IMG/VR virus record: IMGVR_UViG_3300032030_004230
DNA length: 64,000 nucleotides
Reading direction: 5' to 3' (one strand)
Source: a virus
Taxonomy: Duplodnaviria > Caudoviricetes
Shown here: one piece after another, positions 1 to 64,000 of the stretch
Numbering within the stretch: the stretch's first letter is position 1
Layout: the number at the start of each line of letters is the position of its first letter
Program-made: the position numbers and the translations under genes
The notes under the pieces: model-generated
The model's database searches: none
Seen by the model: only the letters and a program-made list of their open reading frames with translations
Told to the model about the DNA's origin: nothing

Positions 1-78
1 AATTCGTTGATGCAAAGAAGTTTGCAATTAGCACTTTCAAAAAGATGACGAAATTCAACAAAAACTGGGACAAGGACA

Positions 79-357
79 ATGCGTAATATGGAAAAAAGAA
101 AGTTCATTGATTTTACAAAAGATGAATTGGTTCCTGGAACACTTGTTGAAAAGTTTTTTCATGACAGAATTGTAAAAATTGTCAAAAGTCTTGAAAATGC
201 TGTATTGCTTGAGCTTGAAGATGAGAAATATTCTTCAAACAAAAAGTATGCAGTTTTTGCTCTAAATAAAGACACAGGCTACTGGAATATGAGAATTTCA
301 TGCCCTTCAGTTGACGAAATGCATTCTTGGCTCTCATTCTACAACAAAATGAGGTAA
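79..357 (+). CDS. hypothetical phage protein
   Basis: ORF with AAGGA SD, co-directional with neighbours. Confidence 0.7.
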   Translation: MRNMEKRKFIDFTKDELVPGTLVEKFFHDRIVKIVKSLENAVLLELEDEKYSSNKKYAVFALNKDTGYWNMRISCPSVDEMHSWLSFYNKMR

Positions 358-362
358 ACTCT

Positions 363-701
363 ATGGCAAAAAATGTTGCAAAAATTCTCGATAAGATCGA
401 AACAAATCTTAAACTCCAGCAGGAGAAGCTTAAACTTCTGCGTGAAAACATGTCTTATATTGAGTATCTGGCAGACTACAAGAATAGTTGTTTTTGGCTG
501 CCTCTTACTGAAGAAAAAGCAGCAAAGTTTGCAAACGATACCTGGAATCTTGACGAGCTTCGTCTTACAGTATGGTTCCTTGTCAAAACAGACACTGGCA
601 TTCGCATTTTGAATAAAGAAGAGTACGAAACTTGCATGGATAAAGCACAAGTATTGTATCAGGGTACATATCAGGCTTGCAAAAACTTCATTAAGGTGTG
701 A
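363..701 (+). CDS. hypothetical protein (start revised to MAKNV)
   Basis: GAGGT SD upstream of ATG at 363. Confidence 0.7.
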   Translation: MAKNVAKILDKIETNLKLQQEKLKLLRENMSYIEYLADYKNSCFWLPLTEEKAAKFANDTWNLDELRLTVWFLVKTDTGIRILNKEEYETCMDKAQVLYQGTYQACKNFIKV

Positions 702-737
702 AGCTAATTCTGACTGCAGAAAAATCTCTAAAAAGGC

Positions 738-749
738 TATTATATTATT
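738..749 (+). promoter_or_regulatory. putative phage promoter motif TATTATATTATT
   Basis: Exact 12-mer found 8 times, always intergenic and oriented toward a gene start. Confidence 0.65.
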
Positions 750-780
750 ATAGCAAACAACACTTAAAAAGGAGATTATT

Positions 781-981
781 ATGACTGCATCAGAAAAAAC
801 AATTTTTGAAGATTTTCTTAAAGAAGCTCACTTCGAAGTAGAAAGTGAGAATAACGGTCTTTATGAGATTTCACACAGATACTCATCAAAGACTGAGACA
901 ATTCAGACAAATGGCTATAATTTGCTTTACAGCATGCAGCGACTCACAAATTCACAGCTTGCAAAGGACGTTTTGAGATAA
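781..981 (+). CDS. hypothetical protein
   Basis: AGGAG SD, downstream of promoter motif. Confidence 0.7.
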   Translation: MTASEKTIFEDFLKEAHFEVESENNGLYEISHRYSSKTETIQTNGYNLLYSMQRLTNSQLAKDVLR

Positions 982-1010
982 TTTCAAGATTCTGTATTGT
1001 AGGAGATACT

Positions 1011-2543
1011 ATGGCTAAAAACATAAAAAATGAGCTGATTGACAAAGTATTAGAACCAATTCACGAAGCTGGCTTTACTGTTGCTTTTGTTGGCGGTTGT
1101 GTTCGTGACAAACTGATGAATATCAAACCTCATGATTTCGACATCGCAACTGATGCAACTCCTGAAGAACTTCATAAAATCTTTAACAAATTTTCAAAAG
1201 TCTCAAAAAACAGTGAGCCTTTTGGCGTAACAATGCCTTTGATTGAATTTGATGACGGGACTGCTGAAGAAGTTGAAATTGCAACTTTCAGAAAAGACAT
1301 TACAAAAGGTCGACATCCAAAAATTGAGTTTACACGCTCAATTGAAGAAGATGCAGCTCGCCGTGATTTTACAGTAAATGCTTTGTATGAAGACATGTTT
1401 GGAAATATCATTGACCCTACAGGTCAGGGCAAAGATGACATTCGAATAAATGCATTGCGTTTCATTGGGAATGCTCAGGACCGCATTTCTGAAGACCCAT
1501 TACGAATCTTCAGATTTGTTCGATTCTTAGCTTCAAAAGGCTTTATGTCAGCTCATAGCGCAAAAGAAGCTTTAGAGTGGAAAGCCGATTTTGCAGATGT
1601 CTCAAAAGAGCGTGTTTTGAAAGAGCTGGAGAAAACATTTGGCGGAAAGTTTCTATTTGAGACTGCATTTGGCTTGACTCCGTTTGACTTTTTCATAGCT
1701 TGTCGTATTGATGAGAAAGTCGGTATGCGTCCGCTAATAGTTGATATGTCAAATATCGAGCAGTCTTGGATGTGGCATGCAGAGGGCTCTTTGTGGTGGT
1801 TGGACAGTGGCGAGTCAGTCGCTGCTGAAAGCATTACAGACTTTTCCAAAGCTACACCAAAGACTCATGGCAGTGCATGGGACCACACTTTGCGAGTTAT
1901 GAAATTGATGAGCAAAGAAACGCAGAATGATCCAGACGAGCATCACAGATTTGTCTTGATGATGGCTGCATTCTTGCATGATATTGGCAAAGCTCATTCA
2001 GATCTTGGAGTTAAGACTAATCACTTAGTTTTTAATGGAAAAGAGATTGTCGAGACAATTCCGAAAGTGTCTGACCACGATAAAGTGGGTGCACCAATTG
2101 CAGAACAGTTTTGTAAAGACATTGGAATGACAAATAAGGATGCTAGACTTGTATTCCGCTTGGTTGCAAATCATATGAATGCACATAAACTCGCAGACAT
2201 GAAAAAGAGGTCTTCTATTTGGAGGCTCGTGTCTCAGAAGTTTTTTAAAGATTTGGTGAAGCTTGCTAGATGTGATGAGAACGGTTGTATCAAGACTACA
2301 GATGACAAGTGGTGTGGTATTGACAATGCTTTGAAGTTACAGAAAGTTGCAGATGTTCTTGGAAAGCCAATGCCAAAGCCTATTGTAACAGGCGATGACT
2401 TGATTGCAGCTGGACTGAAACCAGATAGCTCATTCAAGAAAAGACTTGATGTTGCATACAATTTGCAGATTGATCAAGGCTTAACAGATAAAGCTAAACT
2501 TATCAAGCATGCAAAAGGTATGACATTGCCTAAAAGCTTGTAA
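1011..2543 (+). CDS. cca: class II tRNA nucleotidyltransferase (CCA-adding/poly(A) polymerase family) with HD domain
   Basis: Motifs VGGCVRD, DFDIAT, EIATFRKD, DAARRDFTVNAL, EDPLRIFR, HD motif AAFLHDIGK, C-terminal P(I/L)VTGDDL..GLKP. Confidence 0.92.
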   Translation: MAKNIKNELIDKVLEPIHEAGFTVAFVGGCVRDKLMNIKPHDFDIATDATPEELHKIFNKFSKVSKNSEPFGVTMPLIEFDDGTAEEVEIATFRKDITKGRHPKIEFTRSIEEDAARRDFTVNALYEDMFGNIIDPTGQGKDDIRINALRFIGNAQDRISEDPLRIFRFVRFLASKGFMSAHSAKEALEWKADFADVSKERVLKELEKTFGGKFLFETAFGLTPFDFFIACRIDEKVGMRPLIVDMSNIEQSWMWHAEGSLWWLDSGESVAAESITDFSKATPKTHGSAWDHTLRVMKLMSKETQNDPDEHHRFVLMMAAFLHDIGKAHSDLGVKTNHLVFNGKEIVETIPKVSDHDKVGAPIAEQFCKDIGMTNKDARLVFRLVANHMNAHKLADMKKRSSIWRLVSQKFFKDLVKLARCDENGCIKTTDDKWCGIDNALKLQKVADVLGKPMPKPIVTGDDLIAAGLKPDSSFKKRLDVAYNLQIDQGLTDKAKLIKHAKGMTLPKSL

Positions 2544-3072
2544 GCTCAACTCTTCTTTTTAGAGTGGGCCGATCTTTGTCATTAATTTCAATCACTTTAG
2601 TGACTTTGTATCGGCCATCTAGTATGACTTCTTGCTGCCATCTGTAATCAGAGTCAGACCACTGACTTGTAATGTCATAAACACTGTCTGGAATTTTCCA
2701 ACCTTCAGCATTATGGAAGACCATTTCACAGATGTCAGCGTCAGAGTTTTGCGAAGTGAATACAGTAATTTTGTCAACAAAGCTATCATAGTTTTCTTTG
2801 CTGAGAAATTGCAAAATTGAGGAAGAGCAAGGTGTTGCAGAGAATATGTCACCCTCTTTTAAAGACCAGACATTGTTTTCTTTGTAGTAGTCGTCCCATG
2901 GACGTGCTACATAACGGTACAATACATTAAAATTTTCTTTGAAGCAGCTTGCAGCTTTCAGTAGTTTGTAAGAGATTCTACTAGTGCACACCCAGTCTTC
3001 AAGAGATTTAAGATAGTCTTCTTTAAGAGACTCCTTGACTGATTCTTCAATAAGCTCATTAGATGCTTCCAT
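2530..3072 (-). CDS. putative ADP-ribosyltransferase-like protein
   Basis: VLYR ... LKEGDIF..SSS ... QQEVILDGRYKVTKV resembles the R-S-E ART motif order. Confidence 0.45.
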   Translation of the reverse strand: MEASNELIEESVKESLKEDYLKSLEDWVCTSRISYKLLKAASCFKENFNVLYRYVARPWDDYYKENNVWSLKEGDIFSATPCSSSILQFLSKENYDSFVDKITVFTSQNSDADICEMVFHNAEGWKIPDSVYDITSQWSDSDYRWQQEVILDGRYKVTKVIEINDKDRPTLKRRVELTSF

Positions 3073-3168
3073 AAAGAATTAGTTGAGTTAATCTTTTTGT
3101 AGAGCAGGATATAAAAATCCTTGTCTCTATAACATATAACATTTTTATAAATAGGAGAACACATTAGC

Positions 3169-4470
3169 ATGTGGGAAATCAATGGAAAGAGAACTTCTGA
3201 TGAAGCAGAAGTAATGAAAGCGTTTGGCCTTAAATATCCGCCAATGGTAAAGAGTCTTGATGACACCGACCTTTATAAGGGCAGCATGGGTCAGACATAC
3301 CATCATCAATTCGGTAATTTGAAGACAACTTGGGACTTCTGTGCCCGCAATGTTGGACTTAACTCAAAGCATCCTGAAAAATACACAAAAGAAGACATCA
3401 CAGAAATCAAAAATCAGCTGCGTGCATATTGCGCACTTCGTTTTGAAGACGAAGAACTTGACTATCTTCGCAACAAATGTCCTTGGATTAAAACAGACTA
3501 TCTCAACTTCTTGAAGTTCTGGCATCCAGTCTTTGAAGACTTCACAGTCGAAGAAGATGAAAAGACAGGCATTAAGCTCTCATTTGCTGGCGTGCAGGAA
3601 TATGTAGAGTACTACGAAATTCCTGTTCTTGAAATCTGTGCAGAAACATACTACCGCAATCATTACAACTATGATAAGCTTCTTGCAAACTACAAGAAAC
3701 TCACTGAAGAAAAAATTGCCAAAATGAAAGAAGGTGACTATCACTTTGGAGCATGGTCAGAGTTTGGAGCTCGCCGCCGCCTTTCTTATGAAGCACAGGA
3801 ATGGTTGATTGGCCGCCTTGCTGAAGAGAAGAGATACACTGGTCCTTTCTATGGTTTCATTGGAACTTCAAATATCCGCCTTGCCCGCATGTTCAACGTA
3901 ACACCTGTTGGAACTTGTGCACATGAGTTTATCGAGTGTGTTGGACAGGGTGATCCTTCACTTAATCCTGCTTACAGCAACAAGTTCGCAATGGAAGCTT
4001 GGATTAAAGAATACGGAGTTTGGAATGGTATTTGGTTGACTGATACAATTGGTGATGAACTTTGCCGCCGTGACATGCAGAAAACATATGCAACATTGTT
4101 CAGCGGAGTTCGTAATGACTCTGGTGACCCGTTTGTTTGGGCAGACAATTGGATTGAGCACTTCAAATCACTTGGAATTGACCCGAAAACAAAGACACTT
4201 TTGTTCAGTAACAGCATCAACAGTCTTGAACTGTGGGATAAACTTTGCCGCCATGTTGAAGGTCGCGCAAAACCTGCGTTTGGAATTGGTACATACTGGT
4301 CAGGTCCTCAGGACATCGACCCTCTCAACATTGTTGCAAAAGTCGTTCTGGTAAATGGAATGGATGTTGCAAAGTTGAGCGACGATGCTGGTAAAACAAT
4401 GAGCCGCAGCGCTGAGTACGTTGACTACCTCAAACGTGCGCTTGATTGGCGCTTGAAGAGCGGAAAATAA
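3169..4470 (+). CDS. pncB: nicotinate phosphoribosyltransferase
   Basis: DTDLYK, SEFGARRR, GTSN, GTCAHE, LTDT, GVRNDSGDP, FGIGT, KLSDDAGK. Confidence 0.92.
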   Translation: MWEINGKRTSDEAEVMKAFGLKYPPMVKSLDDTDLYKGSMGQTYHHQFGNLKTTWDFCARNVGLNSKHPEKYTKEDITEIKNQLRAYCALRFEDEELDYLRNKCPWIKTDYLNFLKFWHPVFEDFTVEEDEKTGIKLSFAGVQEYVEYYEIPVLEICAETYYRNHYNYDKLLANYKKLTEEKIAKMKEGDYHFGAWSEFGARRRLSYEAQEWLIGRLAEEKRYTGPFYGFIGTSNIRLARMFNVTPVGTCAHEFIECVGQGDPSLNPAYSNKFAMEAWIKEYGVWNGIWLTDTIGDELCRRDMQKTYATLFSGVRNDSGDPFVWADNWIEHFKSLGIDPKTKTLLFSNSINSLELWDKLCRHVEGRAKPAFGIGTYWSGPQDIDPLNIVAKVVLVNGMDVAKLSDDAGKTMSRSAEYVDYLKRALDWRLKSGK

Positions 4471-4478
4471 AATGAAAA

Positions 4479-4497
4479 ACCGCCCATGAGGGCGGTT
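4479..4497 (+). terminator. hairpin terminator after pncB
   Basis: AACCGCCC-ATGA-GGGCGGTT inverted repeat. Confidence 0.6.
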
Positions 4498-4521
4498 AAT
4501 CTATTTTTAAGGTGATGAAAA

Positions 4522-5088
4522 ATGATTTTATGTATAATCTTTTTATGTTTCTGTGGTTTGTGTTTCATTGGACAATGCATCACATCAGACTGGTATTATT
4601 CAACTCATGATGTTGATAAAGACATAATCAAAAGTGAAGAAAATCCTAAAAAGAAACGCGAGTTGAAGATTGAAAGACTTCAGTATAAAATTTCAAGGTT
4701 TACATACTTTGTTTTTGGTGAGTTAGACTCTAATTGCATACGCGCTTGGATAGTTGGTTTAGCAGCTGTTGCTTTTGGTTTATTTTTGGTCATTGCTAAA
4801 TGTACTGACTCATCTGAAATTACAAATCTTAATGCAAGATATGACTATTATGCAACCGCCATTGAGCAAGGATATATTTGGAACTCGCAGAATGACATTG
4901 TAGATGAACAAAGAAATATTGCTGAGATGAAAGCTTGGGTTCATGAGCATCCAATCAGAACTTTCTTCAAAGTTGAAGATGTCGATGCTTTGTATGATAA
5001 AGTCATGAAGTTTGAAATTCCTGCAATCGAAAACACAGCGAAGTATCAGTTGAATACTACACGAAACGTGATAAAAACAGAGAGATAA
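4522..5088 (+). CDS. hypothetical membrane protein
   Basis: Two hydrophobic segments. Confidence 0.7.
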   Translation: MILCIIFLCFCGLCFIGQCITSDWYYSTHDVDKDIIKSEENPKKKRELKIERLQYKISRFTYFVFGELDSNCIRAWIVGLAAVAFGLFLVIAKCTDSSEITNLNARYDYYATAIEQGYIWNSQNDIVDEQRNIAEMKAWVHEHPIRTFFKVEDVDALYDKVMKFEIPAIENTAKYQLNTTRNVIKTER

Positions 5089-5095
5089 AACGCAT

Positions 5096-5335
5096 ATGAA
5101 ATTTGACAACAAAATTTGCAATCATGTAATTTATGTAAAAGGCAATGGTTATGTTGCAAACAAACCAAATGGTGGCGACTATAAGTTTACTCCGCATGTA
5201 CAGCAAGCTCGTGTTTTTAGCTCGTCTGGAGCAGCAGCAAATGCAGCCAACTTTGTAGCTAAGCAGTTTGGTTTTACATCATACTACTACGGCAATCTCC
5301 AGATTATACCAGTTGTTCTGGTAGAGGTAAAATAA
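5096..5335 (+). CDS. hypothetical protein
   Basis: Tightly packed ORF. Confidence 0.65.
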   Translation: MKFDNKICNHVIYVKGNGYVANKPNGGDYKFTPHVQQARVFSSSGAAANAANFVAKQFGFTSYYYGNLQIIPVVLVEVK

Positions 5336-5338
5336 AAT

Positions 5339-5851
5339 ATGAGTAGCGGACTTCATAATCGATGTAAAGAACGAGCGCAGAAAAAGAGAAAATGCCAAGC
5401 AGCATTCTATGATAGATACTATGGTACAGTCAAATTAATGCTCAGATATCTTCTTGAATGTGAATATGTTCCGTTGACGTTCGAGAACGAGCATGAAGTT
5501 GAGTATGAAGCTACTGAGTTCAGAAAGATTTGGAAGTCTGTTTTCAAGCTTCCATATCTCAGTATTCGTGGAATAACTGAAAGCAGGGCGCCAATTCCAT
5601 ATAAGATTGTTTACAATCGTTGGAAGCGCTTTCTTAAGGAACGCTTGGTTCATTTGCGTTCATTGTATCTTATTGAAGTTATTGGATGCAGTATGCGAGA
5701 TGGCGTAAAAATCGATGTTCGTGAATTGTATTCAGATCATAACGAAATCAATGAACATATGAATACAAAGGTTTTGTCACAAGCTTGGGTACAAAATTAC
5801 AATAAACAGGTTGACGAAAACCTAGACAATAACCAAAAGGAGCTTATCTGA
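5339..5851 (+). CDS. hypothetical protein
   Basis: Tightly packed ORF. Confidence 0.7.
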   Translation: MSSGLHNRCKERAQKKRKCQAAFYDRYYGTVKLMLRYLLECEYVPLTFENEHEVEYEATEFRKIWKSVFKLPYLSIRGITESRAPIPYKIVYNRWKRFLKERLVHLRSLYLIEVIGCSMRDGVKIDVRELYSDHNEINEHMNTKVLSQAWVQNYNKQVDENLDNNQKELI

Positions 5852-5852
5852 A

Positions 5853-6404
5853 ATGGCAAAGATCGGAATTTTTGGGGGAACTTTCAGCCCATTTCATCTC
5901 GGGCATCTTGCAATCATTAAGAAAGCTCTTGAAAAGCTTGATAAAGTGATTATTGTTCCGACAGTAATAAACTACTATCGTCCTGGCAAAAGGAGTCTTT
6001 TTAGCTTTGACGACAGAGTTCGAATTATTCTTGAGATGACTGCAGGTTTCTCAGGAAGCGTAACAGTTGACTCAGTAGAAAGAGACAAAGACTCTACTTG
6101 GAGAACTGTTGATACGCTTCTATACTTTAAAAAGCTTTACCCAAATGATGAGCTGTATTTTATCATGGGTGAAGACTCTTATTCGCAGTTCAAAACTTGG
6201 TTTAAGTATGAAGATATTCTTCGCTTGGCAAAATTACTGGTTGCAAATCGTGGTGAAATCAAAGCTGATCCTGAAGTGCCTTTTGAAGAATTAAATATTG
6301 GGAAAGGCTTTCAGGAAACATCAGCAACTGCTATTTGTGATAAGCTCATCGAAGAGTTAATTGATACATATATAGCAGATAAAGAGTGGTATAACAGTCT
6401 TTAA
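5853..6404 (+). CDS. nadD: nicotinate/nicotinamide-nucleotide adenylyltransferase
   Basis: GIFGGTFSPFHLGH (HxGH), TVDTL, FIMGEDS, TSATAI. Confidence 0.9.
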   Translation: MAKIGIFGGTFSPFHLGHLAIIKKALEKLDKVIIVPTVINYYRPGKRSLFSFDDRVRIILEMTAGFSGSVTVDSVERDKDSTWRTVDTLLYFKKLYPNDELYFIMGEDSYSQFKTWFKYEDILRLAKLLVANRGEIKADPEVPFEELNIGKGFQETSATAICDKLIEELIDTYIADKEWYNSL

Positions 6405-6451
6405 AAAATTCTCCAGCTTATCAAAAAGTTGGTAGAAGAGGAGAAATATTT

Positions 6452-7162
6452 ATGGAAAAGAAGTTTGAGTCTTTGAAGAAAATGACACTTCGTCAGGCAG
6501 AGAAATTCTTGGAGAGCGGTAGACTTCGTTCAGAGTTTAATGAGCAGAACACAGCCTACTCAGAGAAAGACAGAGAAGCATTGTATGCAGCAGCTCTTTC
6601 ACTCTCTGAAGCTCGTAAGTTTATCGATGAGTTCTCAAAGAAAGAGCGTTTTGCAACTGACACTTTCCGCTATGGTTTCATCGGTAAGAAAGTGAATGAT
6701 GAGCATGGCACAGAATACGTGCAGGTTTCTCGTGGTTCGCCTTATGGCTCAATTGCAGCAGTCTATGATGAAAAGACAAAGAAAATCTACGCAGGCTTTA
6801 CTTACGTAAGTGAAGATGAGCGTTTCCCACATTCAGTAATCGGCCAAGCAATTGCTCTTCGCCGTGCAATCGAAAACCGCGACAAAGACATTGATATTGA
6901 AGCAATCGACGGAACTCCTTGGCTTAAAGGAGCTGATGAGCTTCAGTGGAAGCATTTCAAAGACAGAGTATATCGTTACTTCCGCCCAGATGAGTTCTCT
7001 CATTCACGTGGAAAGACGCCTACTGCTCAACCAAAGTTTGATGAAATTCATATTTGGCAGTATGTTGTGGAAGCACAGCATGCAAAAGATAAAAAGTCTT
7101 TCAAAGAACTTCTCAAGAAGATTGAGAGCTCTTTGACAGAACTTAATCCAAAATTGAAGTAG
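6452..7162 (+). CDS. hypothetical protein
   Basis: Strong GAGGAG SD, 236 aa. Confidence 0.8.
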   Translation: MEKKFESLKKMTLRQAEKFLESGRLRSEFNEQNTAYSEKDREALYAAALSLSEARKFIDEFSKKERFATDTFRYGFIGKKVNDEHGTEYVQVSRGSPYGSIAAVYDEKTKKIYAGFTYVSEDERFPHSVIGQAIALRRAIENRDKDIDIEAIDGTPWLKGADELQWKHFKDRVYRYFRPDEFSHSRGKTPTAQPKFDEIHIWQYVVEAQHAKDKKSFKELLKKIESSLTELNPKLK

Positions 7163-7186
7163 TCTTGTACATAAAAAATCAATAGA

Positions 7187-7215
7187 TGCCGCTACAAAGC
7201 GGCATTTTTTTTTTT
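7187..7215 (+). terminator. rho-independent terminator
   Basis: ATGCCGCT-ACAA-AGCGGCAT followed by long T run. Confidence 0.8.
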
Positions 7216-7234
7216 GAAATTTGGATATAACATT

Positions 7235-7246
7235 TATTATATTATT
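7235..7246 (+). promoter_or_regulatory. putative phage promoter motif TATTATATTATT
   Basis: Exact motif copy right after a terminator, before ORF 7280. Confidence 0.65.
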
Positions 7247-7279
7247 TATAAAGTTTAATTTCATAGAGGTATAGAGAAT

Positions 7280-7660
7280 ATGTATACTAGTTTGATCAAT
7301 GAGCTGTTAAGAGAGATAAGTCGTTCTCATGTAGCCTATCCATCAGAACAGTCTTCACAGTCAAAGAAAGAAGACACTCCTGAAGTAAGTGAACTTCTTA
7401 AGACTGCAGAGCAATATGAAGAGCAGGCAAAAGCTCTAAGAGAAGAAGCTCAGAAAAAGCGTGAATCTCTTCGAAAGCTAAAGTACAGTCCAGCACATTC
7501 CTCAGAAGTTACTGCAATTACGACAAATGGCCACACTGAGTATTTCGTAAGAGAAGATGATGCTCAAAATTATCTCTTGTTCTTAAAAGAAAATGACATC
7601 AAGAATCCTGAAGTGAAAAAGATTTCAGTGACACTTGTTGCAGATTTCTGGCGAGAGTAA
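7280..7660 (+). CDS. hypothetical coiled-coil protein
   Basis: GAGGT SD. Confidence 0.7.
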   Translation: MYTSLINELLREISRSHVAYPSEQSSQSKKEDTPEVSELLKTAEQYEEQAKALREEAQKKRESLRKLKYSPAHSSEVTAITTNGHTEYFVREDDAQNYLLFLKENDIKNPEVKKISVTLVADFWRE

Positions 7661-7673
7661 AAGGAGCTGCATT

Positions 7674-7952
7674 ATGAAAGCATTTGTCTACTATGAGTTC
7701 TCTTATTCATTCTCAACTTTGCCAGATGATACAAAAAACTCTAAAGAGAAGTTTTACGGTATTCCAACTGTTTCCACAAAAACTGGCTCTGGGAGAGAAG
7801 TCGTTTTCGTACCGAACAATCTAACTCCTACTGAGTACAATAAGTGGATTGATGAATACGAAGACAAGAAAGGCCAAGAGATCCTTGAAGACGATATTTT
7901 ACACAGAGATGATGTCTTTGTACAAGTAAAAAACTTTTGTCAGCTCCCTTAA
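7674..7952 (+). CDS. hypothetical protein (start revised to MKAFV)
   Basis: AAGGAG SD. Confidence 0.7.
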   Translation: MKAFVYYEFSYSFSTLPDDTKNSKEKFYGIPTVSTKTGSGREVVFVPNNLTPTEYNKWIDEYEDKKGQEILEDDILHRDDVFVQVKNFCQLP

Positions 7953-8100
7953 AAACATATATACATTTGTATAATATACATTTCAAAAACATATATACAA
8001 ATGTTTAATATACGAATTCGTCAACTATTAATGGGGCTCCGCTGCATTAATAGTGGGTTGGTTGGCTTGCTATTAATTATTAATTAATTATTAATAGAGA
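7951..8100 (-). repeat. dispersed intergenic element, copy 1 (reverse orientation) plus adjacent ~34-bp tandem repeat
   Basis: 8014-8036 is the reverse complement of CCCCATTAATAGTTGACGAATTC; 10-bp inverted repeat ACTATTAATG (8024-8033)/CATTAATAGT (8045-8054). Confidence 0.85.
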
Positions 8101-8127
8101 GTTAATTTCTAATTTGGAGATTTATTT

Positions 8128-8664
8128 ATGGCTACAAAGCATATTTTGACTGATACACAGTTTGAGCATTTAAGTTCTCTTTTTGAAGAGCGGGAAGATT
8201 TGAAAGGACAGTTTGCAAAAGCAAATGATTTTCTGTATAAAGCTCGATTTTGCTTGAAACTTTTTGACACTTATTCGAATGCAACTTTTACAGAAGACAG
8301 ATGCAGAGTTACTTCTTTAGACAAAACAGATATTCGTATTGTCTACAGAAGAGTGCCAGAACATTTCCAAATTGATGGTGAAACTGCTACAAGAAATCAG
8401 TTTTGTGAACGTATTCATGATACAAAAAAGCTTGTTCGTTCTCTAAATAGCAAGCTTGACAAGACACAAAATAAACTTCAGGCAGAAGTAAGCTTTATTG
8501 CAAAAGCATCAGGTGAATTTTCTTGGAAAATTTGGGATGAGCTCCGCTCAAATTACATAAATAAGAAAAAGATCGAGAAGCAGCAGAAAGCTGTAGAAGA
8601 TGCAGAAAAGAACCTTAAAGAACTGAAAGATGTTCTCGATAGCCTTAAAAGGAGTGTCATTTAA
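8128..8664 (+). CDS. hypothetical coiled-coil protein
   Basis: GGAGA SD. Confidence 0.75.
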   Translation: MATKHILTDTQFEHLSSLFEEREDLKGQFAKANDFLYKARFCLKLFDTYSNATFTEDRCRVTSLDKTDIRIVYRRVPEHFQIDGETATRNQFCERIHDTKKLVRSLNSKLDKTQNKLQAEVSFIAKASGEFSWKIWDELRSNYINKKKIEKQQKAVEDAEKNLKELKDVLDSLKRSVI

Positions 8665-8666
8665 GT

Positions 8667-9065
8667 ATGGAATGCAACTACGAGAAAATTCGGCTAAGTC
8701 GTGAGTATACGAAGCTTTTGAATAAGTACTTCTCAGAAAGGACTATGTTTGTCGATGCTTGCAGAGACTACGAAAGAGCTAAGACAGATTATCGTAATTT
8801 TGCAAAAGCTGAAAATCAGCATCTCTTGTTTGTCGAGACTAAATGTCTTTTAGACAAAAGTGGCTTTCTTTCAAAAGAAGAGTACATTAAGTATTACAAT
8901 AAGAAGCTTGTCCCTTTGACTCGTATGCCATTTTCAGAAATTCAAAAAATAAATGCTGCAAAATGCAAAGAGACAAAAGAGAAAAAAAGAGTGCATCAGC
9001 ATTGTATGAATGCAGCTTTTATTGAACTTAAAGAGTTCCTTTCTTATAATGGCTTCAAGGGGTAA
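8667..9065 (+). CDS. hypothetical protein
   Basis: Tightly packed ORF. Confidence 0.7.
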   Translation: MECNYEKIRLSREYTKLLNKYFSERTMFVDACRDYERAKTDYRNFAKAENQHLLFVETKCLLDKSGFLSKEEYIKYYNKKLVPLTRMPFSEIQKINAAKCKETKEKKRVHQHCMNAAFIELKEFLSYNGFKG

Positions 9066-9071
9066 AAGAAA

Positions 9072-9341
9072 ATGGCACCATCAAGTTTTGAGATATTTTA
9101 TGAGACTCGCAAAGTCTTAATTGGCAATAAGCCAGTACCAGAAAATCTTGATTACAGTGCTTGGTTTAAAGAAGAATTAAGACTTTATTGGGACACAGCT
9201 CAGCAATCTTTGATTGAGAATCACCCTGAAGACTTTGACAGAGAAGAACAGCTGAGCGCAACAATTGCTGAACTAGAAGACGAGCTTGAAGAGCTCAGAT
9301 TGAAGCTCAGAGATATTCATTCATTAAGTGAGGAATCTTGA
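9072..9341 (+). CDS. hypothetical protein
   Basis: Tightly packed ORF. Confidence 0.7.
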   Translation: MAPSSFEIFYETRKVLIGNKPVPENLDYSAWFKEELRLYWDTAQQSLIENHPEDFDREEQLSATIAELEDELEELRLKLRDIHSLSEES

Positions 9342-9344
9342 AAT

Positions 9345-10013
9345 ATGTACTCTAAAAAAATGCCAGATTTCAGATGGAACGAAGTTTTAGACTTACTTGA
9401 ATTCGAATCCAAGATGATGGAAGACGGTCATGAAGGCATTTACAGTACTGATGACTTCCAGTACAGTGATTGGAAAGACAAGCTTCCTGATAGCTGGGGG
9501 AAAGAAGATGATGCACTTCGAAAGTACTTCGACATAATGAATGAAGCTGAAAAGCTGTACTGTGCTTTAGGTGAATTTCATCGTGATGTGTCATCTGAAA
9601 ATATTCCAAAATACGAGATTTACATCATGCTTCCAAGCGGAAGAAAGATTGGAATGTATTGGATGACTGGTCAAGGAGATGACTTCGGAACATTTTTGCT
9701 CGACAAGAAAAAAGCAGATGAGCTTGGACCGTACATTATTCCATGGTGCGGTATTGACAATCTGGTCGATAGAAGTCCGTCTAAAAAAGCTGACTGGTAC
9801 TATAACCAAGTTTTGGATGGAGCAGTTCGCTTGCAGATAAAAGAAATTTGTGATGCAGAAGGCGAAAGCACTGGTAATACAATCAGTCTTCAGCATCTTG
9901 TAAAAAATAATGCTATGTTTGTTTTGGGCCAGATGTCGTTTAAGCAAGGATTCCCTTCAACATTGAACTTAGACAACATTGAAAACTTTGTAAAGGAGTG
10001 CATATATGGATAG
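9345..10013 (+). CDS. hypothetical protein
   Basis: GAGG SD, overlaps next gene. Confidence 0.75.
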   Translation: MYSKKMPDFRWNEVLDLLEFESKMMEDGHEGIYSTDDFQYSDWKDKLPDSWGKEDDALRKYFDIMNEAEKLYCALGEFHRDVSSENIPKYEIYIMLPSGRKIGMYWMTGQGDDFGTFLLDKKKADELGPYIIPWCGIDNLVDRSPSKKADWYYNQVLDGAVRLQIKEICDAEGESTGNTISLQHLVKNNAMFVLGQMSFKQGFPSTLNLDNIENFVKECIYG

Positions 10014-10626
10014 CTTTACGAAATCAAGAATCAGTAGACTTGAAGCTGATGTAAGATCAATTTTTGAGTCAATTGAAAAGCTTAAAAAAGAAGATGACAG
10101 AAGTAGAGACTCAATCAATGCACTTGTGAGAGTTGGAGAGAATCTCAATAACCGCATTACTGCTCTTGAAGAGACTTCTATGCCAACAAAAGATGAAGAA
10201 GATGACGATGCATCTCTTCTTACAGAAAAGCCAATTGAATACCAAATTGCTTGGAAAATGCTTTCACGCTGTGCTGATTGGTTTTACAGAAAAGCAAAAG
10301 AAGACATTGGCTATGAAGGCTATGACACAGATGTAGAATCTTATGGAAATTTTATCGACACTGTTCGTAAGACTGGATTTATCTCAATAAGTGTTGTAAA
10401 CGGACGCGCATTCTTGTATGCTGCAAATCCTGTAGCATTTATTGAGTTCAAAGACATGTGGAATGATGTTCAAGCATTTATTAATAGCGAGCTTGGCTTC
10501 ATAATTGCAATCAGTCGTTTCGTATATCCTTCAAAAAATGAAGACATAGCACCAGACTACGGTGAAGACATGACTTCAATCGTAAATGAATTTATTGATG
10601 GGCTAAGGAAGCCGGGACAGGACTAA
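10006..10626 (+). CDS. hypothetical protein
   Basis: AAGGAG SD. Confidence 0.75.
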   Translation: MDSFTKSRISRLEADVRSIFESIEKLKKEDDRSRDSINALVRVGENLNNRITALEETSMPTKDEEDDDASLLTEKPIEYQIAWKMLSRCADWFYRKAKEDIGYEGYDTDVESYGNFIDTVRKTGFISISVVNGRAFLYAANPVAFIEFKDMWNDVQAFINSELGFIIAISRFVYPSKNEDIAPDYGEDMTSIVNEFIDGLRKPGQD

Positions 10627-10627
10627 A

Positions 10628-11578
10628 ATGAGTAAGTGGCTATATCACAGTGGACTAAAAACAACTGCAACATTCATTGGCAATAGAAAACGAAAAACTG
10701 AAGCACTTCGTTTGTTTGAATGCTCAAGAGAAGACAATATTGAGAAAATTGAAAAGTTTGTCAAGGGGCATGAGCTTTCTTCAAAAACTTGGAGACTGGA
10801 CTATGACAGACCAAGTGCGTATGACGCTTATGACAGTGACGCTTATGCTATTATGTTCTCAGGCGGCTTTGACAGTCTTTCATTAGCTTTGCGTCACTTA
10901 GAAAAGAAAGAACGTGTCTATCTGTTGTCAATTGGTTTTCATGAAGATGAGCGTTGCTCTGCTTGGCTTACTGCACAAATACTAAAATCAGTCTATGGTG
11001 AAGACAATGTAAAGTTCATCAAATTGTTTGATGAGATTTTAATTGATGGTGAAGGAACTTTTGGATTGACGCAACAGCCTATTTGTGCTTTTTATGCTTC
11101 ACACATGCCAGAAGTTGTTTTTGAAGACATTAAAGCAGTTGAATGTGCGTATGTAATGAACGATGATGCGATCTCATATTTGAGTGAACTAAAAGCAATT
11201 TACAGTAATGCCATGAAATGCCACAGTGTCTCTTGCAGTCGTAAAGACTTCCCGCCTATGAGATTCCCTCTTTCAAAAGTTCAGCATCATGAGAATATTG
11301 ACTACGTTCGCAGAATTGAAGAAAAATACGATGTGATTTTCCCAACATTATCAGCTGAACACATTCGATCAAGAATGTATGAAGCAAAAAATGACTTCGT
11401 TTACATTATTGAAGCTGGAGAAAATCAAGACAAGCCAAACAAAGAATGTGATGTCCATGCTTATATTTTCATTGAGCATCTTCGACAGATCAATAGTCTA
11501 AAAGAAGTATTCTCACATTCTCTTACGAAGAGAATCAAAGAGAGACTTGAGAAAGTAGCAGAAACGCTGGAAAGTTAA
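10628..11578 (+). CDS. QueC-like PP-loop (N-type ATP pyrophosphatase) protein
   Basis: AIMFSGGFDSLSLAL PP-loop; no C-terminal Zn-binding Cys cluster. Confidence 0.65.
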   Translation: MSKWLYHSGLKTTATFIGNRKRKTEALRLFECSREDNIEKIEKFVKGHELSSKTWRLDYDRPSAYDAYDSDAYAIMFSGGFDSLSLALRHLEKKERVYLLSIGFHEDERCSAWLTAQILKSVYGEDNVKFIKLFDEILIDGEGTFGLTQQPICAFYASHMPEVVFEDIKAVECAYVMNDDAISYLSELKAIYSNAMKCHSVSCSRKDFPPMRFPLSKVQHHENIDYVRRIEEKYDVIFPTLSAEHIRSRMYEAKNDFVYIIEAGENQDKPNKECDVHAYIFIEHLRQINSLKEVFSHSLTKRIKERLEKVAETLES

Positions 11579-11587
11579 TCTTTTTAC

Positions 11588-12760
11588 ATGAAGAATAGAA
11601 CTTGGGTATATGCAGATAATAGAAGAGTAGAAGTCTTCTTACACATGGGCAACAAGATTTTCAATAGAATGCATTCTTATGAGAGAAGCATCCTTGGCAG
11701 AGAAAACGAAAAAATTGTAGTTCAGATAGTTCGTTATTCTGAAGGCTCAAAAGACTTGTCTATTTGCTGCTGGTACTGGAAGAAAAGAGACATTAAGAAC
11801 ATCACTTATGGGTCTCTTCTTTTTGAATGGAGAATGCCTTTTGTAAAAAATGGTGTTTACAGCTTATGTTGTGATCTTCCAAAAACTGAAAATTGGCATG
11901 CTATTCGAAGCTGTTTTTCAACTGTTAAAGAAAAGAAACCGACAAAAGACAATGCATTCTACTATCAAAATCATGTTGGACAGGAATGCTTCACGAATGA
12001 TGAAATAAAAGACAATGAAGAAGCCGTCAAGCTTACGATCGACAGATACATGACAAAAGACGAAGCAAAAGCAACTTGGAGACACATCAAAAAGAATAAT
12101 TGGGTCTCAAAGTTTTATTGGGACCCTTGGATGCATGAGTATGACTGCTACTGCAACTTTTGCAAAGCTATCTCTGTAACAGAGCCTAGAAGAAGCTGGA
12201 GATCATGGGTGAGCAATCCAGACATTGGCTATGTTTGGCTAGACGAAATACATTGCAAGAGTGACTATGTCTACAAAGGAAAAGCTTATGTTCCTTGTCC
12301 AGCTGAATTGTATGATCGTCTTTGTTTTTTTAATAAAGAGCAATATGAAGAAGAGATAAAAGATAAGACTGGGCGATTTAAGACTTTTGATGAGTTGTGG
12401 AATGAAGAGCTCACAGCTAAAGAAATTAAAAGCAATGGAAATGTCTGTGGTGGTGCATGGAGAAATCTTCTTAGCAAAAATATTATTGCAAAAGATGATG
12501 TAGACAATGCAGATGATGCAAATCTTGAGAAAGTTGTCACTCTAGGCTGGCATAGAACAGAGATAGAGCATGCAGTTCGTTGTCCTGTTTGCGATGACTT
12601 GTATGAGATTATTTGTCGTAGCGACTACAACCCTGTGCCATTCTTTAAGAGACTTAAAGAGAGAATTGTATGGAAAGCAGAAAGACTTGAACTTGACGCT
12701 ATGCTGCACAATTTTCTCTATAATTTAAAGGAGACATTAAAATGCAAAAAGAGAAAATAG
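11588..12760 (+). CDS. hypothetical Trp/Cys-rich protein
   Basis: 390-aa ORF with CYCNFC and CPVC. Confidence 0.75.
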   Translation: MKNRTWVYADNRRVEVFLHMGNKIFNRMHSYERSILGRENEKIVVQIVRYSEGSKDLSICCWYWKKRDIKNITYGSLLFEWRMPFVKNGVYSLCCDLPKTENWHAIRSCFSTVKEKKPTKDNAFYYQNHVGQECFTNDEIKDNEEAVKLTIDRYMTKDEAKATWRHIKKNNWVSKFYWDPWMHEYDCYCNFCKAISVTEPRRSWRSWVSNPDIGYVWLDEIHCKSDYVYKGKAYVPCPAELYDRLCFFNKEQYEEEIKDKTGRFKTFDELWNEELTAKEIKSNGNVCGGAWRNLLSKNIIAKDDVDNADDANLEKVVTLGWHRTEIEHAVRCPVCDDLYEIICRSDYNPVPFFKRLKERIVWKAERLELDAMLHNFLYNLKETLKCKKRK

Positions 12761-13473
12761 GTGCTCTTCCTATTGAGTACTCTGTAGTACCTTATAAAAA
12801 AGGCATTGGAGGCACTAGATGCTATCGATATTTTAGCATTATGCAATCAGATGCTGTAGACTCATTAAAGAGACAAGATTGTCCAGTGCTGTATCGAAGC
12901 CGCGATTTTAGTAAATGCTTAACTTTCGCAAAGCACTTCTTTAACGTTGCAGACTTGAAGAATAACTATGAGCTAAATATGAATAAATGCTGGATTGCTG
13001 TGCATGGTATTAAGTACCATCCAGCTAAAGATGCTTGGCTTTGGTGGGTGAGCCAGAAACAAGAAGACATAAAATTTATCTTTGATGAGCCGCAAGACAA
13101 CACCTTAAAAGGCCTCAGTATAACAGTTCAAAGACAGCATGATGCAATTGCAACTCTTAAGCATGAAGCAAAAATCAGAGAGAGACGATTGTCTGAACTC
13201 GAATCAGCTGTTTCTACTCTTTCAAACAGACTATCAGAGTATATTACTTCTCATTCAGAATGCGCAAAAGAAGAGACGAAAGAAGAGCTGCTCAATCTTA
13301 TGGATTGGATTTTCTGGAGAGCTAGAACTGGAAGACCTGTTGACAAGACAAACATCTATGACTTCTTTTGTTTCGCTGATTCTCGTGGTTTCGCAAATAA
13401 TGCTACTAGTGCAAGAGTTTGGGACTATAGATATGAAGACCTCTTCTACAATAATTTTGTACTTGTCAAATAA
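12742..13473 (+). CDS. hypothetical protein
   Basis: AGGAG SD. Confidence 0.75.
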   Translation: MQKEKIGALPIEYSVVPYKKGIGGTRCYRYFSIMQSDAVDSLKRQDCPVLYRSRDFSKCLTFAKHFFNVADLKNNYELNMNKCWIAVHGIKYHPAKDAWLWWVSQKQEDIKFIFDEPQDNTLKGLSITVQRQHDAIATLKHEAKIRERRLSELESAVSTLSNRLSEYITSHSECAKEETKEELLNLMDWIFWRARTGRPVDKTNIYDFFCFADSRGFANNATSARVWDYRYEDLFYNNFVLVK

Positions 13474-13496
13474 AAGCTGTGAAGGAGATTTAGAGA

Positions 13497-13697
13497 ATGA
13501 GAATGACAGTAACAGACTTATGCAGCCAGCTTCAGTCACTTGCTCATGAGGGCTATGCAATTCATGCTATTGAGCTTTTGACAGAATGTGATAATTGTAC
13601 TTCTGACATCACTTTAGATAATCCGACGCTAGAGATCATAAAGTCGGACAAAAAAACAGTTAAGCTCCTTTTTAGAAACGGAGAGCACAATGACTAA
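13497..13697 (+). CDS. hypothetical protein
   Basis: AAGGAG SD. Confidence 0.65.
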   Translation: MRMTVTDLCSQLQSLAHEGYAIHAIELLTECDNCTSDITLDNPTLEIIKSDKKTVKLLFRNGEHND

Positions 13698-13878
13698 TGA
13701 TGAGCTTCTTGCTAAAGAAAACACTCTTTCAAGAAAAGTCGATGAGCTTAAAAAAGAACTTGTAGAAAAGCAAGTAGCTCTATGTAAGTATGATGGCTAT
13801 GAGGAGACTTCTAAGAGAATTAAATCTCTGATACAGAAGTTCTTGAGCAAAAACTTAACAAAATCGAATCTGACATAG
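13690..13878 (+). CDS. hypothetical protein
   Basis: GGAG SD, overlaps upstream gene. Confidence 0.6.
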   Translation: MTNDELLAKENTLSRKVDELKKELVEKQVALCKYDGYEETSKRIKSLIQKFLSKNLTKSNLT

Positions 13879-13920
13879 ATTATGCTTGTAACTAATTTTT
13901 CATATAGGAGATTTTTCTAA

Positions 13921-14505
13921 ATGAGAAAACTTAATGAGAACATAGAATGGGGAGACTTCGATCAGTTCACAAACTCTGATAAGTATCTTCCTGCACGTGG
14001 TGAAGGCGACAACATGGCTACTCAAGCTGCTACTGCTTTGAGCAAGCTTGTCTATAAGTGGTTTAATGATGGTGATGTCTATGATACTCGCTATGAGCTT
14101 AAAGGCTGGGCAAATGACATCTCAGGTTCAGCAAACTGGCTATACAAATACATTCCAGAGACACAGCCTATTCTTGATAGAATTGAACTAATCGGGACAG
14201 AAGATGAGTACACAGGACTTTTGTTTGACCTCTGCAAAGTTGTAGATCCAAAAATTCCAAGTCTTGAGAGCTTTGACTTAAAAGGCGATGCATACGACGA
14301 AGATGGCAAATTTAAGTACTGTGAAAGATGCAGCAATTGCGGTTGTGTAATGCCAGACGGCGATTACTGCGATGGAATGTGTAAAGACTGCTATGAGGAG
14401 CGGTATGAAGACGACTACGAGGATGAAGACGAAGAATTTGATGAAAGCAAAGTCATCGATATGCCTCGTATTAGAGAAGCTCGCAGAGCAAAGAATACAA
14501 AATGA
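13921..14505 (+). CDS. hypothetical acidic protein with Cys-rich (Zn-ribbon-like) segment
   Basis: CERCSNCG...CDGMCKDC; AGGAG SD; ACTAATT at 13891. Confidence 0.75.
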   Translation: MRKLNENIEWGDFDQFTNSDKYLPARGEGDNMATQAATALSKLVYKWFNDGDVYDTRYELKGWANDISGSANWLYKYIPETQPILDRIELIGTEDEYTGLLFDLCKVVDPKIPSLESFDLKGDAYDEDGKFKYCERCSNCGCVMPDGDYCDGMCKDCYEERYEDDYEDEDEEFDESKVIDMPRIREARRAKNTK

Positions 14506-14612
14506 TTGATGCTTTGATAGCATCTGCTTTAGCACTTATATGTGCTACTGGGCTTTCATTGCTCATAGTAGTCATAGCTTGCTATTTAGATAGAAAGCAA
14601 AAGAATGACTGA
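14502..14612 (+). CDS. 36-aa single-TM peptide (not in ORF track)
   Basis: MIDALIASALALICATGLSLLIVVIACYLDRKQKND; ATGA overlap with upstream stop. Confidence 0.55.
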   Translation: MIDALIASALALICATGLSLLIVVIACYLDRKQKND

Positions 14613-14640
14613 GATAAGAAACTGAAAAGCTCATTAAAAA

Positions 14641-14661
14641 AGCCGCTCATTAAGAGCGGCT
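14641..14661. terminator. bidirectional terminator between convergent blocks
   Basis: AGCCGCTC-ATTAA-GAGCGGCT with A/T flanks; identical to 62520-62540. Confidence 0.8.
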
Positions 14662-14682
14662 ATTATTTTGCAACTTTCTAAA

Positions 14683-15660
14683 TTACTTCATCAATTTGAA
14701 CTTAAAGCCTTTCTTCTCACCGTCTACTGGACGATTAAGAGATCTCTTAATGATGTTTGTAAACTTATCATCAATCTCTTTTGAGACAGCTACTTTTTTG
14801 TAGTCTTCACAAATGGTCTTTATAAGACGAAGATTCATTTGAATAGATTCTTTGATAGGAAGCTTATAGCCGAGAGACTCTACTTCATAGAAGAATTTTT
14901 CTTCAGGATTCATGTTCTCAAGCTCATGCAGCTTTTTAAAGCTGTATTTAGCAGTTCTTTCTTCTATAGTTTTGAGGTCTTCACCAGTCTCGCCAATGTG
15001 TTTAATGAACTCAAATCCATAGAGCTTCAAAGGCTCGAGAACTTTTTTCTTTCTCTGAAAAAGAGCTCCTTGAATGTTATCTGAGCCGTCTCCATAAAGT
15101 GCTTTGAAGTACGTAACACTTGCAATAGTCGGCTTGAACTTATACTTTTCTTGAAATTCTTTTACTGTGAAAAGGTCTTTTGGCCCACGATTCATCATGT
15201 GAACGTTCTCAGACAGGAATCTCGACCAGTCTTCATCAGTAGTGACCATTAGAATTTTCTTATCAGAAAACTCTTTTACAATAGACTCTACATAATCATC
15301 AGCTTCATATTTGTAGCTTTCGCATTCAATTACATTTGGTCCTTGATGCAAAAAGTATCTTCTAAGAGTGTCTACACACTGAAGAATAAGTCCATCTTTC
15401 TTTCTGTTCTCTTTGTACTTCGCATTGAGTTGTTTTCTTTCTGTAGAGTATTTAAAAGAAGAGTCTACAGTCAAGTCATCTTTTGCAATAGGATCAAAAA
15501 GAAGAAATAGCTTTCCATCTGTAGAAAGCATCGGCTTCAATTCGTTCTCAATGTAGTCAATAAGATTATTTGTAATTGCAACAGTAGACTGTATAGCTAC
15601 ATGAGATTTGCGTCTATAATAAAGATTAAAGACATCAATTAAGATTAAATCGTATTTCAA
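14683..15660 (-). CDS. 5'-3' exonuclease / T4 RNase H-like flap nuclease
   Basis: LILID, RKQLNAKYKENR, EADD, TDED, LYGDGSDNIQG; TTG start with GGAG. Confidence 0.85.
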   Translation of the reverse strand: MKYDLILIDVFNLYYRRKSHVAIQSTVAITNNLIDYIENELKPMLSTDGKLFLLFDPIAKDDLTVDSSFKYSTERKQLNAKYKENRKKDGLILQCVDTLRRYFLHQGPNVIECESYKYEADDYVESIVKEFSDKKILMVTTDEDWSRFLSENVHMMNRGPKDLFTVKEFQEKYKFKPTIASVTYFKALYGDGSDNIQGALFQRKKKVLEPLKLYGFEFIKHIGETGEDLKTIEERTAKYSFKKLHELENMNPEEKFFYEVESLGYKLPIKESIQMNLRLIKTICEDYKKVAVSKEIDDKFTNIIKRSLNRPVDGEKKGFKFKLMK

Positions 15661-15676
15661 AAATAAGCTCCAGGTA

Positions 15677-15832
15677 CTAAAGATGCATTTTCTTTAGTGT
15701 TCTAAAATTGCCTGGTTTCTCTTTGTCTTCTACGATGCGAGTAGCATTATTGCTCTTTGCTTCGTCAAGTTGCTCAACAGTCACAGGCTTTCCGTCAAGA
15801 GTAAGCTCTTTTGTTTCTTTTGTGTTTTCCAT
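15677..15832 (-). CDS. 51-aa hypothetical protein (not in ORF track)
   Basis: MENTKETKELTLDGKPVTVEQ...; AAGGAG SD; ACTAATT upstream. Confidence 0.65.
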   Translation of the reverse strand: MENTKETKELTLDGKPVTVEQLDEAKSNNATRIVEDKEKPGNFRTLKKMHL

Positions 15833-15971
15833 AAAGGATTCTCCTTGCTAATAATTAGTCTTTCCTGTGAATTCGATCAACTTAGTTAATAATAGAATAT
15901 TAACTTACTATTCTGAAACAGCAATAGGACTCATGTAGGAATGAGCCCTGTATTTTTGAAATTTTAAAGAC

Positions 15972-16349
15972 TTATATAGACTTTGCGTCTTCTTTTTCAC
16001 AAGCAATTTCAGCATTCATATCAAAGTACATTTTCTCAAGAGTTTCATAGATGTCTTCAATATTGTAAGCTTCTCTTCTGTCTTCGTTGTCTCGCAAGAA
16101 CTCATAAAGACTAAGAAGTCGCTTTTTGTTAAAGCATACTGCATAATTAAGAACAGCAAAATCATAACCAGCTTCCCAAATCTTCTGATTAGACAATGCT
16201 GAGAAAGTTTTGCCTGTCTCATCAGTCCATGCAGCAGTGCCATCTTTCTTGAAAATACATGCACTTGGACCAGCAGACATGCCTTCTCTAAAATTGGCTG
16301 TCTCTAGCCATTTCTCGTACTCAGGATTTTTCTTTTCATTAAGAGCCAT
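15972..16349 (-). CDS. hypothetical protein
   Basis: GGAG SD. Confidence 0.7.
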   Translation of the reverse strand: MALNEKKNPEYEKWLETANFREGMSAGPSACIFKKDGTAAWTDETGKTFSALSNQKIWEAGYDFAVLNYAVCFNKKRLLSLYEFLRDNEDRREAYNIEDIYETLEKMYFDMNAEIACEKEDAKSI

Positions 16350-16370
16350 ACATTAGTCTCCAACATATAA

Positions 16371-16757
16371 TTATTTTTTCACCCATTCCAGAAAGTTCAT
16401 TTCTGAGAAAGTTCCCTTATCTTTAGCTTTTTCAATTCTTGCATTTGTAATGTCTTCATTGCTGATAGAGAATTGTCTCTTCACAATGTCAAGAACTTCA
16501 AACAAATCTGCAAACTCTTCAATAAGAAGCTCATGTTCAAGTGTATGATCACCGGGCTCAACTTCTGTTACATGATCGTACCATGCATAAGCACTTGCAA
16601 GCTCTTTTGCTTCTTCTTCAATTTTGTTTGCTATTGCATCAATGTACTCTTTAGTAAACTTCTTTATTTGATGGACTTTGAGAGCATTCCCGTCTTTCAT
16701 TATCAATTGTGGTACTTTATCTCTCACCAGTTTTTCGTATTTTATCTTTCTTCTCAT
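16371..16757 (-). CDS. MazG-like / phosphoribosyl-ATP pyrophosphohydrolase family NTP pyrophosphatase
   Basis: KLVRDKVP, KIEEEAKE, EEFADLFEV, KGTF. Confidence 0.8.
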   Translation of the reverse strand: MRRKIKYEKLVRDKVPQLIMKDGNALKVHQIKKFTKEYIDAIANKIEEEAKELASAYAWYDHVTEVEPGDHTLEHELLIEEFADLFEVLDIVKRQFSISNEDITNARIEKAKDKGTFSEMNFLEWVKK

Positions 16758-16899
16758 AAAAGCTCTTCCATACTACAAATAAAACAAATAAAGCAAAAAC
16801 AACAAGCTCCATTACGCCAACTACTACAAACATTTTCAAGCACCCAATAAGAAGTACTTTTAAAATTGTCATAAAGTCACTCACTTGCGTAATCTGCAA
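16717..16899 (-). CDS. small hydrophobic membrane protein (start uncertain)
   Basis: Long hydrophobic stretch filling the gap between genes. Confidence 0.5.
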   Translation of the reverse strand: MQITQVSDFMTILKVLLIGCLKMFVVVGVMELVVFALFVLFVVWKSFYEKKDKIRKTGER

Positions 16900-17179
16900 C
16901 TACTGGACAATAGAATAGCTTGAAGCCTTCATCTTTGTAGTACTCATATCTTAATGAATGTGCACCTTCTAACCACAAGTAGACTTCATTTTCTGCAATG
17001 TCATACATGTGAAGCATCTCTTGCAAAGCATCTTCTTTGATCTGATCTAAAGCTTCAAGGTCATCTAATTCCTTAAGATAACCTAAAGATTTTTCAATGT
17101 CTACTACTTTCGCCCAATCAAAAAACGCCATAATAGATGCTATTGATTTTGCAACTTTAAGTGGCATAGATTCTTTCAT
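16877..17179 (-). CDS. hypothetical protein
   Basis: Packed ORF. Confidence 0.7.
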   Translation of the reverse strand: MKESMPLKVAKSIASIMAFFDWAKVVDIEKSLGYLKELDDLEALDQIKEDALQEMLHMYDIAENEVYLWLEGAHSLRYEYYKDEGFKLFYCPVVADYASE

Positions 17180-17182
17180 ACG

Positions 17183-17650
17183 TTACCATCTCCACATATC
17201 ATCAGTCATATCAGGCGCAGACAAACACAACTTATATCGATAATATTTCTTGCCTACTTCAGCAATTGGCATATACTTTAATCTGCCATTTATTCTTAAC
17301 TCTGAATAAAAAACTCTATCAGGAACAGGCTTTTTTCCATTGAAAGCTTCGTTAAAAGTCTTTGAGTCTACAGCTATCGACTTCATCAGATTCTCAACTG
17401 TATTTACAAGATACGCTTCAAATGTTCTTGCGTCTTCTGACTCTTGAATTACTTCACCGATACTGTTGACAACAATCCATTTCTGATTGGTTGTAGCATT
17501 CAACTCATGTACAAAATACCACATTGCTTTGTGATCAGGATCGTCCCATCTAGATGCATCATCTTTGCTGTCAGTAAGTGAATAGTGACCACAAAGATTT
17601 ACAAAATATGAATTATGCTCAAGTCTTCTAATATAGTACCACATAATCAA
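17183..17650 (-). CDS. hypothetical protein
   Basis: Packed ORF; ATG at 17644 is an alternative start. Confidence 0.7.
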   Translation of the reverse strand: MIMWYYIRRLEHNSYFVNLCGHYSLTDSKDDASRWDDPDHKAMWYFVHELNATTNQKWIVVNSIGEVIQESEDARTFEAYLVNTVENLMKSIAVDSKTFNEAFNGKKPVPDRVFYSELRINGRLKYMPIAEVGKKYYRYKLCLSAPDMTDDMWRW

Positions 17651-17659
17651 AGATTAACC

Positions 17660-18823
17660 CTAGTCATTTACTGGAGTCACTACAAATTCTTTTGAAGACA
17701 TTGTTTCAGCAAAGATTTTAAGAGCATCTTCTGCACTTTTTGCTGCAATTATGATGTCGCCTTTGTGCGTAATTCTGAACTTTCTTTCAAGTGATGATGT
17801 CAAGCAATACTCATAGTAGGGACTAAGACCTGCAGACTCAAAGTCTAAGTCTTCCCATTTATCTGCTTCATAATCTGACATGCAAGGATGCACATTACGA
17901 TATGAGACTTTCTTCCCATCGAGAATCCACTTCATTACAGTCTTTAAGTCTGTAGTAGTACTTTCATTCACTGCTCTTTTTGCTTTCTCTGCTAAGAATT
18001 CTGTAAATTTTTTGTCCCAGTAATGACCTTGAGCATTAGAAAGCAGTAAACCGTTTATGTAAAGCCACTTTTCAAACTCTGACAATGATGTTTTTGTAAG
18101 ATTCTTCTTTTCAGCCCAATCGCCTATAGATATCATGCTGATAGAGTCTTTATGCATGTTGGCACTTTCCAGACATGCAAAACGAATGAGGAATGACCAA
18201 CCCTTGTCAACAGGGTCTTCGTCTGAAACTACATAAACTGTGCCTGTGCTTGGATCAACGAACACTGACCAGGGATACGCAGTCAACAAGCTATTATGAC
18301 TAAAATGGTCTAATTCAGTAGATGCTGTGGCGTCCGACTTAGCATTGCTAAGAAGAAACTCTTCATAGATTTGCATCCATTCTGCAAAAGACGCATTTTT
18401 GGTCATTGGATGCTTATCTTTTTTATAGGCAATAAAGCGGTCTTTGTTAAAAGCATCTTTCTTTAAGTCTTTGAAAAACTTATCAACATTCATAGTTTTC
18501 TCCTGAGTATTCTTAAATGCAAAAAGAATTGCAATTGAAGCACTTGAGCATGCAGTTGGATCAACACATATATGTGATGCCAAAAATGACTGGTAGGTGA
18601 CTTCAGTCATTTGTGTCCAGTACACTGGGCTAACCCCAGACTTTTCCCATCCGCCATCATTGACATAGTATATTTCAGAATAGCATGCATAGTAATGACA
18701 GCCATTTGAATCAGTGAGAATAGCGTACCAATGACGATACTTTCCAGTCAAAGGATTTTCATTTGCTACATTGTCATAGCGTTTTTCATGATAAGAAACG
18801 TAGTACTTAAGATTCTCACTCAT
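17660..18823 (-). CDS. hypothetical multidomain protein
   Basis: 387 aa, ATGA overlap. Confidence 0.8.
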   Translation of the reverse strand: MSENLKYYVSYHEKRYDNVANENPLTGKYRHWYAILTDSNGCHYYACYSEIYYVNDGGWEKSGVSPVYWTQMTEVTYQSFLASHICVDPTACSSASIAILFAFKNTQEKTMNVDKFFKDLKKDAFNKDRFIAYKKDKHPMTKNASFAEWMQIYEEFLLSNAKSDATASTELDHFSHNSLLTAYPWSVFVDPSTGTVYVVSDEDPVDKGWSFLIRFACLESANMHKDSISMISIGDWAEKKNLTKTSLSEFEKWLYINGLLLSNAQGHYWDKKFTEFLAEKAKRAVNESTTTDLKTVMKWILDGKKVSYRNVHPCMSDYEADKWEDLDFESAGLSPYYEYCLTSSLERKFRITHKGDIIIAAKSAEDALKIFAETMSSKEFVVTPVND

Positions 18824-19347
18824 TTCTTAGGCTCCCAATTCACAATAGCGTCTTTTATCTCTTTATCATCAAACTGTCTGTCAATACGAATAATAAATGA
18901 TCCACGAATCAATGCATGAGTACAATCGTCAACTGAACTAAGATACTTATTAAAAGCACTTAGGCATCGATTTGCTGCATCATTAGCAAGATCATTACAA
19001 CGACTGTAGCCAAATTGCTTTTTTCGCTCTTCTTTTTCCTCAAAAGATGTTTGCTCGCTCAAGCCCAAAATACAGCGTTCAAAACTTGCAGGAACAATCA
19101 AATTCTCAATTGAGAAGTCAAGCTCATTCTTATTATAATGATACTCAAATCGCTCTACATGATGATCATAGAGCGCTTGCAGCCTTTCTTCTATCGTATA
19201 GTAACCACTACCAATAGACATTTCTTCATCGGTCCGTTTTTTAGATATTTTTTGGCCTTTCAATATCTTAACAATCAGCTCTTTCACTAAAAATGAGATT
19301 AAGCCAATAAATAAAAGTGCACCAAAAATTGGGAGAATATACGCCAT
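18820..19347 (-). CDS. hypothetical protein with N-terminal TM helix
   Basis: GGAGG SD; hydrophobic N-terminus. Confidence 0.75.
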   Translation of the reverse strand: MAYILPIFGALLFIGLISFLVKELIVKILKGQKISKKRTDEEMSIGSGYYTIEERLQALYDHHVERFEYHYNKNELDFSIENLIVPASFERCILGLSEQTSFEEKEERKKQFGYSRCNDLANDAANRCLSAFNKYLSSVDDCTHALIRGSFIIRIDRQFDDKEIKDAIVNWEPKK

Positions 19348-19350
19348 GTC

Positions 19351-19785
19351 TTACCTCCAAAGCCCAATTGCAGGAAAGTATAAGATTGCAACAAACAAAA
19401 TGCATGCAATATGTGCCAACTGATCTTGTACAAGATTAATTTTGAGCTTATTTGCTTTTGCATCGTCAATAAAATAATGTGAGCTTGTCAAAAATATAAT
19501 AGCAGGGATAAAGAGAAACCATGAATTGAGTAGAGTCTTAAAATGCTCTGAAATCAGCATGTCAATAATCATTGGAAGCATTACAAAAATTGCATTTTCA
19601 AAGCTATGTGCAAAAAGACTCATCTTAAAGTCATCTTTATACTTTTTAGAGTCCACATTCTCTTTTTTGCATTCTTTTAACCACCAAGTCTTTTGCTTAA
19701 GATTCGCTAAGCAGCCTTGAATATGGAAGTCTTCGATGTAATGCATCAAGAACATCAAGAGGACTATAAAGATTTTATAGCTCAT
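19351..19785 (-). CDS. DUF3307-like membrane protein
   Basis: HYIEDFHIQ, LFAHS, SHYFIDDAK, QDQLAHI. Confidence 0.65.
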   Translation of the reverse strand: MSYKIFIVLLMFLMHYIEDFHIQGCLANLKQKTWWLKECKKENVDSKKYKDDFKMSLFAHSFENAIFVMLPMIIDMLISEHFKTLLNSWFLFIPAIIFLTSSHYFIDDAKANKLKINLVQDQLAHIACILFVAILYFPAIGLWR

Positions 19786-20492
19786 CGTAGCACCTCAGTT
19801 TTGTCTTCACATATCTTTAAGAAGTCGGCATACATTGCATTTGTGTCAATCATCTTAAAGTCTTCTCTATTTTCTGGAAGAATAAAGTTGACTGTTCCTT
19901 TATTCAAGTTTCCGTTCTTGTCAAAATAATGATTATTCCATGCTTCAGCATTCTCAATAACAAGCTTTGCATTTGTTTCCCATAGAGGAATATTCTTATA
20001 ATTGCTATCACAGTACTGCACATAGTCAGAATAGTTTCCATTGTCATACAAAACTGATTGCTTATTAAATTCTGATACTGAAAAGCCGAGAAAAACAACT
20101 CCGAAGAAAGCTGCCAGAAAAGCAAGAACACAATACATAGACCAGGGACCAGCATTAGAAAATCGAAGATTTCTTTTAAAGAACTCAGCAACATACTTAC
20201 CGGGCCATTTGCAATATTTGTTCCATGCTTTATTTAGCTTCTCATAATGTCTCTTTAAGTCGGGATATTTTTCTGTATTGTTAGAGTTGATTTCTGCAAA
20301 TTCATTCACAGAGTACGATGAGACATGGTACAATGAGCAGAAGTCTCTATTCAAAGTGTCCCAGTGAGAATGTAGTCTCTCATTTATAAGCCAAAAAATG
20401 AAATGAACAAGCATTTTGAGCAGTACAACCCCAAAAGTGCCGATTAAGATTAAGCTTACCAAAATGTCAAAATGATACTTTTCAAAATTCAT
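19782..20492 (-). CDS. hypothetical membrane protein
   Basis: Two TM segments. Confidence 0.75.
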   Translation of the reverse strand: MNFEKYHFDILVSLILIGTFGVVLLKMLVHFIFWLINERLHSHWDTLNRDFCSLYHVSSYSVNEFAEINSNNTEKYPDLKRHYEKLNKAWNKYCKWPGKYVAEFFKRNLRFSNAGPWSMYCVLAFLAAFFGVVFLGFSVSEFNKQSVLYDNGNYSDYVQYCDSNYKNIPLWETNAKLVIENAEAWNNHYFDKNGNLNKGTVNFILPENREDFKMIDTNAMYADFLKICEDKTEVLR

Positions 20493-20989
20493 TATCTGAA
20501 CCTCACTTGTGATATATCTCTTTCTGGAATGGAGTCTTTGACTTTTTCAATTTCGTCAAGTAGTCTTGCTATTACATTAACAGGATCAGAAAGACACTCA
20601 TCATAGAGTTTCTTAGCTCGTTCATGAAGTTCTTGCTTATGCTTACGTTCTGCTTCTGCTGCTTGCTCTTCTCTGATTTTTTTCATCATTGGCTGAACGA
20701 GCTTTTCAAAATTCTCGTAAGAACAATCAAAAGGCTTCATTGGCAATTCACTATATGGCAATGGATTGCTAAGCGAATATTCTGCCCATTTACGAATTTG
20801 TTTTTCAGAAGGATTTTCATTCACATTCTTAAGATAGCAGTCATGGCAAATCGTACCGTATTCTTCTTCCCATAGACAAATCGTGTTTTTTGACTTATAA
20901 GGCTTTTTGCAAACATCACATTTTACGTCCCAATTTTTTGGGTCATGAATATCTTGAAAAAAGTCTTTGTCCTCTAAATTTAAGTTCAT
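20492..20989 (-). CDS. hypothetical protein with CxxC pair
   Basis: CDVC...CHDC. Confidence 0.7.
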   Translation of the reverse strand: MNLNLEDKDFFQDIHDPKNWDVKCDVCKKPYKSKNTICLWEEEYGTICHDCYLKNVNENPSEKQIRKWAEYSLSNPLPYSELPMKPFDCSYENFEKLVQPMMKKIREEQAAEAERKHKQELHERAKKLYDECLSDPVNVIARLLDEIEKVKDSIPERDISQVRFR

Positions 20990-21420
20990 AGTCTTGCGCC
21001 CATGTAAAGATTTGAGACATCGTCTGCACAGTCATTTTCCCAGTTGATGAGCCATGCTTTTTTGAACATCTTTCCAACATTTATGCTTTCATCAGCATTA
21101 ATCCAATAAACGCAGTCATTATCATTACATGTGAGACGATTTATGATTGAAATTGCATCTGTAAAGTATTCATTCCATTTGCCAGACCCATTTTTTCCAG
21201 CCCAAAGGTGAATAATAACATTCTCGTATTCCTCACCTGGAGAACAATCTTCTGGAACAGCTTTTGCAACATAGTCAATTTCAAAGCCATTGTCTTCTGT
21301 ACCTACAAGGCCAAACCTTACTTTGTTGATAAAATTTTGATCTTCAACCAAAGTCCAAATTTCACCGTACTTTTTACCATCTACAGCAACACGGTCTTTT
21401 AATGTCATTACGTCCATCAT
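20986..21420 (-). CDS. hypothetical protein (start revised)
   Basis: AAGGAG SD before MMDV. Confidence 0.7.
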   Translation of the reverse strand: MMDVMTLKDRVAVDGKKYGEIWTLVEDQNFINKVRFGLVGTEDNGFEIDYVAKAVPEDCSPGEEYENVIIHLWAGKNGSGKWNEYFTDAISIINRLTCNDNDCVYWINADESINVGKMFKKAWLINWENDCADDVSNLYMGARL

Positions 21421-21431
21421 TTTTCTCCTTT

Positions 21432-22262
21432 TTATAAGTAATTGAGCCAACTATTATCGAGCATTGCCCATAAGAAGATGAGAGTGACACCAACTGTAAT
21501 GAACATTGCCCAAAAAAAGATTAACCAGCCATTTCCCATAAGCATGCTTTCACGAAGTGCTTCAAAATCTTCTGGCGTGTTATTTTTGTCATGGATTGCA
21601 TTGTCAGTTCCAACATCTCTGTTGTTGATGTTTATGAACGTAATTCCTGAACACTCAAGTGGATAGGCTCGAATTGTCCATCTGTCACTTCCAGAACGAT
21701 TGTAGCCAACTTGATGACAGCCGTTGAACTTGAATGTGCCGTATGGAAATTCTATACCTGCAAACTTTATTCTTCCAACATGAAGCCAATTGTTCCAAAC
21801 AGTGTCCCATGTGTAATAGACTTCAGTACGTGTATGTGTTTTTCCATTGACTGTATAATGCACAATTCGTGTATGGCGCGTGTAATGTTCTTTCTCAATG
21901 CCGATAACTGAGTATTTGCCATTTGCCTGATTGACAGCAGCTCTCATACCACTCTCATTTTTGTTGTAATGGCTTATCCAACTTTCAGCAGTTACGTATC
22001 CAACAGCTTCGAGCTTTCCATAAGCGAAAACATCCGCTCCTTGTTCTGTCTCATAGGCCTGTTTGAATGTGTCATTGTCTTGGATTACATAAGCATTCAT
22101 ATACTTCAAGTTGTGTTTGTCAATAGCAGCCACAATCTTTCCGTGAATGAACATTCCCAAGACTATGTAGATGGCGAGAATACCAATTCCGAAAATCAGT
22201 TCTCGTGCTGTGATTTCGCCATAACCTGGAAGATAGAACAAAACAGCTGGATGTTTATTCAT
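21432..22262 (-). CDS. membrane protein adjacent to LemA
   Basis: N- and C-terminal TM helices with a large soluble loop. Confidence 0.75.
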   Translation of the reverse strand: MNKHPAVLFYLPGYGEITARELIFGIGILAIYIVLGMFIHGKIVAAIDKHNLKYMNAYVIQDNDTFKQAYETEQGADVFAYGKLEAVGYVTAESWISHYNKNESGMRAAVNQANGKYSVIGIEKEHYTRHTRIVHYTVNGKTHTRTEVYYTWDTVWNNWLHVGRIKFAGIEFPYGTFKFNGCHQVGYNRSGSDRWTIRAYPLECSGITFININNRDVGTDNAIHDKNNTPEDFEALRESMLMGNGWLIFFWAMFITVGVTLIFLWAMLDNSWLNYL

Positions 22263-22273
22263 TTTATGTCTCC

Positions 22274-22864
22274 TTAGAGTGTTGCAGGTTTACCCTGATT
22301 TGGAAGTTTTACTGATGAACCATCATAGAGGTCTTCAAACTCGATGACTTCATAGCCAACCATATCAAGGAAATTGCGGCGAGGCCAAGCCCGTGTGCAT
22401 CTTCGATAATCTGCTTTTGCCCGTGCATATGCTTTATGACTCTGTGCAACTTTTGAATTGTACCGCTGTACAGCTGTCATATATTCTTTGTATAGTTCTG
22501 CTGCTTTAAGTTCTGGATAAGCTTCATGTACTGCATTGATATAGATCTTCGCCTGCTCATTTGCCTTTGCCAATGTTTCACTGTTCTTAGAAATTGCTGC
22601 TGATGAATTTCCACCAACACGTGCGGCCACAATCTTTTCGAGAGCTTCGCCCTCATAGTTCTTGTAGTCTTTTACCGACGCAACCAAAGCTTCAAGTGAA
22701 TTGAACATCTCATTCTGAGAAGCTGCAATCACATCAAGCTGTTCAGTTACTGCCTGTTCTTTTGAAAGTGCTGTGTTCTGTGTTGTGAACACTCCAACTA
22801 CAACAGCAAGTGTTACAAGAACGACTGCTGTAATTGTAATGACAATTGTACCTGCTTTACTCAT
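22274..22864 (-). CDS. lemA: LemA family protein
   Basis: N-terminal TM, LVASVKDY..YE...LEKIVAAR, EAYPELKA, WP...L. Confidence 0.85.
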   Translation of the reverse strand: MSKAGTIVITITAVVLVTLAVVVGVFTTQNTALSKEQAVTEQLDVIAASQNEMFNSLEALVASVKDYKNYEGEALEKIVAARVGGNSSAAISKNSETLAKANEQAKIYINAVHEAYPELKAAELYKEYMTAVQRYNSKVAQSHKAYARAKADYRRCTRAWPRRNFLDMVGYEVIEFEDLYDGSSVKLPNQGKPATL

Positions 22865-22913
22865 CTATTTCCTCCATGTGATGAATAACTGTGTAATGAT
22901 GCAGTTTTTGATG

Positions 22914-23192
22914 TCATATCTTCTTAAACCGCACCCCTTTATCTTTCAAAAATGCATAGATGCCATTTAGATCGTCCATCTTTGCTTTTGTAAAGACATA
23001 TTTAGGGAATAGCTTATTGGGGTCTCTCTCAAGACAAGCAATAAGATCACCTTTATGAAAAACATTAATAAGATCAGCTTCAACACCTTGATTGAATTCA
23101 GCAGTGTAACTTTCCCAAAGGTACGGAAGCCTGTGACTGCCTCTTATGCAATGCTTATTTTCTTTGTTTAGTGCATCAGTCTCTATGCTCAT
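22914..23192 (-). CDS. hypothetical protein (start revised to MSIETD)
   Basis: GAGGA SD. Confidence 0.6.
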   Translation of the reverse strand: MSIETDALNKENKHCIRGSHRLPYLWESYTAEFNQGVEADLINVFHKGDLIACLERDPNKLFPKYVFTKAKMDDLNGIYAFLKDKGVRFKKI

Positions 23193-23526
23193 CTGCACTG
23201 TCCTCTTCTGCTGAGAGCAAATCTGCATAAGCTTTCTGAGCGCCAGCATCATCAAGACTATTCGGATTAAGTCCAGCTTGCCGGGCAATCAAGTCAAGCT
23301 TTGCATTCAAATGCTTTATCTCATGCATAAAATTAAAAACTATTCCTTTGCTAACACTAAACAAAAGAAAACAACCACAAGCAAATAATGCAGCTACCAT
23401 CTTTCCAGTTTCGCCTTTCGAAGCGTGTATACCTGCAAAAACAGCCCACATAACAAACAACAAGAGATCGATAGCAATATCTCCAGTACTCTTTAAAATA
23501 TCTTTTTTACTGCGTTTAGTAACCAT
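23176..23526 (-). CDS. hypothetical membrane protein
   Basis: Two TM segments. Confidence 0.7.
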   Translation of the reverse strand: MVTKRSKKDILKSTGDIAIDLLLFVMWAVFAGIHASKGETGKMVAALFACGCFLLFSVSKGIVFNFMHEIKHLNAKLDLIARQAGLNPNSLDDAGAQKAYADLLSAEEDSADEHRD

Positions 23527-23920
23527 ACAAATACCTCACTTCTACACTGTCTGAGTGCATAATAACTTTTGGTTTTTCAAGAATTTTCACTGAGTCTTCT
23601 GTAAGACTTTTGCAGTAGGTGAGAATATGATTTCGCACAAGTGCAGGAAGCCAAGTCTTCCAATTTCTTTTCTTGAAAAGCTCAGAAAGAATAGCTTCAT
23701 TTTCAGTGAAGTAATTAAGCTTCAAGCAAAATTTGAAGCCTGCTAGTTCTAAAGTCTTGTCAAAATAGTTGTCAAAGTACCATAAATCCTGCGGAATCAT
23801 TCTTGCAATCGATATGACAATATATGCAAACATCTTTACATGTGAATTTTTGCAGTATAATTTTGCGCAATTGAAGCACCAATCAAAAGATTTCTTATTC
23901 ATTTCATCTGGGAAAATCAT
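23516..23920 (-). CDS. hypothetical protein
   Basis: Packed ORF. Confidence 0.7.
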   Translation of the reverse strand: MIFPDEMNKKSFDWCFNCAKLYCKNSHVKMFAYIVISIARMIPQDLWYFDNYFDKTLELAGFKFCLKLNYFTENEAILSELFKKRNWKTWLPALVRNHILTYCKSLTEDSVKILEKPKVIMHSDSVEVRYLYGY

Positions 23921-24000
23921 TTCACAAAAGTCCTCTCAATAACAAAAATTACACTTGCAATACAGCAGAAAAGATGAATAAAATCAATCTTTTCTACCAT
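23917..24000 (-). CDS. 27-aa hydrophobic peptide (not in ORF track), possibly leaderless
   Basis: MVEKIDFIHLFCCIASVIFVIERTFVK; ATG 4 nt from promoter motif; ATGA-coupled to next gene. Confidence 0.45.
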   Translation of the reverse strand: MVEKIDFIHLFCCIASVIFVIERTFVK

Positions 24001-24004
24001 ATTA

Positions 24005-24016
24005 AATAATATAATA
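24005..24016 (-). promoter_or_regulatory. putative phage promoter motif TATTATATTATT
   Basis: Exact motif copy. Confidence 0.65.
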
Positions 24017-24028
24017 GAACTTCTCTAA

Positions 24029-24688
24029 TTATTTTTCTTCTGCAATAATCTGCATCCAAGAACGTTTGTCAAATTTTGTGATTTTAAGAGAAGACTTAAA
24101 GAAGTCTTTTATAGTTTTCTGAGCTTCTTCCACAGTTTCGTATTCACTCATATCTGTAGGACTTTCAGATACAAATGCTTCAACTTCAAGATAGGGACCG
24201 ATTCCATTGACATTCACAATCTCACAGTGAATTTCATGTCCATTCTTTTCGCACCAAAATGAAACTGATGTTTTCTGTTTCTCAAAATAGGTCTTGAAAT
24301 TGGCAGCTTCGAGAACTTTATTGAATGCAATAAAAGCCTCTCCTTGGAGAGCACCTTCAAATTCATCATTTGTCTCAATTCCATTCTCATCAGTTCTTTT
24401 GTTCTTTACTGTAAGGAATGCCTGAAAGTCTTTTTTTATGCTGTTGACTTGTCCTTGAACAATCTCTTCAAAAGATGTAGTATCTCCGATAGAAGCTTCT
24501 GTTCGAAGTCTGATTACTGTCTTTGGCTTTACAGGAACAATGCCGTCAAAAGAGTAATATTCATCTTTCTTTGCAATAGCATGCCAGCCACCACCACGAG
24601 AAATAGACCATTTGCTAGAGCCAAACTTACTGTCTACAAGATCAATAGCTTGCTTTAGTGTGATTTTCGCTTTCATTTCTACTTCCAT
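24029..24688 (-). CDS. CYTH domain protein (class IV adenylate cyclase / triphosphate tunnel metalloenzyme)
   Basis: N-terminal EVEMK (ExExK), DEYY, IRLR, LTVK, YLEVE. Confidence 0.85.
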   Translation of the reverse strand: MEVEMKAKITLKQAIDLVDSKFGSSKWSISRGGGWHAIAKKDEYYSFDGIVPVKPKTVIRLRTEASIGDTTSFEEIVQGQVNSIKKDFQAFLTVKNKRTDENGIETNDEFEGALQGEAFIAFNKVLEAANFKTYFEKQKTSVSFWCEKNGHEIHCEIVNVNGIGPYLEVEAFVSESPTDMSEYETVEEAQKTIKDFFKSSLKITKFDKRSWMQIIAEEK

Positions 24689-25036
24689 TTACAATGTCTC
24701 CTCTGAAATTTTCTCTAAACGCTCAAAAAGTTGTTTTCCATTTTCATCTGTATATGTAAAATGATTGTAAGTAATTCTTTTCTGAGCTTTGCTCTTGTTC
24801 ACTTTCACAGGGTCTTCATCAAAAATGTCTTCTTGACATTCTGTCAAGCCCTGTTCCCAGAAAAGAAGATAGGTCTCATCATCAAAATCTAGAATTGTGA
24901 CCATTCGTCTTGTCCAACGACCTTCATCAATAGTAGTTTGATAGCCGCCTTCATAAGCAAGCTCTCGCAGCATGCTTTCAGAGAGCTGCTCACCAGCTTT
25001 AATTTTGTCGTAGTATGACTTCATCCAATCTGTCAT
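24689..25036 (-). CDS. hypothetical protein
   Basis: Packed ORF. Confidence 0.7.
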   Translation of the reverse strand: MTDWMKSYYDKIKAGEQLSESMLRELAYEGGYQTTIDEGRWTRRMVTILDFDDETYLLFWEQGLTECQEDIFDEDPVKVNKSKAQKRITYNHFTYTDENGKQLFERLEKISEETL

Positions 25037-25037
25037 C

Positions 25038-25691
25038 TCATTCTCCTTTGTTAAGAATATTAATGCATCTCTGCGCTAACTCTTCTGTCAAGCCCTCTTC
25101 GTCAATGCTTTTACAGTCTCTTATAAACCATCGTGTTTGAACAAAGTTTTCCCCAAAAAGATGCAAATCACCATCATCATCGTCTAGCACAACAAATGAC
25201 TTTACTGGGAACTTCCAAGATTTTGTCATATAATTATTGATTTGAAAACCGCGCTCATAAAATTCTGTAACTTCTGGCTTTATGTTTGAGCTTTTAAATA
25301 TAATATTGCCATTAGCATCTTTTTCTCCATAATACCCCGAAAACTTTAGCCATAAAGCTTTGTCGTATTCTCCACCTGTACAATGCTTAATGACAATTCC
25401 ACGCTTTTTCAAATCTTTTTTAAGCTGGCGTATCATGTAGCGCTTACGAAAATGTTTACTGAAATATAGCTTTCGCCAAGATGAAGACATGACAATTGTA
25501 CAATGAGTAGCATCATGTATTTTCTTCAGTAAGTCAAGCTTTTTCAAACTCCACTCACGAACATCGCCATTAAAGCCTCTTTTAATTTGTTCCATGTGAT
25601 GCTGTTCATCTTTCTCAAAAAAGAAATTAGAGTTTAGCACGCCATCAATATCAAGAAACAGAAGTTTTGTCGGATCATCTTTAACCATCAC
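25038..25691 (-). CDS. HAD-family phosphatase (HAD_SAK, RNA-repair type)
   Basis: FLDIDGVLN, IVMSSSWR, ERG.QI, FVVLDDD, GLT. Confidence 0.85.
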   Translation of the reverse strand: MMVKDDPTKLLFLDIDGVLNSNFFFEKDEQHHMEQIKRGFNGDVREWSLKKLDLLKKIHDATHCTIVMSSSWRKLYFSKHFRKRYMIRQLKKDLKKRGIVIKHCTGGEYDKALWLKFSGYYGEKDANGNIIFKSSNIKPEVTEFYERGFQINNYMTKSWKFPVKSFVVLDDDDGDLHLFGENFVQTRWFIRDCKSIDEEGLTEELAQRCINILNKGE

Positions 25692-26026
25692 TGACCGCCT
25701 ATTGAACTTAAAACATCTTTTACAAATGTAAGTTTATCATTAGAAATTTTAGACGGGGCTTTGAAAAATCTACGATGAAAATCTGTTGCAGTGTATATTG
25801 TCTGCATAGCATTTAGAGAGAAGACTTCAATGTTAATAGGCCAGCCGTCTACGTTGACAAGAAATATGCCTCTATGAGCTTCAATGTCTGGCACTGTGAA
25901 GCTAACATTTTCTCTCTTGCTCATATTCTGAAACAAGTCAAGCGTAGTGAATGTCTCAACTGTTATAAGGCGAGTTTTGTCAAGTTCTGCCAGTCTTTCT
26001 TCCAATAGCTTTGCTGTGTCAATCAT
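25688..26026 (-). CDS. hypothetical protein, possibly leaderless
   Basis: ATG 3 nt after promoter motif; no SD. Confidence 0.7.
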   Translation of the reverse strand: MIDTAKLLEERLAELDKTRLITVETFTTLDLFQNMSKRENVSFTVPDIEAHRGIFLVNVDGWPINIEVFSLNAMQTIYTATDFHRRFFKAPSKISNDKLTFVKDVLSSIGGQ

Positions 26027-26029
26027 AAT

Positions 26030-26041
26030 AATAATATAATA
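26030..26041 (-). promoter_or_regulatory. putative phage promoter motif TATTATATTATT
   Basis: Exact motif copy. Confidence 0.65.
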
Positions 26042-26050
26042 AAAGAGAAC

Positions 26051-26407
26051 TTAACTTTTCTCTGTAAAACCAGGACAGTCTCTGAAGCTCGGAATGCAGG
26101 GAGAGTCACTATGAATGCATTTAGAGCAGTCTGGTGCTACCCAAATTTTGCTTGCTTCTACAGAAAGCTTATGGATAGCGTCTTCATGCATTTTGATTTC
26201 TTTTTTAATGTCAGAAATTGTTTTAGGCTCTGGCAGCTCTAGCTCGTACTCATCATAATCATGATTCATGTCTGGGCCACCTTCTCTAGACTCAAGCCAA
26301 TTTCCAGCTTCCCACTCATCAGTAGTAGCTTTTACATTCTCCCAATAGCCTTCCCCTGAAACAATCTTATCAGAAACCCAACTTTTTAAAATCCAAATTT
26401 TTAACAT
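26051..26407 (-). CDS. hypothetical protein with Cys-rich C-terminus
   Basis: GGAGG SD. Confidence 0.7.
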   Translation of the reverse strand: MLKIWILKSWVSDKIVSGEGYWENVKATTDEWEAGNWLESREGGPDMNHDYDEYELELPEPKTISDIKKEIKMHEDAIHKLSVEASKIWVAPDCSKCIHSDSPCIPSFRDCPGFTEKS

Positions 26408-26429
26408 TATAGACCTCCTTGTCTTTAGC

Positions 26430-26627
26430 TTAAAAGCAGCTCTCTATTATGTTTCTAGACTCCCAAACATTATGAGGCATCCGAAACTCATGACCAAGGC
26501 AATCTCTTACTAGAGTACACTCTTTAAGCCCTCTTTTCAACGGTAAAAGCTGAACAATTGCTGTAGGATTCAAGTATGCCAATTTATCAGAGCCTTCTTC
26601 ATCATAATGAACAGGTACGAACTGCAA
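26430..26627 (-). CDS. hypothetical protein
   Basis: Resembles the adjacent 64-aa ORF. Confidence 0.55.
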   Translation of the reverse strand: MQFVPVHYDEEGSDKLAYLNPTAIVQLLPLKRGLKECTLVRDCLGHEFRMPHNVWESRNIIESCF

Positions 26628-26632
26628 TTATC

Positions 26633-26827
26633 TTACTCTCCATTTACTACTTTTAGAAACATATCTGTACTGCCAGGCCATTCATACTCGTCATTGTTCA
26701 CATCTTTAAAAAGAACTCTAGGCCAGTAACCTAAAGAGTCTGTGCTCTCAATGAAAGACGCGATGTAGTCGACATTCACCTGAGTTACTTTACCAGATTT
26801 AGTATTCTTGCCGACTATGAATCTCAC
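26633..26827 (-). CDS. hypothetical protein
   Basis: GTGA overlap with upstream gene. Confidence 0.6.
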   Translation of the reverse strand: MRFIVGKNTKSGKVTQVNVDYIASFIESTDSLGYWPRVLFKDVNNDEYEWPGSTDMFLKVVNGE

Positions 26828-27213
26828 CAGCTTCTGTCTCCATTTGCAGTCTCATCTACACTCGAAGGGAAATCAGAACTAGAATCATGTGAGCTAAGTC
26901 GAGTTTCATCTGGATTCTGATCTCTAAACATTTTGCTCATCAAGCTGTCAAATGTCTTTTGCTTTACATAAAGATTAACAAGGAGAAAAGCACTTTCCAG
27001 AGAAGGAAAATAGACTTTTGGTGACTTTTCAGCACCTTTGTAGTTTCCTTTCATAAACTGAACTGACCAACAATCACTATCATCTTCGTAAATTGAGTCA
27101 GCCTCTTCTAATTTTTTAGGGTCTACATCTTGAGCAATACAAACAACATAATCTGCAAATGAGCCCCAGATCTGATTTCCCTGAACTGAATATCTATTAT
27201 CAATTGTCTGCAT
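26824..27213 (-). CDS. hypothetical protein
   Basis: Packed ORF. Confidence 0.7.
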   Translation of the reverse strand: MQTIDNRYSVQGNQIWGSFADYVVCIAQDVDPKKLEEADSIYEDDSDCWSVQFMKGNYKGAEKSPKVYFPSLESAFLLVNLYVKQKTFDSLMSKMFRDQNPDETRLSSHDSSSDFPSSVDETANGDRSW

Positions 27214-27679
27214 TTTCTAAAGCCCTTGCCAGTTCTTTTACTTCATCTTCAGTAAGAAGTTTGTCATCAATTGTCTCATCTTTGTCTGAGTCAATTCCAC
27301 ACAATTTTGAAAGATTAAGAAGGACATTGCATCCTCCGCCTTCTGCTACACAGCCTGCGTCTACACAACGATCAGGAAATGCAACACATTTTGCTCTGTC
27401 TTCTGGTGTGCATTCCTGGTGGACAAGTACAAAATCATTTTGAGGAAGTTTGACTGCATCAGTGGGATGTGCAATACAGTCCTGAACAAAGTCTAGAAAC
27501 ATTTGAGTTTCAACAAACTTTGCAACTTCTTCGTTTGAGATGTCTTCTCCTTCTCCTGCACCGCAATCAATGCAAGCTTGCTGATAAACTTTCTCAAGAA
27601 GCTCTTTTAGGGAAAGCTTTTCAAAGTCTCCATTATTCTTCAAATATTTGTAATAATTGTTGAACCGACGTTTGTCCAT
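27200..27679 (-). CDS. hypothetical Cys-rich protein
   Basis: AGGAG SD. Confidence 0.7.
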   Translation of the reverse strand: MDKRRFNNYYKYLKNNGDFEKLSLKELLEKVYQQACIDCGAGEGEDISNEEVAKFVETQMFLDFVQDCIAHPTDAVKLPQNDFVLVHQECTPEDRAKCVAFPDRCVDAGCVAEGGGCNVLLNLSKLCGIDSDKDETIDDKLLTEDEVKELARALENADN

Positions 27680-27704
27680 ATTTTGTCTCCTAGTAGTCTT
27701 TGAT

Positions 27705-27938
27705 TTATTGTCCTAATTTATAGAAAACTTCATCAAGAATGTTACGAGCATCTTCATAGCCCATTTCTTCAAATTTCGTATCAAGAGCTTCTTTCGCTTC
27801 TGACAATGCTTTTTGATAACCGTGAGCATAATAGTCTACACAACCGCAATTTACTTCCAGTGCTTCAATTGCATCGTCAAATTCACGAGCATTTTTATAT
27901 GCTGTTTTTCCTGGTGCTATGCTTTCGTTATAACTCAT
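27705..27938 (-). CDS. hypothetical protein (start revised to MSYNE)
   Basis: ATGA overlap with 53-aa ORF. Confidence 0.6.
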   Translation of the reverse strand: MSYNESIAPGKTAYKNAREFDDAIEALEVNCGCVDYYAHGYQKALSEAKEALDTKFEEMGYEDARNILDEVFYKLGQ

Positions 27939-28096
27939 GATGTTAAATCTCTGCTGCATTCATGCTTGTCAAAGTCTATGTTGTATAGACTTCTAAGATT
28001 GTCTTTTATGCTGATAAGGTCATCAACATTAAGCGCACTCCAATTGACACTTTGAAGCTCTTTGACAAGAATCTCTTTTAGTTCTCTATAGCTCAT
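27935..28096 (-). CDS. 53-aa hypothetical protein (not in ORF track)
   Basis: MSYRELKEILVKELQSVNWSALNVDDLISIKDNLRSL..., similar to 28422-28637. Confidence 0.6.
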   Translation of the reverse strand: MSYRELKEILVKELQSVNWSALNVDDLISIKDNLRSLYNIDFDKHECSRDLTS

Positions 28097-28418
28097 TGGG
28101 TCCATAGTCTTTTCCTAAGACAAGATTTGCTCTAAAGTCTTTGTTTTTCAAAGCCTCAGCTTCAGCAATGCACTGTTTTTTCTTTTTTTGGAAGAAGTAT
28201 TCTTTCAAAACTTCAATTGCGTTATGAATCTTCACAGCCTCTTCTTGATTTGAGTATGGCTCAAACACTTTTTCTTCATCATAAGCACTCACTCTCTCTT
28301 CATGAAGAGTGCCCAACAAGTTCTCTCTAACTACATTTACTTTATAGTCATAAGTGTCTTTCCCAAAGTAGTCTTTTTCAATCTCATCAAGAGCTTTTAA
28401 TGTTTCTGTCGGTGTCAT
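28086..28418 (-). CDS. hypothetical protein
   Basis: Packed ORF. Confidence 0.7.
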   Translation of the reverse strand: MTPTETLKALDEIEKDYFGKDTYDYKVNVVRENLLGTLHEERVSAYDEEKVFEPYSNQEEAVKIHNAIEVLKEYFFQKKKKQCIAEAEALKNKDFRANLVLGKDYGPNEL

Positions 28419-28421
28419 ACT

Positions 28422-28637
28422 CTAAAATCCTATCCCCATTTCTGCCAAGTTCATGTCGAGCTGTGCTTCTTTTGCAGCTTTTGCTGTTTCTTCTTTAGCC
28501 GACTTCATTCGCTGAATATTGTCTTTTATTGTAGTCAATTCTGACACATTAAAAATAGACAGATCGAATTCTCTTATCTCTGAAATAAGCTGTTCTTTTG
28601 CTTCTTTTATAGAAGGCCCATTTTTCAAAGGTGTCAT
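28422..28637 (-). CDS. hypothetical protein
   Basis: Packed ORF. Confidence 0.65.
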   Translation of the reverse strand: MTPLKNGPSIKEAKEQLISEIREFDLSIFNVSELTTIKDNIQRMKSAKEETAKAAKEAQLDMNLAEMGIGF

Positions 28638-29455
28638 ACTATGTCGTACTCCCTGTTCATCTCTTCTCTAGACAAAACATGAATAAAAGGCTGCCCATCT
28701 TCAGTGTAATCTACATAATGGAAATTATTGATCCTGAACTCCATAAAGTAGTCAATAAGATCATACTTATCACCAAAGTCTTTCTCATCTGGTGCAGTAA
28801 ACTGCACTTCTGTACGAGTATGTGACTTAGTTTTGTAGCCGTCATACCCATTGAAGTCTTTGTTATTTGTAACTATAAGTTCTGGTAACTGAGACTGCAG
28901 CCACTTATAAAACTCATCTACATTTGTAGACGTAAGAACGAAGCCATTCAATTCCTGAGGCTTACGCTGCAATTTAATTGTTCCAGACGGCTGATTCTTT
29001 GTATTGACTTCTTTCGCTCTAAGCTCAAAGTGCCAGCCACTCCAGTCCATTGTTTCTTCTATAGAGAAATACGGTGAATACTGCCACTGTGCAGTATATG
29101 AGATAGTATGGGGCTTTCCGTTAATGTTGCAAACACCAATTTCATCACCAAATGACTTTGTTTCTACGCACTTTTCCTGGTCATTTTCAATGATCTCGCC
29201 GTCATATTGAGCTTCTCTGAAGTAATCCCAAATTTCATCTTCATAGTCATCTCCACAGTCATCAGCAATTTCTTCAATACACTCGCAAAATTCATTAGTT
29301 TCGATAGAGCGTACACCAAAATGCTCAAGCATGTATTTGAAGAAATTAGCAAGAGCTGGGTTGTCTTCTGCTTCATTAATTACAATATTATCCAATTTCT
29401 TCAAATTGGCAAATTCAACATGATGCATAATTGCTGCAGCAGTTTTCACATCCAT
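28634..29455 (-). CDS. hypothetical acidic protein
   Basis: AGGAG SD. Confidence 0.75.
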   Translation of the reverse strand: MDVKTAAAIMHHVEFANLKKLDNIVINEAEDNPALANFFKYMLEHFGVRSIETNEFCECIEEIADDCGDDYEDEIWDYFREAQYDGEIIENDQEKCVETKSFGDEIGVCNINGKPHTISYTAQWQYSPYFSIEETMDWSGWHFELRAKEVNTKNQPSGTIKLQRKPQELNGFVLTSTNVDEFYKWLQSQLPELIVTNNKDFNGYDGYKTKSHTRTEVQFTAPDEKDFGDKYDLIDYFMEFRINNFHYVDYTEDGQPFIHVLSREEMNREYDIV

Positions 29456-30279
29456 TACTGTTCTCCTATAGTTTGCAAAATATGCTCAATGTAATCTCTA
29501 TTCTGAGCAAAGATCGGAATGTCTTTATCAATTTCCCAGCGAGAGCGATTAAGCTTTTCGTCCCAAACATGAATTACACAAGTTCCGCGTTTTTCAACAG
29601 TTTTGCAGTCATTCCAATTGATATTCTTTTCGAGCATCAATTTATCCTGAAGTTGTGAATTGTTCAAGCCCTGAATTTGCTTCTGTGAGAAATTTGCCTG
29701 TGCTAGTCCCTGGATAGAATTACGAGTTGCATCATTCTGACGCCAAATAAAATAATTCGTAACTTCTTCTTTTGGAATATTGAAACAACGAGCATCAAAA
29801 TATCCGCCGAGATCTACTTTTTTAGTCAGAACATTGTTGTAGTATCTCTCATTATCATCTTCATGCCAGTTATCTTCTACGTACTTTTCGTAGAATTCTT
29901 GAGCTTGCTCAGCCCATCTCTTATTAAAATACATTGCGGCCATAGATGCTGCTACAGAGCAAATTTTCTGAACTTGATAGTCAAACCATGCTGCAGTTTG
30001 CAATGTGTCATAGTCTGTAATGAGAAGCGAAATCTCATCGCTTTCTACATAACCAATTTTGCAGCCCTGAATGTTCTCACACAAGTCTTTGCATGTAAGC
30101 TGCATTGTCTTGATAAATATTTCATCGTAAGGCTTTCTTAAGCCTCTTGTAAATGTGTGGAAGTGACATCCGTCAATGCGTATAATTACATTTGACCGAC
30201 GAGTCAAATATGAGCGAGAACGCGCTTCATAGTATTCTTTCATTCGTTGACCGAGTGCACTTTTCTCAGTTGATGACAT
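29455..30279 (-). CDS. thg1: tRNA(His) guanylyltransferase Thg1 / Thg1-like protein (start revised to MSSTEK)
   Basis: RMKEYYE, IIRIDGCHFHTFT, YVESDEISL, QKICS, FDARCF, YFIWRQNDATRNSI, KRG. Confidence 0.92.
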   Translation of the reverse strand: MSSTEKSALGQRMKEYYEARSRSYLTRRSNVIIRIDGCHFHTFTRGLRKPYDEIFIKTMQLTCKDLCENIQGCKIGYVESDEISLLITDYDTLQTAAWFDYQVQKICSVAASMAAMYFNKRWAEQAQEFYEKYVEDNWHEDDNERYYNNVLTKKVDLGGYFDARCFNIPKEEVTNYFIWRQNDATRNSIQGLAQANFSQKQIQGLNNSQLQDKLMLEKNINWNDCKTVEKRGTCVIHVWDEKLNRSRWEIDKDIPIFAQNRDYIEHILQTIGEQ

Positions 30280-30301
30280 AAGAAATCTCCTTCTATTAAG
30301 T

Positions 30302-30313
30302 AATAATATAATA
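30302..30313 (-). promoter_or_regulatory. putative phage promoter motif TATTATATTATT
   Basis: Exact motif copy upstream of the thg1 SD. Confidence 0.65.
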
Positions 30314-30333
30314 ATTAACAAAGATGCATTTTG

Positions 30334-30516
30334 TTAAAATTCATCATTTTCGTCAAAACACTCTTCTTGAAAAACAGCAGTTGCATCATCTGTCTTATAG
30401 ATTGCTTTTGCTTTCATTATAGCATCTTCTAAAGAATCTGCAGTGATTGTAGTAGACTTAGACTTTGCCAAATCTAGGTTTCCGTCAAGTATTGTGAAGT
30501 AAAACATTAAGCACAA
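30334..30516 (-). CDS. hypothetical protein
   Basis: GAGGAG SD; start may be at 30507. Confidence 0.55.
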   Translation of the reverse strand: MCLMFYFTILDGNLDLAKSKSTTITADSLEDAIMKAKAIYKTDDATAVFQEECFDENDEF

Positions 30517-30522
30517 TCTCCT

Positions 30523-30981
30523 CTATAGATAGCAAACTACTACATTAAAGTCTGCAAATATCTCTTCAATCATTGGCTTTACTCTATTCCAATCTAACTT
30601 ATCGAGGCCGCAGCCAATTCGTGGCATTACAATCTTCTTTGGAAGCTTTTCAAATTCTCCAAAATAAGATAAAGCATGGCACAAGGAATTTTTTAGCGTT
30701 TGATATGTTGGCTTTTGCCAATATTTATTTTTTGTGACAAGATTGAAAACAATATTATCTTTATCAGCAGGAGTTATAATACAGATTCCACAAGTATTGA
30801 AAAAAGAATTCTCATCACGCAGCATTAGAGAAATAGGCCAATTTTCTCGTATATGAAACTTTTCTTGCATGGGCTTTGCAATGCCAGCACCCATTTTCAA
30901 ATCTGCTGAAATGCAATGAAAAATGCAGCATGGTTCTTTTTCAATCTCTTCAAATAAATCAATTTGCTTTTCTGTTATCAT
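30523..30981 (-). CDS. macrodomain protein (Poa1p/TARG1-like ADP-ribose hydrolase)
   Basis: HCISADLKMGAGIAK, FNLVTK..YW.KPTY, MPRIGCGLDKLDW. Confidence 0.9.
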   Translation of the reverse strand: MITEKQIDLFEEIEKEPCCIFHCISADLKMGAGIAKPMQEKFHIRENWPISLMLRDENSFFNTCGICIITPADKDNIVFNLVTKNKYWQKPTYQTLKNSLCHALSYFGEFEKLPKKIVMPRIGCGLDKLDWNRVKPMIEEIFADFNVVVCYL

Positions 30982-31027
30982 TTTTAGCCTCTGCTCTGCA
31001 TAAGTTAAGCCAGCTTTAAAAGTGCAT

Positions 31028-31258
31028 TTATGCTAGCATTTCTTCTAGTTGAGCTTTAACTTTTACAATTTCACCACCATTGAGACTGCAAAAGTTCTTA
31101 GCTATGTATTGTTCAGCTAAACAGCTAGGATAGCATTCTGTAGTCCAAGCATTGCTATAGAAATCCCAGTATTGAGTTGCGCTATCCTGACCAATTCGCT
31201 TTACAGCATAACGAATGTAGTTATTTTTCATTAATTTTCTCCGCGTAGAACTCTTCAT
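31028..31258 (-). CDS. hypothetical protein (start may be MKNNY)
   Basis: Packed ORF. Confidence 0.6.
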   Translation of the reverse strand: MKSSTRRKLMKNNYIRYAVKRIGQDSATQYWDFYSNAWTTECYPSCLAEQYIAKNFCSLNGGEIVKVKAQLEEMLA

Positions 31259-31811
31259 ACTTATCGAGCAATGCTAAAGCATCTGCCATAGTTGCGAAGA
31301 AAGTCGCTGCTTTGCGAGCTTTTTGAGCTAAGTTATTATCTTGTAGCATCTTGTCTGGAAGCCAATTTCCATTTTTGTCTCTGCACACTCTGCTGCTAAC
31401 AGTCTCTGAGTACTCAAAAGCATCTTTGCTCTCATACTTCATGCCAGCTGCTTCGCATTCTCTGGCAATTCTTCCAGCAGCTGCATTCATGTCATGTATC
31501 AATGAAGGATCACCCAAAAATGTTAGCACAGAGTCATAATGATTACGAACATTCAAAAGTTTGTCTTCTAGAATGTTACGAGCTTTGCGTGCTTCAGGAC
31601 ATTTCGGAAGCTCTCTGAGTATCTCTTCTTTTGAGATTTCTACGATTTCGTAGGGCCCGTCTTTGAAAATGTCTGGACGGCACTCAATCAATTCTTGCGG
31701 TTTTGTTTCATCATCATAGAGATCTGCCTTAGACAAGTACGAATCAAAGCCATAGAAGCCGTAGTATTCGTTATGCTTGTCTTTGATTGCATACTTTACC
31801 ATATACACCAC
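31221..31811 (-). CDS. hypothetical protein
   Basis: GAGGAG SD. Confidence 0.7.
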   Translation of the reverse strand: MVYMVKYAIKDKHNEYYGFYGFDSYLSKADLYDDETKPQELIECRPDIFKDGPYEIVEISKEEILRELPKCPEARKARNILEDKLLNVRNHYDSVLTFLGDPSLIHDMNAAAGRIARECEAAGMKYESKDAFEYSETVSSRVCRDKNGNWLPDKMLQDNNLAQKARKAATFFATMADALALLDKYEEFYAEKINEK

Positions 31812-32158
31812 TCCTCATCATTACCTTTACAAAGGCAGTCAAACTCATACAAAATTTGGCTTGATATCTCTTCAACCTGCTCGCGTTTTGTATTAAGCAT
31901 CTCCCAAATCTCTTTTGTCTCTTCCGAGGTAAGCTTGCATTCAAATGGGTCATTTGCCCATTTCTTGAATGACTCAGGAAGATTTTCTGGAAACTCATAT
32001 TTCAGAGGCTTTTCCATAAAGTATTCGATCAAGTTACACTCTTCTTGAGGTTTGCGATTAGTTATCATTTTGCCGCCAAACAATTCAACAATGCCTTTTA
32101 TCTCATCATTAAAACGAGGATAAGAAGCTGAGCCCGCGTATTGAAAATCCATTCCCAT
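31796..32158 (-). CDS. hypothetical protein
   Basis: GGAG SD. Confidence 0.7.
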   Translation of the reverse strand: MGMDFQYAGSASYPRFNDEIKGIVELFGGKMITNRKPQEECNLIEYFMEKPLKYEFPENLPESFKKWANDPFECKLTSEETKEIWEMLNTKREQVEEISSQILYEFDCLCKGNDEEWCIW

Positions 32159-32161
32159 AAT

Positions 32162-32545
32162 TTAATCTCCAAATCTTCTGCCTTTTACAACAAAATAAGA
32201 GCCAATGCAATTCTTTTCATGCTCAAAAATAAGCTGCTCTTCATAGTCTTTGTTGTCCCAGTTTTCAACCATCAAAATCTTTTTCCAGAAAAACTCGAAT
32301 GCTTCGTCCCATTCAGTAAACCAATCAAAAATTTCCATGGCACAAGAATTAAGAGCGTAAGAACTGGCATCCCAACGAGAAGTTGAAATAGCAAGATAGC
32401 CACGAGAGTAGACAATTGTCCCAAGAATAAAATCATCATCACTGCTGTCTGTTTCTTTGAAGTCAAAAGCTGGAATATGAGCGCATTTATAGATTACATC
32501 TTCAATCTCTGCATGCAATTTTTCTTTAAACACTTCTTTAATCAT
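32162..32545 (-). CDS. hypothetical protein
   Basis: AGGAG SD. Confidence 0.7.
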   Translation of the reverse strand: MIKEVFKEKLHAEIEDVIYKCAHIPAFDFKETDSSDDDFILGTIVYSRGYLAISTSRWDASSYALNSCAMEIFDWFTEWDEAFEFFWKKILMVENWDNKDYEEQLIFEHEKNCIGSYFVVKGRRFGD

Positions 32546-32850
32546 TATAGCTCTCCTTTCTCTTCAAGTTCAATGTATTCCTCAATTGAAGCAATGTCAA
32601 TATGAGTGTAGAAACGATCACCATGTTCATCTTCATAAACCATCGGGCGAAAGCCATCTTTTTCTACTCTTTCATCATAGCAAACACCAATTGGCGTACA
32701 GTCAGGATGCTCAGCTCGCCATGTGCTCATCTGATTGTAAAGTGATTGCATGAGAAAGCGATTATCAGCATCATGGTGGCCAATATTTTCAAAGTCAATT
32801 CTGCCCTCAATAAAATAAAAATCATCTTTGATCTTTCCCATTAGCATCAC
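32545..32850 (-). CDS. hypothetical protein
   Basis: Packed ORF; start may be MGKIK. Confidence 0.65.
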   Translation of the reverse strand: MMLMGKIKDDFYFIEGRIDFENIGHHDADNRFLMQSLYNQMSTWRAEHPDCTPIGVCYDERVEKDGFRPMVYEDEHGDRFYTHIDIASIEEYIELEEKGEL

Positions 32851-33016
32851 CTTTTACACGATAAGGAAAATCACAGCCTTCATTTACCTTGACTGTGTCA
32901 GCATCCATCCAATGAGCTTCTGAACTCCCTCCGCCTGCACAATGTATTTCTACAGATTTGCCTTCAGCATAGGCTTTAAGCACTGGCCAAATTTTAGATG
33001 CATCTTCTCTAGTCAT
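32822..33016 (-). CDS. hypothetical protein
   Basis: LKAYAEGKSVE...W...YRVK, a common small phage protein pattern. Confidence 0.65.
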   Translation of the reverse strand: MTREDASKIWPVLKAYAEGKSVEIHCAGGGSSEAHWMDADTVKVNEGCDFPYRVKGDANGKDQR

Positions 33017-33072
33017 TCTTTTACTAGTCCCTGCTCTCTACACTAAACTCTAGTTTTTAAAGATTAACTCTA

Positions 33073-33381
33073 TTATTCAATATAATCAATCTTCCAATCA
33101 CCATCTTCAACGCCATATTCAGAATCAAGAATTTCCAAAGAGCCCGGGTCAAACATATTATTAGCTGTTTCTTTAACTTTTTCTACAAATTCTGGATCAG
33201 CTTTCAATGATTCCTTGGTTGCGTCATCTGGGACTTCTAAAGTGAACCTCTTTGTTGCACTTACACAAAACCCGTCTGGGCCTGTTGTGTCTCCAAAATC
33301 TGGATCGTCATCATCTTCCCAGCTATCCCAAGCTACAGAAGTCCAACCTGACAGTTCTGCTGTGATGTGCGCTTTCTTCAT
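33073..33381 (-). CDS. hypothetical acidic protein
   Basis: AAGGAG SD. Confidence 0.7.
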   Translation of the reverse strand: MKKAHITAELSGWTSVAWDSWEDDDDPDFGDTTGPDGFCVSATKRFTLEVPDDATKESLKADPEFVEKVKETANNMFDPGSLEILDSEYGVEDGDWKIDYIE

Positions 33382-33383
33382 AT

Positions 33384-33569
33384 TTAACTCCTTTTAACTA
33401 AACTTGCTCTTGCACTTACTGAAACAATTGGAGAAGTTTTTGGTCTAAACAAATCTTTATAAATCCACTCTTGCTTTTCTTCGTCATAGCTGTATGGCTC
33501 GCACATTCTGCTGCAGCATGTACAATCAAAAGGAGCTCCTGAGCAATCTTCGTAACAATTATCACTCAT
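33384..33569 (-). CDS. small Cys-rich protein
   Basis: Six Cys in the first 23 aa; AGGAG SD. Confidence 0.6.
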   Translation of the reverse strand: MSDNCYEDCSGAPFDCTCCSRMCEPYSYDEEKQEWIYKDLFRPKTSPIVSVSARASLVKRS

Positions 33570-33817
33570 TAGATATATCTCCTTTTAGGAACAAGAATAG
33601 CACTACGGCCATTAGGGCTTGCGTGCTTTACCAATTCCATGTAGGCATTAAGAAATCTTAAGGCTGATTCTACATCAGATTTTGCACAATTAAACTCTAC
33701 ATCTTCACCACAAAGGCCACATTGAATATCTTCAAGGATATCATTGGCTTCTTCCAAATGCTTTTTGACTTGCTTGAATTTATTAAGCTTTTCAGCAACC
33801 TGTTTTTTATAAGCCAT
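33569..33817 (-). CDS. hypothetical protein
   Basis: GGAGG SD. Confidence 0.7.
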   Translation of the reverse strand: MAYKKQVAEKLNKFKQVKKHLEEANDILEDIQCGLCGEDVEFNCAKSDVESALRFLNAYMELVKHASPNGRSAILVPKRRYI

Positions 33818-33927
33818 ATTTTGTACCTCCGTCTAATAATCTTTACTTTTTCATAATCTGAGATGCAAGTTTCTGTCCAACTTATATTCTTTACTTCAGT
33901 CAGCTTGCTCTTTTCTTTCAGCATTTG

Positions 33928-34212
33928 TCATTTTACTGTCTCCATTTCTTTTGCAGCTTTTCGTAGCTTGCACAAATCTTTGATTTCATGCTCAAGTTCA
34001 ATAATGTCTCTCTGATTGCTGTAAGGTGAAGCACCACCACGACAGTAACCAACTGTTTTCTTGATGTAACGAAGACGCGCACGAAGTAAGTTGATTTCTT
34101 TTACGTATTCTGCATAAGATTTTCTGACAACCAAAATTTCACTATCATCATAAGTTTCTTTTGCAGCTCTTTCTGCATCCTGGCAGAGCTCTTCAACATC
34201 ATTTTGTAGCAT
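33928..34212 (-). CDS. hypothetical protein
   Basis: GGAGG SD. Confidence 0.7.
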   Translation of the reverse strand: MLQNDVEELCQDAERAAKETYDDSEILVVRKSYAEYVKEINLLRARLRYIKKTVGYCRGGASPYSNQRDIIELEHEIKDLCKLRKAAKEMETVK

Positions 34213-34214
34213 AA

Positions 34215-34682
34215 TTATTCCTCCAGTTTTTTGTATTTTTCATTAAGACTACGTTCAAGGTTTTTAAATTCCAAAGCAAGTACATTCAATGCTTGATTAA
34301 GATTTTGCTGCTCAGTCTTAAGCTTTTTATGAAATTTCTCACCGTATTTAATAAGCTCTTTATAAAAGAGACTCATAGCATAACTTAATGTTGCACTAGA
34401 AGGCAAACAATCACTGTCCCAAATGTCCATAGCTGGTGAATAATATTCATGTTTTTCTTTTAATGTGCGAATAGAAATAGGATAGTTTTTGCCAACTCTA
34501 ACTTTTGCGCATTCCTGCTCTCTATACCAGAAATTAAGATCAAATTTAGACTGTTCCAGCTCTTTGTTAAGCTTATTTAGCTTTTCAGTTGTTTTAACAA
34601 AGTTTTCATAAAGAGCATCATAGTTATGGCGCTCGTCTTCTGACATACTCTGCCAGACTCCAGAGTTCAAATGACACTTCAT
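34215..34682 (-). CDS. hypothetical coiled-coil protein
   Basis: Packed ORF. Confidence 0.7.
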   Translation of the reverse strand: MKCHLNSGVWQSMSEDERHNYDALYENFVKTTEKLNKLNKELEQSKFDLNFWYREQECAKVRVGKNYPISIRTLKEKHEYYSPAMDIWDSDCLPSSATLSYAMSLFYKELIKYGEKFHKKLKTEQQNLNQALNVLALEFKNLERSLNEKYKKLEE

Positions 34683-34957
34683 AGACCTTCTCCTTCATTA
34701 TCACACTGAGCTGAGTCATAGCCTTCATTGTAGCCAATTTGATGAATTTCATCATAAACCATTCTTACAAAATTATTGAGTGTTGAGCTATAAGTCTCAT
34801 AGTCTAATTGTCTGCTCCTATCGATTGCTCGAATAAGCTCATTTGTGCAATTTGCAAGCCAAAGCTTAACTTTGTCTTCTTCGTCTGCAGGAAGCATTCC
34901 CCATTTAGCTTCAACATGTGGACAATCTAAATACTTAATTTCTAATGGCATTTGCAA
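34679..34957 (-). CDS. hypothetical protein
   Basis: AAGGAG SD. Confidence 0.65.
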   Translation of the reverse strand: MQMPLEIKYLDCPHVEAKWGMLPADEEDKVKLWLANCTNELIRAIDRSRQLDYETYSSTLNNFVRMVYDEIHQIGYNEGYDSAQCDNEGEGL

Positions 34958-35312
34958 GCTCCTTAGTATTTTCTACTTCTGCATCTATAATATAGACTCT
35001 AACCCTTGTTTCAAGAGCATGACGAAGTTGGTGTGGTTCCCAGTCTTTTGGAAGATTTTTAAGGAACCGATGAATGTCTGTCAAAACGCCCCAAGACGCA
35101 TCATCAGCATAATCATATGACATGCTTCCATTTGGAAGAATATGCTCATGAAGAATAACTGTTCGAGGTATGCAGTTTGCAAATGGCCACAGCATAGACT
35201 CTGAAAGTGGAACATCAGAAAGAGCGATATTGATTTCGTATCTGTCAAAAATACTCTTCACTGTTTGATCTTCACGAGTATGGAAATGATTCTTAACATT
35301 GAACTCTATCAT
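34935..35312 (-). CDS. hypothetical protein
   Basis: AAGGAG SD, downstream of promoter motif. Confidence 0.7.
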   Translation of the reverse strand: MIEFNVKNHFHTREDQTVKSIFDRYEINIALSDVPLSESMLWPFANCIPRTVILHEHILPNGSMSYDYADDASWGVLTDIHRFLKNLPKDWEPHQLRHALETRVRVYIIDAEVENTKELANAIRN

Positions 35313-35336
35313 ACTGATTATTTGCTCCTTGACAAT

Positions 35337-35348
35337 AATAATATAATA
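35337..35348 (-). promoter_or_regulatory. putative phage promoter motif TATTATATTATT
   Basis: Exact motif copy. Confidence 0.65.
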
Positions 35349-35370
35349 AAAAGTTCAAAGTTTTTTAAAA

Positions 35371-35400
35371 AGAAAAAGCTCTCTTGTTAAGAGAGAGCTT
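35371..35400 (-). terminator. rho-independent terminator
   Basis: AAGCTCTCT...AGAGAGCTT hairpin with T tract on the - strand. Confidence 0.65.
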
Positions 35401-35425
35401 CTGCAAAATGTAGTCTCTAGATTCT

Positions 35426-36370
35426 CTATTCGAAATCTTCTTTGTTTACAACTTCAACAACAAACTTTCCGTACTGAAGAGTTCCTGGACATGGAAGGAA
35501 TGACTGATTAGTCTTTTCCCACTCATCAAACCACCGGAATTGTGACTGCTCAGTAAAGTCTTTTGTTGAAATTTTATTCAAGTTCCAGACAACAAGCTGA
35601 GTGAACTGTGTAATTGGGTCTGGAAATTTTGGGCCCTCAAAAGTTTCCTTTTTACGAACATTGTCAGCCCAGTATCTCATGCCTTCACGATGTGCAAGAA
35701 CGTGGAAACCACCTGAAGTTCGAATAATTGCAACATTGCTTTTTCCGTAGAGAACATTTCCACAAGTTCGAAGTGTGTTCATAACAGTTTCGATTTTTTC
35801 TGGATCAGCTTTTACGCCTTCAGAGAAGTCAAAGTCAAACTGTGTCCAAAGATGACGACTGATATTTACAGCACGGCAAGTTTTCTTGTGTGTATCAAGA
35901 GTTCGCAATTTGAAGAGCTGCTCTTGAATTCCGTCTTTAGACATGTTTGTGCATGCATTGATGAGGTCATTCAAAATGCCATTTGTGAATGTCATGCTGT
36001 CCATTGCAACTTTGTGTTCATCAGACGGATTTACATAGAAGTAAAGAACCAAGCTTTCCTGCGGATAAGGGTCACCCGACTTTGTAACCATTCCCTCATA
36101 AGGACATTCATAACGATAGATAAAAGACTTGAAATAGTTGAAGTCCCAAAGTTTTTCTTTACCGCGAGTCGTTACAACCTGTTCTCTCATCATCTCTCCA
36201 CGACCAAGCTGGATACGTGCTCTTTCTTCTGGAGAAACTTTCTTTGCTCGTGAAGAGATACACATAAGATAACTTTCATTAATTTCAGGTTTTACAAGAA
36301 TATGATCGAAAAACCATTTAAGCTCTTCTTCATCTCCTAAAAATGAATAATGTTTCTTTTCAAATTCCAT
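35426..36370 (-). CDS. putative archaeo-eukaryotic primase (AEP)-like protein (start revised to MEFEK)
   Basis: WTQFDFD (hhhDhD) and RTSGGFHVL (SxGhH) in AEP order; AGGAG SD. Confidence 0.45.
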   Translation of the reverse strand: MEFEKKHYSFLGDEEELKWFFDHILVKPEINESYLMCISSRAKKVSPEERARIQLGRGEMMREQVVTTRGKEKLWDFNYFKSFIYRYECPYEGMVTKSGDPYPQESLVLYFYVNPSDEHKVAMDSMTFTNGILNDLINACTNMSKDGIQEQLFKLRTLDTHKKTCRAVNISRHLWTQFDFDFSEGVKADPEKIETVMNTLRTCGNVLYGKSNVAIIRTSGGFHVLAHREGMRYWADNVRKKETFEGPKFPDPITQFTQLVVWNLNKISTKDFTEQSQFRWFDEWEKTNQSFLPCPGTLQYGKFVVEVVNKEDFE

Positions 36371-36383
36371 AAAGCATCTCCTT

Positions 36384-36755
36384 CTATTTCCAAATTCCCT
36401 CAAAAGTGACAGGCTTTAATTCACCTTTTTTAGCTCTCTTGCCAGTGTCAAATAAAGAGCTCTCAACTCTGACAATCTTTAAGTCTTTAATCGGTAAGTC
36501 CTTCACTTTTGCAATCTTATCTCTAAACTTCAAAGCAGTCTCAATATAATGCATTCGTCTAGGCCCTACATGAAAGCAACCACGAGCTTTTGTATATGCA
36601 CTAGGACTGAAAATGCCAAACTCACCTTCATAATTAGCACCTGGTCCAAAGTCATGATAAAACTTGACATGATGCAAATCTGAATCATTTATCAAGATGT
36701 AAAAAGGCGGCTCTAAAGATTTTCTCATTTTAAAGTCCTCCTGCAAAATGGGCAT
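36384..36755 (-). CDS. hypothetical protein
   Basis: GGAGG SD before MRKSL (probable true start). Confidence 0.65.
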   Translation of the reverse strand: MPILQEDFKMRKSLEPPFYILINDSDLHHVKFYHDFGPGANYEGEFGIFSPSAYTKARGCFHVGPRRMHYIETALKFRDKIAKVKDLPIKDLKIVRVESSLFDTGKRAKKGELKPVTFEGIWK

Positions 36756-37127
36756 TTGTCACCAGGCTTACCAAATCCTTTCCAACAATATCCACAATGA
36801 ACGTATTTCATTTGCTATACTCGTTGACTGTTTTTGCTACAATTTCACAAATGTCTTCATAAGAAAAGCCCATCCTTAAAGCGCATTTGAGCGAATCTTC
36901 AAGATTCTTTTTTGCAAGGTCCTTGAACTGCGACTTTAGTGCATCAGATAGCTCTTTCTTAGGCATTTTCATCTCCTGCAGAAATGTACATGAAATAAAT
37001 AAACAATTCTGCAATTAAAGTTGATACCGACCAGCTTGCAAACTTCTGCATTGGAAGAGTGAAGTTCAATGCACTGAGAATAAGCTCAATTACTGGAACA
37101 AGAATTGCTACTGTTGGAAAAAATCTT

Positions 37128-37415
37128 TTAAGCATTTTCTGCCTCATAAATCTTAACAAAGTAAGTTTTTCCATCTACATGCTCAAGTGATGCTTCGCAA
37201 GGAACGCCAGACCGCATGCTAACTGCAAATGCTGCAATAATACGAGCAGCTTCACCAGAATCTGTGCCTTTAGGTACAGCAATGATTCTCTGAGCTTTCT
37301 TAATTTGGTCTGTACGCATTTTAACCATAATGTAGCCATCACGGAAAATGTCTACATCGTCAAAAAAGCCAGTCTTAAGAAGTGACATTCCAGCATCAGT
37401 AACATCTTTGAACAT
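37128..37415 (-). CDS. hypothetical protein
   Basis: AAGGAG SD. Confidence 0.7.
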   Translation of the reverse strand: MFKDVTDAGMSLLKTGFFDDVDIFRDGYIMVKMRTDQIKKAQRIIAVPKGTDSGEAARIIAAFAVSMRSGVPCEASLEHVDGKTYFVKIYEAENA

Positions 37416-37430
37416 CTAGAAAACTCCTTA

Positions 37431-37637
37431 TCACCAAAATGCATTTTGATTAGCTGCTTCCTGAGCTCTCTTCAATGCATTTACTTCTGTATCAAGATCT
37501 TCGATCTTGTCAACCATTCTCTCCAAAACTTTTACAAGCAAGTCTTTCTTTTGTTCTACATCAAATCCTTTGTCTAGCTCATCAGAAAGCTTGTTTATAG
37601 CAGTTCTTATGTCTTCAATTGTTGTCACTCTTTGCAA
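37431..37637 (-). CDS. hypothetical coiled-coil protein
   Basis: Packed ORF. Confidence 0.6.
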   Translation of the reverse strand: MQRVTTIEDIRTAINKLSDELDKGFDVEQKKDLLVKVLERMVDKIEDLDTEVNALKRAQEAANQNAFW

Positions 37638-37764
37638 CTCCCCTTCTTTTCACTGAAGCAACTATGAAAAGTCAGGCCAAGAATAAAAGCCAGAATAACT
37701 GCAATTGACATTATTGCAACTCCAAGCATCTGCGGTGTTATAATAATCATAAAAGTTTCTCCTT

Positions 37765-38040
37765 TTAGATACGAGCTTCACAAAGCATACCAGCAATAGT
37801 AGCTGCATCTGCATCAACAAACCAATTCTGACCAAAGTCGATAGCAAGTCTTCCTTTATGACCAGCAATAGTAGCAACAGGCCAGTACATTGTAGGCTGA
37901 CCCTTGTCCCATTCACCACCATCATTTTTTGCATATTTGCGGTCAATGAAGTAAATCTGTTCTACGCCTTTGTCATTGGTAAAGAATTCTGCTCCCCAGC
38001 GTTTTGTAAGTGGTATGTAAGTGACATTTGTCTTTGTCAT
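37765..38040 (-). CDS. hypothetical protein, first gene of the long - strand block
   Basis: GGAGG SD, promoter motif upstream. Confidence 0.75.
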   Translation of the reverse strand: MTKTNVTYIPLTKRWGAEFFTNDKGVEQIYFIDRKYAKNDGGEWDKGQPTMYWPVATIAGHKGRLAIDFGQNWFVDADAATIAGMLCEARI

Positions 38041-38065
38041 AAATTAACCTCCAGTAGAAGATGAT

Positions 38066-38077
38066 AATAATATAATA
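38066..38077 (-). promoter_or_regulatory. putative phage promoter motif TATTATATTATT
   Basis: Exact motif copy. Confidence 0.65.
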
Positions 38078-38110
38078 GCTTATAGAGAAATATTTTAAAT
38101 CTTTTTAAGT

Positions 38111-38189
38111 AATAATTAATAGCTAAGCGACCTATCACTCTCCCACCTTTTTTTTAGCTGCGTCGTCTCCATTAATAGTTGACGAATTC
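38111..38189 (+). repeat. dispersed intergenic element, copy 2
   Basis: AT-rich head, then GTCGTCTCCATTAATAGTTGACGAATTC. Confidence 0.85.
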
Positions 38190-38214
38190 AAGAAAAAATC
38201 TCTCAATAATGTCT

Positions 38215-38344
38215 TTAAATTAATTAATAAAAATTTAAATTAATAATAGCACGCTCCCACCAACCCCACTATTAATGCGAGCGTCCCCATTAATAGTTGA
38301 CGAATTGGTAATATATAGTTAACAATTGTTACCTATGGTTAACA
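38215..38344 (+). repeat. dispersed intergenic element, copy 3
   Basis: ACTATTAATG/CATTAATAGT inverted repeat, core, then GGTAATATATAGTTAACAATTGTTACCTATGGTTAACA. Confidence 0.85.
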
Positions 38345-38379
38345 AAAAAGTCTTTGAATACTCTGATTGCTAATTTTAA

Positions 38380-39006
38380 ATGACAAGCGGGATTGAGTTA
38401 TATAAGAAAATTCAGAATCCCTGCATAGACACTCCTCAAATAATAGACACTAATGATGATAATTTTGATGAGCAAAGCAAGCAGAGAAGAGAGACAGTTC
38501 GAAGAATTTTAAAGCATAGAAAGAGCGTACGAGATAAGTTAAGATTCATTGCTCAAGAATTGCTTAAAAGAGCTGACAATCATGACTCTTCAAAATTACA
38601 ATTTCCAGAAGTTGAGTGGCTGATGGAGATGGATGCTGAGCCGCAGTACCCTTATGGCTCAGAAGAATACAACGAAAAGAAAGAAAGATGGTCTAAGTTT
38701 TTTACTCATCATTATGCAAATAATAGTCATCACCCTGAGCATTATGAAGGCGGCATAAACGGAATGGACTTAGTAGACTTGTGTGAGTTCTGCATAGACA
38801 TAATCAGCTATTATGATGTTCTTCGAGTGTCACAAGGAGAGAGAACTCTTGAATTGCAGAAAGAAAGATTTCACATGTCTTCACAATTACGAGATGTGCT
38901 GTCAAATACTTTAAACAATTACTTCGCTAGTGTAGGTGATCTAGGCTCTCCTTACATTGACAGTGAGAGAGCAAAAAAAGAGGCAGCTTCAAAAGAAACT
39001 GCCTAA
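38380..39006 (+). CDS. DUF5662-like HD-superfamily protein
   Basis: H..V...HDSSKL..PE...HHYANNSHHPEHY..GI.GMDLVDL.E...D. Confidence 0.75.
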   Translation: MTSGIELYKKIQNPCIDTPQIIDTNDDNFDEQSKQRRETVRRILKHRKSVRDKLRFIAQELLKRADNHDSSKLQFPEVEWLMEMDAEPQYPYGSEEYNEKKERWSKFFTHHYANNSHHPEHYEGGINGMDLVDLCEFCIDIISYYDVLRVSQGERTLELQKERFHMSSQLRDVLSNTLNNYFASVGDLGSPYIDSERAKKEAASKETA

Positions 39007-39012
39007 TCAAAA

Positions 39013-39444
39013 CTATTTAATTCTGTCTTTACATTGCTGCAGTAGATTCAGCACTGCGTCTTCTGGACAATTTGTTTCTTTTAAAGCTTTAAGCCCATCA
39101 ACTCTAAAATGTTCTGCAAGCTTACCAACTATAGCATAGTTATCATAAAGCTCACCCTCATCTTCGAGTCTATCTAGCTCAGCTTCAAAGTTATCTTCAA
39201 TTTCCTCTTCAGTTCTGCCAAAACAAGAGAAATTGTCATCTACAAGATTTTCTGCTTCTTCATCAGAAACTTCGAAATTGTCTTTGATATGCTCAATTGT
39301 CTCGTCTCTACTTGATGTCTTAGCAACATCTCTTGCAGCTCTTAAAGCATCTTCTCTTGTATCTGGTCCCATACCGTATTCCTTTCGGTCTTGACGATAT
39401 GCAACCGCTTCACTACTTTTATCCATAGCAATTTCTCCAATCAT
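39013..39444 (-). CDS. hypothetical acidic protein
   Basis: ACTAAAT 4 nt before ATG; alternative start with GGAG at MDKSS. Confidence 0.7.
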   Translation of the reverse strand: MIGEIAMDKSSEAVAYRQDRKEYGMGPDTREDALRAARDVAKTSSRDETIEHIKDNFEVSDEEAENLVDDNFSCFGRTEEEIEDNFEAELDRLEDEGELYDNYAIVGKLAEHFRVDGLKALKETNCPEDAVLNLLQQCKDRIK

Positions 39445-39479
39445 AAATATTTAGTTTCTCTATGATTGGAGAGCATGCG

Positions 39480-40736
39480 CTAGAATGTTTTGTTAAAGAT
39501 CTCTTCAAGACCGTTGGCTGAGTCAAAAACAAATGCCTGAGCTCTTGGTGAGCATTCAAATCCCATTTCTGCAGACCATGCTGAACGACCAGACATAACA
39601 GGAAGTCTACGAACTACAAGCGGTCCAACATCAAGAACTTCTTCATGGTGCAAATGTCCAAGGAAGAAAGTCTTGAATTTGCAGCTAGACCAATCTTCTG
39701 CTTCATTGCTCATAATACGCTGAACTTCTTTGATTTTTGTCTCATGGCCAAAGCCAAGCAAATTCTGTCCGAATTTAAAATAAGTTCTTGGGTACTCATC
39801 AGATGTAAGGTCAATATCTACAAAAGGCACACCAGAGTACTTGTAGTACAATGCTGCCATCAATGCATGAGAAGACTGCTTATCATGATTTCCCTGTACA
39901 GAGAGAACATACACGTTCTTGAATGCTTTTCTAAGGAATTCAATTACTGTCACTGCAAGATGGACACCTGCATCAAAGACTGTGAAATGTCCAGCTTCAT
40001 TGTCTTGGCGAGTTCCTTTAGTAGTAGTGCCAAATACATTGTCTGCATTGAAGAAGTCATTGCCAAGAGTAAGAAGAACAGAATCAGCTCCGCCAGACTT
40101 AACTGCTCTTGAAGTTGCGTCAGTCACATAAGCTTTAAGACGCTCTTCAGCAATCTTCATATCATATCTATTGCCTGAAGTGTTGTAGTCTGAAAGAAGA
40201 CCATAGTGCAAATCAGCAATCGGAAGGACCAGCAAGCGACCATGATTTTCAATTTTCTCAACCTTAAGGTCCTCTGGCTTAAAATTGACAGCTTTGTCAA
40301 TTGTCTTCATAATCTGCTCAGGTGCGTAATCTTTAAGATTTCTCGGTTCAACCCAGATTTTAGAGGCTACAAGAGTGTCTTTTCCGTTTTCCCAAAGTGA
40401 GCTTGTTGATTTTGTCACTTTCCAAAGATTTGTGTCAAAGCCATGTAATTCCAAAAGCTCTTTCTCGTCTGTAGTGTCTTTTGCAAGAAGTGCTTCAGAA
40501 ACTGATTTACCAGTCTCAAAGTCGGTCTCACTTTTAAGCTTTTGTGATTCCTTATACAATGTAGGCTCTTCATGATTCTTCATGTACAAATACTTTTCTT
40601 TGTAAGTTTCTCCAGGCAGTTTTTTGAACAATGCAACTTCAGTTGAGTCTTTGTGTCTGTAAAGATATGATCTCAACTTCTTAGCATCAAATTCGCCTTC
40701 TGCATCGAAGAAATTTGTTAATTTTAGTGATGCCAC
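39480..40736 (-). CDS. calcineurin-like metallophosphoesterase (phage exonuclease-like)
   Basis: IADLHYG, LGNDFFNAD, QGNHD, FGHE, GHLHH; GTG start with AGGAG. Confidence 0.85.
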   Translation of the reverse strand: MASLKLTNFFDAEGEFDAKKLRSYLYRHKDSTEVALFKKLPGETYKEKYLYMKNHEEPTLYKESQKLKSETDFETGKSVSEALLAKDTTDEKELLELHGFDTNLWKVTKSTSSLWENGKDTLVASKIWVEPRNLKDYAPEQIMKTIDKAVNFKPEDLKVEKIENHGRLLVLPIADLHYGLLSDYNTSGNRYDMKIAEERLKAYVTDATSRAVKSGGADSVLLTLGNDFFNADNVFGTTTKGTRQDNEAGHFTVFDAGVHLAVTVIEFLRKAFKNVYVLSVQGNHDKQSSHALMAALYYKYSGVPFVDIDLTSDEYPRTYFKFGQNLLGFGHETKIKEVQRIMSNEAEDWSSCKFKTFFLGHLHHEEVLDVGPLVVRRLPVMSGRSAWSAEMGFECSPRAQAFVFDSANGLEEIFNKTF

Positions 40737-40800
40737 GAAATTCTCCTATTAAGAAATATTAACATTAGTCATACATTGAGAAGTCGAAACTAAATTTACA

Positions 40801-41904
40801 ATGATAGCACATTTAGCAAAGAGCTCTCACATTCTCTATGCAAATCTTAGCAGAAGTATAGACAAGTTTATTAAGAAACATCAGGAATTGCTAGATATCT
40901 CTGGAATAGACATATCATACAATGACAAATACATTGACATACATAATAAAAATTTTCTTAAGAGTGTTCTCGTCTCATATAAAGATGGTGCATTTTCTTT
41001 AGAGCCTATCAGTCCTCTTGAAGACTTACAGATAGCTCATAATTACATAGAGGTTGGCAGACTTCATAGATTTGGAAAATTGCATAATGACAAAATTTGT
41101 GAGCAACTCTATAGAAGTCAAAACTTCATAAGAGACTGGAAGCATATCAGAATAGATAGAGAAACATTTGCTCTTGAGAAAGAAGACTTAGACTTCAGCG
41201 AAGCATACTCCGTTAATGTAGAAGACTCTTTTGATTTGATTCTGCAGTGGATTGAGAAATATAAGAGCCTTACAGAAAAATATGTGTCTAAACAAATGTT
41301 TATTCCTACTTTGACAGGCGGTTTAGACACCAGAGCTCTTACATATTTCTGGAGAGACTTCATTGGAAAGCCAATTACAAAGTACTTCTTAAAAATAAAC
41401 AAAACTGCAGATGCAAGAAAATATGCGGAAGATCCTGCTGCATATCTTTCAAAATATGGAGAGACAATTATGAATACAGCAAAACTTGAATTAGCAAAAG
41501 ATGCGGTGGAGCATAAATTGTCGAGTCAAGTAGCAAAAAGACTTGGCAATTTAGAAGTACAGGCAAAGCTAGAGAATTTTCAAACAAGCTTAAGTGGTCT
41601 CGGAACTGATTCATCTCAATTCATAGAAAGAATGAACAATAAAGAATGGGTTAGACAAGTTGTTGGAACAAGATGTGCAACAGAACGTTTAATCTATCCT
41701 TTCTATGATGATTTATTTTTGAGAATAAAATTTCATAGAGTGCATGAGCAAAGAATCCTATTTGCTCTGATGCTATGTCCCGACTTGCTAGACATTCCAC
41801 TCGTATCTGACAGGAAGTTTGGCCAATATATGTTTAGTGATCTTGACTTAAACGTAATAAGTTATTGTGAGGAGCTTTTGAAAAAATGGAACTGGAAAAA
41901 TTAA
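40801..41904 (+). CDS. asparagine-synthetase-like PP-loop ATP pyrophosphatase (paralog A)
   Basis: IPTLTGGLDTRAL, LSGLG, YPFYD. Confidence 0.6.
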   Translation: MIAHLAKSSHILYANLSRSIDKFIKKHQELLDISGIDISYNDKYIDIHNKNFLKSVLVSYKDGAFSLEPISPLEDLQIAHNYIEVGRLHRFGKLHNDKICEQLYRSQNFIRDWKHIRIDRETFALEKEDLDFSEAYSVNVEDSFDLILQWIEKYKSLTEKYVSKQMFIPTLTGGLDTRALTYFWRDFIGKPITKYFLKINKTADARKYAEDPAAYLSKYGETIMNTAKLELAKDAVEHKLSSQVAKRLGNLEVQAKLENFQTSLSGLGTDSSQFIERMNNKEWVRQVVGTRCATERLIYPFYDDLFLRIKFHRVHEQRILFALMLCPDLLDIPLVSDRKFGQYMFSDLDLNVISYCEELLKKWNWKN

Positions 41905-42107
41905 GACTAATAGAACTTTTTATCAAAACTTGCTCTATCATAGAAGAAAACAAATCTAAAATCTCTACTATTAAAATTGAGAAAGAAGCGAATGGTGAAT
42001 TGTCTCTTTATGTCACTATAAATGATTCTTACAGTAAAGTTATGAAATTGCCAGTAACAAAATCATTTTTAGACAATTTTAGCTTTAACCTAGAAGATCT
42101 TAGCTAA
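41886..42107 (+). CDS. hypothetical 73-aa protein
   Basis: GAGGAG upstream; overlaps paralog A. Confidence 0.6.
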   Translation: MELEKLRLIELFIKTCSIIEENKSKISTIKIEKEANGELSLYVTINDSYSKVMKLPVTKSFLDNFSFNLEDLS

Positions 42108-43044
42108 ATACAATTTTGCTTGTATGATTGCAAAAATTGCATCTATGCGTACAAGTTATTGGAATTCGCATAAGAGCCTTTAATGCTTCATCTGTAATAG
42201 TCTCTGCTGGTAGTCTGATACATGAAACATCGCATGCAGAAGAAATCATTCCGTCAGGTGTTACTCTAAGTTTAGACTCATGTGCAAAACACTTTGCTCC
42301 GATAGTATTGATGCTTTGTATTGCTTCATATCTAGATATTTTTTGTTTGCTTCCATCTTTCAGAGTGACAATGAAGCACTTCTTTCTTTTCAATTCATTC
42401 TCTACTTCATCTGATGAAACTTCTTTAGCAGCTAATGTGTTGTCTTCATATCTCTCAGCTATCAATCCATGGTTAAGTTTTTCTCGCAGGCAATCATGAA
42501 GCCAGCTTCCAACTTGCTTTGAGTTCTCTCTTGTTTTCATTAGAATCACTTTTACAGAGCTTTTGTCTTCTACAATTTCTGAAAGCTTGCAAGCTTTTTC
42601 AAAGAATTCAGACCACTTTGCTTGAGAAGGGTGAAAGCTGCATGAAAGTCTAATATTGTTATAAGAACTCAAAAGTTCAGCATAGTAGTCGTATGATTGT
42701 GAGAAGTTTGTCACAATTCTTATATTGTCAAAGATGCTTGTATCCATCTTGTCAAAAAGCATCTTCTTTAATGGGAAGATTGTCACCTCTCCGCCTATTA
42801 ATGAAAAATCGTAGTTAATAGTTGGATTGATTAGCGATTTTATTCTTTTAGAAAGACCGCAAACAACTTCAGCATAATGTTCTATTAAGCTAATATCTAT
42901 TTTGTCTAGCTTTCTTTTATGTCCTTGAATACAGTAAGGACATCTATAATTGCATGCATAAGAGGGCAGCCACTGCAAGTCAAAAGTGGGCTTTCTTTTA
43001 TCTGAGAAAGCTGTCTCTAGCATCTTTATATCATTAGCACTCAC
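42100..43044 (-). CDS. radical SAM protein with Twitch/SPASM-like C-terminus
   Basis: CNYRCPYC, IGGE, TNFS, SFH, C..VTPDG...C...CxxxCxxC. Confidence 0.88.
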   Translation of the reverse strand: MSANDIKMLETAFSDKRKPTFDLQWLPSYACNYRCPYCIQGHKRKLDKIDISLIEHYAEVVCGLSKRIKSLINPTINYDFSLIGGEVTIFPLKKMLFDKMDTSIFDNIRIVTNFSQSYDYYAELLSSYNNIRLSCSFHPSQAKWSEFFEKACKLSEIVEDKSSVKVILMKTRENSKQVGSWLHDCLREKLNHGLIAERYEDNTLAAKEVSSDEVENELKRKKCFIVTLKDGSKQKISRYEAIQSINTIGAKCFAHESKLRVTPDGMISSACDVSCIRLPAETITDEALKALMRIPITCTHRCNFCNHTSKIVFS

Positions 43045-43894
43045 CTTTCACAATCTCCACTTTTCTTAAACCACATCCACCACATTTGTAAGAGCCACTA
43101 CAAACATGCGTCATCCCTGTCCACTTAAACAAGTCTTTCCCAAGCTCTCCAAGAAATACATTGCAGTTTTTGCAAGTACCAAGCCACATTTCATTATTTG
43201 GATATATCTTAATAGAGGAAAGATGACAAATTGCGTTTGTAGTGTCCACGCTTCTCAAAAAGTATTTGTCTTGCAAATCTTTTACACTGTCAACTTTAAG
43301 ATTTTTAACGCAAAATTTTCTATATTTTTGGATTATCTGATCACTTACAACAAGATTCTTCTTTTCATCAAACTCAAATGACACTCTCACATCGTCTTTC
43401 ATCACAGTCTTCAAAATTTTGAATGTGTTCTCATTATCATTTGTCATTACAAAATTGCATAATATCTCACAACCTTTAGATTTTAGATCGATGTATTTCT
43501 TTAAAAAATCTTCAATAGAGCAGAAGTTCTCGTGGAATGATGCACTTATGACTATTGGGTACTTTGAACGTAGGTACGTATAGAATTCTGCAGTGTTAGA
43601 GAGATTTGTGTTAATTCTGAACTTAGCAATGTTTTTTGCATTTACAACATTAAGCACTTTATCTAAATCAAGCAAAGATGGTTCTCCACCAATTATTTGC
43701 ACTACGTACTTTGTGTCACTGTTGTATTCTATGAAATTGTGCAGACTTTTTGCATTACTTAGAATCTTCTCCATAGAAGGATATGCATCCTGCCTTGGGC
43801 TGTGCTTTACAAAACAATAGCTATAATTGTAGTTGCAGATGTCTGATAGTTCCCATTGAATAGTAAGAGATTTGATAGGCTTTTCTATGATCAT
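43034..43894 (-). CDS. radical SAM paralog with degenerate motif (CxxxYxxC)
   Basis: CNYNYSYC, GGEP, TNLS, ASFHE, C-terminal Cys cluster. Confidence 0.82.
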   Translation of the reverse strand: MIIEKPIKSLTIQWELSDICNYNYSYCFVKHSPRQDAYPSMEKILSNAKSLHNFIEYNSDTKYVVQIIGGEPSLLDLDKVLNVVNAKNIAKFRINTNLSNTAEFYTYLRSKYPIVISASFHENFCSIEDFLKKYIDLKSKGCEILCNFVMTNDNENTFKILKTVMKDDVRVSFEFDEKKNLVVSDQIIQKYRKFCVKNLKVDSVKDLQDKYFLRSVDTTNAICHLSSIKIYPNNEMWLGTCKNCNVFLGELGKDLFKWTGMTHVCSGSYKCGGCGLRKVEIVKGEC

Positions 43895-43920
43895 AAAGTC
43901 TTCCTCAATTCAATCAAATC

Positions 43921-44862
43921 TTAGCTAAATTTCACTCTTTTAGCATTTATTGGGAACGAATTGCAGAATAACTCTGCTTCACATCTATGCTTTGTTGGCT
44001 TTATTACAATTTCATCTGTGTATAAGTTTCCCAAAATATATTTAGACAAATAGTTGCACAAGCCTTCTCGTACAATACCCTCTGGTCTTATTTGCACTGT
44101 ATGACACTCACATTCAAAATCATGCATGTCAATTGAGCCAAACTCTGACTGTAGCTTAGAATAACTGTACTTATAGAAATTTCCATCTTTTGTGATGAAC
44201 TTCACATTGTTGTTTTTCATATTATTGGCTAAGTAGTCTAGAATCTTTCTCTCTTTTTCTTTGTCTTTCAGCTCAACTGGTGTTTTATTTTTATCGTACT
44301 CAATTCTAAATTTTATTGGAACATCTTTTATGTTGTTAATGAGTTCGCAACACATATCTATATTATTATTGTTCACAACAACTCCGATGGTCATAAAGTT
44401 GTCAAAGCCCACTTTTCTTACTTTATTGAAAAACTCATTATAGTCTGGAACTGCTTCTTCGTGGTAACTTGCATATAGCTTTAGAGGAATCGACTTTTGC
44501 CTACAGAAGTCCTTTAGCTGAATATAGTATTCTGCGTCTCTGAAAAAATTAGACGTCACCATAAATGAAGAGATAAACTCACTTGTAAGATTCTTCATTA
44601 GAGGGAGCAAATCATATATGCAAGGCTCTCCTCCGATAAACTTCATGTCCACAGGAATCTTACTACGTAGAATCATCTCATTTATCTTTAATGAAAGCTT
44701 CTCCACTTCTTCTTGCGAAAGAAAAGAACTCTCTCTTGCATTCATAAGTTTATTGCTGCAAAAAGGACAATCATAATTGCAAAATTTTGTGATCTTCCAC
44801 TCAGCAATCATAGAATTGCTATTTTTTCTATCTACAAATTCGACGACATCATTTATATTCAT
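43921..44862 (-). CDS. radical SAM protein with Twitch/SPASM-like C-terminus
   Basis: CNYDCPFC, GGEP, ASYHEE, IRPEG...C...LGNL...C. Confidence 0.88.
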   Translation of the reverse strand: MNINDVVEFVDRKNSNSMIAEWKITKFCNYDCPFCSNKLMNARESSFLSQEEVEKLSLKINEMILRSKIPVDMKFIGGEPCIYDLLPLMKNLTSEFISSFMVTSNFFRDAEYYIQLKDFCRQKSIPLKLYASYHEEAVPDYNEFFNKVRKVGFDNFMTIGVVVNNNNIDMCCELINNIKDVPIKFRIEYDKNKTPVELKDKEKERKILDYLANNMKNNNVKFITKDGNFYKYSYSKLQSEFGSIDMHDFECECHTVQIRPEGIVREGLCNYLSKYILGNLYTDEIVIKPTKHRCEAELFCNSFPINAKRVKFS

Positions 44863-45853
44863 TTTTCACTACCACTCTATTTATCTTTATATTTGTCGGC
44901 AATTGATCGCACCTATTTTCATAAAGCTCCTTAAACTTTTCAAGACGCATAATCTCATGTCTTTCCATGTGATCAATCCATTCTTCAATATTCTTGAAGT
45001 GCACTTTATTAATGTATTTGTTTCTGATTCTAAGAAGTTCTTGTTGCTTTTCTAAAGAGACTTCTGACAGCCACTTTTTGTTTAAGTAGAGCTCTTTCCC
45101 TTGAAGCATTGCTTGATGTCTTCGTTTTTGACATAATTCTAGATTAAGAGAGTCTTCTAGAAAATGCATTGTCATCTCTACTCCTGAGTCTCTAGCAGGC
45201 GCAAAAGCCCAAGAGTATCTATTATTTTCAATCCATGCAATTGCAACAACATTGAAGCCATTCTCTATTTGTCTAATACACTCTCTAATCAAGTTACCGC
45301 ATTTGTTATGTCTACTGTTGTAATAGCTGTAGTCTGATACATTGCTACTATTGAACAGGATTATTACACTATTTCCAAGTTCAGATTTTAGTTTTTCTGC
45401 ATAAGTATGGCAACCTGCGCCTTTACAACCGATGATTAGGTGATATGAGCCTGCTGGCTTGTAGCTGTACCACTTATCAAAGATGGGCTTAATCATGTCT
45501 GGAATAAAGTCTTTAAAGTAGTCTAGTTTCTCAATGTCAAATCTAAAATCATTCAAATGAAAAATGTTTTCTTTATTATTTGACAACACAATAAGTTCTG
45601 TGACATATTTGTAAACAATGTTTTTAAAGCAACAGCAGGTCTCCTCTGCAAATTCTTCAATTTGGGACTCCTCTATAATAACAACAGCTTCTCTTACAGA
45701 GTTGTCGTAGTCTCTCAAGACATTGTAGCATTGTGACATATTTAAGAAGTATACTGCGTTATCTTGCACTGAGTCTATGTCAAAATCCTCTAGAGTTTTA
45801 GCTTCAAAGTCTTTGTATAGATTTGTTTTCTTCTCTGTAAACGAAAATATCAT
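44849..45853 (-). CDS. hypothetical protein with degenerate P-loop kinase (AAA_33/PNK-like) domain
   Basis: LIIGCKGAGCHTYA, GFNVVA, LELCQKR. Confidence 0.5.
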   Translation of the reverse strand: MIFSFTEKKTNLYKDFEAKTLEDFDIDSVQDNAVYFLNMSQCYNVLRDYDNSVREAVVIIEESQIEEFAEETCCCFKNIVYKYVTELIVLSNNKENIFHLNDFRFDIEKLDYFKDFIPDMIKPIFDKWYSYKPAGSYHLIIGCKGAGCHTYAEKLKSELGNSVIILFNSSNVSDYSYYNSRHNKCGNLIRECIRQIENGFNVVAIAWIENNRYSWAFAPARDSGVEMTMHFLEDSLNLELCQKRRHQAMLQGKELYLNKKWLSEVSLEKQQELLRIRNKYINKVHFKNIEEWIDHMERHEIMRLEKFKELYENRCDQLPTNIKINRVVVKNEYK

Positions 45854-46416
45854 TCTTCAGCAACCTTCTTAAAAGTATCAAACATGTCTTCAAATAAGAA
45901 ATTGTCTTTCAAGTATTCTAGGATTTTCTCATCATTTTTGACAATTCCATGACCTCTAAGCTTTATGATAGACTTGAACAAATCTTCATTATCAAAGTCA
46001 TTTTGCCATTTATTTAAGATTAACTGAAATAAGTATCTGTACAGAAAATCTTTATAGTTGAATCTGATATCTGAATGTCCACGCTTCTTAGCAACTCTTA
46101 GAGTCTCTTTCATTAGAGCATAATTCTCAATAAGAGGAAACTTGACAATAGAACTTTTCTTTTCAAGCAATAGACTAAACAGCCCAACTACTTCATTAGA
46201 CTCATTGATGTCTTCTGTAGAACACAAATATGGGAAGTGTCTTATATTCAACAAGAAATCATTTTCTGGCGAGGCTTTTATAAATTGATAGCAATACTTA
46301 AAATAGTTTCTCTTATCAACTTTATTGTCTTCTACATGCAAGGCTGTCTCATTAAAAGACTTATTAAGATTCATTGCATTTACTCTAACAAGTTCAAACA
46401 ATTTAAGATAAATCAT
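45850..46416 (-). CDS. hypothetical protein in the radical SAM operon
   Basis: ATGA-coupled ORF. Confidence 0.7.
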   Translation of the reverse strand: MIYLKLFELVRVNAMNLNKSFNETALHVEDNKVDKRNYFKYCYQFIKASPENDFLLNIRHFPYLCSTEDINESNEVVGLFSLLLEKKSSIVKFPLIENYALMKETLRVAKKRGHSDIRFNYKDFLYRYLFQLILNKWQNDFDNEDLFKSIIKLRGHGIVKNDEKILEYLKDNFLFEDMFDTFKKVAEE

Positions 46417-46422
46417 TCTCTT

Positions 46423-47433
46423 TTACCACCATTTTTCAGCATCTTTGCTTTCAGAAATAGAAAGGTCCTCAACTGTTTCCTCTACTTTAGACACACTTCT
46501 TACAAGTTCCAATCTGCACTTATCACCACTCTCACAGACAATTGGCTTTGTGCTAAGACTAAAATGATAGTCCTCATAAATATTTCCAAGAGGCCTGTTG
46601 AGCCAAGCTCTGCATTGACCGTGAGCTACAAGACCATCAGGATTTATGTTTATCCCGCTTGAAGTGCAGTACATATCTTTCAAGACTTCATCTGCATAAG
46701 TCATTCTAAATCCGTGTATGTCGGTCTTTCGTATAAGACCTGAGTCTTCTTTTATTTCTATATGAAGTCTTCTTTCATCATCTTGATTATTCAATCGTCT
46801 TAATAGACTTAAAGAATCTCTATACTTTTTATTTTTGACTAAAATAGCTTTATGAGTCTTATAGTCAAAGCAATTTAATATTGTAGTGTGCTTGAAGTTT
46901 TTCGATAATTTTATAAGATTGCTTATATTGTCTTCTGTTAAGACAGAATTGACGGATCTTAAGTCTTTTATCTTCTTTGCTTTCTCTATAAAAGAGTCGA
47001 TGTCTACTTGAGAATTATGAAATGAAGCTTTAAGCTTTAATTTAGGACCAAGAAATGCGCATAAGTCATTATAGTATTCTGCAGTGTTTGAGAGATTTGT
47101 CGTTAATGTCACTTTCCCTACTAGCTGATTGTCTATCAAAGGCTTAAGTATTCTTTTGCAATCAAAAAGAGTCATTTCTCCGCCAAGTACAATGAACTCT
47201 ACATTTTTCACATTTATGAAATAAATCATTTTGCTTATTTGATTCGCAGCAAATTCAAGTCTTTCTTGCGTAGGATGACTCTCTGACTTCTGTCTTAATT
47301 CTCTTTGATAGCAGTACTCACATTTGTAATTACAGTCAAGAGTTGCAGTCCACTTAATTTTGTAGGCAAATTTACTGTCCTGATAGATATGCTGTATGCT
47401 CATTCTATTCTCTGAATATGACACATAGGACAT
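46423..47433 (-). CDS. radical SAM protein with Twitch/SPASM-like C-terminus
   Basis: CNYKCEYC, GGE, TNLS, ASFH, CTSSGININPDG...C...LGNI...C. Confidence 0.88.
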   Translation of the reverse strand: MSYVSYSENRMSIQHIYQDSKFAYKIKWTATLDCNYKCEYCYQRELRQKSESHPTQERLEFAANQISKMIYFINVKNVEFIVLGGEMTLFDCKRILKPLIDNQLVGKVTLTTNLSNTAEYYNDLCAFLGPKLKLKASFHNSQVDIDSFIEKAKKIKDLRSVNSVLTEDNISNLIKLSKNFKHTTILNCFDYKTHKAILVKNKKYRDSLSLLRRLNNQDDERRLHIEIKEDSGLIRKTDIHGFRMTYADEVLKDMYCTSSGININPDGLVAHGQCRAWLNRPLGNIYEDYHFSLSTKPIVCESGDKCRLELVRSVSKVEETVEDLSISESKDAEKWW

Positions 47434-48230
47434 CTGCTTTTAGAGCATGTCACCAAGTGTTCTTTTAGTATTTCTTCAGTATTGTATAATAAGTCAATAT
47501 GCCCAAACTGCACAAGCTTACAGTTATTTGCAAACAATCGTCCATCACTTTTTATTAAAAGACCATGTTGATAACAAGTTTTTCCTTGCATATTTTGCTG
47601 CTGATTTCTATATCTATTAAGCTCTTCTTCTGAAAAATCGAAATTAATGCTGCTAATGCTCTCATTCTTGTTTGGGTCAAATCGTAGTTTTAAGTCTTTG
47701 TGTCTTTTTCTAAGTTCTTTCATATAATCAACATTTTTAGAAGTAACGACACACTCAATGAATGAATTTTCTAGAGACTTCTCTAAGCTTTCATACTTCT
47801 TAAAAAACATAGCTTCTTCTGCGAATTCTTCATGAAAGGATGCACAGAATAACAATTCAATTTTGCGATCTTCACACCATTTGATAAGCTCTTTATAGTA
47901 TGGTTCAGTATTGCTAAAATTTGTGTAAAACTCAAGAGACTTAAGATTGTCTACATATAAAGCATTCAAAATCTCTATTAGACTTTTAATGATAGAAAGT
48001 TCTCCGCCTGCTAGAACAAGCTTAATCGGCTTTTTCACTTTAAGAAGGATCTCTTTCAATTTTTTAGCTCTAGAAATAGCAGTATCTTCAGAGAAAACTT
48101 TACGCTTATCTGACTCTACTTGAGTGCAATAACTGCATCTAAAATTGCATTGTGTCGTTATCTGCCATTTGACAAGAAAATAGCTAAAATTATCTGTAAG
48201 CATTTTGTACAAGAGTCTCCTTGTGCACAA
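47400..48230 (-). CDS. radical SAM protein with Twitch/SPASM-like C-terminus
   Basis: CNFRCSYC, GGE, TNFS, ASFHEE, IKSDG...C...CSKSRCPMC. Confidence 0.88.
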   Translation of the reverse strand: MCTRRLLYKMLTDNFSYFLVKWQITTQCNFRCSYCTQVESDKRKVFSEDTAISRAKKLKEILLKVKKPIKLVLAGGELSIIKSLIEILNALYVDNLKSLEFYTNFSNTEPYYKELIKWCEDRKIELLFCASFHEEFAEEAMFFKKYESLEKSLENSFIECVVTSKNVDYMKELRKRHKDLKLRFDPNKNESISSINFDFSEEELNRYRNQQQNMQGKTCYQHGLLIKSDGRLFANNCKLVQFGHIDLLYNTEEILKEHLVTCSKSRCPMCHIQRIE

Positions 48231-49251
48231 GAATTTTCTTTAAGTCTTCTTTGTCTCTGCACATGCTAGTGTTTCCAAAAGCTGTGCAGAATTTATGCTT
48301 TAGCTTTCCAGTGTTCTGCCAATCTATTGTGGTATGACATTGAATCGGCTCAGTCGGCATCGTGTATTCATTAGTCAAAAGACTTCCTATTCTATTTTCA
48401 GGCTTTCCGCACCATTGACAGCCCGCTAGTCTTAAAGAGCCATCTGCTTCAATTCTCAATCCGTCTAATCCTGCAGAACAATAAAATCCCTCTGGGTCTA
48501 GCCCGCCGTCTTTGACACTATTTATAAGCTCTATATTTGAGCTAAACTCCAAGACTGAACCGTCTTTCATTGTGACAAAAAAGTAGGGCTTTACTGATTT
48601 TTTCATTTGAGAATTCAAAAAATCAACAATTTTCATAGTCTTTTCTGAGATGCTTGAATTCTCATTATCTGCAATTCTCTCTACAGTTGGCTGAATCACT
48701 ACATTTGGATATTTCTTTGTTAGCTCTAAGTATTTCAGAATGTTCTCATCATTTACTACGCACTTAGCTCTAGACCTTCTGTTATTCCCTTGATTTATAC
48801 GGGAAAGCTTTTGCATAAACTCATCAGGGTCACAAAACTCTAAATGCATAGATGCTGTGATAGTGAATTCACAGCCTCGATTCTCACAGTAATCTCTTAA
48901 TCTTAGCCAATAGTCTAGTGAAGATGAAAGATTTGTAACAATAAGAACTTTCTTCAATTGTTTAGACTCTATTTGTTCTAAGACTTCTATCAAATTGAAG
49001 TAACCAACTTCTCCGCCAATAAGATGAAGCATAAAAGGCTTTTCTGGAAAGTATGTCTTTGCTAGATTGTCAATGTTTTTTGCAATTGTCAACAAATTCT
49101 CTTTTGGTGTATTCTCTACAGCATTCTTTACATTATTTGCCATGTAGCAATATGAGCATCTGTAATTGCACCAATTTGTCATCTTCCAAGAGAACTTAAA
49201 AAGAACACTGTTTCTTTCTATAGAAACAATATCTTTCATATCAATCATCAA
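48190..49251 (-). CDS. radical SAM protein with Twitch/SPASM-like C-terminus
   Basis: CNYRCSYC, GGE, TNLS, ASMH, CSAGLDGLRIEADG...C...IGSL. Confidence 0.9.
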   Translation of the reverse strand: MMIDMKDIVSIERNSVLFKFSWKMTNWCNYRCSYCYMANNVKNAVENTPKENLLTIAKNIDNLAKTYFPEKPFMLHLIGGEVGYFNLIEVLEQIESKQLKKVLIVTNLSSSLDYWLRLRDYCENRGCEFTITASMHLEFCDPDEFMQKLSRINQGNNRRSRAKCVVNDENILKYLELTKKYPNVVIQPTVERIADNENSSISEKTMKIVDFLNSQMKKSVKPYFFVTMKDGSVLEFSSNIELINSVKDGGLDPEGFYCSAGLDGLRIEADGSLRLAGCQWCGKPENRIGSLLTNEYTMPTEPIQCHTTIDWQNTGKLKHKFCTAFGNTSMCRDKEDLKKILVHKETLVQNAYR

Positions 49252-49252
49252 T

Positions 49253-50593
49253 CTAGAACACCTCTACATTACAAGAGAACATACAAATAGAATTAGGACA
49301 ACTTATCACATCGTCTTTTATAGAGAAATCAAAGTCTTTTATATCTGCTATCTTAGTTTTTTGCTTGCAAGACCTGCGATATACGCTCCCATCAATGTCA
49401 ATATAAAGACCATTAGAGCGACAGTCATGTCCAACAGACACAAAGCCAGATATCTGAGAATGATGAATTTTCTCTCCATTCAAGAAAATATCTTCTTTCT
49501 TGTTAGATACATCAAAACTCTTCTTAGCAATGATGTTATCTTGTCTATCTCTTAAGTAATCTAGTGATATTTTTATTTTATCATTTTTGACATTCAGAAG
49601 TTTCTCAATTGTGTTAGAATTCTCATCTGTAGAAACGCATTCAATATACAGCTTATCTACAAAATTGGCGACACCTTCTGCTTTCGAAATGAATTCATTC
49701 TCATCACACTCAGTCTCATGCAAGGAGCATGAAAGCTCTAATTTTACATTTCTTGAATGAAGATAACTAGCAAGCTCTTCAAAATATGAAAATGACTTTG
49801 AGAAGTTTGTCGATACATAGACTGCTTTCAGAGCGCTAGTCTTTATTTCACTCATTAGAGCTTTTAAGTCTATAAGAGTAACTTCTCCGCCGATGAGCTC
49901 TAGTCTGAAGGGTTTTGTCATTCTACTGAGACAATGAGCTCTCTCTATCAGAGTTGAGATGCCCGGAAATTTTTTGTCTTGCAAGTCTTTCCGTATGCAA
50001 TAAGAACAGTGATAGTTGCATTCATTAAAAAGACGCCATTTTATATAAAACATAGGGTCTTCTAGACAAACATCTTTTATTGCATGAGAGCTGTCAATAT
50101 TCGCTTTTGTGCTTTCTACTTTGCAGTCTTTACTTGTGCATCTCTCACATTGCAATTTCGGCTCTGGAGCTTTTTCAGAAAGACTACAAACAAATTCTTT
50201 TTTATCACAAGTGCCATAAAAGAACTTATCATTAATAATTGAGACAGTGTCCACTCTATTTGCGCAAATAAAACTGTCTTCTAGCTCTATGTCTAGCAAA
50301 GCCTCATCTTTAGAGCATCTTTCGACAAGTTCTTTTAATGTCACTGTTGTGAAAGGACAATTGTCTGACCCATAAGATGTTCTTATCAGTCTCTTATTAT
50401 GAAATGCTGCAGCTACATAACGTAATTTCTTAGACATGTCAGAAGCTATCTCTGCAGAACAGTTAAAGTACACAACTATAAGCTTGAAAGCATTTATTTT
50501 GTCAAAGTACTTATTAAGATTTTCAATTGCAGTGTCAGACAGCTCTTTATCTAAGCTAATCTGAACTTGAAGTCTTCTTCTCGAGTAAATCAT
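49253..50593 (-). CDS. radical SAM protein with an extra N-terminal degenerate rSAM/Twitch-like module
   Basis: Internal CNYHCSYC, GGE, TNFS, SLHE; Cys clusters both before and after the domain. Confidence 0.85.
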   Translation of the reverse strand: MIYSRRRLQVQISLDKELSDTAIENLNKYFDKINAFKLIVVYFNCSAEIASDMSKKLRYVAAAFHNKRLIRTSYGSDNCPFTTVTLKELVERCSKDEALLDIELEDSFICANRVDTVSIINDKFFYGTCDKKEFVCSLSEKAPEPKLQCERCTSKDCKVESTKANIDSSHAIKDVCLEDPMFYIKWRLFNECNYHCSYCIRKDLQDKKFPGISTLIERAHCLSRMTKPFRLELIGGEVTLIDLKALMSEIKTSALKAVYVSTNFSKSFSYFEELASYLHSRNVKLELSCSLHETECDENEFISKAEGVANFVDKLYIECVSTDENSNTIEKLLNVKNDKIKISLDYLRDRQDNIIAKKSFDVSNKKEDIFLNGEKIHHSQISGFVSVGHDCRSNGLYIDIDGSVYRRSCKQKTKIADIKDFDFSIKDDVISCPNSICMFSCNVEVF

Positions 50594-51524
50594 CTAAAAC
50601 TTTCCTATCTCTTGCAATGCTAAAATCACCGCATAGACTGCACAGACCATTTGCACTTATGCATTTAGTCGGTTTCAAATCTTTTATATGATATTCAGAA
50701 ATTGGTGTGTACTCATAAGATCGCACACAATAGCTGTTCTTTGCAACTTTGTCTTTGTTCACATAAATGTACGTAATTCCAGCTGTGCAATAAAAATCTG
50801 TTGACGGGATTGCCTTCTCTGGATATCTGTTTATGAGTTTACTTCTTGTTAGAGTAGTATCTTCTGAGTTATCTGAATAGATAATTTTCCATCTTGGCTT
50901 TGACACAGAAGACTGAATGTTGAACTCTTTAGCAAAGTCTTCATTTTGCGATTTGTCAAACTCTAACAGAAGCTCTGCATCGTACTTTTTGCAAGTGTCA
51001 ATCACTTTCTGCAGAAGATGCTTACTTTCTGGTGCAATCACAAACTCGATCTTTAATTGATAGACATATTCAGGACTACAAGCGTCTTTGAACTTTTTGA
51101 ATTTTGAAACGAAATCTTCTATGTCTACATACTCATTGTGCAAACTTGCTGTCATAGACAATAGAATTTCTCTGCTTTCAAGATACTTTGCAAAGTCTAT
51201 GTATGACTCTAATGAATTAGAGAAATTTGTCGTAATATTTACTTTTTTAAGATTTTTTGAGCTGATGCATGATACAAGTTTTTTGAGATCAAAATAAGTG
51301 ACTTCTCCACCAATCAAATTGATTTTAGTCGGTCTTCCAGATTCTTCAATAAGTCGATTAATCTCTGGCGCAGTTCTTAGAACTCTTTCAAAGTCTAATT
51401 TTGTGTCTTGCCCTTTGAATTTCCGTAAGCAGTATGAGCATCTGTAATTGCACCATTCTGTAAGTCTCCACTTGATAGTAAAGAGACTTTCATGATGGAT
51501 AATTGCTGAAATAGACTTCTCCAT
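50556..51524 (-). CDS. radical SAM protein with Twitch/SPASM-like C-terminus (start revised to MEKSI)
   Basis: CNYRCSYC, GGE, TNFS, ASLHNE, CTAG...C...CxxxxxxCxxC. Confidence 0.88.
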   Translation of the reverse strand: MEKSISAIIHHESLFTIKWRLTEWCNYRCSYCLRKFKGQDTKLDFERVLRTAPEINRLIEESGRPTKINLIGGEVTYFDLKKLVSCISSKNLKKVNITTNFSNSLESYIDFAKYLESREILLSMTASLHNEYVDIEDFVSKFKKFKDACSPEYVYQLKIEFVIAPESKHLLQKVIDTCKKYDAELLLEFDKSQNEDFAKEFNIQSSVSKPRWKIIYSDNSEDTTLTRSKLINRYPEKAIPSTDFYCTAGITYIYVNKDKVAKNSYCVRSYEYTPISEYHIKDLKPTKCISANGLCSLCGDFSIARDRKVLDDLLEKKTSSSD

Positions 51525-51554
51525 AAAAAAAAATATTAACAAAACTAAATTATC

Positions 51555-52481
51555 ATGGAAGAATCAAAAATTAGCTCTTTAACTACCAGTGAACTTGAAA
51601 AAATCTATAAAGAGTACACTCATAATCAAGTCTGGTATGAGTACCCATTCTTTTCAGCACTAGAAACGATTAGATTAGTAGATAGCGTTATCGACAACAA
51701 GTACTCTATTATAGAGCAAAGTGCTGGCTTAGCAGGGATGTCTCTATTGTTCAATCTTCTTTCAGCAAAAGTGAAAAACACTTATATCATTGACAATAGA
51801 ACACTCAATCAGTATCTCCCCGTGATTAAAAACTTAGATGTGCCAGCTTATTTTGATACTTTTGCTAAAGAACATAATATGAAAGTTAGATATGGAGATC
51901 TTCTAACAAAAGATGACTTTCATCGAAAAGGTAAAGAACCTCATGTGTATCTTATTTATTGTTATGGCGAAAATATTTTCAAATTTTTGAACACAATGCA
52001 AGAAAACAACAATTTGCAGACAAATGACTTAATTGTTGTGTCTACTACAAATGAAGCAAGAGTTGGCAATGATCCACACATGTGTCTCTGTAAGTATTTA
52101 GAGATTAGCAAAAATGTAAAACTTGTAAGAAGAACTTCTTCAGGTGGTAACACAATTTCAGTGTTTCAGATCATTGATAGAAGTGTAGACTTCTCAAAAG
52201 ACTTTGTTGTGCAGATGGAAACATTGCGAGTTAATATACTTGAAAAATTTAAGCCTGAAAACTTGCAGGATTCTGATTTCACAAAATATGAGAATCTTAC
52301 ACAGCATCTTATAGATAAGCAAAAGTTCTATGTAACAACAAACTATACGACTATCTTTAAGAGTAAAGGCTACACAGACAAGCAAATTGAAAAGCTATCT
52401 CTTCAAGAGAAAAGATTCGCTAAAGACTTTATAAGAAGCTTTTATTATACAATTAGAGGAACAGTGTTTAGAGATGCATAA
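51555..52481 (+). CDS. hypothetical protein, possibly class I SAM-dependent methyltransferase-like
   Basis: IIEQSAGLAGMS followed by YIID resembles MTase motifs I/II; weak. Confidence 0.35.
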   Translation: MEESKISSLTTSELEKIYKEYTHNQVWYEYPFFSALETIRLVDSVIDNKYSIIEQSAGLAGMSLLFNLLSAKVKNTYIIDNRTLNQYLPVIKNLDVPAYFDTFAKEHNMKVRYGDLLTKDDFHRKGKEPHVYLIYCYGENIFKFLNTMQENNNLQTNDLIVVSTTNEARVGNDPHMCLCKYLEISKNVKLVRRTSSGGNTISVFQIIDRSVDFSKDFVVQMETLRVNILEKFKPENLQDSDFTKYENLTQHLIDKQKFYVTTNYTTIFKSKGYTDKQIEKLSLQEKRFAKDFIRSFYYTIRGTVFRDA

Positions 52482-53244
52482 TGACTTTGTAATTGATGAT
52501 TCAATATATTCTGTGCCAATCGAGAATGCATATGAAGTTTTGCATGATTGGTGGTACGACATTCTAGAGCAGTTAAGAGGCAAAATCATAAGATTTGACA
52601 TAACTGCTGGAATGGACACAAGATTCTTTTTGTCTTGGCTTAGTAGAGGCATTGCAAAAGAGCTTTACTTCAATAATAGACCTTATAAATTTGAAGGTGA
52701 AGAGAAAGCAAAAAAAGAGCCAAGCTTGAGAGCACATGGTACGTACGGAATGGATGCTCTAGGCTACATGTTTGGCATTATGCTTGATGCTAAGCCAGGT
52801 GCCAAATGGCAAGATTGCGAACTTTGCTTATCAGGTGCAAGAGCTTCTCAAATTTTAGGCAAAGATCCTGACAGAATAGATGAGTGTACAAAAAACGGCA
52901 TCACTTTCATAATTGAAGAATGTCGCAGACACAAAACTCTGTCTAAACCAAATTTTATGAATCCATTCTTTCATAAAAATATTTTTATGGTAGACTTCCA
53001 TAAGGAAATGAAGCTTCTTTCTACAGTGTTGTACTTGATTTACATGCCAGAATGGGCTCTGAGATTTCCTTTTAAGTCGATGACATATGACCCATACTAC
53101 ACAATCTGGGATTTGCCTGTAGAGCGAGCTAGAGCTATAATCTCTCAGTGGCCATTGAATGATTTTGAGAAAGAGAACTATTCTAAAAATATGAAGCTTT
53201 ATGACTCAATGACTAAGAGAAAAGCGTCGGTTTTTAGATTGTAA
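52474..53244 (+). CDS. asparagine-synthetase-like PP-loop protein (paralog B)
   Basis: FDITAGMDTRF, LSGA, NPFF; aligns by eye with the C-terminal part of 40801-41904. Confidence 0.55.
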   Translation: MHNDFVIDDSIYSVPIENAYEVLHDWWYDILEQLRGKIIRFDITAGMDTRFFLSWLSRGIAKELYFNNRPYKFEGEEKAKKEPSLRAHGTYGMDALGYMFGIMLDAKPGAKWQDCELCLSGARASQILGKDPDRIDECTKNGITFIIEECRRHKTLSKPNFMNPFFHKNIFMVDFHKEMKLLSTVLYLIYMPEWALRFPFKSMTYDPYYTIWDLPVERARAIISQWPLNDFEKENYSKNMKLYDSMTKRKASVFRL

Positions 53245-53256
53245 AAAGAGGCTTCA

Positions 53257-53418
53257 ATGGATTGGAAATTACTAAAAAGACATTCTGACACTCTGCTAGA
53301 GTTATGGAAGACTCCTACAAAGTATCTTGTTTGCAAAACATACGAAAGATTTTACAAGTTCTTTGAGACTCATAATGAAGCTCTTGCGTATTTTAATGCT
53401 AAAAGGCAAGAGAGTTAA
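53257..53418 (+). CDS. 53-aa hypothetical protein (not in ORF track)
   Basis: MDWKLLKRHSDTLLELWKTPTKYLVCKTYERFYKFFETHNEALAYFNAKRQES; GAGG SD. Confidence 0.6.
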   Translation: MDWKLLKRHSDTLLELWKTPTKYLVCKTYERFYKFFETHNEALAYFNAKRQES

Positions 53419-53427
53419 TATCTTGAA

Positions 53428-53982
53428 ATGGAAGTTTCTAAAGATATTCAAGCAATTTTCTCACAAAGTCCAATGAACTTTTTAGGCTGGTGTGCAGAAA
53501 ATCTAAAGCACGGATTCTTAGATATGATGGGACTTCAGTATTTTTCAGCTACGCCTAGATGGAGAATGCTTTGGAGACTTTCTAAGGGCACAAGTTTCGC
53601 TGACAAAAAAATCGGAATTGTCTATGATTTTGTAGAATTCCAAAGAGCATACTTTAATTTCAATAACATAGAGAATCGTACATTCTTCTTTATAGACAAT
53701 ACAAAAAATGTTTCACATGCTTTTTCAGTTTTTGCATTAGACATAGACGGCAAAAAGACTTGGTACTGGTTTGAAAATGAATGGCTAGTCTTTACTGGAA
53801 TACGAAAAATTAAGACTGCAAAAAGTCCGCTAGACCTAGTGAAGCTCCAACTACAAGCATTCAAAAGTTTTTATGATGCAAAAGACATTCATTGCTGGGA
53901 GTACTTCGAGCCAAAAGAAGACTCAGTAGATTTTTCTCTATTCTACAAAAACATTACAGAAAATGGAGTTTCTCTCTTCTAG
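53428..53982 (+). CDS. hypothetical protein
   Basis: 184-aa ORF; VSHAFSVF...WYWFE. Confidence 0.7.
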   Translation: MEVSKDIQAIFSQSPMNFLGWCAENLKHGFLDMMGLQYFSATPRWRMLWRLSKGTSFADKKIGIVYDFVEFQRAYFNFNNIENRTFFFIDNTKNVSHAFSVFALDIDGKKTWYWFENEWLVFTGIRKIKTAKSPLDLVKLQLQAFKSFYDAKDIHCWEYFEPKEDSVDFSLFYKNITENGVSLF

Positions 53983-54367
53983 AAATATGCTCACATCTTT
54001 TTTTGACAATATTGATCGTATCAAATATCCCGTTTCTATTTCTCGTTTTAGTCCATCTTGGTATGAAGGACCAAAGTATCTAGATGTTGCCCCATCTGAA
54101 AGTCTTTTGAATTGGTACCATAATGAAAAGAAAAATGGTGCTAATGAGTACAATCTTCAAAAAGAATACGAACAAAAATACATAAATGAGACACTTAGTC
54201 AATTAAATCCAGAAAAAGTCTGGAATGACATTTGTAGTCTCTATCCTGAAGCTGATTCAAGAGAAATCACTCTTCTTTGCTATGAAGCACCCGGAAAATT
54301 TTGTCATAGGCATCTATTAGCTGCTTGGCTTAAAAAGCATGGCTATCAAATAAAGGAGAAACTGTAA
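53963..54367 (+). CDS. DUF488 family protein
   Basis: ISRFSPSWY, VAPS, ITLLCYE.PG.FCHRHLLAAWL; start may be MLTSFF. Confidence 0.8.
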   Translation: MEFLSSRNMLTSFFDNIDRIKYPVSISRFSPSWYEGPKYLDVAPSESLLNWYHNEKKNGANEYNLQKEYEQKYINETLSQLNPEKVWNDICSLYPEADSREITLLCYEAPGKFCHRHLLAAWLKKHGYQIKEKL

Positions 54368-54369
54368 TT

Positions 54370-54804
54370 ATGCAAATACAGCAAACTGTCGGTGATCCGA
54401 AGAAGCTCTTAGAAAACATCTCATACAATATGAAAGAATTCTCTAAAAAAATCCAGTCTATGACTTTTGAAAAGAAAGACGGAACTACTTTCTCAAAAGC
54501 TCTTGGCTTCAAGCTCTCTATTTCTAGAGACTACGAATTGTATTTAGACTCAGGCAAAATTCGATTCGGTCAAATTGAGATTCTTTTTGATCTTCAAGAC
54601 CCAATTTTTTGGGACAAACTCATGCTTGCTATGATGTCCGACTTTGAGTTCTTTAGTCATATTAGCATAAATGGCTCAAAAGTAGAATCTCTTGAAGTGA
54701 CAAATGTTTGCACTTACATTTGTGAAGATGGAAAGTCTTACAATGAAGCTGACATCAAAGCAGCGAAAATTACAGCTGACAACGAAATTTGCTGGTCACT
54801 TTAG
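54370..54804 (+). CDS. hypothetical protein
   Basis: AAGGAG SD. Confidence 0.7.
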   Translation: MQIQQTVGDPKKLLENISYNMKEFSKKIQSMTFEKKDGTTFSKALGFKLSISRDYELYLDSGKIRFGQIEILFDLQDPIFWDKLMLAMMSDFEFFSHISINGSKVESLEVTNVCTYICEDGKSYNEADIKAAKITADNEICWSL

Positions 54805-55097
54805 ACATCAAGAGAAATATCTTCTTCAATAAAGTTAATTTTCTCTCTAGCTAATCCTGACTCATAAGCCATCTTTAGTATAGAAAGCAAATCTGTTTCT
54901 GCTTGTCTCAAAGATGGCATTTTCTTTGCAGCTTCTGAGTCTATGTAAATTGGACTTTTCAGAAGCTCAGTCCCATCCTTGTCTACTACAAGAAACAATA
55001 AAGTATCTTCTTCATTTTTGCATTTTTGCACTTTTACTGATATCATAAAGTAGTTCCTATTATCTGACTGAATTCTGGCTCTGATGGCATAATGCAA
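54801..55097 (-). CDS. hypothetical protein (start probably MISVK at 55046)
   Basis: ATGA-coupled to the 1735-aa gene. Confidence 0.6.
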   Translation of the reverse strand: MHYAIRARIQSDNRNYFMISVKVQKCKNEEDTLLFLVVDKDGTELLKSPIYIDSEAAKKMPSLRQAETDLLSILKMAYESGLAREKINFIEEDISLDV

Positions 55098-58000
55098 GGA
55101 CTGTCTTCTACAATAGGGTACAATGTATTAGACATAATTCCGTTGATTGCTTTTTCCATCTCTTCTTTCTGGACCTCTGTAGCAGTTTCTGAGTATGGCT
55201 CAAGTTTAACTGCTGTCTTGTAGCCTGATGCTTTTGGCTTCATAGCAGGGAGCTCAATCTTCCAGTAATCTGCTGTTTCTTTTGAAGCACAAATCAAACT
55301 TGTAGGATCAGTGAGGCCCTCATCTACAAGCTCTTTAGCTGCTGATAGATTTACAGACTGATACACATCAAATATAATGTCTGTTTCACCAATTTCGTCT
55401 GTTAAGCTTGAGTCTGGCAAACCGAATCTTATATTCTCCCAAATAGCTTCGTCCATCTCATAATCTACCGACTTGTGCTTTGTCTCATCAGGCTCATTCT
55501 TATTGAAGTTCTTTGCTGCTAAGTTCTTCAAGAATTCTTTTGACTCAAGTCGATACTTTCTGTTCTTTGGCTTTCTTGCATACTTGTACTCTGATGCGTA
55601 TTCTTTTACTACACCATTTGCATCAAACAAGAACAGTCCAGTCTTTTTGTCTCTCTTATGAGTCCATGGAAGAACTTTCACATAAGGAAGTTGATCGATT
55701 CTTCCCTCTTCAAAATCTTTAAGTCCTTGCTCATACTGTGCTTTTGTGCCATATTCTACAGGCACATACACATACATAATTCTATCTTCTACAGTCTCAC
55801 CATTTTTTGCAGCTTCAAGTCTTGTAGCTACAGTCTGGTCTACTTCATAGAATGCAACAGGCAATTCAGGATCTACATAAGCTTGAGTAGGGTTTTCAGC
55901 AGGGGCTTTTGTTGTGCTTCCCCAAGTTGCCATAGGCAAAAGAGACTCCAAATGTCTAGCAAGCCAAAGAGTGCCATCTTGCTTATTGAATCGTTTATTT
56001 ATAAAGAATCTTCTGTATTCATAGAGCACATTCAAGTATGCCAAGAGGAATCTCTCTATCAGGTCATCGTTCAAAGAATCTTTATAGCATTTGTTCATTG
56101 TCTCTACAACTCTAAAGTACTGTCCTGTTGACCAAGATTGAACTGGCAAAGATAAAATGTTCTTTACTATGTTGATAGCTTCAGTCAAATTCATGTATCT
56201 CTCATGTATAGCATCTTCTACAGTTCGTCTATTTGTTTCATTCTTCTCTTTATCAAGAGTAAATATTTTAAGAGCTTCATTTATCCATTGATTGTACTGG
56301 AAGACTTTCTTCTTGTAGATAACAGTACCTTTAGCTGCATTTTCAGGATCAATCATTTTTTCTTGGTCTGGATCAGCTAAGTACAACACCTTATTTGATA
56401 CAATTCCAGCTTCACCATTTGCGCCTCTTATCATCTTTCCAATAGCATCAAATGAAAGAACTCTTTGCATTGTCTCTTTCTCACCAATGAATCCAAGAAG
56501 CTGCATAATAATGCTAAGGTAAGATCGCTGCTGCACTGCACAATTAAAGAAGAATCTGATTGGTGCATCTGCTGAAATGTGATAGTACGGTACAAATGAT
56601 TCATTTGCACCAGGCTTTGTAGATGCATCTTTGAATGAGTTGTCTGTATAGAAAGTAGCAGATGTGCAAATCTCAGTCCAAGCTTTTCTGAGGCCTGCGT
56701 CCCATGACTCTTCATTGTATCTTGGCGCACCGTGATCTAATATTGTCTCAAATTTAGCATCGTCTTTATACTCACTTTCATAGCTGTTTCTATCTTCTAC
56801 AAGAGTGCAGTATTTGTACGGAAGTCTACTTATTGCAAAATCCTGACCTCTTAGATTGTGACTCTCAACTGTGAGTTGCTGTTTTGTATACTCATCAAGC
56901 AAAGGATAGTCTATAGCGTCAGGACTGAGTCCCTGAATATGACTAAGAACACCAATTCCCTCGAATGAACGAATTGATTCTTGTGTTGTCTCTCCTACAG
57001 CAAATGAAGTAGACTGTGCGTATTCTTTTACTCTTGATGTAAGATCAGATGTGTAGTCTGTTCCTTTCTCTCCACTTACCTGCCATGTAGACAAGTCATT
57101 GCCTTTTGCATAAATGTTATTCCACATTCCATTTTGAGGAGCTGACAGTACGTAGTCTGCATTTACAATATCTACAGAGATAATGTCATCTTGACCGACA
57201 GCTGATTCTCTTGTGTACCAATAGTCTCTATGACATCTATGCTTTTCAGAATGCTCTTGCCAGTAGTAATACACAAATGAGAAAGTCTCATGCTTAACAG
57301 GAGCTCTAAATATGTACTGAGGTCCTTTAGAATATCTGTCGCCTTCTTTAGACCAGTCACAGCCTAAGAAAATAGCTTTTGAATTCTCGCCGTTTCCACT
57401 GAAGTTTACTACTTTCTTCAAGAAGTCTTGCTCTTCTGTAGTATGCAAGAAAACAAAGTCGGGATAGCCTACAGAAGGGACTGTCTTCACTCTTTGAACA
57501 CTTGATGTAGGAAACTCTAGCTTCCATTTTTCTTGAGTAGACACGATAGACAAAATGTATCTATAAGAGAATCCCCACCACCAAGTAAAGAAATGAGATA
57601 GCCAGCCAGTAGGATCTCTCTCTACTGTTACTTGAGCTGTATCAGTCTGAATCTGGCATATTCTCCATTTAGACCTCGGCATATCATGCATTATTGGTCT
57701 TTTGTAAGTTCTCTCTTCTGTAGTTGTCCAGAAACATGTAGCGTATGCATGAGACTCTGCTTTGTAGTATTTTCCACCAAATGTATAAATGTTGTAGCCC
57801 TTAATGCTGCTCCTCTGAAGCTTGTCATACTCTTTCTTAGAAATTTCTTGCGGACTTTTCGATTCGCACCAATAATCATTTATTTCATGGCTCTCTATTG
57901 ATTGTATTATTACACCAAACAGTCCACTTTTTTCTCTATTTGTGATTGTGTAAATTGTTTTCTTGATGTAGCTGACTGAGTGACCATCAACAGTCGAAGG

Positions 58001-60250
58001 AAAATACGGATATTCTTGATTGCCAACTCTTGATCCACCTTCCCATGAAAGCTCTATTGTCTTATAATGTGTTACAGAGAATGTCGCTTTTGCATCTACA
58101 TCTGTGTGAATGCCTTTCTCTAAAAGATTTTTTCCAAGAGCAAAAGACCTCTCAAAATTTCTTGGGCCTATGTCTGAGAAGTTTTCAAATCCTGAGTTAC
58201 CAGAAGACCACTTCTCTACTCCTGAGAAGAACGGATAAGAGAATCTTGCAGGGTCATTAGACTTGAACACCCTTGCTTTTGTCTCTATTTCTGGATCTGG
58301 ATTTTTAAGCAATGATATGCGAGGCACATTTCTCAAGAAAGGATTATTCTCTTCATAGTATGCTTGAACTGTAAAAGGAGAGTGATATGGAGAATGCGGA
58401 CCTCCATACAAAACTGGATTTCTCTGAGGAATGCCCAAGCCGGGCGCACAGTCTGCATCTTCTGAAGAAGCGCCCAAAAACTTCTCTGTAACTGAATCTG
58501 CAGTAGCCAAACTTATGTTGTTCAAATCAGCTTCTTCATTATTTGAATTTGCTGCAGGAGAAGTGTTTCCAGACACATTGTTTACAGCTGAGATTGCAGC
58601 ACCAGTCTTAGAAGACTTTGATGGCAGAAGCTTTAGAGTTGCATCAAAGTAAGACATCTCTACAGAACTTCCTGGACTCATTCCTTGAGAAGAATTGCTA
58701 ACAGCTTCTTGATCAGAACCAAAAGTTCTAAAATTAAAAGAGTCTGAAAGAATGTCTTCACTGCTCAGTGCTATGCCATACACATCACTAAGAACATTGT
58801 CAAGCAATGTCTGAGTCTTCATATAGCCATTTGCAGCATTCAAATGACTTACATCTACAGAACTGATGCTATCTTCTGGAGTAGAGTAAAGCGCTTTATA
58901 GTAGTCAAGTCTCCACTCTCTCCACCCAGATGTAGCTGCACCAACAAAATCATCGTATTGAAGTCTTGCTAAAGCAGTCCAGTTTTTGCTTAAGCCAGAC
59001 TGACTTTCACGAAGATAAATCTCTTTATAAAAAGTAGGGATAAGAACGCCTGGCTTTTCATCACTTCTTGCATCAGCAGCTTGATACCACTCTGGATACG
59101 ACATCCAATAAGGAGAAAGCATGTATAAGCCAGGTGACCATCTTAAGAAAGGTGTCAAGTACTGCTTACTTACTGCTGCATTTACTACACCGTATGCATA
59201 AGCAGATGATTTTTCTTGACCAGGCAATATGTGGTCATCACCCACTCTATGTACAAGCGATATGTACTGGAGAGCTCCACTCACTGTATTGTCATTATTT
59301 AAGCCCTCTTGGAAATACTGAGACAAGTCCCATTCAGTCAAGTATGTCGAGCAGATTCCTGTAACTTTCTCAAGCATCCACTGAAAGAATGCAATGTTAT
59401 CATTTACAGATTTGAAAGACGGAGTTCTATATGTAAAGCCTCCACGGAAATTGTACATTTTAGAGAGTTCTACTTTAGCACCTGTTCCTACATAAGTGCC
59501 ACTTTTCAACTGCTCTGCAAATGCTGCCCACTCTCCTAGAGTAGCTACTTTCTCATTATTTGTAAAGTACGGTGGGAAAAATAGATTTGCATACAAGTCT
59601 TTGTCTTTCTTAATAGAATTTACTGCACTAGAAGAGTAGTATTCAACATCAAAAGCTTGCATGAAGTTTGATCTAGTGTAGATTCTACCGTATGCATCAG
59701 TCTGTAATGTGACAGGAAGAGTATAATTTTTAGAAGCAGTCTCAGCATCATCTATCACATCTTCATAGACTACATTTCCTTTCTCGTCTTTCATGATTTC
59801 GCCAGTGTAAGGGTCTTTTTTAGCGACTTTTTTCATACCTGCACCAGTTGAGTGCCAGCTATCAAGAACACCCGTTACTGTACCAAGACGATACTTAGCA
59901 TCAAAGCTAGAGCCCATGTATTGTGTATAAAATTGCTGAACAAGAGAAAGAGTAGCCTCTTTTGTGACATTCTTTATATAAGAAGCGACTTTCTTATTCT
60001 CTGCAAGAGTTTTCATTTCTTCTGAAGGATTCACTAAACCGTCAGATTCTAGTCTTGCAGTCTCTGATATTGTTTGATTTATGTACTCAGACAAGTTTAC
60101 ATGTTGCATAGCAGAACGAGCATTAGATGGAGCGTCTGCTATGATTTTCTTTATGCTGTCCTGAGACATATTGTACATTTGAAGTCTCGATTTTAGTGCA
60201 TTTTCTACACTGCTTCCATAAAGAAATTTATGAAGGTCTGTTTCTACCAT
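55043..60250 (-). CDS. 1735-aa hypothetical protein, probable virion structural protein
   Basis: Very long ORF, AAGGAG SD; no catalytic motif recognised. Confidence 0.6.
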   Translation of the reverse strand: MVETDLHKFLYGSSVENALKSRLQMYNMSQDSIKKIIADAPSNARSAMQHVNLSEYINQTISETARLESDGLVNPSEEMKTLAENKKVASYIKNVTKEATLSLVQQFYTQYMGSSFDAKYRLGTVTGVLDSWHSTGAGMKKVAKKDPYTGEIMKDEKGNVVYEDVIDDAETASKNYTLPVTLQTDAYGRIYTRSNFMQAFDVEYYSSSAVNSIKKDKDLYANLFFPPYFTNNEKVATLGEWAAFAEQLKSGTYVGTGAKVELSKMYNFRGGFTYRTPSFKSVNDNIAFFQWMLEKVTGICSTYLTEWDLSQYFQEGLNNDNTVSGALQYISLVHRVGDDHILPGQEKSSAYAYGVVNAAVSKQYLTPFLRWSPGLYMLSPYWMSYPEWYQAADARSDEKPGVLIPTFYKEIYLRESQSGLSKNWTALARLQYDDFVGAATSGWREWRLDYYKALYSTPEDSISSVDVSHLNAANGYMKTQTLLDNVLSDVYGIALSSEDILSDSFNFRTFGSDQEAVSNSSQGMSPGSSVEMSYFDATLKLLPSKSSKTGAAISAVNNVSGNTSPAANSNNEEADLNNISLATADSVTEKFLGASSEDADCAPGLGIPQRNPVLYGGPHSPYHSPFTVQAYYEENNPFLRNVPRISLLKNPDPEIETKARVFKSNDPARFSYPFFSGVEKWSSGNSGFENFSDIGPRNFERSFALGKNLLEKGIHTDVDAKATFSVTHYKTIELSWEGGSRVGNQEYPYFPSTVDGHSVSYIKKTIYTITNREKSGLFGVIIQSIESHEINDYWCESKSPQEISKKEYDKLQRSSIKGYNIYTFGGKYYKAESHAYATCFWTTTEERTYKRPIMHDMPRSKWRICQIQTDTAQVTVERDPTGWLSHFFTWWWGFSYRYILSIVSTQEKWKLEFPTSSVQRVKTVPSVGYPDFVFLHTTEEQDFLKKVVNFSGNGENSKAIFLGCDWSKEGDRYSKGPQYIFRAPVKHETFSFVYYYWQEHSEKHRCHRDYWYTRESAVGQDDIISVDIVNADYVLSAPQNGMWNNIYAKGNDLSTWQVSGEKGTDYTSDLTSRVKEYAQSTSFAVGETTQESIRSFEGIGVLSHIQGLSPDAIDYPLLDEYTKQQLTVESHNLRGQDFAISRLPYKYCTLVEDRNSYESEYKDDAKFETILDHGAPRYNEESWDAGLRKAWTEICTSATFYTDNSFKDASTKPGANESFVPYYHISADAPIRFFFNCAVQQRSYLSIIMQLLGFIGEKETMQRVLSFDAIGKMIRGANGEAGIVSNKVLYLADPDQEKMIDPENAAKGTVIYKKKVFQYNQWINEALKIFTLDKEKNETNRRTVEDAIHERYMNLTEAINIVKNILSLPVQSWSTGQYFRVVETMNKCYKDSLNDDLIERFLLAYLNVLYEYRRFFINKRFNKQDGTLWLARHLESLLPMATWGSTTKAPAENPTQAYVDPELPVAFYEVDQTVATRLEAAKNGETVEDRIMYVYVPVEYGTKAQYEQGLKDFEEGRIDQLPYVKVLPWTHKRDKKTGLFLFDANGVVKEYASEYKYARKPKNRKYRLESKEFLKNLAAKNFNKNEPDETKHKSVDYEMDEAIWENIRFGLPDSSLTDEIGETDIIFDVYQSVNLSAAKELVDEGLTDPTSLICASKETADYWKIELPAMKPKASGYKTAVKLEPYSETATEVQKEEMEKAINGIMSNTLYPIVEDSPCIMPSEPEFSQIIGTTL

Positions 60251-60254
60251 TTTA

Positions 60255-61760
60255 TTACAAGACTCCTTTTATTGTTGCACCAGCAGCTGTAGCATCAGTA
60301 AGTGCTGCAGTTTCTTTGCTAGAAGATGAGAATATCGCTGCAATAGAAGTTCCTGCTGCAGCTGCTGCTTTACCTGCATTTTTAAAAGCATCTACAAGAG
60401 CATCTACTTCTTGAGCTGCTCCGCCTCTTACAAGAGAGTTTATTTCATTTACAAGATGTTTTCCATCATTTGGAAGTAAGTTCATCCACTTATCTTTATC
60501 CAAGAAGATGTCATCAAGATTCTCAATGACTTCATTCATCTGATCTTTAAGCTGCTCGGGGTATTTGCTTATGTTTTCTTTGAAAGTCTGCTTTGCTTTT
60601 TTGATTGCTTGAGCTGTTTTCTTTGTTTCATCAGCAACGCCTTTCACAGTAAAACTCATTTGCTGGCCTACACCTGCAATTTGTTTCAAGTCTGAGAATG
60701 CTTCTCTTACAGCATCAAGAACAGATTGAGCTTGACTTGTAAGACAGTCTAAATGAAGCATATCCCATACAGAAGCAATAAGTTTGCCCAATAATTGAAA
60801 CAAGATCGCTGCGACCTTTTCAAGAGCCAGCTGAACTGCTTCACCTGCAGCCGGCGGATCAACCCAACATGATGCAGCTCTAGCTACGATCTTTATCATA
60901 GGAACTGCTATTGCAAGAGTTCTTAAAAGCGCTTTTCTTAAAGACTTTACAGTTTTCAAGACTGACAAAAGAATCTTTAAGAAAGAAAGCTCTGCCAAAG
61001 CACATTGATACAAATCTCTTCGCTTGTCATCAGCATCTTTTCTGTTTAGCCTAGGATCTCCAGCAGCATCTGTGCCTGCTGTTGATGAAGCATTATTTCC
61101 GCTATTGTTGCTTCCGTTGCTGCTCTCATTACTACTACTTGAGCTACTGCTGCTTGAGCTGTCAGATGCATCAAAAATACCCTCTGTATTCAAATCGCTA
61201 TTGCCATTTGCAGCTTTTGTCTTCTCCATAACAGTCTCGTAGTCTAAATCTTCACAATCAAGCTGAAATGTAAGAATTGACTCTAGACTTTTAAGAGGAT
61301 TGTCATTATTTTCATTTTTCGAAGGGACATTATCATCTGAGGGCGGAGTACCTTCTGAATGAATATATGGAATAAGAGACACGATAAAAGAGTCTATCTC
61401 TCGTTCTAATGCTGATATTGGGTCTGGGTCTGCGTCAGGAAATACAACTGGATTGTCTATTCCATTAATGATACTTGTACTCTCTGGGGTTCCTTTATTC
61501 TCACCTGCACCATACGAATAAGATGTAAAGGTATTCTCTTCTTTTTTGTATACAGCTCTGTTCTCTGCTTCAGTATCAGCTTTAATTTTTTCAAATCTAG
61601 CTTTTATGGCATCAAAGATTTTCTGATCTTCATCAATAGAGTCTTCAATTGCATGCATCTCAATTTCTCGTCTTGGGTTCAAGTCTGAATCACCGTATGA
61701 GAAGTCTGTGCTCAAATATTTGTCATATACTTTTTCTAGAAAAAGATTCTTATCTGCCAT
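60255..61760 (-). CDS. 501-aa hypothetical protein, probable virion protein with Ser/Asn-rich linker
   Basis: Poly-Ser tract, helical Ala-rich C-terminus, ACTAATT upstream. Confidence 0.6.
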   Translation of the reverse strand: MADKNLFLEKVYDKYLSTDFSYGDSDLNPRREIEMHAIEDSIDEDQKIFDAIKARFEKIKADTEAENRAVYKKEENTFTSYSYGAGENKGTPESTSIINGIDNPVVFPDADPDPISALEREIDSFIVSLIPYIHSEGTPPSDDNVPSKNENNDNPLKSLESILTFQLDCEDLDYETVMEKTKAANGNSDLNTEGIFDASDSSSSSSSSSSNESSNGSNNSGNNASSTAGTDAAGDPRLNRKDADDKRRDLYQCALAELSFLKILLSVLKTVKSLRKALLRTLAIAVPMIKIVARAASCWVDPPAAGEAVQLALEKVAAILFQLLGKLIASVWDMLHLDCLTSQAQSVLDAVREAFSDLKQIAGVGQQMSFTVKGVADETKKTAQAIKKAKQTFKENISKYPEQLKDQMNEVIENLDDIFLDKDKWMNLLPNDGKHLVNEINSLVRGGAAQEVDALVDAFKNAGKAAAAAGTSIAAIFSSSSKETAALTDATAAGATIKGVL

Positions 61761-61800
61761 TGTTAAGAAATTAGTTTTTAAAGCATATTTTCAAGAATCT

Positions 61801-61914
61801 ATTAAATTTAAATTAATTAATAATCAGCGACTAACCAGCCAATGCGAGTCGTCTCCATTAATAGTTGACGAATTGGTAATACATGGTTAACAGTTGTTAC
61901 CTATGGTTAACAGT
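61801..61914 (+). repeat. dispersed intergenic element, copy 4
   Basis: GTCGTCTCCATTAATAGTTGACGAATTGGTAATACATGGTTAACAGTTGTTACCTATGGTTAACA. Confidence 0.85.
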
Positions 61915-61941
61915 CTAAAGCAAGGTTAATTTTATTTCTGT

Positions 61942-62505
61942 ATGATTACATTAATTTGTGGCCCAATGTACAGTGGCAAGTCTACAGCTTTGTTTCAAAG
62001 AATGGAACGTCTTCTTTATGCTGGAAAAAAAGTTCTTTTAATTCGTCCAAAGAAAGACAATAGAGGCTATTTCACACATAGTGAAGGAATCGATATTAGA
62101 GCTGTAAAAGGAAAATTTGATGAGCAACTTACGATTGAAGAATTAGAAGAAATTCCTGTGAGATATACCTGCAAGAACAAGTACGATGCGATATTTGTTG
62201 ATGAGTACTTTATGATTCCTGGTGCTCATCATCTTTGCTATCAAGCTGACATTGATGTTTATTTTGGCGGTCTGTTAGCTTCATCTGAGTGTGAGCTATT
62301 CGAAGAAACAATTAAAATCTTGCCATTTTGTGACAAAATCAAAAAGCTTAGCGCTGTTTGCATGGATTGCAAATGTGAGAATGCAAGCTATTCTTATGCT
62401 GACTTCAACAAAACTTCTACAATTGATGTTGGAGACACAAAATACTTATGTTTGTGTCATAAATGCTACATTAAGCGACAACGAATCAAAAACGCAAAAA
62501 ATTAA
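61942..62505 (+). CDS. tdk: thymidine kinase
   Basis: ICGPMYSGKST, FVDE, KLSAVCMDC, YLCLCHKCY. Confidence 0.92.
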   Translation: MITLICGPMYSGKSTALFQRMERLLYAGKKVLLIRPKKDNRGYFTHSEGIDIRAVKGKFDEQLTIEELEEIPVRYTCKNKYDAIFVDEYFMIPGAHHLCYQADIDVYFGGLLASSECELFEETIKILPFCDKIKKLSAVCMDCKCENASYSYADFNKTSTIDVGDTKYLCLCHKCYIKRQRIKNAKN

Positions 62506-62519
62506 AAATGCATAAAAAT

Positions 62520-62540
62520 AGCCGCTCATTAAGAGCGGCT
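62520..62540. terminator. bidirectional terminator between convergent genes
   Basis: AGCCGCTC-ATTAA-GAGCGGCT then TTTATTTT; identical to 14641-14661. Confidence 0.8.
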
Positions 62541-62569
62541 TTTATTTTATCTCTTAGCGGAGATTAACA

Positions 62570-63469
62570 TTAGGCTTTGATATATTTTTCACCAAGAATG
62601 TCCTGAACAAACTTTGTAAATTCTCTTGCGTAGTGGTCAAAATCTGTTCCAAGCTCTTCTTCAGTTGTAGCGTCGCGAAGGGTATTATTCATATCTTCAA
62701 CAGCATCTTCAAAGCTCTCAAAAGGCTCTACCTCACCACTTGACCACAAGTCTATTTCCCAGTGATTTCCTACGCTGTCTTCAACATGGCAGGGATTTTC
62801 TTTGTCATCGACTTTGAAGCCATAGATGTTATGAAACTTACCCTCTCTCAAAGGCTTTTTGTCTTCTGGCTTTTTGTTTGATTCCTCAAGAGCTCTGCTG
62901 ACCATGTCTGTCAGATCGAAGTCTTCGTCCCTGTCTTTAAGATTCTCAGGCACATACTGCGGATCTACTTCATCAATAAAGTCTTCAACAAACTTAATTG
63001 CTTTTGCAGTAGGATAATAAGTATTCTTTGTTGTTGCACGAATAAATCCGTCTGCATTCAAAGCAGAGAAGTATGTGTTCATATAGCCTGCAGCATCAGA
63101 CACATGGACCATTCCAGCAGCATCTCTCGAAGCCTGCCAATTTCTGTATGTAGGTGAGTTTTTGTCTCTTGCAAGCTTTGCAGCTGTGTGAGAATCTAGA
63201 AGCATTTTGTCTTCAGGGTAGACTTTCTTGAGAATTTCTTTTCTTGTAAGACCAGGGTTTGCAACAATTTCCATCAAGAACTGGAAATATCTTGCAGGCT
63301 TTCCATGACTTACAGGCTGCTTATAGTTCATTCCCCGAGACCTCATTGAAGCATAAGTGAGATTACCATCTCGATCTTTTGCGTTTCTATGACTGTAATA
63401 TCCGTCACAATTTGCGATAGGATCTCTGAATACGACGTCCTTTACAATTTTCTTTGGATCAAATTCCAT
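62570..63469 (-). CDS. hypothetical protein with possible winged-helix-like region
   Basis: NPGLTRKEIL...YFSAL..DGFI...YYPT.K; AAGGAG SD. Confidence 0.7.
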   Translation of the reverse strand: MEFDPKKIVKDVVFRDPIANCDGYYSHRNAKDRDGNLTYASMRSRGMNYKQPVSHGKPARYFQFLMEIVANPGLTRKEILKKVYPEDKMLLDSHTAAKLARDKNSPTYRNWQASRDAAGMVHVSDAAGYMNTYFSALNADGFIRATTKNTYYPTAKAIKFVEDFIDEVDPQYVPENLKDRDEDFDLTDMVSRALEESNKKPEDKKPLREGKFHNIYGFKVDDKENPCHVEDSVGNHWEIDLWSSGEVEPFESFEDAVEDMNNTLRDATTEEELGTDFDHYAREFTKFVQDILGEKYIKA

Positions 63470-63509
63470 TTGCAGTGGCTCCTTATCTGTTTTTTGTCAT
63501 TATAACAGA

Positions 63510-63521
63510 AATAATATAATA
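63510..63521 (-). promoter_or_regulatory. putative phage promoter motif TATTATATTATT
   Basis: Exact motif copy. Confidence 0.65.
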
Positions 63522-63539
63522 AAAGTTAGTATAAGATTT

Positions 63540-63579
63540 AAAAAAAAAATACTCTCTACTGAAGTTTCTCAATAGAGAG
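63540..63579 (-). terminator. rho-independent terminator
   Basis: CTCTCTA...TAGAGAG hairpin followed by a long T run on the - strand. Confidence 0.7.
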
Positions 63580-63585
63580 CTAAAA

Positions 63586-63741
63586 AAGCAAGTGAAGGAT
63601 GCTCTGAGAGCTCTTTGCCACAAGTGCTGGAACGGTATAACCATTTCACCTTCACCAGAAACCGTTTTTTATTTGCACGTCCGAGACGGCTACAGTGGCT
63701 ATTGCTCACTCTAATAAAGTGGCTCACACTGCATTTTGCTT
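63586..63741 (-). ncRNA. candidate structured non-coding RNA
   Basis: Visibly GC-richer intergenic stretch with nested end pairing and internal stems, followed by a terminator. Confidence 0.4.
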
Positions 63742-64000
63742 ATTTAGAGTATCTGACCTTGAACCATGAGCGAATAATTCGCTCTTCATTCTTCATAAGC
63801 CAATGTGTAAGTTCTTCTTCAGTTTTGAAGGTATGAGGAATGAGTCCTCTATGAAACAGAAATTCCATCAAGTCTCTATCGAATTTAGCTTGAACGAACT
63901 TCCATTTGTTCAGTCTCCATACTCTTACATTAACAGCTTCAGACGGAATTTCTCCAACATAAGGATAGTGGTCAAAGACTTTCTTTTCTTTTCTATACTG
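63740..64000 (-). CDS. partial hypothetical protein (5' end outside window)
   Basis: Open frame QYRKEKKVFDHYPY...WFKVRYSK* running off the window edge. Confidence 0.7.
   Translation of the reverse strand, partial: QYRKEKKVFDHYPYVGEIPSEAVNVRVWRLNKWKFVQAKFDRDLMEFLFHRGLIPHTFKTEEELTHWLMKNEERIIRSWFKVRYSK

Follow-up and report, generated by a model that had tools for sequence, protein, structure and literature searches.

Gene modules encoding multiple radical SAM (rSAM) enzymes have been noticed in phages since 2010, when they were described in the Campylobacter phages CP220 and CPt10 (Timms et al. 2010, PMC2853527). Eight rSAM genes have since been reported within a structural cluster of Aeromonas phage 332-Vera (2025; PMC12390700), and rSAM cassettes are found in the host-recognition clusters of pelagimyophages (PMC7029224). 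The stretch of DNA analysed herein (64,000 nucleotides, hereafter the window) carries an rSAM array that a preliminary description had called part of a candidate undescribed modification system, a term that is too strong given that multi-rSAM phage modules are present in the literature and that gp081 of CP220 belongs to the same family as the paralogs of the window. The carrier of the array is a giant uncultured rumen phage. The array is also not unique, as orthologous arrays are found on gut metagenome contigs; the partnership with PP-loop proteins, the nearest cellular relatives in Treponema, one of which is fused to an RluA-type enzyme, and the lack of space for a RiPP recognition domain are new here.

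The array comprises eight co-directional, tightly packed rSAM paralogs, A to H, on the minus strand at 42100-51542, with neighbouring genes in the operon overlapping or separated by at most 26 nt. All 28 pairwise BLASTP comparisons gave E-values of 1.3e-7 or lower, and a family HMM trained solely on the arrays of other contigs matched all eight proteins over their full length (E 3e-43 to 3e-82), both of which agree with the arrangement first described. As A shares just 24-28% identity with the other paralogs in the window, these are divergent, old paralogs and not recent copies, as had been proposed. Positions W25, C31, N32, C38, the GGE motif, N106, S133/H135 and two C-terminal Cys residues are constant in all eight, and every paralog has at least four Cys residues in a twitch-like C-terminal domain. 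Among the motifs said to be shared, GGE and the C-terminal Cys residues hold throughout, while the complete CX3CX2C motif is lost in G (CNYNYSYC). The suggested search with PF04055 gave weak matches, and A alone passes the gathering score. All eight score below the NCBIfam cut-offs of the known metabolic rSAM families, which argues against a generic metabolic boost of an anaerobic host, the role originally proposed for CP220 and CPt10 (PMC2853527). Although the anaerobic or low-oxygen life of the hosts would suit such a role, we consider it very improbable, because the fixed pairing of rSAM, PP-loop and accessory proteins described below indicates a dedicated pathway.

The first gene of the operon, A (50556-51542; 328 aa from a TTG start, 322 aa from the ATG at 51524), contains CNYRCSYC, GGE and four to five C-terminal Cys residues, and scores 30.4 bits against PF04055. 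Its AF2 model (pLDDT 91.8) predicts a radical SAM barrel with a twitch-like C-terminus that aligns with EpeE, BlsE, MoaA, SkfB and viperin at Z 14-15. Orthologs of A are 52-57% identical in the sister arrays L001 and L005, and 41% in L003. B (49253-50593; 446 aa) has a full rSAM module (residues ~170-445) and, ahead of it, a Cys-rich extension similar to the family's C-terminal half; this N-terminal domain matches HMM positions 219-307 and 120-299 in the L005 and L003 orthologs, and the window copy gives a weak match (iE 0.085). Orthologs share 49-53% identity in L001 and L005 for B, and 46-54% in L001, L005 and L003 for C (48190-49251; 353 aa). C represents the type that is naturally fused to a PP-loop or 404-aa-type domain, with the rSAM domains of the fusion proteins P0217, P0180, P0099 and P0154 being nearest to it. 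The family HMM also recognizes D (47400-48230; 276 aa; CNFRCSYC), which has no clear ortholog in the sister arrays according to the tree, and E (46423-47433; 336 aa; CNYKCEYC), which clusters weakly with L003 13047 (SH-aLRT 83). F (43921-44862; 313 aa; CNYDCPFC) scores 29.3 bits against PF04055, and H (42100-43044; 314 aa; CNYRCPYC) is the last gene of the operon. In G (43034-43894; 286 aa), Tyr replaces the middle cluster Cys through a TAT codon one transition from TGT; GGE and the C-terminal Cys residues are kept, and the family HMM matches the full length of the protein (E 1.4e-43).

The orthologous arrays, on contigs of 27-282 kb, have a constant A-B-C core and variable further copies. The A, B and C orthogroups are well delimited in the tree (SH-aLRT 95-100), and D-H differ between sister arrays in copy number and identity. 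In bovine gut runs, relatives about 90-95% identical span the whole array, and the indels listed in them are intergenic, in-frame or compensated. One indel, at position 54365, falls in a DUF488 gene outside the array. In bacterial MAG loci, relatives occur as neighbouring rSAM pairs. The natural fusion of paralogs in P0099 (992 aa, two CX3CX2C modules) and the N-terminal half-module of B are compatible with physical association of the paralogs. Such fusions, including other B-type proteins, the intact retention of the degenerate G and the translational coupling across the whole operon would all fit one hetero-oligomeric rSAM machine that carries out a single reaction, with G and the N-terminal module of B as structural parts. 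This is nonetheless quite improbable, as D-H vary between sister arrays while machine subunits are usually fixed, and as the family is present in a single copy in small phages and Treponema.

The array is flanked on the plus strand by two PP-loop paralogs. The gene at 40801-41904 (+) encodes an Asn-synthetase-like PP-loop protein of 367 aa without a glutaminase domain (TGGLDTR, YPFYDD, CPDLLD), which resembles PF00733 clusters in the Atlas by features (0.94-0.95) and by predicted structure (TM 0.53-0.61), and whose Atlas neighbours include QueC-bearing clusters. It is homologous to the C-terminal domain of P0217 (E 9e-15), a natural fusion of a PP-loop homolog with a C-type rSAM, and aligns with array proteins of L001 and L005. 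The shorter paralog at 52474-53244 (+; 256 aa; TAGMDTR) is matched by a joint PP-loop HMM (E 8e-82), with a pairwise E-value against 40801-41904 of only 0.017, and by phmmer it matches a 388-aa Treponema protein (E 1e-25) encoded two genes from an A-like rSAM (L094). The homologs embedded inside the L001 and L005 arrays, the P0217 fusion and the Treponema neighbour couple PP-loop to rSAM proteins and, together with the Atlas match, bear out both the flanking paralogs and the co-occurrence that had been anticipated. This supports the PP-loop proteins as real partners of the rSAM array.

Two non-rSAM genes are indeed located within the array. The product of 45850-46416 (-), an accessory protein of 188 aa with the motif YKDFLYR (PYKDYLYK in sister arrays), has homologs in L005 (E 2e-8) and, via L005, in L003 (E 1e-10), and gave no match in Pfam, PHROG and NCBIfam searches. 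That of 44849-45853 (-; 334 aa) has a C-terminal half with a P-loop-kinase fold (AAA_33/zeta/KTI12-like) and a degenerate Walker A (GCKGAGCHT); its ESM Atlas matches have feature scores of 0.90 and a predicted-structure TM of 0.70-0.74 by target. A small P-loop protein with an intact GCPGIGKT is encoded between the B and C genes of L001. The 308-aa protein encoded divergently from A at 51555-52481 (+) had been considered a possible methyltransferase, a suggestion that could not be verified: Pfam and PHROG searches gave no match and its AF2 model has a pLDDT of 42; it has no assigned family and no homolog in the sister loci. After the first PP-loop gene lies a 73-aa ORF (41886-42107, +) without a family match. 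The island is followed by large proteins without assigned function (1735 aa and 501 aa). The locus is a member of a conserved, modular phage gene system. In addition to the operon of twitch-type rSAMs, in which copies specific to each lineage accompany a fixed A-B-C core, this system contains a P-loop-kinase-like protein, a small helical protein and one or two PP-loop ATP pyrophosphatases that lack a glutaminase domain.

We favour, with a probability of roughly 35%, a nucleoside-containing substrate and nucleic-acid hypermodification over glycan or virion tailoring, all functional links being made by association. The sister clade of A consists of cellular Treponema genes (SH-aLRT 98; 38-44% identity), and one Treponema lineage has the A-like gene joined to an RluA-type pseudouridine synthase (PF00849 E 6e-24; HRLD motif intact), directly upstream of rimP-nusA-infB-rbfA-truB. 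In another Treponema MAG, a further and divergent member of the family is encoded about 3 kb ahead of the rimP-nusA-infB operon, on its upstream side, and in L001 and L005 the gene overlapping the start of A has a weak match (E 1.3e-4) to Peptidase_U32, a family to which TrhP and RlhA, O2-independent hydroxylases of RNA pyrimidines, belong. The best NCBIfam partial matches of A are to nucleotide-using rSAMs (viperin 1e-11, MoaA 9e-9, QueE 5e-6), ahead of peptide maturases at about 1e-3. The pairing of rSAM and PP-loop proteins has a parallel in QueE/QueC, and the window also codes for a tRNA nucleotidyltransferase and a thymidine kinase; FolE, QueD and DpdA were not seen in the window. Several observations weigh against this reading. 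The U32 match falls short of the Pfam cut-off, the window has neither this gene nor any tRNA gene, and the isoelectric points are not uniformly basic. The RluA fusion is bacterial, about 40% identical to A, and says nothing direct on B-H; the position upstream of rimP may be one where integration is frequent. Sugar-handling genes recur near related arrays (L005, L175, L003, P0029 and CP220), and family members often lie beside tail or tail-fibre genes.

In nucleic-acid hypermodification, each active rSAM would cleave SAM at its CX3CX2C cluster and remove a hydrogen atom from the substrate, while electrons would be handled by the C-terminal four-Cys cluster. Adenylation of a carboxylate or carbonyl oxygen of that substrate would fall to the PP-loop proteins and lead to amidation or another substitution. 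Successive steps or different sites would be split among the diverged paralogs, with G (Cys to Tyr) and the N-terminal half-module of B probably acting as non-catalytic partners. The likeliest substrate would be a pyrimidine, either of tRNA or rRNA or of the DNA of the phage itself, modified by an O2-independent pathway that may have been taken from, or be common with, the probable Treponema host and then expanded.

It is only slightly less likely that the system instead tailors a glycan or nucleotide sugar, with the rSAMs editing sugars, the PP-loop proteins amidating uronic acids and the product decorating the virion, tail fibres or a cell-surface glycan. BlsE, DesII and BtrN are examples of rSAMs from a sugar-editing repertoire that includes epimerisation, deoxygenation, decarboxylation and C-methylation, and WbpS and PseA amidate uronic acids; BlsE is among the top structural neighbours of A, with DesII and BtrN also listed. 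In L005, B and C are separated by a gene for a GT_PLOD-like glycosyltransferase. A short UDPG/GDP-mannose-dehydrogenase-like gene adjoins the L175 array and the P0029 rSAM and is found downstream of the L003 array, at a distance of about 5 kb; a methyltransferase, Stealth and two GT2 genes are further members of the P0029 locus. The CP220 array contains three GT-like genes, an amidinotransferase and a PAP2 phosphatase, and cyanophage S-SCSM2R couples a sugar-aminotransferase-like enzyme, an amidinotransferase and an rSAM (PMC12801897). However, searches of the window's array and of about 10 kb around it yielded neither a glycosyltransferase nor a sugar-nucleotide enzyme, and the dehydrogenase-like proteins, of just 266-306 aa, have only their N-terminal and central Pfam domains on record. 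While related genes adjoin tail or tail-fibre genes (PMC12390700, PMC7029224), such regions are general hot spots for accessory genes, and the nearest cellular relatives have links with an RNA enzyme and a ribosome-biogenesis operon rather than with glycan loci.

Structure does not discriminate between these readings and a third, as peptide-, sugar- and nucleotide-acting rSAMs tie at Z 13.6-15.1. The top structural neighbours include EpeE, SkfB, anSME, SuiB and CteB, and SkfB gives a full-length profile alignment (E 1.8e-6), so modification of peptides (RiPP-like maturation) or of virion proteins (by cross-linking, epimerisation or amidation) has to be weighed. The PP-loop proteins would then act like lasso cyclases or C-terminal amidotransferases, AsnB-like enzymes being established to form isopeptide or lactam bonds; the two large proteins encoded after the island would also fit this reading. 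We nevertheless regard protein or peptide modification as improbable. Seven of the eight paralogs have the start of their cluster motif at residues 19-34, which leaves no room for an RRE or leader-binding domain; no PqqD or RRE Pfam match was obtained; no precursor-like or Cys-rich small ORF was found, with operon gaps of at most 26 nt and a single Cys in the 73-aa ORF, which is neither Cys-rich, repeat-rich nor precursor-like; and the cellular sister genes lack a peptide context. Of the multi-step system initially envisaged, the multi-gene grouping of rSAM and PP-loop proteins stands, its RiPP-like option is disfavoured and its undescribed status is overstated.

The upstream motif reported to be common to 40801, 51555 and the gene at 60255-61760 was recovered. 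CTAAWT is rarer overall than expected (71 vs 127), and AACTAAWT precedes the ATG of six genes, these three included, by 10-14 nt, where by our own estimate about 0.25 would be expected; AACTAAAT is placed 11 nt ahead of the ATG of 40801-41904 and 10 nt ahead of that of 51555-52481. Late expression and a virion substrate had been hinted at from this short motif, which the rSAM operon itself lacks, and are not supported here.

With respect to characterised enzymes, the paralogs share with BlsE, SkfB, MoaA, EpeE, anSME and viperin a partial TIM barrel, CX3CX2C, GGE and a C-terminal auxiliary-cluster domain. The model of A aligns with characterised twitch/SPASM rSAMs over 215-266 residues at 12-18% identity, MoaA and SkfB also being found by sequence profile; unlike these enzymes, the window paralogs lack an RRE and reach no family cut-off. 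QueE/QueC, which provide 7-deazaguanine biosynthesis for phage DNA modification, likewise combine an rSAM with a PP-loop ATP pyrophosphatase on a nucleotide-derived substrate, yet the partial matches to QueE are weak, scores are far below the cut-offs and eight paralogs exceed the need of that pathway. Bacterial STM4011/STM4012-type rSAM pairs (NF038073) are the best or second-best NCBIfam partial match for most paralogs, but at 18-43 bits against a cut-off of 200, and they form a separate clade (SH-aLRT 100). As in the NF033640 arrays of aquatic phages, B has a Cys-rich domain before its core, and family relatives occur in IMG/VR loci beside 392-aa proteins with an N-terminal SPASM/twitch domain and an rSAM core. 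In contrast to NF033640, which has sugar-gene partners, the paralogs carry their auxiliary Cys domain C-terminally, score 25 bits against a cut-off of 170, and belong to a gut lineage with PP-loop partners. 332-Vera and the pelagimyophages are also jumbo or large phages whose multiple rSAM genes have been called highly unusual and unexplained, although tail-fibre genes surround their arrays; a search of the phage collection gave no sequence match to 332-Vera. The CP220 module differs in its amidinotransferase and nucleotide-sugar-transferase-like genes, in having a single rSAM clearly in the window's family and no detected homolog of the window's PP-loop proteins, and in its unrelated host and phage lineage. 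What CP220 and CPt10 share with the window is that a lytic phage of a gut host has many rSAM genes, closely packed in one direction with non-rSAM tailoring genes in between, and the family HMM of the window recognises the whole of CP220 gp081 (E 2e-20).

Ten minus-strand genes are packed into positions 42100-51542 of the window, with overlaps or gaps of no more than 26 nt between neighbors. Eight of the ten are mutually homologous radical-SAM (rSAM) genes, referred to here as A (50556-51542), B (49253-50593), C (48190-49251), D (47400-48230), E (46423-47433), F (43921-44862), G (43034-43894) and H (42100-43044). All 28 pairwise BLASTP comparisons of their products were significant (E 1.3e-7 to 5e-32), the other paralogs share 24-28% identity with A, and an HMM made solely from the arrays of other contigs matched all eight over their full length (E 3e-43 to 3e-82). 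Invariant features comprise a W, a C-N-x2-[C]-x2-C frame, GGE, N, S-x-H and two C-terminal Cys, with at least four C-terminal Cys in each paralog. The CX3CX2C motif for the SAM-cleaving [4Fe-4S] cluster is intact in every paralog but G; there, with GGE and the C-terminal Cys kept, it reads CNYNYSYC, where Tyr replaces the middle cluster Cys (bracketed in the frame) via the codon TAT, one transition from TGT. The two Pfam profiles named in the preliminary description fared differently: PF04055 matched weakly (A 30.4 bits, F 29.3, others 17.6-25.7), with A alone above the gathering score of 29.5, and PF13186, the SPASM/twitch auxiliary cluster profile, had no match among the paralogs at E 0.01. 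None of the eight reached a family cut-off in NCBIfam, PHROG or PADLOC.

An AlphaFold2 model of A, built with 39 homologs (pLDDT 91.8), has a partial TIM-barrel and resembles solved twitch/SPASM rSAMs at Z 13.6-15.1 (EpeE, BlsE, MoaA, SkfB, viperin and anSME). The structural alignments with BlsE and SkfB extend to model residues 315-320 of A, and MoaA and SkfB were also retrieved by sequence profile. The model agrees with the pairwise comparisons, the independent HMM and the motifs in bearing out the eight divergent rSAM paralogs of the preliminary description. In twitch enzymes the C-terminal Cys-rich domain holds one extra [4Fe-4S] cluster, and in SPASM enzymes two; judging from the model and from four Cys conserved among A orthologs (C252, C272, C294 and C301), the corresponding domain of the paralogs is predicted to be a twitch-like cluster site. 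B carries in addition a Cys-rich N-terminal extension of 170 residues, which in its L005 and L003 orthologs (from related arrays on other contigs) matches the C-terminal half of the rSAM family; the window copy matches the family weakly (iE 0.085).

The structural neighbors of A tie across substrate classes, and the RiPP maturase SkfB is among them. The RiPP-like peptide tailoring suggested earlier is disfavored: rSAM maturases such as SkfB, SuiB and PqqE have an RRE/PqqD-like domain and an adjacent precursor, neither of which was found at the window array. In all but one of the paralogs, the cluster motif starts at residues 19-34, leaving no space for an RRE, no array protein had a Pfam match to PqqD/RRE, and no precursor-like ORF was found beside the array.

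The window is part of a 326,542-bp contig from a sheep gut metagenome. The 269,920-bp contig L001 and three contigs of 27-42 kb (L005-L007) carry orthologs of A at 52-57% identity, and the 282,046-bp contig L003 carries one at 41%. By tblastn and tree, A, B and C form conserved orthogroups (SH-aLRT 95-100); D-H are lineage-specific, as are the additional copies in the other arrays. L003 has four rSAM copies, and L001 and L005 have eight each, counting a truncated remnant. This remnant (L001:15186-15578, 130 aa) aligns with the family over its first ~30 and last ~75 positions alone and reads as an internally deleted rSAM paralog retained within the array. In the tree, all gut-phage copies cluster with gp081 of Campylobacter phage CP220 (SH-aLRT 96), apart from marine-phage copies and bacterial STM4011/4012-like rSAM pairs. 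When 1.84 billion representatives were searched with a profile, 255 clusters were found at E<=1e-30 and 2376 at E<=1e-10; most are stand-alone proteins with lengths of 280-360 aa.

Relatives with ~90-95% nucleotide identity, covering the whole array, were found in bovine gut metagenomes from other studies. Nearly all of their listed indels are intergenic, in-frame or compensated, a pattern that fits coding constraint on all array genes; the exception, at 54365, lies outside the array within the gene for a small DUF488-N3a protein (53963-54367; E 2.5e-10; PHROG 2450) just past the island. Among INPHARED phages, megablast with the array and tblastn with E and a 1735-aa protein gave no match, and tblastn with A gave only weak partial matches to Campylobacter and Agrobacterium phages. 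A sheep metatranscriptome contained identical contigs over parts of 39022-41203, 45297-46471, 51660-51844 and 53408-55662; as these are compatible with DNA carry-over, and the stretches they leave uncovered carry no information, we make no claim of transcription.

Phage-type functions in the window include an exonuclease, DUF5662, a tRNA nucleotidyltransferase (1011-2543; PHROG 2244, E 5e-55) and a thymidine kinase (61942-62505; PF00265, E 2e-29), along with a weak match to nicotinamide phosphoribosyltransferase (3169-4470). Such nucleotide and tRNA genes are usual for jumbo phages; no tRNA gene was found within the window. In the sister contigs, the genes at L001:1-329 and L005:3524-4036, ~10 kb or less from the arrays, specify either SAM synthetase (MetK domains) or SAM lyase, enzymes with opposing effects on the SAM pool used by the arrays. 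L003 also has a reverse transcriptase gene (RVT_1; L003:190-1419) ~7 kb upstream of its rSAM array; this gene adjoins one for a 1049-aa protein and may belong to a diversity-generating retroelement.

On the plus strand, the array is flanked by genes for two proteins with variants of the PP-loop motif SGGxDS, TGGLDTR in the 367-aa product of 40801-41904 and TAGMDTR in the 256-aa product of 52474-53244; homologs have SGGIDTR, SAGLDSR or SGGLDTR. These proteins had no Pfam match at E 0.01, and nothing was found in a PDB sequence search. In the ESM Atlas, the product of 40801-41904 adjoins Asn_synthase (PF00733) clusters (features 0.94-0.95, structure TM 0.53-0.61), and a PF(Y/L)DD block of the PP-loop proteins aligns with the position of the AsnB motif PFLD. 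No GATase match indicative of an N-terminal Ntn glutaminase was obtained for either protein, and the PP-loop lies at residue 44 of the 256-aa and residue 172 of the 367-aa protein, which points to a likeness to glutaminase-less members.

A motif scan placed PP-loop proteins within the sister arrays as well (437 and 264 aa in L001, 401 aa in L005), and these align with both window proteins via the PP-loop, PF(Y/L)DD and CPxLL blocks. A natural fusion, the 683-aa protein P0217, joins a C-type rSAM to a domain like the product of 40801-41904 (pairwise E 9e-15), and the product of 52474-53244 matches a 388-aa protein (E 1e-25) encoded two genes from the A-like rSAM of a Treponema MAG contig. Together with the Atlas neighbors, the sister-array homologs and the fusion support the PP-loop assignment made in the preliminary description, and the rSAM-PP-loop association recurs in the L001 and L005 arrays, in P0217 and on the Treponema contig. 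One outcome that the preliminary description named as refuting, a lack of co-occurrence between homologs and PP-loop genes, was therefore not borne out.

Of the two non-rSAM proteins encoded inside the array, the 188-aa product of 45850-46416 has homologs within the L003 and L005 arrays, and the 334-aa product of 44849-45853 is P-loop-kinase-like with a degenerate Walker A; a small, intact P-loop-kinase-like protein is encoded in L001. A word-based homolog search with the 367-aa and 188-aa proteins retrieved only themselves or a near-identical copy. A 404-aa protein family that adjoins the L003 array showed no relation to the PP-loop family by hhalign. Members of this family occur fused to a C-type rSAM in P0180 (699 aa); in other such fusions, the C-type rSAM is in tandem with another rSAM module (P0099, 992 aa) or joined to an unassigned 300-aa domain (P0154, 617 aa), and all three could help to map the parts that act together. 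Distant from the array, 10628-11578 encodes a third protein with a PP-loop motif (316 aa, MFSGGFDSLSL), for which neither a PHROG match nor a relation to the array PP-loop proteins was detected. For the candidate class I SAM methyltransferase (51555-52481, 308 aa) no family match was obtained; its single-sequence AF2 model has a pLDDT of 42, and IEQSAGLAG followed by YIIDN is suggestive only.

The upstream motif that had been reported as common to the plus-strand flanking genes and 60255-61760 was found again in extended form: six genes (2530-3072, 38380-39006, 39013-39444, 40801-41904, 51555-52481 and 60255-61760) have AACTAAWT at a distance of 10-14 nt ahead of the ATG. CTAAWT itself is rarer than expected in the window (71 sites versus 127 +/- 12), and as only ~0.25 AACTAAWT sites would be expected by chance at such positions, by our estimate, we regard the motif as real. 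It is probably a phage promoter or leaderless-start signal for one class of genes. The rSAM operon is without it, and 60255-61760, described earlier as a probable virion gene, has no family match; a late-gene role for the motif, as hinted at earlier, would be speculative. In DNA this rich in AT, scanning for sigma-70 promoters and terminators yielded nothing informative.

When one genome from each prokaryote species was scanned, the best full-length matches to A (38-44% identity) all came from rumen or gut Treponema MAGs, which thus hold the nearest cellular relatives of the system. These A-like genes are single-copy and chromosomal, and form the sister clade to phage A (SH-aLRT 98). One lineage (P0016/P0082, with contigs as long as 193 kb) has a fusion of an A-type rSAM with an RluA-type pseudouridine synthase in which the HRLD motif is intact (PF00849, E 6e-24). 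This 544-aa protein (L169:8001-9635; also L091:4539-6170, L170 and L171) is encoded directly upstream of rimP-nusA-infB-rbfA-truB/ribF, with flagellar genes nearby, and the start of its gene overlaps a 395-aa gene that matches no assigned family. We consider it a candidate for an undescribed RNA-modification enzyme. A divergent family member in another Treponema MAG (L095:1388-2464, 359 aa, 29% identity) lies ~3 kb upstream of rimP-nusA-infB and is closest to the viral contigs L009-L011. Its position reflects either conservation of placement or a hot spot for integration. In L001 and L005, a gene overlapping the start of A has a weak match to Peptidase_U32 (E 1.3e-4, just under the cut-off), and nothing was found for its product in a PDB sequence search. 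The Peptidase_U32 family includes the oxygen-independent RNA hydroxylases TrhP and RlhA, as well as UbiU/V. Collectively, the Treponema clade, the RluA fusion, the rimP context and the U32-like gene suggest that the host is probably Treponema and make RNA pyrimidines a candidate class of substrate, for the A type at least.

Other neighborhoods point toward glycan or virion tailoring. L005 has a GT_PLOD-like glycosyltransferase gene between B and C, and short UDP-glucose/GDP-mannose-dehydrogenase-like genes lie by related arrays (L003, L175 and the P0029 locus, which also has two GT2 genes, Stealth and a methyltransferase). The CP220 array includes GT-like genes, an amidinotransferase and a PAP2 phosphatase. 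In smaller phages, family members directly follow tail-tip or tail-collar genes, and rSAM genes among tail-fibre and host-recognition genes have been reported (PMC12390700, PMC7029224). The family also shares IMG/VR loci with 392-aa rSAMs bearing an N-terminal SPASM/twitch domain. No sugar gene was found near the window array. The evidence is divided between a glycan or virion substrate and a nucleic-acid or nucleoside substrate, and we judge the former only slightly less likely than the latter. The isoelectric points of the proteins fail to separate RNA binding from other readings. We prefer a nucleic-acid or nucleoside substrate, at a probability of about 0.35, because the gene fusion found among the closest relatives, and the chromosomal setting of these, offer more specific evidence than plastic tail-fibre neighborhoods. 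A glycosylated base as the product would reconcile both readings.

The island is a conserved modular phage system in which twitch-type rSAM paralogs are combined with PP-loop, P-loop-kinase-like and small helical partners. We infer a multi-step or multi-site covalent tailoring pathway, in which the rSAMs would activate C-H bonds of the substrate and the PP-loop proteins would adenylate a carboxylate or carbonyl, enabling substitution. One specific and rather improbable form of the nucleic-acid reading is an oxygen-independent hypermodification factory, in which a Treponema rSAM/PP-loop RNA-modification module was captured by a jumbo phage and amplified to eight specificities that install new pyrimidine modifications on tRNA, rRNA or phage DNA. 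Sister phages would perhaps add hydroxylation by the U32-like enzyme or glycosylation by the glycosyltransferase. If this were true, its purpose would be to evade host defences that target tRNA or DNA, in an anaerobic habitat that precludes O2-dependent TET/JBP-type chemistry. Whichever the substrate, this rSAM family of ~255 clusters (E<=1e-30) is likely to carry out new radical chemistry.

Phage rSAM roles found in the literature are those of single enzymes, namely QueE and the thymidine-hypermodification isomerase. The 5-hmdU DNA kinase (5-HMUDK) and the pyrophosphorylase (aGPT-Pplase) that adjoin the rSAM isomerase in thymidine hypermodification clusters were not matched in 38-64 kb by PHROG or Pfam; the degenerate P-loop-kinase-like protein is encoded in this region. 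The paralogs differ from viperin/pVip (NF038283; best score 44 bits against a cut-off of 180, with only the N-terminal ~90 residues aligned) and from the STM4011 family (NF038073; 18-43 bits against a cut-off of 200, and a separate clade in the tree), and PADLOC assigned them to no defence system, finding only weak N-terminal pVip similarity. Precedents exist in other phage arrays. In CP220 and CPt10, Timms et al. (2010) described 11-12 rSAM genes, five of which form an exchangeable module with an amidinotransferase; they called this load 'highly unusual' and offered a metabolic boost as a guess (PMC2853527). The structural cluster of phage 332-Vera contains eight rSAM genes (PMC12390700). In the CP220-type module, gp081 belongs to the window's rSAM family; for the amidinotransferase and GT-like genes of that module no window homolog was found. 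We found no paper that gives such arrays a function, and they have been unexplained since 2010 while recurring in many large phages. Beyond these earlier descriptions, the system characterized here offers a minimal conserved A-B-C core, obligate PP-loop partners, tied to it by embedding in sister arrays and by natural fusion, and a cellular counterpart in the Treponema pseudouridine-synthase fusion, which defines a candidate class of substrate and provides a bacterium where the chemistry could be revealed.
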